Below, in pieces: positions 1-32,000 of a stretch of 32,000 bases of DNA (within the stretch, counting starts at the first letter, position 1; the number at the start of each line of letters is the position of its first letter). The stretch comes from Ktedonobacterales bacterium. Its GTDB lineage: Bacteria > Chloroflexota > Ktedonobacteria > Ktedonobacterales > JADMIN01. The stretch is from the NCBI GenBank assembly GCA_030167145.1, contig CP126532.1:3840001-3872000 (forward strand), written 5' to 3'. Both the position numbers and the translations under genes were made by a program. The notes below the pieces were generated by a model. It was not told where the DNA came from. It saw only the letters and a program-made list of their open reading frames with translations, and searched no databases.

Positions 1-651
1 GGCCGGCGGGGCGGGGGAGCGCCGGTTGGTGGCGCCACGCAGGCGGCGCGTGGGGGCGATGAGGAGGCGTCTGCATGGCGGAGCGCGTGGCGGCGGGCGC
101 GGGCCAGCACGTTCGAGCGCGGCACGCTGCTGGCGCTGGCGCTGGTGGTGATCGCTGTGCCGTTCGGCATTGGCCTGTATATGGCGTATCTGAAGCTGAA
201 GTACGGTCATCCCTTGCTCTTCCTGCACGTGCAGGAATATTTCTGGCACCGGCAAACCGTCGCGCTGTGGGAGAGCATTCCGCAGGCGATTCAGCAGTGG
301 CTGAGCCTGCCGGGCTTGAGTTTCTGGCAATCACGCGGCCTGATTGACCTCGTGCCGCTGGCGGTCTGCGCGCTGGTAGCGCTGGTGAGCATCCGGCGGC
401 TGCCGTTCGCGTTCACGCTGTATATGCTCGGTCTGATCTATCTAACAGTCCGCAGCCCGATCTTTGAGCCAGCGTATCCTGATATACTCAGTTCATCGGG
501 GCGCTTCATGCTGGCTGCGATACCCGTCTTCCTCATCCTTGGTCAGTGGACACGGCGGCGTCCCGGCCTGGAGATGCTCTTGATAAGCGGCGGATTTCTG
601 CTTCAGGCACTCTTTGCGGCTTACTTTCTGTCGGGAGGCTGGCTGGTCTGA
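1..651 (+). CDS. PIG-V-like GT-C membrane glycosyltransferase, paralog 1 (3' portion; 5' end upstream of window)
   Basis: Frame 1 has no stop from nt 1 to TGA 649-651, so listed ORF 145..651 is only the tail. The C-terminus aligns by eye with the next two genes (RRLPFAFTLYMLGLIYL vs RRMPFAFTLYMLGLLYL; GGFLLQALFAAYFL vs SGFLLQAVLLANFL vs GGFMLQALFAVYFL). Confidence 0.7.
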   Translation, partial: GRRGGGAPVGGATQAARGGDEEASAWRSAWRRARASTFERGTLLALALVVIAVPFGIGLYMAYLKLKYGHPLLFLHVQEYFWHRQTVALWESIPQAIQQWLSLPGLSFWQSRGLIDLVPLAVCALVALVSIRRLPFAFTLYMLGLIYLTVRSPIFEPAYPDILSSSGRFMLAAIPVFLILGQWTRRRPGLEMLLISGGFLLQALFAAYFLSGGWLV

Positions 652-1937
652 TGGGTGGTGACAACCGCATCGTGGTGGGCGTGCGGGGGGCGCGTGAGCG
701 TCTCTGGCGCGGTTGGCGCATGCCGCCGACGCACGGGCGTCTGCTAGACGCCCCTACGGGTGGCGCGCCGCCGCTGATGTGGAGGGCGATTGCGAAAGAG
801 GCGGCAGTCTATTGGCTGGCGAGCCGCGCGCTGCTGCTGGTCTTCACCTGGGTCGCGTTCTTGGTCGGTGTCCCCGCCGCGCAGGGCCAGCCCACCAGCG
901 ATCCCGCGCTGCTGCTGCACGCCTGGCTGCATTGGGATGGCTATTGGTACGAGGGCATCGCGCGGCTGGGCTATTGGAATGGGCAGTCAACCGCGTTCTT
1001 TCCGCTCTATCCGTTGCTCATCGGCGCGGGGACGTTGCTGATTGGCGAGCAGAATCGCTGGTTTGCGGCGCTGCTGGTGGCGAACCTTGGCACGCTGGCG
1101 GCGTTCATCGGCATGGCGCTGTTGGCGGCCAATGAGTACGGCGCGCGGACGGCAGTCGGCACACTGCGCGCACTGGTGGTGTATCCCGCCGCGTTCTTTC
1201 TCGCCGCGCCCTATACCGAGGGCATTTTTCTTGGCTGCGCCGCGTTCGGCCTGCTCTTTGCGCGACGCGGCGCGTGGGGTTGGGCGGCGCTCTGCGTGTT
1301 GCTGGCGTGCCTCACCCGAATCACCGGCGTGATTCTAATTTTGCCGCTGGTGTGGGAGTTCGTCCGCCAGCAACGGCAGACTGGCCTGCCAGCGGATCGG
1401 CGGGGACGCTGGCGAGCGCTGGCGACGCTGGCGATGGTGGCATGCGCGGGGCCGCTGGGCATCGGCGTCTACATGCTATATCTCTGGGGCAGGTTCGGCA
1501 ACCCTACGATCTTTCTCAGCGTGGAGCAGGTGTACTGGGGGCACAACACGACGCCATTGTGGGATTCGCTGGCGCTTGCCGCCGCACGCTACGGCGCGAT
1601 CCCGCCATGGACGATGTCGCATGCGCTGATGTTGATCGAGGTGAGCGCGCTGCTGATCTTCGCAGTCTTCACGCTGGTGACAATGCGCCGTATGCCGTTT
1701 GCGTTTACGCTGTATATGCTGGGTCTGTTGTATCTCTGCGTCTCGTCGCCGATTCTCAAAGTTCCCGACATCTATCAATCGTCCGCGCGCTATCTGATCG
1801 TCGGCGCGCCGTTCTTCGTGCTGCTGGGGCGTGAGATGCAGTGCCGCCCATGGCTGGATTTCTTGGTGGTGTGTAGCGGCTTCTTGTTGCAGGCGGTGCT
1901 GCTGGCGAACTTTCTGGCGGGGAACTGGGTGTTATGA
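651..1937 (+). CDS. PIG-V-like GT-C membrane mannosyltransferase-family protein, paralog 2
   Basis: Multi-TM protein with the HWDGYWYEGIARLGY...FFPLYPLL motif typical of the PIG-V mannosyltransferase family. ATG 651 overlaps the paralog-1 stop (TGATG). The track's GTG 546 start overlaps the upstream gene. Alternative start is ATG 777 (MWRAIAKE), which would leave REP-like copy A intergenic. Confidence 0.8.
   Translation: MGGDNRIVVGVRGARERLWRGWRMPPTHGRLLDAPTGGAPPLMWRAIAKEAAVYWLASRALLLVFTWVAFLVGVPAAQGQPTSDPALLLHAWLHWDGYWYEGIARLGYWNGQSTAFFPLYPLLIGAGTLLIGEQNRWFAALLVANLGTLAAFIGMALLAANEYGARTAVGTLRALVVYPAAFFLAAPYTEGIFLGCAAFGLLFARRGAWGWAALCVLLACLTRITGVILILPLVWEFVRQQRQTGLPADRRGRWRALATLAMVACAGPLGIGVYMLYLWGRFGNPTIFLSVEQVYWGHNTTPLWDSLALAAARYGAIPPWTMSHALMLIEVSALLIFAVFTLVTMRRMPFAFTLYMLGLLYLCVSSPILKVPDIYQSSARYLIVGAPFFVLLGREMQCRPWLDFLVVCSGFLLQAVLLANFLAGNWVL
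735..758 (+). repeat. REP-like hairpin+CTACG element, copy A
   Basis: GGGCGTC-TGCTA-GACGCCC-CTACG: perfect 7-bp stem, 5-nt loop, CTACG tail. Confidence 0.6.
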
Positions 1938-3298
1938 GCGAACACATGCCGCCGCGCAGGCAGGTCACGCTGGCGACGGCGCAGGCGGCGACGTATCGCT
2001 GGCTGAGCGCGGGTCGTGCGGCGCTGCACTGCGTGCGGGCGGCGATCAGCGCGCCGGAGCATCGCTGGCGCGCGGTGGCGCTGCGGGCGGGGGTATTCTG
2101 GCTCATCACGCGCTTCGTGCTGCTGGGGCTTACCTACTACGCGCTGGTCTTCCGCCCACACGTCCCCGTGGAACAGGTGATTCCGTCACGGCTACTCTAT
2201 GCTGCCTGGTTGCATGGAGATGCATCGGGCTATCTAGCCATCGCGGCACATGGCTACGAGACGCCGCACCTCAGCGCGTTCTTGCCGCTGTATCCGTTGC
2301 TGGCGCGGGTCGGAGCTATCTTCGCGGGCGGTTCTGTCGCGGCGGGGGCGCTGCTGGTGAGCCAGCTCGCGGCGCTGGCGGCGTTCATCGCGCTGGCGCT
2401 GCTGGCGGCTGATCTACGCCCTGGCACATCTCCGGCGCGGGCGCTGGCGGTGTTCGTGGCGTATCCCTTTGCGTTCATGCTGGCCGCCGCCACCAATGAT
2501 GCCCTGTTCGTCGCACTAGTTGCCGGTGTGCTGCTGCTGGCGCGGCTTGGTCGCTGGCGCTGGGCGGCGGTCTGCGCGTTCCTGGCGGGATTGACGGCGC
2601 TGCCCGCGCTGGCGTTGGTGATTCCGATGGTGTGGATGTATGGACAGCGGCGGCAGTGGTGGCGCGCGGACTATTGGCGTGGGTGTCAGTGGTGGCGTAT
2701 CGCGGAGGGTGTCCGCCGGACACCCCTACGCAATGAAAGGGCGGACATTCCTGTCTGCGCCACTGTCTGGCGTGCGCCCCTGGAGATGGCAATGGTGGCG
2801 CTGGCCGTGCCCGCCGCGCTGGCGGTGTATGCGCTCTACTGTTGGGTGCGCTTCGGCAATGCGCTCGTCTTCGTTGGCGCGCAATCGGCGGCGCTGGGCC
2901 ACGGCATCTTTGATGTGCGCCCGTTCTTCGCGCTCACGTGGTCGGCGCTGACGGGTACACTGACGCCCCCGCAGGCGCAGACGCTGGTGGGCGCAGCGCT
3001 CGTCGTGACGATGTGCGCGGCGATCATCGTCGCCGCACGGCGCGGCGACTTACCGATGGCTGACACGCTATACCTGCTCGTGCTGCTGTACCTGAGCCTC
3101 GCCGCTGCGCGTCCCGCCCAGCCGCAGCCACTCGCCGGAAGTGGAAGCGTGCTGCTGGCGGCGCTGCCGCTCTTCGTGTGGGTGGCGCGGGAGTGCGAGC
3201 GCCGCTCTTGGCTGGACCTACTTGTACTCGGCGGTGGTTTTATGCTTCAGGCGCTGTTCGCCGTGTATTTCTTAAATGGGGGTGTGCTGCGCCCTTGA
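1934..3298 (+). CDS. PIG-V-like GT-C membrane glycosyltransferase, paralog 3 (diverged)
   Basis: ATGA stop/start overlap with paralog 2 (1934-1937). Equivalent motifs are present (LHGDASGYLAIAAHGYE...FLPLYPLL), the protein is multi-TM, and the C-terminus is conserved with paralogs 1 and 2. Confidence 0.8.
   Translation: MSEHMPPRRQVTLATAQAATYRWLSAGRAALHCVRAAISAPEHRWRAVALRAGVFWLITRFVLLGLTYYALVFRPHVPVEQVIPSRLLYAAWLHGDASGYLAIAAHGYETPHLSAFLPLYPLLARVGAIFAGGSVAAGALLVSQLAALAAFIALALLAADLRPGTSPARALAVFVAYPFAFMLAAATNDALFVALVAGVLLLARLGRWRWAAVCAFLAGLTALPALALVIPMVWMYGQRRQWWRADYWRGCQWWRIAEGVRRTPLRNERADIPVCATVWRAPLEMAMVALAVPAALAVYALYCWVRFGNALVFVGAQSAALGHGIFDVRPFFALTWSALTGTLTPPQAQTLVGAALVVTMCAAIIVAARRGDLPMADTLYLLVLLYLSLAAARPAQPQPLAGSGSVLLAALPLFVWVARECERRSWLDLLVLGGGFMLQALFAVYFLNGGVLRP
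2707..2730 (+). repeat. REP-like hairpin+CTACG element, copy B (inside CDS)
   Basis: GGGTGTC-CGCCG-GACACCC-CTACG: perfect stem. 25 of 26 nt are identical to copy C including the flanking AG. Confidence 0.6.
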
Positions 3299-3451
3299 AG
3301 CGTGCGCGTCTAGGGCATGCATGCTGGATAGGTCAGCGACGCGGCACAAGCTGCTATCATATGTGACGATGCAAAGGGAGCGGCGCCGATTTGTCGTCGC
3401 TGTTCATCCCGTGATAGCATGACTCAGCACGCATGTTCAGGAGGGATTCAT

Positions 3452-4042
3452 ATGACTGTCGTTCTGCCCCAGGCGCGCACTGCCGAAATCCGTGTGCTTT
3501 TCAATGGGTATGTCGGTGGGCATGTCGCCTCGACTGTCACCTACATTCGCGACGGCGAGACGCATATCATCGTTGACCCTGGCATGGTTCCGCAGCCGGA
3601 TGCGATCCTTGGCCCGCTGAGCCAGCTCGGCGTCCCGGCTGAGGCGATTACTGACGTGATCTTCTCGCACCACCATCCCGATCACACGCTCAACGCCGCA
3701 CTCTTTCCCAACGCTCGCTTTCATGACCACTGGGCCATTTACCAGGGCGACCTGTGGACCAGCCGGGAAGCGGAGGGCTATGCGGTGAGTCCGTGCGTGT
3801 GCCTGGCGGAGACGCCAGGGCATACCCCGCAGGACATCACCACGCTGATCGGCACGGCGGAGGGGATCGTTGCCTGTACGCATCTGTGGTGGGCGGCGAC
3901 TGGGCCAGCCGAGGATCCGTTGGCTACCGATTCACAGGCGCTGCATCGCGAGCGTGCGCGCATTCTGGAGATTGCCGACCTGAAGCTGATTATTCCGGGT
4001 CACGGCGCGCCGTTCGCGCCCACCGCGCAGACGCCGCGCTAG
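3452..4042 (+). CDS. MBL-fold metallo-hydrolase
   Basis: HxHxDH zinc motif (FSHHHPDHTLN). Downstream His/Asp residues (ETPGHTPQD, IPGHG) are present. AGGAGGG Shine-Dalgarno lies 6 nt before ATG 3452, which I prefer over the listed 3419 start. Confidence 0.8.
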   Translation: MTVVLPQARTAEIRVLFNGYVGGHVASTVTYIRDGETHIIVDPGMVPQPDAILGPLSQLGVPAEAITDVIFSHHHPDHTLNAALFPNARFHDHWAIYQGDLWTSREAEGYAVSPCVCLAETPGHTPQDITTLIGTAEGIVACTHLWWAATGPAEDPLATDSQALHRERARILEIADLKLIIPGHGAPFAPTAQTPR

Positions 4043-4049
4043 GCGCGCA

Positions 4050-4073
4050 GGGTGTCCGCCGGACGCCCCTACG
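4050..4073 (+). repeat. REP-like hairpin+CTACG element, copy C
   Basis: GGGTGTC-CGCCG-GACGCCC-CTACG with one T.G (U.G) wobble. It lies between the convergent MBL and nth genes. Confidence 0.6.
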
Positions 4074-4091
4074 ATGGGATGGATGATGGAG

Positions 4092-4820
4092 CTAGGCTTT
4101 GGCGCGCTTGCTGCGTGCGGGGGCCGTGGCGGGCGCGGCCTGGGTTGTCGCGCTGGCGCTGGTGTTGGCTTGGCCCGTCGGGCAGAGCGGCACCAGCGAA
4201 CACTGCTCGCAGAGCGGCTTGCGCGCCTGGCAGATGGCCCGTCCGTGGTAGATCAGCATGTGCGAGAGGTCGAGCCAGTCGGATTGGGGCAGCAGCGCCA
4301 TCAGGTCTTGCTCCACTTTCACCGGGTCTTCGCTCTCCGTCAGGCCAAGCCGCCGCGCGATACGCCCGACATGGGTATCCACCACGACGCCCTCGACGAT
4401 GCCGTAGGCGTTGCCCATCACCACGTTCGCCGTCTTGCGCGCCACCCCCGGCAACTGAATCAGTTGCGCCATCTCACGCGGCACCTCGCCGTTGAAGCGC
4501 TCGACCAGTATCATTCCCGCCGCGCGAATATTCTTGGCTTTGTTGCGGTAGAATCCAGTCTGCTTGACATCCTGCTCCAGTTCTTCGGGCGCGGCGTTGG
4601 CGTAGTCGGCGGCGGTGCGGTACTTCTTGAAGAGCTTCGCTGTGACTTGATTGACGCGCTCGTCGGTGCATTGCGCCGAAAGGATCGTCGCCACCAGCAG
4701 TTCCAGTGGCGTCGTGAAGTCGAGCGAGCATTTGGCGTCGGGGTAGAGCGTGCGTAGCTCGGCCATGATGGCACGGGCGCGCTGCTGCTCGGCGGCTGAT
4801 GGCGTGGATGGCTCAGGCAT
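4092..4820 (-). CDS. nth: Endonuclease III (DNA glycosylase/AP lyase)
   Basis: HhH motif LPGVARKTANVV, catalytic-Asp region VDTHV, and a C-x6-C-x2-C-x5-C [4Fe-4S] ligand set (CQARKPLCEQCSLVPLC). GGGAG Shine-Dalgarno lies 6 nt before ATG 4820. The upstream 357 codons of listed ORF 4092..5891 are an antisense artefact. Confidence 0.93.
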   Translation of the reverse strand: MPEPSTPSAAEQQRARAIMAELRTLYPDAKCSLDFTTPLELLVATILSAQCTDERVNQVTAKLFKKYRTAADYANAAPEELEQDVKQTGFYRNKAKNIRAAGMILVERFNGEVPREMAQLIQLPGVARKTANVVMGNAYGIVEGVVVDTHVGRIARRLGLTESEDPVKVEQDLMALLPQSDWLDLSHMLIYHGRAICQARKPLCEQCSLVPLCPTGQANTSASATTQAAPATAPARSKRAKA

Positions 4821-4846
4821 GAAATGCTCCCAATGAAAAATGGACG

Positions 4847-7800
4847 CTAGCGGAAGAAAATTGCCGCCAAATGCGACAGGATGATATCGGGTGCGATCAA
4901 GGCGAGGTGCGAGCCGATGAAGCTCGGCGTCCACTGGGCCTGGTGCGCGGGCAGCGTTGCCTCGAAGTACCAGAAGAAGGTACGAATGGCGCTGACCACG
5001 AGGAAGACCAGCAAGAGCATACGCCCAATCTGCTCTGGTGTCGAGAAGACGCGCACACCGTTGATGCGGTCCAGCACGATGGGCAGATGGCTCAGCCAGA
5101 GGCCCACCACGTAGAGACCGTAGGCGGGGACAATGCACATGGCGGGCAGCACGCTCGCCGCTTCGATGGCGCCGGTAGGCGTGCCAACGGCGACGCTGGC
5201 GACCAGCGGCAGGGCGGTCAACAGCAGCAGCGCCAGGGACTCGAAGCGCCGCCAGCGCACGACGATGACGAGCAGGCCGATGAAGAAGAACGGCCCCAAC
5301 AGCAGCGGAATGATGGGCGCGCCGCCTACGGCTGGGTACCCGGCGGTGTAGTCCTGAGATACCAGCACATTCAGCACATCGGCAATATTGCGCGCCACCA
5401 CGACCCAGAAGGGTGGCGAGAGCGGTGTGGGGCCAATGCCGGGCAGCACGGTGGTTTTGGCGAGAAAGGAGCTGCCAGGCGCGAAGCCAATCACGCGGTT
5501 CAGGTACTGCCAGATCACCGGACTGCCGACAATCAGGGTCGTCACGACCAGGGCGATCAAGCCTTCGCGCGGCACCGTGCGTCCTTTGGGGCGCCGCAGG
5601 TGCCACATCCCCAAGAATCCTGCGACGATCAGTGGCACCAACCAAAGCCCCGGCGCGAGATCGCACGCCAGGCCGGTACACACGCCGCTGAGGATGAAGT
5701 AGAGCATTCTGCGCCGCGCCAGTGGGATGGAGGGCACGCGCAGCCGCTCGGCGAGTGGCGTTGAGGTGGTACGCGCACGATACAGCGGCGTCTCGCGCTC
5801 TTCGCGCGCCGACGTCTGCGCCTGCGAGGCTGACTGCGCGCCGCGTGGCTGTGAGCGCAGCGCTAGCAGTAGCCAGTAGAGCGCCATGCACATCAGCAGC
5901 GGCAGCACTACCAACTCCATGCCAGAGCGGCTGAGCGAGACGTGCCAGTGCGAGGTGGCGGCCAGGAGCGCCGCCAGAATCGCCACCGGACGTGTGCCAG
6001 GAAATTTGCCCTGGCGCATGATCTCGAAGGTCAGCAGATAGATGGCGATGACGGTGAGCGAGCCGAAGATGGCAGAGGGCAGCAGCACGGCGAAGGGTGT
6101 GCGCCCGAAGATCTGCACCAGCAGCGCTTGCAAGGCGTCGAACGGGCCGTGCAGACCCTGCGGGTCGGCCAGCCCCAGGCGCAGATCGCTGCCGACCTGC
6201 GCCAGCACGCTCGCCTCGTTGCTGCCCGCCGGTATGGTTGAGAAGATGTTGCCGAGCCGGATCAAGCGCAGCAGCGCCGCCACCACGACGATCAGCACCA
6301 CCATCACACGCTCCCAGAAGATGGGCCGCTGCGTCAATCCCTGACCGAGCATGCCGAGATAGCGGCGGACGACCTGGGACCAGCCGCTCTCATACGGGGC
6401 GGCGCGCAACAAGAGCAATGGCCCGAAGGCCACCATGATCTCGAAGAACTGCACGAACAGGTCATGCGCGAGGTCAGATTCGTTCACGAACAGGAAGTTG
6501 CCAACGGCGTAGGTCAGCAGTGCGCCGAGCGCCAGAATCGTGCCCTGCCGCCGGACAAACGGCTCTCTGGCGAGCGCTGCTAGTGGGATAAGCCACGTCA
6601 CGTACCAGGGTTGGAACCAAAAGGTGATGAGCAGCAGCGCGGCAAAGGTGATTTTGGCGGCGGCGGTCAGCACGTCGTGCAGGGTCATCTTGCGGCCCAT
6701 GCTCCAGAGCCGCGTCGTTTGCATGTAGGCATAGATGAAGAAGAGCGCGTAGAAGATGAGGCGCAAGGTCTTATCCAGCGCCGCATCCTGGCTGGATGGT
6801 ACGACAATCTGGAGCGGACCGGAGATGAAGCCGACGATGGAGCTATTGTAGTAGAGCGGGCGCAGTTGCTGACCCAGACCGGTGAAGGTGCTGAGGCCGT
6901 GCCAGTAGGGCGCATAAGCGAGGATCGTCAGCGGGAGCCCAATCAGCGCTACGGGCGTCAGCAGCGCGAGCACGTCGCGCGGGTTCACCTGGCGCACGGT
7001 GGCTGCCGCGCCGCGAATCCACGCGCCGACCACTGCGGGGAGGCCTTCGGGGGATTCGGTCTCGCTTTCGTCTTCTACTTCAGACGCCGTCTCTTCCGGC
7101 GTGGCTCGCGCGATGCGCCGGCGTAGCTCGTAGACGAACCAGAGTGGTAGGAAGATGATCGAAACGTATTTGATGAGCGCACCGATCACGAAGAAGAAGA
7201 CTGCCCAGCGCGGGTGGTCGCGGCGCATCAACTCGAATGCCGCCAGCACGCAGACCATCATCACCAGATCGTTGTGGGCGTTGCCGATGGAATCGAAGAG
7301 AATCAACGGGCACCAGCCGACCAGCGCCGCCACACGCAGGCGGCGCTCCGGGCAAACCGCGCGCGCCAGCAGATCTACCAGCCAGATGGTGAGCGCGAGA
7401 GCCACGAAGCCGATGAGCTTGTACGCCAGCATATTCGCCAGCAGATCTTCGCCGCCCAGCGCGGAGATGGCCCATGTCACCAGCAGCCACAGCGGGCCAT
7501 ATGGCGAGGGCGGGCGATCTACGGAGAGGCCGCCGGGCAGCAGTGAGGCCGGATTGGTCATCGGGTTCTGGTGCAGATGGGCCTGGATGTAGCCACGCGC
7601 GACGTAGCCGTAGAGGTCGGTGGTGGTGACGGGCTGCATCCAAATCATCACCGCCGCGAAGGCAAGCGGCAAGAAGAGGATCAGCGCCCGCACGAAGCGG
7701 TCACGGCGCGATGCGGGACCAATCTGCCGCACCTTGCCGCCGGCGAGCATGGCGACGAACTGGCAGGCGAAGAGCAGCACAATCGCCGTCACGAAGCCGA

Positions 7801-8110
7801 TGGCGGCGAAGGGGCTGTAGCCGGTGATGCGCCCCATATCGTTGATGTTATTGGCGAGGTCGGAGGTATGAGGATGGTTCCACCAGGTGGTGAGCGGAAA
7901 GGCGAGGACGAAGCCCATGTAAATGAGGATCGAGACCGCGCCCGCGCCGAGTACTAGCCACTGCGGCGCGATACCACGGAAGCGATGGGCGACGGCATCT
8001 TCGGAGCGCGGATTGAAACCAGGGATCGGCGGCGCACTGCCAAAGAAGCCAGCGCGCTGTTTTGTCTCGTCGCCCTCATGCACTCGTGCCGGGGCCGCGC
8101 TGTTCTTCAT
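4847..8110 (-). CDS. Two-module GT-C membrane glycosyltransferase fusion (N: MptA/MptB-like; C: ArnT/PMT-like)
   Basis: More than 20 predicted TM segments. The N half carries TTDLYGYVARGY...NP...SPYGPLW and GNAHNDLVMM, which resemble mycobacterial MptA/B-type motifs. The C half (from about nt 6330 downward) carries LRLIRLG...NEASVLAQ...FGRTPFAVLLPSAIFGSLTVIAIY, resembling the ArnT/PMT_2 N-terminal region. ATG 8110 lies 4 nt after the upstream stop; the alternative start is 8140. Confidence 0.8.
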   Translation of the reverse strand: MKNSAAPARVHEGDETKQRAGFFGSAPPIPGFNPRSEDAVAHRFRGIAPQWLVLGAGAVSILIYMGFVLAFPLTTWWNHPHTSDLANNINDMGRITGYSPFAAIGFVTAIVLLFACQFVAMLAGGKVRQIGPASRRDRFVRALILFLPLAFAAVMIWMQPVTTTDLYGYVARGYIQAHLHQNPMTNPASLLPGGLSVDRPPSPYGPLWLLVTWAISALGGEDLLANMLAYKLIGFVALALTIWLVDLLARAVCPERRLRVAALVGWCPLILFDSIGNAHNDLVMMVCVLAAFELMRRDHPRWAVFFFVIGALIKYVSIIFLPLWFVYELRRRIARATPEETASEVEDESETESPEGLPAVVGAWIRGAAATVRQVNPRDVLALLTPVALIGLPLTILAYAPYWHGLSTFTGLGQQLRPLYYNSSIVGFISGPLQIVVPSSQDAALDKTLRLIFYALFFIYAYMQTTRLWSMGRKMTLHDVLTAAAKITFAALLLITFWFQPWYVTWLIPLAALAREPFVRRQGTILALGALLTYAVGNFLFVNESDLAHDLFVQFFEIMVAFGPLLLLRAAPYESGWSQVVRRYLGMLGQGLTQRPIFWERVMVVLIVVVAALLRLIRLGNIFSTIPAGSNEASVLAQVGSDLRLGLADPQGLHGPFDALQALLVQIFGRTPFAVLLPSAIFGSLTVIAIYLLTFEIMRQGKFPGTRPVAILAALLAATSHWHVSLSRSGMELVVLPLLMCMALYWLLLALRSQPRGAQSASQAQTSAREERETPLYRARTTSTPLAERLRVPSIPLARRRMLYFILSGVCTGLACDLAPGLWLVPLIVAGFLGMWHLRRPKGRTVPREGLIALVVTTLIVGSPVIWQYLNRVIGFAPGSSFLAKTTVLPGIGPTPLSPPFWVVVARNIADVLNVLVSQDYTAGYPAVGGAPIIPLLLGPFFFIGLLVIVVRWRRFESLALLLLTALPLVASVAVGTPTGAIEAASVLPAMCIVPAYGLYVVGLWLSHLPIVLDRINGVRVFSTPEQIGRMLLLVFLVVSAIRTFFWYFEATLPAHQAQWTPSFIGSHLALIAPDIILSHLAAIFFR

Positions 8111-8114
8111 TACC

Positions 8115-9560
8115 CTACCCTTGCCCTGTTGCATGCACAATCTTGCGTGGCCAGCTCCATAATGCCACCAATAGTGCCGCGTAAGCTAGTATCCATGCCA
8201 TATTCCTCAGACTCAGCAGCGCCACGGCCCACGGTTGCAGCCGCACCAGCGCCTGCCACACGCCGGGGTTCGCCAGACATTGCCCCGCGAGCGAGGCCAC
8301 CAGTAGCCCCAGCAGCCAGAGCCGCTGTGTTCGCGCCGCTGGCAGGCGGATCAGCGCCGCCAGCGGCAGCACCGCCAGCAGATAATGGGCAGGCAGCGCG
8401 CGAAACGCGAGCGTGAAGCTGAGCAGCGCCGCTGCCACCGCGATGGCGAGCAGTTGTCGCCCATCGGTGCGGTCCTGACCGCGCTGCATACGAATCACGC
8501 GCCAGAGTCCAAGATAGGTCACCAGCAAGAACAAGCCCAGAGCCAGCCGCGTGACATCGTTGGCGTAGGGGTCGAGCAGTGAATGGACCACGCGCGAGAG
8601 GTCCGGCGGCGAAAACGCGGTATGCAAGCCGAATCCCGGCAGCCAGCCGAGGGCAAGTTGTATATTCCCGTAGAGGCTCTCGATTTCGGTATCGCGTGCC
8701 GTCTGGTTAGCTATCGCGCCGAGTAGCCGTGCTCCGCCGCCCGCCAGGACGATCAGCAGCACCCAGGCGAGCACGACGCTCGCAAAGGCTGCCGCGCCGC
8801 GTAGCAGTGGCTGCGCGCGGTCGCGTAGCGCAGCCAGCAGGCCAGAGCGCGGTGAGCAGTAGAGCTGGTAGCCAATCAGCACGGGCAGCGCGAGGAGTGG
8901 GAAGCCCTTAAGCAGCGTCGCCAGCGCCAGCGCGGCCCAGGCTAAGCCGTCGCGCCGTTCTACGGTGGCAACGACGGCGACGAGGCAGAGCAACCCCGCC
9001 GCGAGATCGAATTTCTGGAAGAGCGCGCCACTGGCAAAGACCAAAGCAATGTAGAGCAGACCCGACCGCAGGCCGTAGCGGTCGGCTGGCGCGAAGCGCA
9101 GCGCGGCGCGGCGCACCAGCCAGAGCGTGAGCGCATCGAGCAGCAGCATCTGCACGGCGAAGCTGATGCCATACGCGCCGTAGCGGAGCGGGTTGGGATG
9201 GGGGAAGCTGGTGACGACGCCCGCGAACGCCGCATCCGGGCGCGGGGCAATCGCCGCGAAGGGCAGCAGCGGCAGCGCGGGGAGGAGAATCAGCAGCAGC
9301 GCCAGCGGCGGATACTCGACGGGGTAGTCGCGATAGGGCCACTGGCCAGCGGCGAGCTTGCCCGCGTAGTTATAGAACTGCGGATCGCTGTAGGTATGTC
9401 CCAGCAGCAACGCCACGAAGAGCAGCAGCCGGGTGACGGCCCACGCGCCCCAGAGCACGCGCGTCGCCGTGGCGGGGGAAGCCTCCAACCTGTTCCACAG
9501 CGCCAGCAATGTCGCACGGCGCGTGGTGTCGCGTGGTAGTGTGACGCCGCTCAGCTTCAT
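8115..9560 (-). CDS. GT87/DUF2029-like polytopic membrane glycosyltransferase
   Basis: SDPQFYNYAGKLAAGQWPYRDYPVEYPPLALLL matches the D..Y......G..PY.D...EYPP signature of the DUF2029/GT87 family. The protein is multi-TM. ATG 9560 lies 6 nt after the upstream stop. Confidence 0.8.
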   Translation of the reverse strand: MKLSGVTLPRDTTRRATLLALWNRLEASPATATRVLWGAWAVTRLLLFVALLLGHTYSDPQFYNYAGKLAAGQWPYRDYPVEYPPLALLLILLPALPLLPFAAIAPRPDAAFAGVVTSFPHPNPLRYGAYGISFAVQMLLLDALTLWLVRRAALRFAPADRYGLRSGLLYIALVFASGALFQKFDLAAGLLCLVAVVATVERRDGLAWAALALATLLKGFPLLALPVLIGYQLYCSPRSGLLAALRDRAQPLLRGAAAFASVVLAWVLLIVLAGGGARLLGAIANQTARDTEIESLYGNIQLALGWLPGFGLHTAFSPPDLSRVVHSLLDPYANDVTRLALGLFLLVTYLGLWRVIRMQRGQDRTDGRQLLAIAVAAALLSFTLAFRALPAHYLLAVLPLAALIRLPAARTQRLWLLGLLVASLAGQCLANPGVWQALVRLQPWAVALLSLRNMAWILAYAALLVALWSWPRKIVHATGQG

Positions 9561-9566
9561 GCTGGC

Positions 9567-10988
9567 TCACCGCCTTCGTATGGTGCGCGCCCAGCGTTTG
9601 GCGCTGCGTGCGACCTGTGGCGAGGCTACGACACTGGCGCGTGAGGCGAACAGCGTACCCTCCTGCCACATCCGCCAGAGCAGCAGCACGACGGCGGGCA
9701 GCGCGACGAAGTAGAAGTAGGTCGTCAGGCTGCGCCATGCGAAGAAGAGCGGCAGCACGGCCAGCACGAACCCAACTTCTGGCATGCGCCGCCCGTAGCG
9801 CCAGTACCAGGCGATACAGCCCAGGATTGCCAGCCCTTCGAGCGCGGTGTAGACGATTTGTGGGGGCAGCGGCAGAAGTCCCGCCAGCGAGAGCTGCACC
9901 AGGCCGTTGCCCAACGGGAACATTTTGTCTACCTGTGGGGCGAGCACGCCCGCCAGCCACGCCTGAGGATTGTTGACGATGAACGGGCCGTTGATGAGCA
10001 AGAAGATCGCGCCCGCGCCTGCCAGGCATTTCGCCGCCGCGCGCCAGCCATATTCGCGCCATACCAGGATCGCGTAGTAGGGCAAGAAGAACCATGCGAG
10101 TTGCTTCGCGGCGATGGCCAGCCCCAGGAAGAGCGTGGAGAGCAGGGGACGCCGCCACCAGCGCCACGCGACGAAGAGCAGCAGGATATACAGCACGTCG
10201 AGGTCGCCGGCCACCGTCGCGTTCAGCAGCGGGGCGTCGGCTAGCGCCAGCAGCCCGACCCAGAGCCGTAGCTCCGGCGGGACGGAGAATAAAAGCAGTA
10301 ACACCAGTGCGAAGAAGCAGAGCGCGAAGAACGGCACGACACTTGGCAGCCCCAGCCACACGACCGGAACGAGCGGCAGAAATGCCAGCGCCGGATAGCT
10401 CACCCGCGACTCAAATTCGTGCGCAGCGTTCGGGTTGTCTGCTGGCTCCAACGCGAAGACCGCGCGCATTTGCTGGTTCGTGGGATAGCCATGCGGGTAG
10501 AGCGGGGCGAAGACGCCTTCGCCCAGCGGTGTGGTGTGCTCGGCGTCCTGGCCGTAGAGCCGCACCGCTGCGATGATATTCACCGTCACATACGGGTTAT
10601 GCCCTTCGAGCAGTTGTTGCGCGGCGTAGTGGTCCAGCGTGGTGCCGTCGTTGGGATAGAGCGGCGCGTGAAAGCCTGAGGTGAGCAGCGCGCCCACCTG
10701 ATTCACGCCGATGACACAGGCCGCCAGCGTCAGCGCGAGTACCACTGTCTGCGTCCACCGTGAGCGCAGCCAGCGCCAGCCGGGGAGCCGGGGCCGCAGC
10801 GCGAGCAGCAACAGGAGGAGCGATACGGCCAGCGCGGCGACGATCACCAGACCGGTCAACGGCTTGCCCAGTGCGTTGCGTAGGGGCGCGCGTGGCAGTT
10901 CGATGAAGTTTTGCAGGGCGATAACGAGGCCCAGCAGTGTCAGCCGTGCGGCCACGTCGCCATGCGGCAGCCAACCGTAGGGGCGCAT
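9567..10988 (-). CDS. GT-C-like polytopic membrane protein (putative glycosyltransferase)
   Basis: Multi-TM protein with a loop motif LLEGHNPY...SYPALAFLPL. The start is uncertain: GTG 11099 abuts the hemB stop, ATG 10988 lies within REP-like copy D, and GTG 10955 is also possible. Confidence 0.7.
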   Translation of the reverse strand: MRPYGWLPHGDVAARLTLLGLVIALQNFIELPRAPLRNALGKPLTGLVIVAALAVSLLLLLLALRPRLPGWRWLRSRWTQTVVLALTLAACVIGVNQVGALLTSGFHAPLYPNDGTTLDHYAAQQLLEGHNPYVTVNIIAAVRLYGQDAEHTTPLGEGVFAPLYPHGYPTNQQMRAVFALEPADNPNAAHEFESRVSYPALAFLPLVPVVWLGLPSVVPFFALCFFALVLLLLFSVPPELRLWVGLLALADAPLLNATVAGDLDVLYILLLFVAWRWWRRPLLSTLFLGLAIAAKQLAWFFLPYYAILVWREYGWRAAAKCLAGAGAIFLLINGPFIVNNPQAWLAGVLAPQVDKMFPLGNGLVQLSLAGLLPLPPQIVYTALEGLAILGCIAWYWRYGRRMPEVGFVLAVLPLFFAWRSLTTYFYFVALPAVVLLLWRMWQEGTLFASRASVVASPQVARSAKRWARTIRRR

Positions 10989-10999
10989 GGCGTGCGCCC
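10976..10999 (-). repeat. REP-like hairpin+CTACG element, copy D
   Basis: The minus strand reads GGGCGCA-CGCCA-TGCGCCC-CTACG: perfect 7-bp stem, 5-nt loop. It lies just downstream of the hemB stop. Confidence 0.6.
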
Positions 11000-11099
11000 A
11001 GTGGGCGCGGCGCTTCCTCGCCGTGCTTGTGGCTCCGCGCCTTCGTCTCGCTCCGCTCCCTGCCCCCGCCGTTGTCGTATCGCGCACACCTGTTTGCAC

Positions 11100-12152
11100 T
11101 TAATCTCCAGCGAGCCAGCGCGCCGCGTCCAGCGCATGATAGGTCAGGATCATGTCGGCCCCCGCACGCTTGATGCCGGTGAGCAGTTCCAGGGTGGCGC
11201 GGCGCTCGTCGAGCCAGCCATTAGCTGCCGCAGCCTTGAGCATCGCGTATTCGCCGCTGACGTTGTAGGCCGCCACTGGCAAGTCCCAGCGGTCGCGCAC
11301 TCGCGCCAGCACATCCAGATATGGCAGCGCTGGTTTGACCATCACGATATCCGCGCCTTCCAGGATGTCCAGTTCCACCTCGCGCAGCGCCTCGCGCCCG
11401 TTCGCCGGGTCCATCTGGTATGCGCGCCGGTCGCCGAATTGCGGTGTAGACTCCGCCGCCTCGCGGAATGGTCCGTAGAACGCCGAGGCGAACTTGGCGG
11501 CATAGGCCATGATTGGCAGATGGGAATAGCCGGTGCTATCCAGCGCTGCGCGCAGCGCCGCCACGCGCCCATCCATCATATCGGAGGGCGCGACCACATC
11601 TGCCCCGGCTTCCGCATGCGAGAGCGCCTCACGCGCCAGTAGGTCGAGCGTTTCGTCGTTCTGCACTTCGCCGTCGCGCACCAGCCCGCAGTGGCCGTGG
11701 CTGGTATATTCGCAGAGACAGACATCGGTCACGACGACTAGTTCAGGCGCGGCGTCCTTGATCTCGCGAATGGCTCGTTGCACGATGCCGTCCCGGTTGT
11801 AGGCCTCCGAGCCGAGTTCGTCTTTGTGCGCGGGGATGCCGAAGAGGATGACACCGCCAATGCCCAGGCTTGCGATTTCTCTGGCCTGCGCGCGCAGCGC
11901 CGCGAGCGGCAACTGAGACTGACCTGGCATGGCGCTGATCGCCACCGGCTCGGTGACGGTCTCGCTGATGAACAGCGGATAAATGAAGTCCGCCGGATCG
12001 AGGCTGGTCTCGCGCACCATGCGTCGCAGTCCCTCGGTGCGGCGGAGGCGGCGCATGCGCCGCGCGGGAAAGCCGCCCGCAACCTGTGGCGTGCGCGCGG
12101 CGGGCGCCTCTGGCGCTGTCGTCTGCTGGTGGCTCTGTCGTGTGTCGAGCAT
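11100..12152 (-). CDS. hemB: Porphobilinogen synthase (delta-aminolevulinate dehydratase), Zn-type
   Basis: Family-typical RRMRRLRR...FIYPLFI N-terminus, the Cys triad [14 protein letters not shown], and the YNVSGEYAM and ILTYHA motifs. GGAAGGA Shine-Dalgarno lies 5 nt before ATG 12152, which I prefer over the listed 12197. Confidence 0.93.
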
Positions 12153-12209
12153 ATATATCCTTCCCTGAACCTCGCGCATGGGCATATCGCGTCGCACATT
12201 ATCAGGCGG

Positions 12210-12455
12210 CTAGCTCTTCTTGAATGGCAGCAGCAGCAGCGCGCCGAAGGCGGCGAGCGCTGGAATCAGATAGAGAAGCCCCTGGAGCGTGTCGTCGCGG
12301 GTGTGCGCGTTGACGAGACTCCAGATGCTGAAGATACCGAAACCGATGCCAATGATGAAGAGCAGCAGTGTGCTCTGAAACTGCTTCGACATATCCCGCC
12401 TCATGCCGCGTGGCGCGGCGCTTTCGTCGCCAGAATCGGGTACAGAATAGCCCAT
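12210..12455 (-). CDS. Small two-TM membrane protein (hypothetical)
   Basis: Two hydrophobic helices (LLLFIIGIGFGIFSIW; LLYLIPALAAFGALLLL), and the stop lies just upstream of hemB. The start could instead be the internal ATG at 12392 (MSKQFQ). No family was recognised. Confidence 0.4.
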   Translation of the reverse strand: MGYSVPDSGDESAAPRGMRRDMSKQFQSTLLLFIIGIGFGIFSIWSLVNAHTRDDTLQGLLYLIPALAAFGALLLLPFKKS

Positions 12456-12536
12456 CAGAGTATATCATGGGCGCTGCCACGGTCACTATCGCGTGGGACG
12501 TGGTGGATATGTTATCGTAGAGGCAGAGCAGAACAC

Positions 12537-13238
12537 ATGGAGTGCGCGGAAGCGAAACGCAAAACGATGATGACACCCGACCAACCAAGCCAACCACAGC
12601 AGCAGCGCCCTACATCTACTGGCCCCGCCCCTGATGACGTGCAGTGGCCCGCCGGAGCGGCGCCGCACACGCCCGAAGAGCTAGATGCGCTGCTGGCGAG
12701 CGCCAACCGCCGCCGCAGTCCAGCCTATCTCGCGCTTGTGCATGGCGCGAACGCCACCGGCGAGTGGCTGCGCCGCCACTGGCTGGCCGTGGTCAACGGC
12801 TTTCTGGCGACGTATGTCGGTCTCGCGGTGCTGACACCTATCGCGTTCATGTTCGGCCTGACGGGACCAGCCACCGCCGTTTTCCGTGCCTATCGCCTCT
12901 TCTGCGACGAGCTGCCCACGCACTCATTTTTCATCGGCGGCTATCAGATGTGCCTCTGCGCCCGCTGCACCGCCATCTACACCAGCATGCTCATCGCCGG
13001 ACTCTTCCTTGCTTTCTACCGCAAGCGCCAGCATGTACGCGCGCTGCGCTGGTGGATCTGGGGACTGTGCATGCTGCCGATGGCGCTCGACGGCTTCACA
13101 CAGCTTTTCGGGCTGCGCGAGAGCAACGCCGGGCTGCGGCTGCTGACCGGCGCCATCTTCGGCCTATCCACCGCCTGGTTCCTCTTGCCGCAGATTCAGG
13201 CGGCGTCGGAACCTGACCCGCAACCTGCCAGAGCATGA
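12537..13238 (+). CDS. DUF2085-family membrane protein
   Basis: FCDELPTHSFFIGGYQMCLCARCTAIYTSM matches the DUF2085 signature (..SF....plCARCtGiY) followed by TM helices. The upstream part of listed ORF 11778..13238 is antisense to hemB. Confidence 0.75.
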   Translation: MECAEAKRKTMMTPDQPSQPQQQRPTSTGPAPDDVQWPAGAAPHTPEELDALLASANRRRSPAYLALVHGANATGEWLRRHWLAVVNGFLATYVGLAVLTPIAFMFGLTGPATAVFRAYRLFCDELPTHSFFIGGYQMCLCARCTAIYTSMLIAGLFLAFYRKRQHVRALRWWIWGLCMLPMALDGFTQLFGLRESNAGLRLLTGAIFGLSTAWFLLPQIQAASEPDPQPARA

Positions 13239-13247
13239 GCGGCACAT

Positions 13248-13853
13248 CTATGGTTGAGCCGTGATGCGAGCCAGCCCTTCGTCGAAGCTCTCAGCGAATG
13301 AGCAGTGATAAGACCGAAGTTCTGCGAGAATGTCAGGGTCGCGAAAGTCTTTCCAATTGCGGCTGATGAAACACTTGTCGCCCTGTGAGGCACGTCGCTG
13401 TAAGTCGGCGATTACGGTCGCATAGATGATACTATCCTGCGGCGATAATCCAAAGCGCGATTGATATGCCAATGCCGCACTGAAACTCGTGCCGTCCATT
13501 TGTAAATAGATGCCGCAATCCAGAAGCCTGCGCACTGTCTCTTGCAGACGATCCGTCTCCTTTCTCGCGATGCTGCCAAGCAGCGCGGGCGCGGAAGCAA
13601 GCTCTGTTACTGTTTGCTGATGAGGCGACGAACGCTGAAGCTGGCGCAGCATTTCAGACAACGACTTGCTCATCTTGAGTTGCTCTTTGCCGCGATGTGT
13701 AAGCGTAGCAAACGGCTCACTCAAGGCGAAGCCAGGAAAGGCAAGCTCAATGCTATGTGCCTCAGCGAACTGTAAAATCGTCTCGGCTGACGCCGATTGC
13801 TCCTGACCTAGCGCGATCTCAAGGATGAAGTTGGACTCGACATACACGATCAT
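13248..13853 (-). CDS. PIN-like domain protein with ~75-aa helical insertion
   Basis: PIN-type pattern by eye: N-terminal strand plus acidic residue (MIVYVESNF), FALSEPFATL, SPQDSIIYATVIADL, and C-terminal CFISRNWKDF. ATG 13853 overlaps the upstream stop (ATGA). Local G+C is lower than in the flanks. Confidence 0.65.
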   Translation of the reverse strand: MIVYVESNFILEIALGQEQSASAETILQFAEAHSIELAFPGFALSEPFATLTHRGKEQLKMSKSLSEMLRQLQRSSPHQQTVTELASAPALLGSIARKETDRLQETVRRLLDCGIYLQMDGTSFSAALAYQSRFGLSPQDSIIYATVIADLQRRASQGDKCFISRNWKDFRDPDILAELRSYHCSFAESFDEGLARITAQP

Positions 13854-14290
13854 GCGAGGGCCTCAACCACCACCTCACCGCCCCGGATCGAATCGCTGAA
13901 GCCAGCCTCCGCCAGCGCCTTTTCTGGCTCTTCGTCACGGTCATCCCGACCTACGCTGAGATCACGTAGCCACTCTAGCACAAGCAACTGCAACTCAGTT
14001 CCAATAAGCCGGTGTTTAGGAGGCTCATGCAGATAGCGCTGTACGATGGTGTCCATCGAAAACTCAACATCTGGTGGTAGATCAATCGCCTTGCCTTTGC
14101 CCGGCTTCCATAAATAGCCAGCATCCTGCGAAATGACGACAAAGAAAGGCACTGGCGACGCGACACCATGCGCGACCATGTTTCTTCGATAGGTTGTCGC
14201 GATATCGCGAGAGAGATTCTCCCGGCTCTTGACCTCGACGACCGCGATTTGCTGGCCATCTTGTCCAGTCACGGTAATATCAGGGCGCAT
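13850..14290 (-). CDS. Minimal PD-(D/E)xK nuclease-fold-like protein (HsdR_N/Uma2-like core)
   Basis: MRPDITVTGQDGQQIAVVEVKS is a PD-x14-ExK motif beginning at residue 3. GAGGA Shine-Dalgarno lies 8 nt before ATG 14290; the listed 14305 start is GTG. Confidence 0.6.
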   Translation of the reverse strand: MRPDITVTGQDGQQIAVVEVKSRENLSRDIATTYRRNMVAHGVASPVPFFVVISQDAGYLWKPGKGKAIDLPPDVEFSMDTIVQRYLHEPPKHRLIGTELQLLVLEWLRDLSVGRDDRDEEPEKALAEAGFSDSIRGGEVVVEALA

Positions 14291-14333
14291 GGTATCGTTC
14301 CTCACTGGTAGTGGTCCAGCACATGCCCATCGT

Positions 14334-14366
14334 TTGCTAGCAAGTTACGTATGCTGATTCAGCATA
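14334..14366. promoter_or_regulatory. Two adjacent palindromes upstream of the PD-(D/E)xK/PIN cassette (candidate operator)
   Basis: TTGCTAGCAA (14334-14343) and TATGCTGA-T-TCAGCATA (14350-14366, 8-bp arms) lie 44-76 nt upstream of ATG 14290. Confidence 0.3.
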
Positions 14367-14466
14367 TCACAACCCGGTAGCGGGCCACGCCATAGATCTG
14401 AAGCGTGCGCCGCTAGCCAATGTCGTCGGCATGAACTAGCGGCGCAATCATACGTAGTGAACTCTG

Positions 14467-15591
14467 CTACTTCGCGTTGGGTCCGAGCATCAGCTTGCCA
14501 TCTTTTAGGAAGAGCGTGCCGTCCACGTAGACCTCGCCGCCGCCCGCTGGTTCGCGCAGATCGCAGATCATATCCCAGTGCAGCGCCGAGACGTTCTTGC
14601 CGCCGGTTTCGGGGTAGCTGTTGCCTAGCGCCATATGGATTGTGCCGCCGATCTTCTCGTCGTAGAGGATGTTGCGGATGCCGCGCGTGATGCCGAAGTT
14701 GTTACCGACCGCGAACTCGCCGACAAATCGCGCGCCCTCGTCCATCTCCAGCATTTGATCGAGGAACTGCTGCCCTGTCGCCGCCTTCGCCTCCACCACC
14801 TTGCCGCACTCGAAGGTCAGGCGCACATCCTGAACGAGATGCCCGTTGACCACGGTTGGAATGGTGAAGCGAATCGTGCCTTCCACGGAATCCTCGACTG
14901 GCCCGGTGAAGAACTCGCCGCTGGGGAAGTTGCGCTTGCCGTCGCTATTGCGGAACGTGCGCCCGGCGATAGAGAGCCGCAGGTCGGTATCTGGTCCCAC
15001 CACATGTACCTTGTCCTTGCCCACCAGCCAGTCTACATAGAACTGCTGCTCGCGGCCCAGCTCGCGCCAGCGCTCGGCGGGCTCGTCGCTATTGAGGAAG
15101 CATGCCTCGTAGACGAACTCCTGGAAGTCCGCCAGCGACATATCGGCATCCTGGGCGTAGGCTTGCGTGGGGTAGAGGGTACCGCACCATTTTTCTTCGC
15201 CTGCCGCCGAACGCTGGCTGCGGATGCGCCCCAACTCGCGCATTGCCCGCGCGGCAATGGCCTGCCGCGCCGGATCTACATTGGTCAGGTAGCGCGTATT
15301 CGTCTCGCTGCTGATGTGTAAGCGGCAATTCGCCTGTTCGGCCAGCAGTCTCAGCGATGGATCAATGTACGCAAGCTGCTCGTCGTTGCCCTCGCGCAGC
15401 AAGATTTCGGTCAGGCTCGACAGATTGATGCGCGGAATCGGATGCCCGCCCGCGCGCAACACCTCGCGATAGACTTCGGCTACCAGCGGCTCGGCCACTG
15501 GCCCCGCCGAAATCAGCACCGTCTCGCCTGGCTGCACGCTCAGGCAGTAGTTCACCAGCGTCTTCGCCCAGCGGCTTATGCGTGGGTCCAT
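14467..15591 (-). CDS. Aminopeptidase, M29 (AmpS/PepS) family
   Basis: Full-length resemblance to thermophilic M29 aminopeptidases (EFFTGPVEDSVEG, MDEGARFVGEFAVG, YDEKIGGTIHMALG, HWDMI). GGGAGA Shine-Dalgarno precedes ATG 15591. Confidence 0.9.
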   Translation of the reverse strand: MDPRISRWAKTLVNYCLSVQPGETVLISAGPVAEPLVAEVYREVLRAGGHPIPRINLSSLTEILLREGNDEQLAYIDPSLRLLAEQANCRLHISSETNTRYLTNVDPARQAIAARAMRELGRIRSQRSAAGEEKWCGTLYPTQAYAQDADMSLADFQEFVYEACFLNSDEPAERWRELGREQQFYVDWLVGKDKVHVVGPDTDLRLSIAGRTFRNSDGKRNFPSGEFFTGPVEDSVEGTIRFTIPTVVNGHLVQDVRLTFECGKVVEAKAATGQQFLDQMLEMDEGARFVGEFAVGNNFGITRGIRNILYDEKIGGTIHMALGNSYPETGGKNVSALHWDMICDLREPAGGGEVYVDGTLFLKDGKLMLGPNAK

Positions 15592-15915
15592 GCGTCTCCC
15601 TTTCATCTACCGATACCGACGGCCAATTTCGTGAGCGCACGCGCTCAACATGCGTGCGCCTCTGCTCTGTGTATTGTACGTACATGCCGCCGCTCGCTGG
15701 CCACCTCCCGCGATTTCTCACACCGCCGCATGCCACCCGCATGCTGCTGTGCCGTTGTGCGTATTTACGTATTGACGAACGAGCGTAGAACACCCTACAC
15801 TTGCCCCAACGACACTGAAAGATTGCACGCGCCGCGCTCAATGGGCCGCGTGTGGCCGCTGCCATGGCGATGTGCGCCATGCGCCGGACTTGCGTGGGAT
15901 GTCAAGCAGGGGGGA

Positions 15916-17037
15916 ATGTACATGTTCAATGCCACCGGACTTCGTCGCACACTGCACACACTTTTCGGTACGGTTCTCGTCGGCGCGCTCTGGGTCACCG
16001 CGCTCACCGGTCTCTCCTCGCGGCCCACTGCCACCGCGATGCTCACCGAACTTGGCGCGAACGTGCTCAATCCGTATCTGGTGGCGCACGGCGGCATCGG
16101 CGTGAGCGAAAGCACGTATGCTACGCTGCAAAAGACTGCCGCCGCCCATCCGAGCCAGGCGATCCCGCTCTCCATCCTCAGCGTGCAGGTGCTGGGCAGC
16201 GATATCGCGAAGAAGCCGTATAGCGAGGGCGTGCGTGTCATCTACAGCAAGATGGCGAATGTCTACTACGACAAGGGGCCATCTGGCTTCGTCAACATTC
16301 CGCCCGATGTGCAGAAGATTATCGGCTCGTTCGGTCTCTTCGGTAGCCAGGGCGCATCCTCGCTGCCGCCGGGTACGCTGCCGCCGGGCGTCAACGCGCC
16401 GCAATTGCCAGAGTTGCCGCCATTCCTCAAGCCGCTCTTTACCATTGTTGGCTTGAATCCCACTACCCTCACGGCTGCCGGGCACGCCAGCATCGCTTCG
16501 ATTCTACTGTGGTGGTGGGTGGCCGCGCTGGGGCTGGGCGCGCTCGCGATTGTCTTCAACTCTTCGGATAAACGGCTCTCAAGCGCGGCGTGGACGGTCT
16601 TCCACGCGGGCTATCCGCTGCTCATCATCGTGGCGCTGATTTGGATCTTCTCGCTGTTCAAGCCAGATATTTTCGCGCCGTTCCGGGGTATGTTTGCGCT
16701 CTTCGTCGGCGCGTTCGTGCCAGCCTATGCTGGCGCGACGGTGGTGGGCGTACTCGGCCTGATTCCCACGCTGCTCGCGCGCTTCCGTGGCGGCGCGAAG
16801 CCAGGCGCGCAGCGCGAAACGGCGCCGGTTCCCGCAGGCGGGTCTATCCCGATGTCTGGTATGCAGCCGGGGATGTATCCACCGAGCAGTCCAGGAATGC
16901 AGCCGGGGATGTACCCGCCGACCAGCCCAGGCGCGCAGCCGCCCACTGGCGACATGTCGCCACCACCGTATGGCTCGCCGATGCCGCCGTATGGCTCGCC
17001 GATGCCGCCGTATGGCTCGCCGCCACAGGGCCAGTAG
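15916..17037 (+). CDS. Membrane protein with C-terminal Pro/Gly/Tyr-rich repeat tail (hypothetical)
   Basis: N-terminal TM, a ~190-aa extracytoplasmic segment, then 3 TM helices and a low-complexity tail. ATG 15916 follows a GGGGGG run. The upstream part of listed ORF 15442..17037 is antisense to the aminopeptidase. Confidence 0.7.
   Translation: MYMFNATGLRRTLHTLFGTVLVGALWVTALTGLSSRPTATAMLTELGANVLNPYLVAHGGIGVSESTYATLQKTAAAHPSQAIPLSILSVQVLGSDIAKKPYSEGVRVIYSKMANVYYDKGPSGFVNIPPDVQKIIGSFGLFGSQGASSLPPGTLPPGVNAPQLPELPPFLKPLFTIVGLNPTTLTAAGHASIASILLWWWVAALGLGALAIVFNSSDKRLSSAAWTVFHAGYPLLIIVALIWIFSLFKPDIFAPFRGMFALFVGAFVPAYAGATVVGVLGLIPTLLARFRGGAKPGAQRETAPVPAGGSIPMSGMQPGMYPPSSPGMQPGMYPPTSPGAQPPTGDMSPPPYGSPMPPYGSPMPPYGSPPQGQ
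16861..16932 (+). repeat. Tandem 36-nt coding repeat x2 (MQPGMYPP[ST]SPG)
   Basis: atgcagccggggatgta[t/c]cc... is repeated head to tail within the CDS tail. Confidence 0.85.
16966..17022 (+). repeat. Tandem 21-nt coding repeat x2.7 (PYGSPMP)
   Basis: ccgtatggctcgccgatgccg occurs at 16966-16986 and 16987-17007 (identical), with a partial third copy running to 17022. Confidence 0.9.
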
Positions 17038-17053
17038 CGCGCGAGACAGCCCG

Positions 17054-17539
17054 TTACGATAGGCCGATCAGGCGGACGAGGCGGGTTGTGGAGTAGTTTT
17101 CGATGCGCGGCGTCACCACACGCAGTTCCACGCCGATGCCGCGCATCGCCTCACGCTTCGCTTCCAGAAACGGATCGTCCGCCGTCACCGCCAGATAGCG
17201 CGCTCCCAAGGGGTGCAGCAGTTCGGCGTAATACTCCGGGTCTACGCGCTCGCCGACGATGATGAAGGCGCGATCCACCACACGCAGCGCCTCTACCAGC
17301 GCCAGCCGGTCTTCCTCAGCCTGGATCGGACGGTCTGGACCCTTCCACCGCCGCACCCGCTCGTCGCTTTCCAGCCCCACGACCAGCGCATCACCCAGCC
17401 GCCGTGCGGCCTCCAGGAAGCGCAGGTGGCCGATATGCAGCAGGTCGAAGACGCCCGTCACCACCACCAATCCGCCGCGCTCTCTATCGTGCTCACTTAC
17501 GTTCCCGCCTACGTTCCCACTCGCGCCAGCCTTGCCCAT
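17054..17539 (-). CDS. Cytidylyl/adenylyl-transferase-like protein (TagD/RfaE-domain-II type)
   Basis: GVFDLLHIGHLRFL (HxGH nucleotidyltransferase motif), KGPDRPI, and VDRAF. Confidence 0.8.
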   Translation of the reverse strand: MGKAGASGNVGGNVSEHDRERGGLVVVTGVFDLLHIGHLRFLEAARRLGDALVVGLESDERVRRWKGPDRPIQAEEDRLALVEALRVVDRAFIIVGERVDPEYYAELLHPLGARYLAVTADDPFLEAKREAMRGIGVELRVVTPRIENYSTTRLVRLIGLS

Positions 17540-17798
17540 CGCCCGTATCCCTTGCCTTCTCGTGTGCTCGCCAGACTGCGCCCGGCCAAACAGATGCTCT
17601 CCGGCACATTATAGCGGTTGCGCCTCGCCAGGGCGAAGGTACGTGACCAGGGCTGGCTCAGCGGATTTTTCTCCCATCTTAAGGCATTTCTCAGGCGACC
17701 GTGCTTTTATAAGAATCATCCCTACTTGTCGTCATGTATGATCGCATGCTCAACTCGCATGATCTGCCGATGATGCGCCTTGTCAGGAGAATATCGCA

Positions 17799-18350
17799 AT
17801 GGATGACCAGACGCCGCCGCCCTTCTTCCAGGCTTCGCCGCAGGGCAACACCGACCCCGGCCACTTTGCCACGCCCGCCGATCTATCGCGGGCCGCGCCG
17901 CGTCGCCGCTTCTTCACCGGCAGCCGCCGGCGGCTACTCACCGGCGGGCTAATTGCGCTGGCGCTGGTGCTGCTCATTAGTGGTGTCGCCGTCGCCGCAT
18001 ACAATCTCGGCCAGAATAACACCGCCGCCGCTTCCGCCGCGCCCACCGCAACGGCTTCGGCGAAAAACGCCAGGAATCCCTTCCGCGCTGTGCTTACCGT
18101 CACCGCCCTCAACGGCAATACGATCACCGCAACCACCAAGGGTGGGATGACCGTCACCATCACCACCACCGCCAACACCAAATTCATCAGCGGTGGCGCA
18201 GCTATGGACCTCAGCAGTATCCAGCCTGGCATGCACATCAGGGTCAAGGGCAAGCGTAACGGCGCGAGTGCCATTATCGCAACAGAGATAGACATCGTCA
18301 CCAGCACTGACGCCGGAAAACCCACCTCTACGCCGACGGCTGCTGTGTAG
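17799..18350 (+). CDS. Membrane-anchored DUF5666-like protein
   Basis: AGGAGA Shine-Dalgarno, a single TM (LLTGGLIALALVLLISGVAVAA), then GNTITATTKGGMTVTITTTANTKF...LSSIQPGMHIRVKG, typical of DUF5666 beta-repeat domains. Confidence 0.6.
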   Translation: MDDQTPPPFFQASPQGNTDPGHFATPADLSRAAPRRRFFTGSRRRLLTGGLIALALVLLISGVAVAAYNLGQNNTAAASAAPTATASAKNARNPFRAVLTVTALNGNTITATTKGGMTVTITTTANTKFISGGAAMDLSSIQPGMHIRVKGKRNGASAIIATEIDIVTSTDAGKPTSTPTAAV

Positions 18351-18435
18351 TGCTGCGGACCTAACCTCTGGTCTATAGACCCTGCAAGGCGAGGGGGGCG
18401 CAGAATGTGGCGGACGAGAGAAGGGCAATACAAAG

Positions 18436-18464
18436 GGGCAGGCCGCGCATGACGCAACCTGCCC
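18436..18464 (-). terminator. Candidate intrinsic terminator after rpsI
   Basis: GGGCAGG-15 nt-CCTGCCC hairpin, followed on the minus strand by CTTTGTATTGCCC. It lies 28 nt downstream of the rpsI stop. The loop is large and the T-tract weak. Confidence 0.35.
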
Positions 18465-18491
18465 AGCATATCTGGCGTGTATCCGTGAAGC

Positions 18492-18893
18492 CTAGCGCTT
18501 CGTGTACTGTGGCGCCTTGCGGGCGCGCTTGAGGCCCGGCTTCTTGCGTTCCTTCATGCGGGGGTCTCGGGTGAGGAAGCCTGCGCGCCGCAGCGCGGGG
18601 CGGAACTCCTCGTCGGCGCGAACCAGCGCACGGGCGAGGCCGTGGCGCACCGCGCCCGCCTGGCCGCTGACGCCGCCGCCAGCGACCTTCACCCGAATGT
18701 TGAAACGACCGGCCATTTCGACCTGCCGCAATGGGCTATGCGCCATCGCGCTCAGCACTTCGCGCCCGAAGTACTGGTCGGCGTTGCGGCCATTGATGGT
18801 CATGGTGCCGTCGCCATTGGGAAACAACCGGACACGTGCGACGGCGGTCTTGCGCCGTCCCGTGCCGTAGTAGTAAGGCTGATGCTCCGCCAA
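18492..18893 (-). CDS. rpsI: 30S ribosomal protein S9
   Basis: [14 protein letters not shown]...ends [15 protein letters not shown] Shine-Dalgarno plus a 6-nt spacer precedes TTG 18893, giving 133 aa. The listed 18959 start is also TTG. Confidence 0.93.
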
Positions 18894-18970
18894 AGTGATT
18901 CCTCCGATGGGCTGACCGCGCGTGCGCGGTCGCTGCGCTTCGCTCTCGCGAACGAACAACTACCGCGCTC

Positions 18971-19450
18971 TTACGCTTCTGCTGACGCCTGCTCCGCCAG
19001 CACGGACTCAGCGGTGGGCCGCTCCCACGGGATTGGCTGCTGCGCCGTGTGCGGATGGATTGGGCCGCCATAGACCTTCAGGCGATGGAGCATGCGGTCG
19101 GCCAGGCGGTTCTGCGGCAGCATGCCCTTGACCGCCAGTTCGATCACGCGCTCTGGGCGGCGGGCGAGTAACTGCCGCAGGGTCTCCTGCTTCAGGCCGC
19201 CGGGATATTGTGAGTGCCGGTAATACATCTTGTCGTCGAGGCGGTTGCGCGTCACGGCAATCTTGGACGCATTGATGACGACGACAAAATCGCCACAATT
19301 GAGATGCGGCGTAAAGGTCGGCTTGTGCTTGCCGCGCAGAATCGTCGCGATCTCGGTCGCTACGCGGCCTAAAATCTGATCTTCTGCGTCAATGATGTAC
19401 CAGCGTGGCTCCAGATCGTCGCGCTTGGCACTGTACGTTTTCGGATTCAT
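18971..19450 (-). CDS. rplM: 50S ribosomal protein L13
   Basis: [42 protein letters not shown]. Confidence 0.95.
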
Positions 19451-19523
19451 GTAAGGTTCTCCACATCACGCGCACCGCGCGACCACTTGGAATATCGCGG
19501 CCCGGCGGACCGCATCGCGTCTC

Positions 19524-20309
19524 CTACCAGGAAACCATCCCGGCAGGATACGTCACGCCAACAAGATACAAGCCACACGCCGGAGCCGCTGGGGCGGCCA
19601 GCGCCTTGTCGCGGGACTCCAGCACATGCTGGAAGTCCGCGAGCGAGAGGCGGCCATCGCCCACCCGCGCAATCGTCCCCACCAGCCGCCGTACCATCCC
19701 CGAAAGGAAGGCGTTGGCGGTGAAGTCGCATTCGACCTCATCAGGCGCCAACTCGCTCTGGCGACATGTCGCCGCGAGCATCGTCCGCACAGTATGCCCC
19801 CGGATGCCGGTGGCACGCTGGTCGCGCGGACTGGAACCAAATGCGCCGAAGTCATGCTCGCCCACCAGCAGAGCGGCGGCGGCGCACATCGCGCCGACAT
19901 CCAGCGCCTTTGGCGTTCGCCAGGCATAGCGTTCGCGCAATGGCGCTCGCACAGCCTTCGCGAAGAGGCGGTACCGGTAGCTGCGCGCCAGCGCGCGCCA
20001 GCGGGCGCGGAAGGCGTCATCTACCTGACACATCGCCCGGATCGCGACATCCGCTGGCAAGAGCGCATTCAGCGCACGATGCCAATCGGCCTCGCTCAGC
20101 CGGTCTGGCGCGGTGAAGTTGATCACCTGGCCCGTCGCGTGGACCCCACTATCAGTGCGGCCCGCCGCTTCAATCGGAATTGTCGCGCCCGCGATACGCG
20201 CGATGGCTGCCTCGATGGCTCCCTGCACCGTCGGCCCTTTTTCGGGCGGCTGGCGCTGGAAACCGGCGAAGCGTGTGCCATCGTACTCGACAAGCGCGGC
20301 AAAATTCAC
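19524..20309 (-). CDS. truA: tRNA pseudouridine(38-40) synthase
   Basis: VEYDGTRFAGFQRQ, catalytic-Asp motif GRTDSGVHATGQV. GTG start. Confidence 0.92.
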   Translation of the reverse strand: MNFAALVEYDGTRFAGFQRQPPEKGPTVQGAIEAAIARIAGATIPIEAAGRTDSGVHATGQVINFTAPDRLSEADWHRALNALLPADVAIRAMCQVDDAFRARWRALARSYRYRLFAKAVRAPLRERYAWRTPKALDVGAMCAAAALLVGEHDFGAFGSSPRDQRATGIRGHTVRTMLAATCRQSELAPDEVECDFTANAFLSGMVRRLVGTIARVGDGRLSLADFQHVLESRDKALAAPAAPACGLYLVGVTYPAGMVSW

Positions 20310-20339
20310 GGCTGCTACCCGCCAGAACGCCCAACCGGG

Positions 20340-20975
20340 TTAGACCCGGCCGACAAGCTCCAGCTTCACCATTTCCGCGCCGTCGCCCTGGCGGCGGCCC
20401 AGCTTAGTGATGCGTGTGTAGCCACCCTTGCGTCCGGCGTACTGCGGCACGAGCAGCTCGAAGATCTTCTTCACGCGCAACTCTTGCGGCAGGCGGCGCA
20501 AGATGGTGCGGCGCGCATGCAGTTCGATGGCCATGGCCTCGCGCGCGGCCTGAAGCGCTTTGGCGGCCTCTTCGCGGTCGCGGATGAGGCCGAGCATTTC
20601 TTTCTGCATGCCTTCGAGCCGCGCTTGCTTAAGCTTGCGGGCGTCGTCGCTCAGCGGGAACTTGCCCACTGCGGCGCGCTCTTCGTTCGACGGAATCTTT
20701 TCGTCGAGGGTGAAGCGCCCCTTGCGGGCCAGTTCCAGGACTTGTTCGGCCAGATAGTCGTCGTCTACAACGGCTTTCAGATGCGCCCAGGCGTCGCCGT
20801 GGCCGCGAATGGCGATGGCGATGATGCGCTCAGCCTCGCCGCGCACGGCTTTGGCGCGTGCCTCGGTGGTGACGATGGCCTCGTGTGTAAAGAGGCCGTC
20901 CATCAGATTACGGAACGCCGAGCGCCGTCGCGCTTCTGGCATATTGATGCGGTTGCCCGCGATACGATGCCTCAC
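20340..20975 (-). CDS. rplQ: 50S ribosomal protein L17 with large internal insertion
   Basis: The N-terminus MRHR...FRNL...TTEARAKA and the C-terminus LHARR...YAGRKGGYTRITKLG...VKLELV match L17. About 90 extra residues lie between them, giving 211 aa total. Confidence 0.9.
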   Translation of the reverse strand: MRHRIAGNRINMPEARRRSAFRNLMDGLFTHEAIVTTEARAKAVRGEAERIIAIAIRGHGDAWAHLKAVVDDDYLAEQVLELARKGRFTLDEKIPSNEERAAVGKFPLSDDARKLKQARLEGMQKEMLGLIRDREEAAKALQAAREAMAIELHARRTILRRLPQELRVKKIFELLVPQYAGRKGGYTRITKLGRRQGDGAEMVKLELVGRV

Positions 20976-20999
20976 GTCTCTTCCTCCTCAGTGGCGCCG

Positions 21000-22013
21000 C
21001 TAGGCGTTCGCGTCCGCGCCATTAAAGCTTTCCGGGCCACCCAGATCGCCATGAGGCCGCATCGGCAACAGATGCCGCTGCAGCAGGCGTTCCTCTAGCT
21101 CAGTCAGGCTCTTCTCGCCGAAGTTGCGCACTGCCAGCAGGTCGTCGCGATTCATGGTGAGAATCTGGCCAACCTTGGTGATGTTGCTGCGCTTCAGGCA
21201 GTTGTAGGCCCGAACCGTCAACTCCAGCTCTTCGATGGGCATATCGTAGATGCGCTGCGGGATGGCATATTCGGTGGTTTTCGTCGAGCGCTCGCCGGCG
21301 TCAATCAGGCCGCGTGTCGGCTCATGCTCGACTGGCTCGTCGAACCCGGCGATCATCTCAAATTGCGAGACCAGCACACGCGCGGCCTGGCGAATGGCTT
21401 CGTCGGGTGTGAGTGTGCCATCGGTCCAGATGTGCAGCACGACTTTGTCGTAGTTGGTCATCTGGCCGACGCGGGTATGCTCGACGGTGTAATTCACGCG
21501 CTGCACCGGCGTGAAGATGGCGTCCACGGGGATCTGCCCGATGGGCTGATCTTCCTTGGATTCCGCGGGCACGTAGCCCTTGCCCGTCTCGACGACAAGC
21601 TCCATCTCGAAGCGCCCGTTGGGGTCGTCCACCGTGCAGATATGCAGATCTGGCGTGACGATTTCAACGGAACTGGGCGCCTGGATGTCGGCGGCGGTGA
21701 TGTCGCGCTCGCCGGTCACCTCGATGCGCATGGTGACAGGACGGTCGGAGAACGAACGTAGGCGCAGCTTCTTGACGTTGAGGACGATGTCGGTGACATC
21801 TTCCTTCACGCCCGGCACATCCTGGAACTCGTGCTTGACGCCTTCGATGCGAATGGAGGTGACGGCGGCGCCGCTGAGCGAAGAGAGCAGCATGCGCCGC
21901 AGCGAGTTGCCCAGCGTCATGCCATAGCCCGCTTCAAGCGGTTCGATGTCATAGCTGGCATACTGTTCGTCAGATTGGGTTGCGGTGATGTGCGGTACGG
22001 CAATATCTAGCAA
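21000..22013 (-). CDS. rpoA: DNA-directed RNA polymerase subunit alpha
   Basis: GYGMTLGNSLRRMLLSSL, and a C-terminal domain with ELELTVRAYNCLKR...NFGEKSL. AAGGAGG plus an 8-nt spacer precedes TTG 22013, giving 337 aa. The listed 22196 start overlaps rpsD. Confidence 0.93.
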   Translation of the reverse strand: MLDIAVPHITATQSDEQYASYDIEPLEAGYGMTLGNSLRRMLLSSLSGAAVTSIRIEGVKHEFQDVPGVKEDVTDIVLNVKKLRLRSFSDRPVTMRIEVTGERDITAADIQAPSSVEIVTPDLHICTVDDPNGRFEMELVVETGKGYVPAESKEDQPIGQIPVDAIFTPVQRVNYTVEHTRVGQMTNYDKVVLHIWTDGTLTPDEAIRQAARVLVSQFEMIAGFDEPVEHEPTRGLIDAGERSTKTTEYAIPQRIYDMPIEELELTVRAYNCLKRSNITKVGQILTMNRDDLLAVRNFGEKSLTELEERLLQRHLLPMRPHGDLGGPESFNGADANA

Positions 22014-22029
22014 GGGGATCCCCTCCTTA

Positions 22030-22659
22030 TTACCGCTGATAGTACTCGACGACCAGCGCCTCATCGAAGGGCAGTTCCAGATCCTGGCGGGTCGGAACCG
22101 CAAGAATTCGCCCGGCGAGGGCGGTGGTATCCAGACGCAGCCACGATGGCACGCCACGGGTGTTGAGCATGAGAGCGCGCGTCTTGAAATATTCAAGGTT
22201 GCGGCTGTTCTCGCGGACCGTCACCTCATCGCCGGGCTTGAGCGTGGCGGATGGGATGTCGAGCTTGCGGCCATTCACGCGGAAGTGCCCATGGGTGACG
22301 AGTTGGCGTGCCTGGGCGCGCGAATCGGCGAAGCCGAGGCGGTAAACGATATTGTCGGTGCGCATTTCGAGCAACTGCAACAGGTTTTCGCCGGTCTTGC
22401 CGGGGCGGCTGAGCGCAATATCGAAATAGCGTTTGAACTGGCGCTCCAGCAGGCCGTATGAGCGACGGACCTTCTGTTTCTCGCGCAACTGGACACCACG
22501 TCCAGAGAGCTTGCGCGCGCGGGCCTGGCCATGCTGACCGGGGCGGGTATTGCGCCGTTCGATGGCGCACTTGGAACTCATGCATCTGTCGCCCTTGAGA
22601 AAGAGCTTCATGCCTTCGCGTCTGCAGATGCGGCAGACCGGACCAGTATATCGGGCCAT
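22030..22659 (-). CDS. rpsD: 30S ribosomal protein S4
   Basis: [16 protein letters not shown]...KLFLKGDRC, with an S4 domain ([12 protein letters not shown]-like: [26 protein letters not shown]). Confidence 0.95.
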
Positions 22660-23120
22660 GTGTGCTGTATCGTCCTCCTACGGAGTGTGCGGAACGTACT
22701 GTGTTCGGTTCAAGATTCCGAGAAACGCTGACCATACGCAAGAGCCGAACGCGCCACGCTGCCTGGACCACCGCAGACCTCGCGCCGCCAGCCGCAGCGA
22801 CAGCGAAGTTCGGTCGGATCCAAAGCGCGGCGCCTCAGTATCGCGATGCGTGGATGATGGGGACAAAGAACATACTCCGTGGGCTACACACGGCCCGAAG
22901 CGCGCTTTTGGCGCTTCATCACTCCCGCTCAGGACGTAAGCGGTGTCCCGCAAGCTCAGACTCCATTTCGCTTCGCGCGTACCAGGGTGCTCGTGTCGTT
23001 TGAGCTATGCCCACCAGAGGAGCCGTTGCGGGAACCCCAAGGGGCGAGAAAATTGCCTATCGAGAAATCGGAGAAGTCGGCGACGAGATCGCCAGACGAC
23101 GCCAGATTCAGAACGCCAGA

Positions 23121-23525
23121 CTAGACGCGGCGGCGCTTGGGTGGGCGACAGCCATTGTGCGGAATCGGTGTCACATCGGTGATCGAAACCACCTGCATCC
23201 CCGCTGCTTGCAGCGCGCGGATTGCCGCTTCGCGGCCAGAGCCAGGCCCACGTACATAGACTTCGATCTGCCGGACGCCGTGCTCCATCGCCTTGCGGGC
23301 CGCTGTCTCCGCCGTCACCTGGGCGGCGTATGGCGTGCTCTTGCGCGAGCCGCGGAAGTTGGATGATCCGGCGGTACACCAGGAGAGCACATTGCCATTG
23401 GGGTCGGAGATCGTCACAATCGTATTGTTGAACGTCGCCTGGATGTGCGCCTGGCCACGCGGAACCGACTTACGTTCGCGCCTGCGCTGCCGGCCCACGG
23501 GCCGTTTGACACCCTTTTCCGCCAT
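23121..23525 (-). CDS. rpsK: 30S ribosomal protein S11
   Basis: [18 protein letters not shown]...STPYAAQ...[20 protein letters not shown]. Confidence 0.95.
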
Positions 23526-23598
23526 GCTTGCTGTAACCCTTTCGTGTCCCCAGGCGACTGGTGTCGCGGGGAGATCGCACCGCGCTCAGGCGGCGCGT

Positions 23599-23985
23599 TT
23601 ACTTCTTCGTCGCCTTCTTCTTGCCCGCGACCGTCTTCTTGGCGCCACGCTTGGTGCGCGCGTTGGTGCGCGTGCGCTGGCCGTGAACCGGCAGGTTGCG
23701 GCGATGCCGGATGCCACGATAGCAGCCGATCTCGATGAGCCGCTTGATATTCATGTCCACTTCGCGGCGCAGGTCGCCTTCGACCTTATGCTCGTCGTTG
23801 CGGTCAATGAACTCGCGGAGCCGGGCGACTTCGTCTTCAGTGAGATCTTTCACCCGCGTATCGGGACTGACTCGTGTCTTGGCAAGGATGTCCTTGCTAT
23901 ACGACGGGCCAATACCGTAGATGTAGGTTAGCGCGACTTCTACACGCTTGTCGCGGGGAATGTCTACCCCGGCGATTCTGGCCAT
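23599..23985 (-). CDS. rpsM: 30S ribosomal protein S13
   Basis: [26 protein letters not shown]...[26 protein letters not shown]. Confidence 0.95.
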
Positions 23986-24183
23986 GCGCCAGCTCCTCCT
24001 CGCTTCGTGCCGCTACTCGCATCATCGGCAGGATTCGCGCGGCCCAGTTGCCGCGTGTTGCCTGCCCTACCGTGTTACCAACCAGATGAAACGGAAACCG
24101 GCGATGCGCCTGACAGACGGCTACCCAGACACCCCCGAAGAGGCATCTGGGTGGCTGTTACCTGCTGCCCGGCGCATATGCCA

Positions 24184-24300
24184 TTATCCCTGCCGCTGCT
24201 TATGTTTTGGATTCTTGCTGCAAATGACCATCACCACACGCTCGCGGCGAATGACCTTGCAGTGCTCACAGCGCGGCTTGACCGACGCTCGTACTTTCAC
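24184..24300 (-). CDS. rpmJ: 50S ribosomal protein L36 (not in ORF track, 38 aa)
   Basis: Hand translation of the minus strand gives [48 protein letters not shown] lies 5 nt upstream of GTG 24300. Confidence 0.9.
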
Positions 24301-24653
24301 GTTGTTCTCCCTATGCTCGGCTGGCAGCCCGGCTGGATACGAGCCGCCACGCAGGCGCGCGCCACCGCAAATTCACCGTCGTCTCGGCTGCCGACATCAC
24401 CATACGCTGCTCTAGAACGCACATTTTAAAGAAGAGATCTTCCTGATGTTTGGTGAAGTGTGTCAACCATGGCACTGCCCGCTCATACACTACAGCGAAG
24501 CAAACCGCTGTTTGGTCGCGCGGACAGACTTTCTGGCTGTTCTCCGTCACCTACTCGCTGGTTGGACGCTTGCCTGCACGCGCGCAACAAAGCAGCTATG
24601 CTCCATCGCGCCAGCGCGGCTACGCCACTCGCCGGAGGCTCCCAGGGATCGGC

Positions 24654-24878
24654 TTACGCGCGGCCCCGAAACGTGATGCGGCCCTTGGTGAGATCATACG
24701 GCGTCAACTCGACGCGCACTTTATCGCCTGGAATGACACGGATGAAATTCATACGCATCTTGCCAGAAAGATGCGCGAGCACCACATGCTCGCCATCAGC
24801 CAGGAGCACGCGAAACATCGCGTTGGGGAGGGATTCGATGACCGTTCCCTCTACTTCTATGCCGTCGCGCTTTGCCAT
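24654..24878 (-). CDS. infA: Translation initiation factor IF-1
   Basis: [65 protein letters not shown]. Confidence 0.95.
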
Positions 24879-25004
24879 ACGATCCTTTCAATGCGTCTCT
24901 CGCAACTGAGTATCCAGCGCCGATCCACTCTTCTCGCGCCTCTTCTCGCGCCGCGAAACGAGGCCGAAGCACGCAAGATGAGTTTCAGGTGCAGCCAACT
25001 TGGG

Positions 25005-25033
25005 AGTATAGCACCTTTCGGTTTCAAGCGCAA
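25005..25033 (-). promoter_or_regulatory. Candidate sigma70-type promoter for infA
   Basis: The minus strand reads TTGCGC-17 nt-TATACT (-35 = 25033..25028, -10 = 25010..25005), about 125 nt upstream of the infA ATG. Confidence 0.45.
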
Positions 25034-25100
25034 GTGGGTATTTCCGATTTTCCCAGTCCTCGCCCTGGCTGCGCGCGCTGGCGTGGTCATGGTGTCGCCG

Positions 25101-26234
25101 CTACTCGGCGACGTATGCGCTCAGCAGCGCCAGCGCCGTCTCGGTCAGTTCTGCCAGCGGGGCCAGCGCGATCCATTCCTCAGTGGTATGCTCGTCCATC
25201 GCGCCGGTGGAGACGGTGAAGACGCGGGCGAAGCGGCGCAGCGCGCTTGCGTCGCTGCCGATGAAGGTGATCATGGTGCGGAAGGACTGGCCGCGCGCCT
25301 CGACCGCGGCCGCCCAGGCGCGCAACAGCGGCTCGTCGGGGTCCAGGATGTAGCCGTCGCAGTGGGGATCGAACGCCACTTCGGCGCTGCCGCCCAATGA
25401 CTGCGCGGCCTCGACGAAGGCGCGCTCGATCTCCGCCAGCAGCGCTGCGCGCGGCGCACCCTCTTGCAGGGTGCGCGCCTCACCCAGCACGCGAACCTCT
25501 TTGGGCACGGCGTTGCGGGCGCTGCCGCCCTCGATGCGCCCGATGGAAATGCGCGTGGTGTCGCCGTCCAGCGAGCCGGAGGGATAACGTGCGCGGCGAA
25601 ACATCTCGATGGCGCTGGCCGTGCCTTCCAGTCGCTTGCCGGGGTGTCCGCCGCTGCCATGCAGTGTCACGTCGAAGGCGATATAGGTGGCGGCGCGCGT
25701 CACCACCACGCCCGCCTCACCTGCATTATCGAAAACAATACCTTCACGCGCGCCCCAGGGGTCGGGGTCGAAGGCTTTCGCGCCGATCAGGCCCACTTCT
25801 TCACCGACAGTGAAGAGCAGCAGCAGTGGTGGGTGGGGCAGCTTGCGCGCGGCCAGCTCCGCGACGGTATGCAGGATGATGGCGATGCCCGCGCTATCGT
25901 CCGCGCCGAGATTGGTCGCGCCGTCGCTGCGCAGGATGCCGTTGGCGAGGATGGGGGTGTGCGCCAGCCCCAGCGGCACGCGGTCCATGTGGGCGTTGAA
26001 CAGCAGCGGCGCTTCGGTATCGCGCGCGGCTGGGACACCCGGCACACGGGCGATCAGGTTGCCCACGGCGTCGGTGGTCGCGGCGATGCCCAGACTCGCC
26101 AGGCGCTCGCGCAGATAGTCGCGCACGTCCGCCTCGCTGCCCGAAACACTGGGAATGCCCGCCAGCGCGAGCATCGTCGCAGTGATGTCCGCGATCAGCG
26201 TATCTGTGCCCGCTCGCTCGTTTACCGTCGCCAT
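25101..26234 (-). CDS. M20/M42-type metallopeptidase (peptidase T-like)
   Basis: Metal and catalytic motifs NAHMDRV, GADDSAGIA and TVGEEVGLIGA. GGAGG Shine-Dalgarno precedes ATG 26234. Confidence 0.85.
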   Translation of the reverse strand: MATVNERAGTDTLIADITATMLALAGIPSVSGSEADVRDYLRERLASLGIAATTDAVGNLIARVPGVPAARDTEAPLLFNAHMDRVPLGLAHTPILANGILRSDGATNLGADDSAGIAIILHTVAELAARKLPHPPLLLLFTVGEEVGLIGAKAFDPDPWGAREGIVFDNAGEAGVVVTRAATYIAFDVTLHGSGGHPGKRLEGTASAIEMFRRARYPSGSLDGDTTRISIGRIEGGSARNAVPKEVRVLGEARTLQEGAPRAALLAEIERAFVEAAQSLGGSAEVAFDPHCDGYILDPDEPLLRAWAAAVEARGQSFRTMITFIGSDASALRRFARVFTVSTGAMDEHTTEEWIALAPLAELTETALALLSAYVAE

Positions 26235-26383
26235 GCCGTGCCTCCGTTTCCGCCTCGCTCACACTGGTGAGTATAGCGCGTGGGCAGCGGGCGCGCACAT
26301 CCGCGCCGTGGATCGTGCGGTATAATGCGCGCGAGCGTGTATGCTTGCCGCCGGTGGCGAAGTCGTGAGAGGAGCGAAGCAAT

Positions 26384-26683
26384 ATGAGCCATGCGTTGTA
26401 CATTCCCGAAGAGCTGTATGTGAAGCTTGCCGCATATGCCGCCAAGCGCCAGCAGGAGCCTGACGCAGTGGCAACTGAGCTACTGGCTGAGGCTATCACT
26501 AGTCAGGGAACAGAAACCGTGGAGAACTCGCCGCAAATTGTAGAGGCGCTGGACGCCCTTAACCGGCTCGCGGGCAGTATCAGCGTCAATGATCCGGGGT
26601 TGGCTGACGAACACGATAAGTATTTTGGTTGTGGAGACTATGATGCCATCAATCCCCTTCGCGTGGGCCTGGTGGGCCTTTGA
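26384..26683 (+). CDS. Antitoxin-like small protein (putative ribbon-helix-helix N-terminus)
   Basis: GAGGAG Shine-Dalgarno. MSHALYIPEELYVKLAAYAAKRQQEPDAVATELLAEAI has an RHH-like strand-helix-helix pattern. The ...ADEHDKYFG tail resembles PIN-partner antitoxins; after that point the sequence looks unrelated. Confidence 0.45.
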   Translation: MSHALYIPEELYVKLAAYAAKRQQEPDAVATELLAEAITSQGTETVENSPQIVEALDALNRLAGSISVNDPGLADEHDKYFGCGDYDAINPLRVGLVGL

Positions 26684-27389
26684 CCTGGGCGAACCTCGCC
26701 CGTGCGACTCCACATACTGCCAATATCCCTATGAAACTCTGCCGCCCATCCCGACGCTAGATGGGACGCTAAGTTGGCTGGGGCAGCCAGGCTGGCTAGA
26801 GCCGCCAGGCGGCGACAGTCCTGAACGGCGGGCGTCGCGCGAGCGGCTCGGTGCAGAAGCGCGTGATAAAGTGCGCGACCTTGCGACACAGGCCGAGCGC
26901 TTGGGTCTCACGCTGCCGAACGCCTTCACCCGCCTGATGGCTGCGCCCGACCTGTATACGCGCATCCCTGACTATGCCGGCTGCTACTTCCATCTCGACG
27001 AAGCGCAGCTCGATCCGTGCCCAGACAGCGAGGGCGGATTTGTCGTGCGCTTCCTCAATGACCAGCAAGATTGCATCCTATGGTATCTCTATGTGACTCG
27101 ACAAGGTACGGAGGCGGTGCTGGCAGTCGGAGATCCCTATCCCGATGCGCCGAGCCCGTACTTGGAACGCCTGGTCAGGCCGGATGATGACGGCCCGTTG
27201 ACCGCAGAGCAGCGGCGCTCAGTTCTCGCTCACACCTATGCATGTGCGCCTAGCTTCGAGGCGTTTGTCTATCGTTGGTGGCTTGAGGCCACCATCTATA
27301 TGAAGCTGAACGGCTTCGACAGCGAAATGCTGACCGAGGAGGAGCGCCGCTATCTGGCGCACTACCGGCAGGGGCGGCTCACGCCGTAA
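26640..27389 (+). CDS. SMI1/KNR4 (SUKH)-like protein
   Basis: LGLTLPNAFTRLMAAPDL..., GGFVVRFLNDQQDCILWYLYV..G..AVLAV and APSFEAFVYRWWLE follow the SUKH-1 pattern. GGAGA precedes ATG 26640/26643. The gene overlaps the upstream gene by 44 nt. Confidence 0.55.
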   Translation: MMPSIPFAWAWWAFDLGEPRPCDSTYCQYPYETLPPIPTLDGTLSWLGQPGWLEPPGGDSPERRASRERLGAEARDKVRDLATQAERLGLTLPNAFTRLMAAPDLYTRIPDYAGCYFHLDEAQLDPCPDSEGGFVVRFLNDQQDCILWYLYVTRQGTEAVLAVGDPYPDAPSPYLERLVRPDDDGPLTAEQRRSVLAHTYACAPSFEAFVYRWWLEATIYMKLNGFDSEMLTEEERRYLAHYRQGRLTP

Positions 27390-27504
27390 CTGGTGCCCTC
27401 TTATCCCACGACGGAACCCAATCATACGCCCGACGTTATGGTTGACGCTACACTATTCGGCAGTACCGCAGAACAGGCGATAAGCATTCGCCCACAGAGG
27501 TGCT

Positions 27505-27792
27505 GTGTGTTTCGGAACCGCTTCCAGCCGTCTGCATCTGCCACACACTCGCATAATCGCACTTGTTAACGCGATCAAGGCGCTGCCGCACCTGGAAATC
27601 ATGCACATCACGCCGTCGCTGGATGACGCCGCCTGGGCGCTGCTGAAGGCGCGGCCAGATAAGGAATGGTCGCTGGTGGATGCCGCGAGCTTCGTGCTGA
27701 TGCGCGACTATGGCATGACCGAAGCGCTCACTACCGATCACCATTTCACACAAGCTGGTTTTACTCGCCTGCCCGCCCCGTCGGCTCCGTAA
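27505..27792 (+). pseudogene. PIN-domain (VapC-like) toxin remnant, C-terminal half only
   Basis: KEWSLVDAASFVLMRDYGMTEALTTDHHFTQAGF matches the C-terminal PIN motif (SlvD..SF..Mr..g...A.T.D.HF...GF). No N-terminal Asp strand is in frame. A possible degraded N-terminus (ATG 27438, MVDATLF) lies in another frame and is interrupted by stops. Confidence 0.5.
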
Positions 27793-27800
27793 AGAGGACG

Positions 27801-27838
27801 AAGAGGCTGGACATTCACGAATGGATGTCCAGCCTCTT
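27801..27838. terminator. Bidirectional intrinsic terminator hairpin
   Basis: Perfect 14-bp inverted repeat AAGAGGCTGGACAT-10 nt-ATGTCCAGCCTCTT between convergent genes. It is followed by GTTGTTGTGTTT on the plus strand. Confidence 0.6.
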
Positions 27839-27858
27839 GTTGTGTTTCCGGGCGGATG

Positions 27859-28161
27859 TTAGTTGTTGTCGTGGTCGGGCATGGATGCCGCGCCCACGCC
27901 GTTACGCAGCAGTGTACGGAGCGCCTCGGCACGGCCATGCAGCCATTCGGGTCGCCGCCCGCCGACGAATTTGCCGCCGCGCGCCGCGCCATAGACCTTC
28001 ATCGCCTGCGTCAGCGCAAGCACAATCTGGCGTTCGGTTGGCACGAAGCCATGCTCTCGCGCCCAGGCCATCTCGCGCATCACGCGGGTGTAGCCGTCGC
28101 GGTACGCTGCGTCGTCGCTGTCGCTTGCTGGCTCAGATGGCAGCCCATCGAAGGGGCTCAT
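27859..28161 (-). CDS. Hypothetical protein (100 aa)
   Basis: GGAGG lies 5 nt before ATG 28161, the third codon position is G/C-rich, and the gene sits immediately downstream of the IscA-like gene. No family was recognised. Confidence 0.5.
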   Translation of the reverse strand: MSPFDGLPSEPASDSDDAAYRDGYTRVMREMAWAREHGFVPTERQIVLALTQAMKVYGAARGGKFVGGRRPEWLHGRAEALRTLLRNGVGAASMPDHDNN

Positions 28162-28181
28162 AGCAGCCTCCAGCGCGGCGA

Positions 28182-28568
28182 TTAGTGGCCGCAACCGCAG
28201 GAGCGCGCCTGGCCCGCGTCGTTGGCCGTCTTGAAGCTGTGGCCGCAGCCGCAGGTGGAGACCGCGTTGGGGTTGTTGACGGTGAAGCCGGCGCCCATAA
28301 GGCTATCTACGTAGTCTACTTCGCTGCCCTCGATGTAGCCCGCGCTCATCTCGTCCACGAAGATCTTGATGCCATCCAGATCGAGCGTGACATCGCCGTC
28401 TTGCGCTTCGTCGAGGGTCATGCCGTACTGCATGCCGGAACAGCCGCCGCCAGCGACGAAGATGCGCAGGCCGAGGGTCGTATCGCCTTCCTGCTCCAAC
28501 AGTTCGCGGACCTTCTCGGTGGCCGAGGGTGTCATCATCACAAGCTGTGTTTCGGTCTTATCAATCAT
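28182..28568 (-). CDS. Iron-sulfur cluster insertion/assembly protein, HesB/IscA/ErpA family
   Basis: GLRIFVAGGGCSGMQYGM...FTVNNPNAVSTCGCGHSF signature. AAGGAG Shine-Dalgarno precedes ATG 28568. The protein carries an extra C-terminal SCGCGH. Confidence 0.88.
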   Translation of the reverse strand: MIDKTETQLVMMTPSATEKVRELLEQEGDTTLGLRIFVAGGGCSGMQYGMTLDEAQDGDVTLDLDGIKIFVDEMSAGYIEGSEVDYVDSLMGAGFTVNNPNAVSTCGCGHSFKTANDAGQARSCGCGH

Positions 28569-28836
28569 GGGAACGTTGCTCCTTGTCGTGGAAGCCGGGG
28601 CGGATAGCGCATCCGGTCCTCCGCGATGGGGCGGGAATAGCACGCCCGCCAGCCGCATACTTCACTCTGTGCAGTATTGTATCCGCATGCCGCTGCGTGC
28701 GTCAATGATGTGGCAAGACTCCCACTAGCCAACCAGCGCCGGATGTGCGACCATAAGGGCCACGCAAACATCGCATCCCGCGATATACCGTGTTTCCGGC
28801 ACTCATTGGGGCGTTTCATGCAAAGGGGCAGACGCC

Positions 28837-29772
28837 ATGCGCGTTGGAGTGGGACTTCCCAGCACGATTCCCGGCGCTCCGGGGCATCTGATCGTCGGGT
28901 GGGCGCGCCGCGCCGAAGCGGCGGGGATATTCAGCAGCCTGGGCGTGCTCGACCGCCTGGCCTATGACAGCTTCGATCCGCTGCTCGCCCTCACCGCCGC
29001 TGCCGCCGTCACCACGCGCGTGCAGCTTGCCACGGCGATACTCGTCGGCCCACAGCGCAACACGGCGCTGCTCGCCAAAGAGGCCGCGACGCTCGACGCG
29101 CTCTCCGGCGGGCGGCTGGTGCTGGGGCTGGCCGTCGGCGCGCGCAAGGATGACTACGACGCCATGGGCATCGAATACGCCACACGCGGCAGACGGCTGG
29201 TTGAACAGCTTGCGACCCTGCGGGACACGTGGGAGGATGGCGCGATTGGTCCCCGGCCTGCGCGTGAGGGTGGGCCGCCGATCCTGGTGGGTGGGCTGAG
29301 CGACGCCGCGTATGCGCGTGTCGCGCGCTACGCCGATGGCTACGTGCATGGCGGCGGACCACCCCGCGCCTTCGCCCGCGCCGCTGATAAAGCGCGCGCC
29401 GCCTGGAACGACGCCGGACGCCCTGGCATGCCGCAAATGTGGGCGCAGGGCTACTTCGCGCTGGGCGGCGAAAGCGCGGCTGAGACGGGAACCGCGTATC
29501 TGCGCGACTACTATGCCTTCACCGGCCACTTTGCCGAGCGCATTGCCGGCGAACTGCTGACCACGCCGCAGGCCGTCGCGCAGTTCGTGCGCGGGTATGC
29601 TGATGCGGGCTGCGATGAACTGATTCTCTTTCCCACCGTCGCAGATGGTGACGAGCTAGAGCGCCTCGCTAGCGCGCTCTCTGGCCTCGCTACCATCGAG
29701 ATTCCAGCGACATCGGCAACGGCAAGCGCCAACGCGGCGGAAGCGGCGGCAAGGAGGGCGGGCCAGCCATGA
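28837..29772 (+). CDS. LLM-class (luciferase-like) flavin/F420-dependent oxidoreductase
   Basis: MRVGVGLP..., TTRVQLATAILVGPQRNTALLAKEAATLDALSGGRLVLGLAVG, and a C-terminal CDELILFP are typical of the LLM class. Confidence 0.88.
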   Translation: MRVGVGLPSTIPGAPGHLIVGWARRAEAAGIFSSLGVLDRLAYDSFDPLLALTAAAAVTTRVQLATAILVGPQRNTALLAKEAATLDALSGGRLVLGLAVGARKDDYDAMGIEYATRGRRLVEQLATLRDTWEDGAIGPRPAREGGPPILVGGLSDAAYARVARYADGYVHGGGPPRAFARAADKARAAWNDAGRPGMPQMWAQGYFALGGESAAETGTAYLRDYYAFTGHFAERIAGELLTTPQAVAQFVRGYADAGCDELILFPTVADGDELERLASALSGLATIEIPATSATASANAAEAAARRAGQP

Positions 29773-32000
29773 AGATTACGATTCTTGGCGCGGGACCAGC
29801 GGGACTCTACGGCGCGATACTGCTGAAGAAGGCCAATCCGCTGCACGAGATCACCATCCTCGAACGCAACGCGCCCGACGCGACGTATGGCTGGGGCGTC
29901 GTCTTCTCCGACCGTACACTCGCCGCGTTTCAGGAGGCTGACTACAAGTCGTACAAGGCCATCACCGACCGGTTTGTGCTGTGGGACGCGATTGACGTGT
30001 ATTATCGGGATGAACTGCTGCGCTGCGGCGGGCACATCTTCGCTGGACTGGCGCGCAAACAACTGCTGGCGCTGCTGCAACGCCGCTGCGCTGAACTGGG
30101 CGTCAGCATGCGCTTCAATACCGAGGTTGCCGATGTCGCGGCGCTCGATGGCGGCTACGACCTGCTGATCGCCGCCGACGGCGTGAATAGCCTGGTCCGC
30201 AAGACGTTCGCCGATATCTTTAAGCCGAGCCTCGTGCCTGGTAAGGCGCGCTACATCTGGCTCGGCATGGAGAAGGTGCTCGACGCTTTCACCTTCATCT
30301 TTCGCGAGAATGAGCATGGTCTCTTTCAGGTGCATTCCTATCCGTTCGACGGCACGACCAGCACCTTCATCGTGGAGTGCGATGAGACGACATGGCGGCG
30401 CGCGGGATTGGACGCCGCCAGTGAGGACGAGAGCATCACATACTGCGAGCGCCTCTTTGCGCCGGAGCTAGCTGGGCGGCGGCTATTGCCGAATAACTCG
30501 AAGTGGATCAACTTCGTCACGGTGAAGAACGCGACGTGGCGGCATGGCAACATCGTGCTGCTGGGCGACGCCGCGCACACCGCGCACTTCTCCATCGGCT
30601 CCGGCACCAAACTGGCGATGGAAGACGCTATCGCGCTGGCGAACGCGCTGGATACGCACCCCGACCTGGATACCGCGTTGGGCGAATATGAAGCGGAGCG
30701 ACGGCCGGTGGTGGAGCTTTTCCAGGCGGCGGCGGCTGAAAGCCAGAGCTACTTCGAGAACGTCAAACGCTACACGCGACTGACTCCGGTTGAGTTCACC
30801 TTCAACCTGCTGACGCGCAGCAGGCGCATCACCTATGACGACCTGCGGCTGCGCGACCCGCGCTTCGGCAATATCGTGGATCGTGAGTTCGAGCGACGCT
30901 ATTGGGCGGGGCAGGGGCGCAGTATCTTCACGCTGATCGCACCGCCGCCGATGTTCGCGCCGCTGACGCTGCGCGGGCTGCGGGTGGCGAATCGCGCCGT
31001 CTTCACGCCGGCTACGACGGGCCAGGCGGTGAGTGGCGTGCCCTGCACCGGCGACGCGCTGGAGCTGGCGCGGCTGGCCCAGGACGGCGCGGGCATGGTG
31101 CTAACCGAGCCAGTGGCCGTCGCCACTGAAGGGCGCATCACCTCCGATAGCGCCTGTTTGCACGAGGATGAGCATCTGCGCGCGTGGACGCGCATCATTC
31201 AGGCGATTCATACGCAATCGCCCGCCAAGGTCGCTATGCCGCTCAACCACGCGGGATGGCGCGGCGCGACACGTCCGCGCGGCATGGGACTCGACCGTCC
31301 GCTACGCGACGGCGCGTGGCCGCTCGTCTCCGCCTCTGCGCTGCCCTATACTGAGCGTAGCCAGACGCCACGTGCGCTCGACCGCGCTGGAATGGAGGGA
31401 ATGCGCGACGTCTTCGCGCATTCGGCGCATCTCGCGGATGCGGCGGGCGTGGACCTGCTAATCCTGCACATGGGGCACGGCTATCTGCTGTCGAGCTTCC
31501 TCTCACCGCTGACGAATCGTCGCGATGACGAGTATGGCGGCACGCTGGAGCAGCGCATGCGCTTCCCGCTGGAGGTCTTCGACGCGGTACGCGCGGCGTG
31601 GCCGCATGAGAAGCCGCTGGCCGTCGCGCTCAACGTCACCGATAGCGTGCGCGGCGGCTTTGGGCCGGACGACGCGGCAACCGTTGCGCGGACGCTCAAA
31701 GAGCATGGCTGCGATCTGCTGGTGGCGCTGGCGGGGTATGTTGTGCCGCAGACGGAGATGCCCTACCGGCGCGGCTTCCTAACACCGCTGAGCGAGCGCA
31801 TCCGCAATGATTCCGGCCTGCCCACGCTGGTCGGCGGCTACCTGACCACGGCGGACGAGGTGAACACGCTGCTGGCGGGTGGCCGCGCCGACCTCTGCCT
31901 GATGCTGCCGCCGCAGGAGACGCGCACGCGCAGCCGTAGCGCGCCGACAGTGGCGACAGACGCACGAGAAGCGCGCGCAACGGCAGATGTCCGTGAGGAA
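29769..32000 (+). CDS. Bifunctional FAD-dependent aromatic hydroxylase / Old-Yellow-Enzyme-type oxidoreductase (salicylyl-CoA 5-hydroxylase-like), 3' end beyond window
   Basis: Not in the ORF track because no stop occurs in the window. Hand translation of frame 3 is open for 744 codons from ATG 29769 (ATGA overlap with the LLM stop). Motifs: MKITILGAGPAGLY (FAD Rossmann fold), LLGDAAHTAHFSIGSGTKLAMEDA, then the OYE part NRAVFTP..., HAGWRG and RRDDEYGGTLEQRMRFPLEV. Confidence 0.88.
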   Translation, partial: MKITILGAGPAGLYGAILLKKANPLHEITILERNAPDATYGWGVVFSDRTLAAFQEADYKSYKAITDRFVLWDAIDVYYRDELLRCGGHIFAGLARKQLLALLQRRCAELGVSMRFNTEVADVAALDGGYDLLIAADGVNSLVRKTFADIFKPSLVPGKARYIWLGMEKVLDAFTFIFRENEHGLFQVHSYPFDGTTSTFIVECDETTWRRAGLDAASEDESITYCERLFAPELAGRRLLPNNSKWINFVTVKNATWRHGNIVLLGDAAHTAHFSIGSGTKLAMEDAIALANALDTHPDLDTALGEYEAERRPVVELFQAAAAESQSYFENVKRYTRLTPVEFTFNLLTRSRRITYDDLRLRDPRFGNIVDREFERRYWAGQGRSIFTLIAPPPMFAPLTLRGLRVANRAVFTPATTGQAVSGVPCTGDALELARLAQDGAGMVLTEPVAVATEGRITSDSACLHEDEHLRAWTRIIQAIHTQSPAKVAMPLNHAGWRGATRPRGMGLDRPLRDGAWPLVSASALPYTERSQTPRALDRAGMEGMRDVFAHSAHLADAAGVDLLILHMGHGYLLSSFLSPLTNRRDDEYGGTLEQRMRFPLEVFDAVRAAWPHEKPLAVALNVTDSVRGGFGPDDAATVARTLKEHGCDLLVALAGYVVPQTEMPYRRGFLTPLSERIRNDSGLPTLVGGYLTTADEVNTLLAGGRADLCLMLPPQETRTRSRSAPTVATDAREARATADVREE

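Follow-up and report, generated by a model that had tools for sequence, protein, structure and literature searches.

The window, by which we mean the whole 32-kb stretch of DNA from a soil bacterium of the Ktedonobacterales (Chloroflexota) that was analyzed, carries abundant genes of the GT87, PMT_2 and PIG-V-like types in its first 11 kb. An earlier note on this DNA had reported four 24-nt elements made up of a hairpin and CTACG, and all four were recovered with the same positions and strands. Copy A (735..758, plus strand) reads GGGCGTCT-GCT-AGACGCCC-CTAC(G), copy B (2707..2730, plus strand) reads GGGTGTCC-GCC-GGACACCC-CTAC(G), copy C (4050..4073, plus strand) reads GGGTGTCC-GCC-GGACGCCC-CTAC(G) with one T.G wobble, and copy D (10976..10999, minus strand) reads GGGCGCA-CGCCA-TGCGCCC-CTAC(G). 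Copies B and C are identical at 28 of 30 nt, a comparison that includes 6 nt upstream.

The PIG-V-like paralog 1 ends with its stop codon at 651 and the conserved core of paralog 2 begins at about 780, with copy A in between. This copy occupies a 128-nt spacer, or else the N-terminal tail of paralog 2, should that gene begin at the ATG that overlaps the stop codon at 651. Copy B lies in frame inside the ORF at 1934-3298, which encodes a third paralog, a PIG-V/GPI18-like mannosyltransferase whose best homolog shares at most 41% identity with it, and is translated as (E)GVRRTPLR. It is held in an in-frame insertion on the plus strand (approximately 2705..2764; about 60 nt or 20 aa, EGVRRTPLRNERADIPVCAT) that neither paralog 2 nor any of the seven database homologs shares. 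The remaining 36 nt or so of this insertion can fold (z = -3.96), and were considered as a second, inverted repeat forming a doublet (REPIN) with B; this was rejected, as they contain neither GTAG nor a GGG foot. Copy C occupies the 49-nt spacer that separates the convergent genes for an MBL-fold hydrolase and nth, whose stop codons are at 4042 and 4092, respectively; it begins 8 nt past the former. Downstream of the hemB stop codon (11100), copy D covers the beginning of a GT87-family gene (9567-10988, minus strand), with the predicted ATG of that gene (10986..10988, minus strand) falling partly in the hairpin loop and partly in the 3' arm. This start is supported by the ortholog in the relative L249, which is called from the same ATG, and by its alignment with the called start in L250; the GC content by codon position is coding-like only downstream of it. 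Gene junctions had previously been described for A, C and D; B, for which no junction had been proposed, is inside coding sequence. Overall, only C is unambiguously extragenic and B is intragenic, with A and D at or over gene starts. All four copies present the hairpin and then CTAC in the mRNA sense of the neighboring genes.

The pattern GGG-N13-CCCCTACG had four matches in the window, compared to a mean of 0.02 in 100 dinucleotide-preserving shuffles, none of which reached four. Consensus searches of the window allowing up to three mismatches yielded no copies besides A-D, and an exhaustive scan of CTACG and CTAC on both strands added none, in agreement with a by-eye survey that had reported no hairpin-linked copy in the other 21 kb. 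The copies had also been described as confined to the glycosyltransferase region; all four are indeed in the first 11 kb, but their clustering is not significant (four copies within 10.3 of 32 kb; scan-statistic estimate, P about 0.1). A CRISPR array was rejected on the basis of the irregular spacing between copies (1972, 1343 and about 6900 nt) and of the one copy on the opposite strand. Megablast searches with the whole window gave no match among the PLSDB plasmids, where a megaplasmid of the Thermomicrobium type had been considered, or among 248 loci from a pattern scan. Inverted repeats are plentiful in this window of 65% GC, with 261 pairs in 12 kb.

The A-D hairpins, which are short imperfect palindromes within the 20-40 nt usual for REPs (repetitive extragenic palindromes), all appear in MFE or centroid structures. 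The uniform geometry of a 7-bp stem and a 5-nt loop proposed earlier applies to D, whereas A, B and C extend to 8 bp with a 3-nt loop. In every copy the stem foot consists of three consecutive G-C pairs (GGG...CCC-CTAC), as in the REPs of subclass 2.4 discussed below, and the CTAC, which is GTAG on the other strand and agrees with the GT[AG]G end of REP palindromes, directly abuts the 3' arm. Of the conserved tail originally given as CTACG, only CTAC held, with the final G being variable: among copies that were not selected for it, the next base was A in 44, G in 32, C in 12 and T in 6, and the relative L249 (93% identical) has CTACA at copy D. In the flanks, examined for a target-site preference, no sequence is conserved beyond this 23-nt unit. 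Two stem subfamilies coexist in the host, a GTC/GAC type (A, B and C) and a GCA/TGC type (D).

The compensatory stem changes claimed for the window were confirmed, with a C-G pair replaced by T-A at position 4 between A and B and paired changes at positions 6 and 7 between A and D; copy C keeps its pairing with one T.G wobble. To these four copies we added 65 distinct sequences from other genomes, collected with GGG-N13-CCCCTAC as the only anchor. In this wider sample, 91.7% of the cells were paired compared to 73.2% in shuffles (0/500 shuffles reaching the observed value), and the covariation score was 0.456 compared to 0.117 (0/500), with slid partners giving at most 0.073. Changes on both sides were found in five of the eight stem pairs. 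Likewise, 66 of the 103 copies anchored on GGG-N13-CCCCTAC had all five interior Watson-Crick pairs, where shuffling gives 6.8. Covariation in the window and in the wider sample thus bears out the reading of these sequences as a hairpin family in which structure is conserved. The folding energies of A-D with 10-nt flanks, on the other hand, were unexceptional at 65% GC (z = -1.2, -2.7, +0.7 and -1.6, respectively); because they are no outliers compared to shuffles, the support for the family comes from recurrence and covariation and not from energy.

At least 116 GTDB genome stretches, drawn from 15 or more phyla and in part from genomes with a GC content of 35-46%, show the same hairpin architecture, in many cases with the 23-mer unchanged; the genome matches listed are all MAGs, and some of their taxonomic labels may reflect binning errors. 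The 23-mer of copy D recurs identically in MAGs of other phyla, the element is also present in 11 IMG/VR stretches, and at least 120 metagenome contigs carry the GTC/GAC subtype. Inverted doublets of the family were detected in other genomes (L108, L112, L114 and L174), as was a "double-foot" variant (L163).

The resemblance to REP elements and their RAYT transposases that had been proposed from the window is supported by seven loci of other genomes (L070, L105, L115, L122, L126, L143 and L190), in which the same hairpin and CTAC flank a gene for an HUH/Y1 transposase of 160-220 aa. The three proteins scanned (L070, L115 and L126) all pass the Pfam model Y1_Tnp, and match the NCBIfam model NF047646, "REP-associated tyrosine transposase", with 70-80 bits, just below its cut-off of 80. 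A profile built from six of the transposases had E. coli TnpAREP (4ER8) as its best match (E = 6.6e-9); a single-sequence RAYT search of the PDB gave a weak IS200 match only. The proteins share the motifs NH[LFVI]H (NHLH in several, DHLH in L070), WQ and Y[IV]xxNP. In-frame REP copies are present inside the transposase gene, mainly between HUH and Y, at L105, L122, L126, L143 and in both genes of L190, and each RAYT has its particular stem variant, such as GGGCGACC/GGTCGCCC or GGGAGGGG/CCCCTCCC. No RAYT gene was found in the 32-kb window or in the approximately 120 kb of Ktedonobacterales DNA examined.

As described by Quentin et al. (2018, PMC6006769), subclass 2.4 REPs have GTAG at the hairpin foot and three consecutive G-C pairs at the bottom, and their transposases carry NH[IFV]H, WQ and YIxNNP, with in-frame REPs between HUH and Y. 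Judging from sequence, the architecture found here (GTAG plus three G-C foot pairs, a 7-8 bp stem and a 3-5 nt loop) is that of the "canonical long REP" of subclass 2.4, and the motifs of the transposases that accompany it elsewhere are consistent with this subclass, the equivalent of RAYT Group 4. The likeness extends to the 5' GTAG foot, the three G-C pairs and the double-foot variants (L163), to the in-frame REPs between HUH and Y in transposase genes of other genomes, and to a patchy distribution over many phyla that includes Cyanobacteria, Bacteroidetes and classes of Chloroflexi; Bertels et al. (2017, PMC5581495) name Cyanobacteria, Chlorobia and Caldilineae as taxa where Group 4 is common. 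There are also differences: Ktedonobacterales is not named as a host in the portions of PMC6006769 and PMC5581495 consulted, no cognate RAYT was seen in the DNA covered here, two stem subfamilies coexist, and the transposases found elsewhere score just under the equivalog cut-off of NF047646.

Di Nocera et al. (2013, PMC3733652) describe GTAG REPs that include Chloroflexi families, as well as intragenic REPs. With this GTAG superfamily, as presented there, the window elements share a stem of 6-9 bp, a loop of 2-4 nt and a terminal GTAG, subfamilies with complementary stem changes and G.T pairs, and the presence of some copies in frame within ORFs or providing codons to flanking ORFs. The GTAG-23 family of Thermomicrobium roseum (Chloroflexi) can be likened to them by its description in that work, and not by consensus; the T. 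roseum elements are there said to form large blocks at few loci, set in small CCGSSCC palindromes, whereas the window copies are dispersed singletons without CCGSSCC. The E. coli REP/BIME system with TnpAREP (4ER8) has in common with the present one a GTAG head, an imperfect palindrome and a monomeric HUH/Y1 enzyme, but its REPs have longer, bulged stems and BIME organization, and its RAYT belongs to subclass 2.2 (DHLH, WE and YIHYNP) instead of subclass 2.4 (NHxH, WQ and YIxNNP). The REPINs of Pseudomonas fluorescens (Bertels and Rainey 2011, PMC3116915) are similarly non-autonomous repeats tied to a RAYT. Inverted doublets of this kind are typical of many REP populations and occur for the present family in other genomes, whereas the four window copies are singlets with no inverted partner within reach.

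Taken together, these data indicate that the four elements are very probably REPs of the GTAG-tagged superfamily, that is, short non-autonomous mobile DNA hairpins. By analogy with E. coli TnpAREP and with members of the IS200/IS605 family, the transposase would be a single-domain HUH/Y1 enzyme whose gene lies at another place in the genome. It would bind the hairpin formed on single-stranded DNA, use the GTAG at the hairpin foot as a guide or cleavage signal, and excise and re-insert the REP unit, so that copies would pile up in spacers and wherever a gene tolerates them. Their stems would be limited to compensatory substitutions that keep the hairpin recognizable. Once inserted, C would provide the two convergent genes around it with a stable 3' hairpin, B would extend one membrane glycosyltransferase paralog by a loop segment, and D would carry the GT87 start codon within its loop and 3' arm. 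We know of no demonstration of transposition by subclass 2.4 enzymes.

The settings of the copies also invite a reading in which the hairpins are mainly host RNA-level signals, protecting 3' ends or causing attenuation in the glycosyltransferase and MBL transcripts and controlling translation of the GT87 gene, and E. coli REPs do act as mRNA stabilizers. The four copies share one orientation relative to the neighboring sense strand, but this has a chance probability of about 1/8. Copy C is set between convergent genes, 8 nt past a stop codon, and is paired through a U.G wobble that is valid on that strand only, but in the larger sample T.G wobbles and A.C mismatches number about 13 and 7, with no clear bias. 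The predicted GT87 start codon inside D would suit translational control. Against a signal of this type, the tails CTACGGGTGG, CTACGCAATG, CTACGATGGG and CTACGGTTGG have no T (or U) tract and no copy is in the list of terminator-like structures, for which reason intrinsic terminators were rejected; a known structured RNA was discarded too, with 0 Rfam matches at the gathering threshold across the whole window. Furthermore, an RNA signal leaves unexplained the identical 23-mer beside transposase genes of other phyla. We consider it improbable as the main explanation, and an RNA-level role is compatible with the REP reading as a secondary effect instead of an alternative to it.

That the near-perfect DNA palindromes are operators of a host DNA-binding regulator acting over the glycosyltransferase cluster appears very unlikely. 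All four do lie in the first 11 kb, where GT87, PMT_2 and PIG-V-like genes abound, and this would agree with it, but the clustering is not significant (P about 0.1), one copy is within a coding region, and the same sequence is found in 15 or more phyla in unrelated settings, as well as beside RAYT genes. Moreover, the compensatory variation of the stems preserves a single-strand hairpin and not a fixed duplex recognition sequence. Finally, chance recurrence of GC-rich palindromes or a short conserved peptide is hardly credible: the 65% GC, the abundance of inverted repeats and the possible overlap of three copies with ORFs would allow for it, but only 0.02 matches are expected compared to the 4 found, and the unrelated contigs that contain the element number in the hundreds. 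The peptide, which the earlier note had raised against its own reading, was rejected, as A, B and D each have a different codon phase and C lies between genes.

As REPs, the hairpins are a known kind of mobile repeat and an ordinary one, and do not overturn current understanding. A bolder proposal, which we regard as doubtful though conceivable, is that this REP-RAYT type is an unusually promiscuous, horizontally spreading REPtron that is perhaps actively remodeling the membrane glycosyltransferase genes of Ktedonobacterales. The basis offered for it is the occurrence of a near- or fully identical 23-nt hairpin in at least 15 phyla, with low-GC Bacteroidales and cyanobacteria among the hosts, and its presence on IMG/VR viral contigs. 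Candidates for remodeling are the loop insertion of about 20 aa at B and, at D, the GT87 start and first codons with the ATG inside a stable hairpin. If the proposal were true, inserted REPs would not be neutral litter but would give rise to variation in proteins and in translation. The near-identity across phyla and the RAYT-specific stems also provide material on recognition and horizontal spread of Group 4/subclass 2.4 REPs.

The present elements add to the catalogue a probable REP population in Ktedonobacterales, an order of Chloroflexota with large genomes that is known mainly from MAGs. For annotation, they warn that short in-frame insertions and odd starts in such genomes may be REP copies. 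Relatives with 87-93% nucleotide identity offer clean cases in which REPs have been gained or turned over, or inserted in frame or at a start codon. L249, at 93% nucleotide identity, retains copy D, which is absent from the orthologous hemB-GT87 junction of the more distant relatives L250, L256 and L257. The site of copy C in L251 (87% identical) holds a different variant, GGGCATGG-CATG-CCACGCCC-CTAT. Among the contigs of close relatives, none spans site A or B for an empty-site comparison. Both stem subtypes are present in a related Ktedonobacterales MAG, and the density in unselected DNA of relatives is modest, with 2 copies in 21 kb (L250) and 2 in 70 kb (L256-L259), compared to 4 in the 32 kb of the window.

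The loose pattern GGG-N13-CCCCTACG gave four matches in the whole window, against a chance level of 0.02 in 100 dinucleotide-preserving shuffles, and all four were the 24-nt hairpins reported in the earlier note, each exactly where it had been placed: copies A (735-758, +), B (2707-2730, +), C (4050-4073, +) and D (10976-10999, -). Further or degenerate copies were not detected in the window with two consensus sequences at up to three mismatches, and a scan of every CTAC(G) in it for an adjoining hairpin added no copy, in agreement with the by-eye claim of the earlier note for the other 21 kb. Folding returned the proposed 7-bp stem and 5-nt loop for D, but an 8-bp stem and a 3-nt loop for A-C. 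Fold energies were ordinary for sequence of 65% GC (z from -2.7 to +0.7), and support for an element family rests on recurrence and covariation. Copies B and C have 28 of 30 nt in common when six upstream nucleotides are included (repeat family D20). No copy was followed by a 3' T tract or flagged as terminator-like (0/4 for both), and Rfam yielded no matches across the window. The four copies do lie in the glycosyltransferase region, as had been noted, but their clustering there is not significant.

Public collections were scanned with a degenerate pattern fitting all four copies, which matched 11 stretches of IMG/VR contigs and at least 116 of GTDB genomes. Among the matches listed, the GTDB hosts were all metagenome-assembled genomes (MAGs) and the host phyla comprised Chloroflexota (many classes, Ktedonobacterales included), Cyanobacteria, Bacteroidota, Acidobacteriota, Desulfobacterota, Pseudomonadota, Bacillota, Zixibacteria, Armatimonadota, Deinococcota, Gemmatimonadota, Verrucomicrobiota, Actinomycetota and others, some hosts having a genome GC of 35-46%. 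The most frequent variants among these listed matches were GGGCGCACGCCGTGCGCCCCTAC and GGGCGTATGCCATACGCCCCTAC, and the exact 24-mer of D occurred 11 times among them; the GTC/GAC stem subtype of A-C was present in at least 120 metagenome contigs. No conserved positions were found beyond the 23-nt unit and the flanks were unrelated between loci: the element has spread into unrelated flanks. Inverted doublets and tandem clusters exist (loci L008, L108, L112, L114 and L174), as does, among the metagenome contigs with the GTC/GAC subtype, a "double-foot" form, CGTAG-GGGCGTCC-GGTG-GACGCCC-CTACG (L163, 3441-3469), which reads as a REP, a short GTAG-tagged mobile palindrome, on either strand. The cluster at 2071-2762 of L008, an IMG/VR contig classed as viral, is built of ~51-nt units, each combining a complete REP with a second, partial hairpin (GGGCGCACGTCAAGA), with four exact copies within 700 nt. 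One REP is common to L001, L003 and L004 in an identical phage-like context.

Because circularity was to be avoided, covariation was assessed in copies not picked by the search patterns, anchored on GGG-N13-CCCCTAC alone. All five interior positions were Watson-Crick paired in 66 of 103 copies, compared to 6.8 expected when 3' arms were shuffled among copies. In a set of 69 distinct sequences (65 from this unselected sample and the four window copies), paired cells made up 91.7% vs 73.2% in shuffles, and both sides had changed in 106 cells vs 33. The covariation score was 0.456 vs 0.117, a value reached by none of 500 shuffles, and slid partners scored at most 0.073; pairs 6, 7 and 8 each showed four Watson-Crick pair types. 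The element thus varies while preserving its structure through compensatory stem changes, as the earlier note had argued from four copies. The base after CTAC varied (A 44, G 32, C 12, T 6), so the tag is GTAG and not CGTAG.

Clustering of all ORFs of the fetched loci produced one small family adjoining the hairpins, and a profile made from it detected RAYT-type genes, that is, REP-linked HUH/Y1 transposases, in seven loci: Abditibacteriaceae (L070), Dehalococcoidia (L105, 972-1598), Coleofasciculus (L115), Gallionellaceae (L122, 3269-3907), Hydromonas (L126, 6424-6954) and two metagenome contigs (L143, 7611-8315; L190, two genes at 986-1492 and 4348-5052). The three proteins scanned (L070, L115 and L126) all passed Pfam Y1_Tnp, and scored 70-80 bits with the NCBIfam model "REP-associated tyrosine transposase", for which the cut-off is 80. 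Combined into a profile, the transposases matched E. coli TnpAREP best (4ER8; E = 6.6e-9), in an alignment spanning the HUH, WQ and Y motifs. Hairpin plus CTAC flanks every one of these genes; this REP type is physically tied to RAYT genes in other genomes, which bears out the suggested REP/RAYT resemblance. The genes of L105, L122, L126 and L143 and both of L190 also carry at least one in-frame copy of their own REP each, usually placed after the HUH motif and before the Tyr motif, encoding peptides such as VGAYGNTP, GRMPCAPT and VGATFGRP. Stems differ by transposase (e.g., GGGCGACC/GGTCGCCC vs GGGAGGGG/CCCCTCCC), as expected from enzyme-REP co-variation. RAYT gene remnants were seen in L053 and L103.

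Quentin et al. 2018 (PMC6006769), in their account of TnpAREP subclass 2.4, which corresponds to Bertels' RAYT Group 4, give NH[IFV]H, WQ and YIxNNP as its motifs and "Cyanobacteria, Bacteroidetes and various phyla" as its distribution, describe "double foot" REPs for it, and treat in-frame REPs inside the tnpAREP gene, between HuH and Y, as unique to it. Each of these features is found in the present REP type or its transposases in other genomes. According to Bertels et al. 2017 (PMC5581495), Group 4 occurs commonly in Cyanobacteria, Chlorobia and Caldilineae. The window copies likewise resemble the GTAG-tagged REP superfamily as defined by Di Nocera et al. 2013 (PMC3733652), which includes G.T pairs, subfamilies whose stem changes are complementary, REPs in frame inside ORFs or giving codons to them, and a Chloroflexi member, T. 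roseum GTAG-23, compared here by description only. Given this match to described features, the window elements belong to a described kind: they are REPs of the RAYT Group 4/TnpAREP subclass 2.4 type, carried by a Ktedonobacterales genome, and the reading as a REP-like, GTAG-headed hairpin family stands on recurrence, covariation and RAYT association elsewhere. What is added is the Ktedonobacterales population. The biochemistry of E. coli TnpAREP and IS200/IS605 is established, and the mechanism is drawn from it: by analogy, the enzyme would recognise the hairpin on single-stranded DNA, may use the GTAG foot as a guide or cleavage signal, and would move the REP unit. The host genome presumably encodes such an enzyme.

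The copies lie in the left 12 kb, among three tandem PIG-V/GPI18-like mannosyltransferase paralogs (up to 651, ~651/780-1937 and 1934-3298, +), an MBL-fold hydrolase gene (3419/3452-4042, +), nth (4092-~4760, -), and genes for a 1097-aa PMT_2/GT87 protein (4847-8140, -), a 481-aa protein (8115-9560, -), a GT87-family protein (9567-10988, -) and hemB (11100-~12150, -). Copies A, C and D had been assigned to gene junctions. C is within the 49-nt spacer of the convergent MBL and nth genes, where it may stabilise 3' ends; D overlaps a start codon; A belongs to the N-terminal tail of paralog 2 if that gene starts at the ATG overlapping the stop at 651, and to a spacer if it starts at 780. Copy B is in frame inside paralog 3, in a ~20-aa segment, EGVRRTPLRNERADIPVCAT, that was not found in paralog 2 or in seven of seven database homologs; the reading frame of homology is unchanged on either side, and the segment is putatively a tolerated loop. 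The rest of this insertion (2731-2780, +) forms an extra branched fold with no GTAG or GGG foot, and the 86-nt region has a folding z of -3.96. Copy D includes the ATG at 10988-10986 (-), the first one in frame for the GT87 gene. This predicted start codon falls in the hairpin's loop and 3' arm, and the hairpin might influence initiation there. Coding-like codon-position GC begins only downstream of this ATG, which matches the called start in the close relative L249 and aligns with that in the more distant L250. The five residues after Met, RPYGW, are encoded by the REP, and the L250 N-terminus, MPRWMALPRG, has the same length and a different sequence. The codon phases of A, B and D all differ; a conserved peptide, and with it protein-level conservation, was therefore ruled out.

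Paralogs 2 and 3 of the tandem block (1-3298, +) share about 37% identity, and no database homolog exceeded 41%. The block is not beside nth in the related Ktedonobacterales loci L256 and L257, so its placement is lineage-specific. Cumulative GC skew peaks at ~11000-12000 (positive over 1-11 kb, negative over 11-20 kb), a pattern that may reflect no more than the orientation of genes and membrane-protein composition; AT skew also reverses strongly from 1-4 kb to 5-11 kb, in step with the coding strand. The right part of the window (entries 13248-13853, -, and 21000-22196, -) contains housekeeping and other genes, including a PIN_12 domain protein, M29/M20 peptidases, rpoA and a luciferase-like monooxygenase, and no REP copies.

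Presence of the element is lineage-specific. The best database matches of the window's hemB are Ktedonobacterales MAGs. In L249 (GCA_036393035.1), 93% identical to window 7974-13246, copy D is unchanged and then followed by CTACA. The orthologous hemB-GT87 junction holds no REP in the more distant Ktedonobacterales loci L250, L256 and L257 (HemB amino-acid identities of 88%, 84% and 83%, respectively). At the site of C, L251 (87% identical across window 3192-4103) has another REP variant, GGGCATGG-CATG-CCACGCCC-CTAT, whose tail is degenerate. In L250, the orthologs of the GT87 and 481-aa genes are called as one 1142-aa ORF (11250-14678), which is a genuine fusion or else arises by reading through an enlarged spacer; ~400 extra nt join the two homologous parts and contain a REP (12785-12807) in the codon phase of copy B, encoding GVHRTPLR. 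Both the GTC/GAC and the GCA/TGC (copy D) subtypes occur in one related MAG (L024 and L250). Unselected Ktedonobacterales DNA contained two REPs in 21 kb (L250) and two in 70 kb (L256-L259), with additional stem variants.
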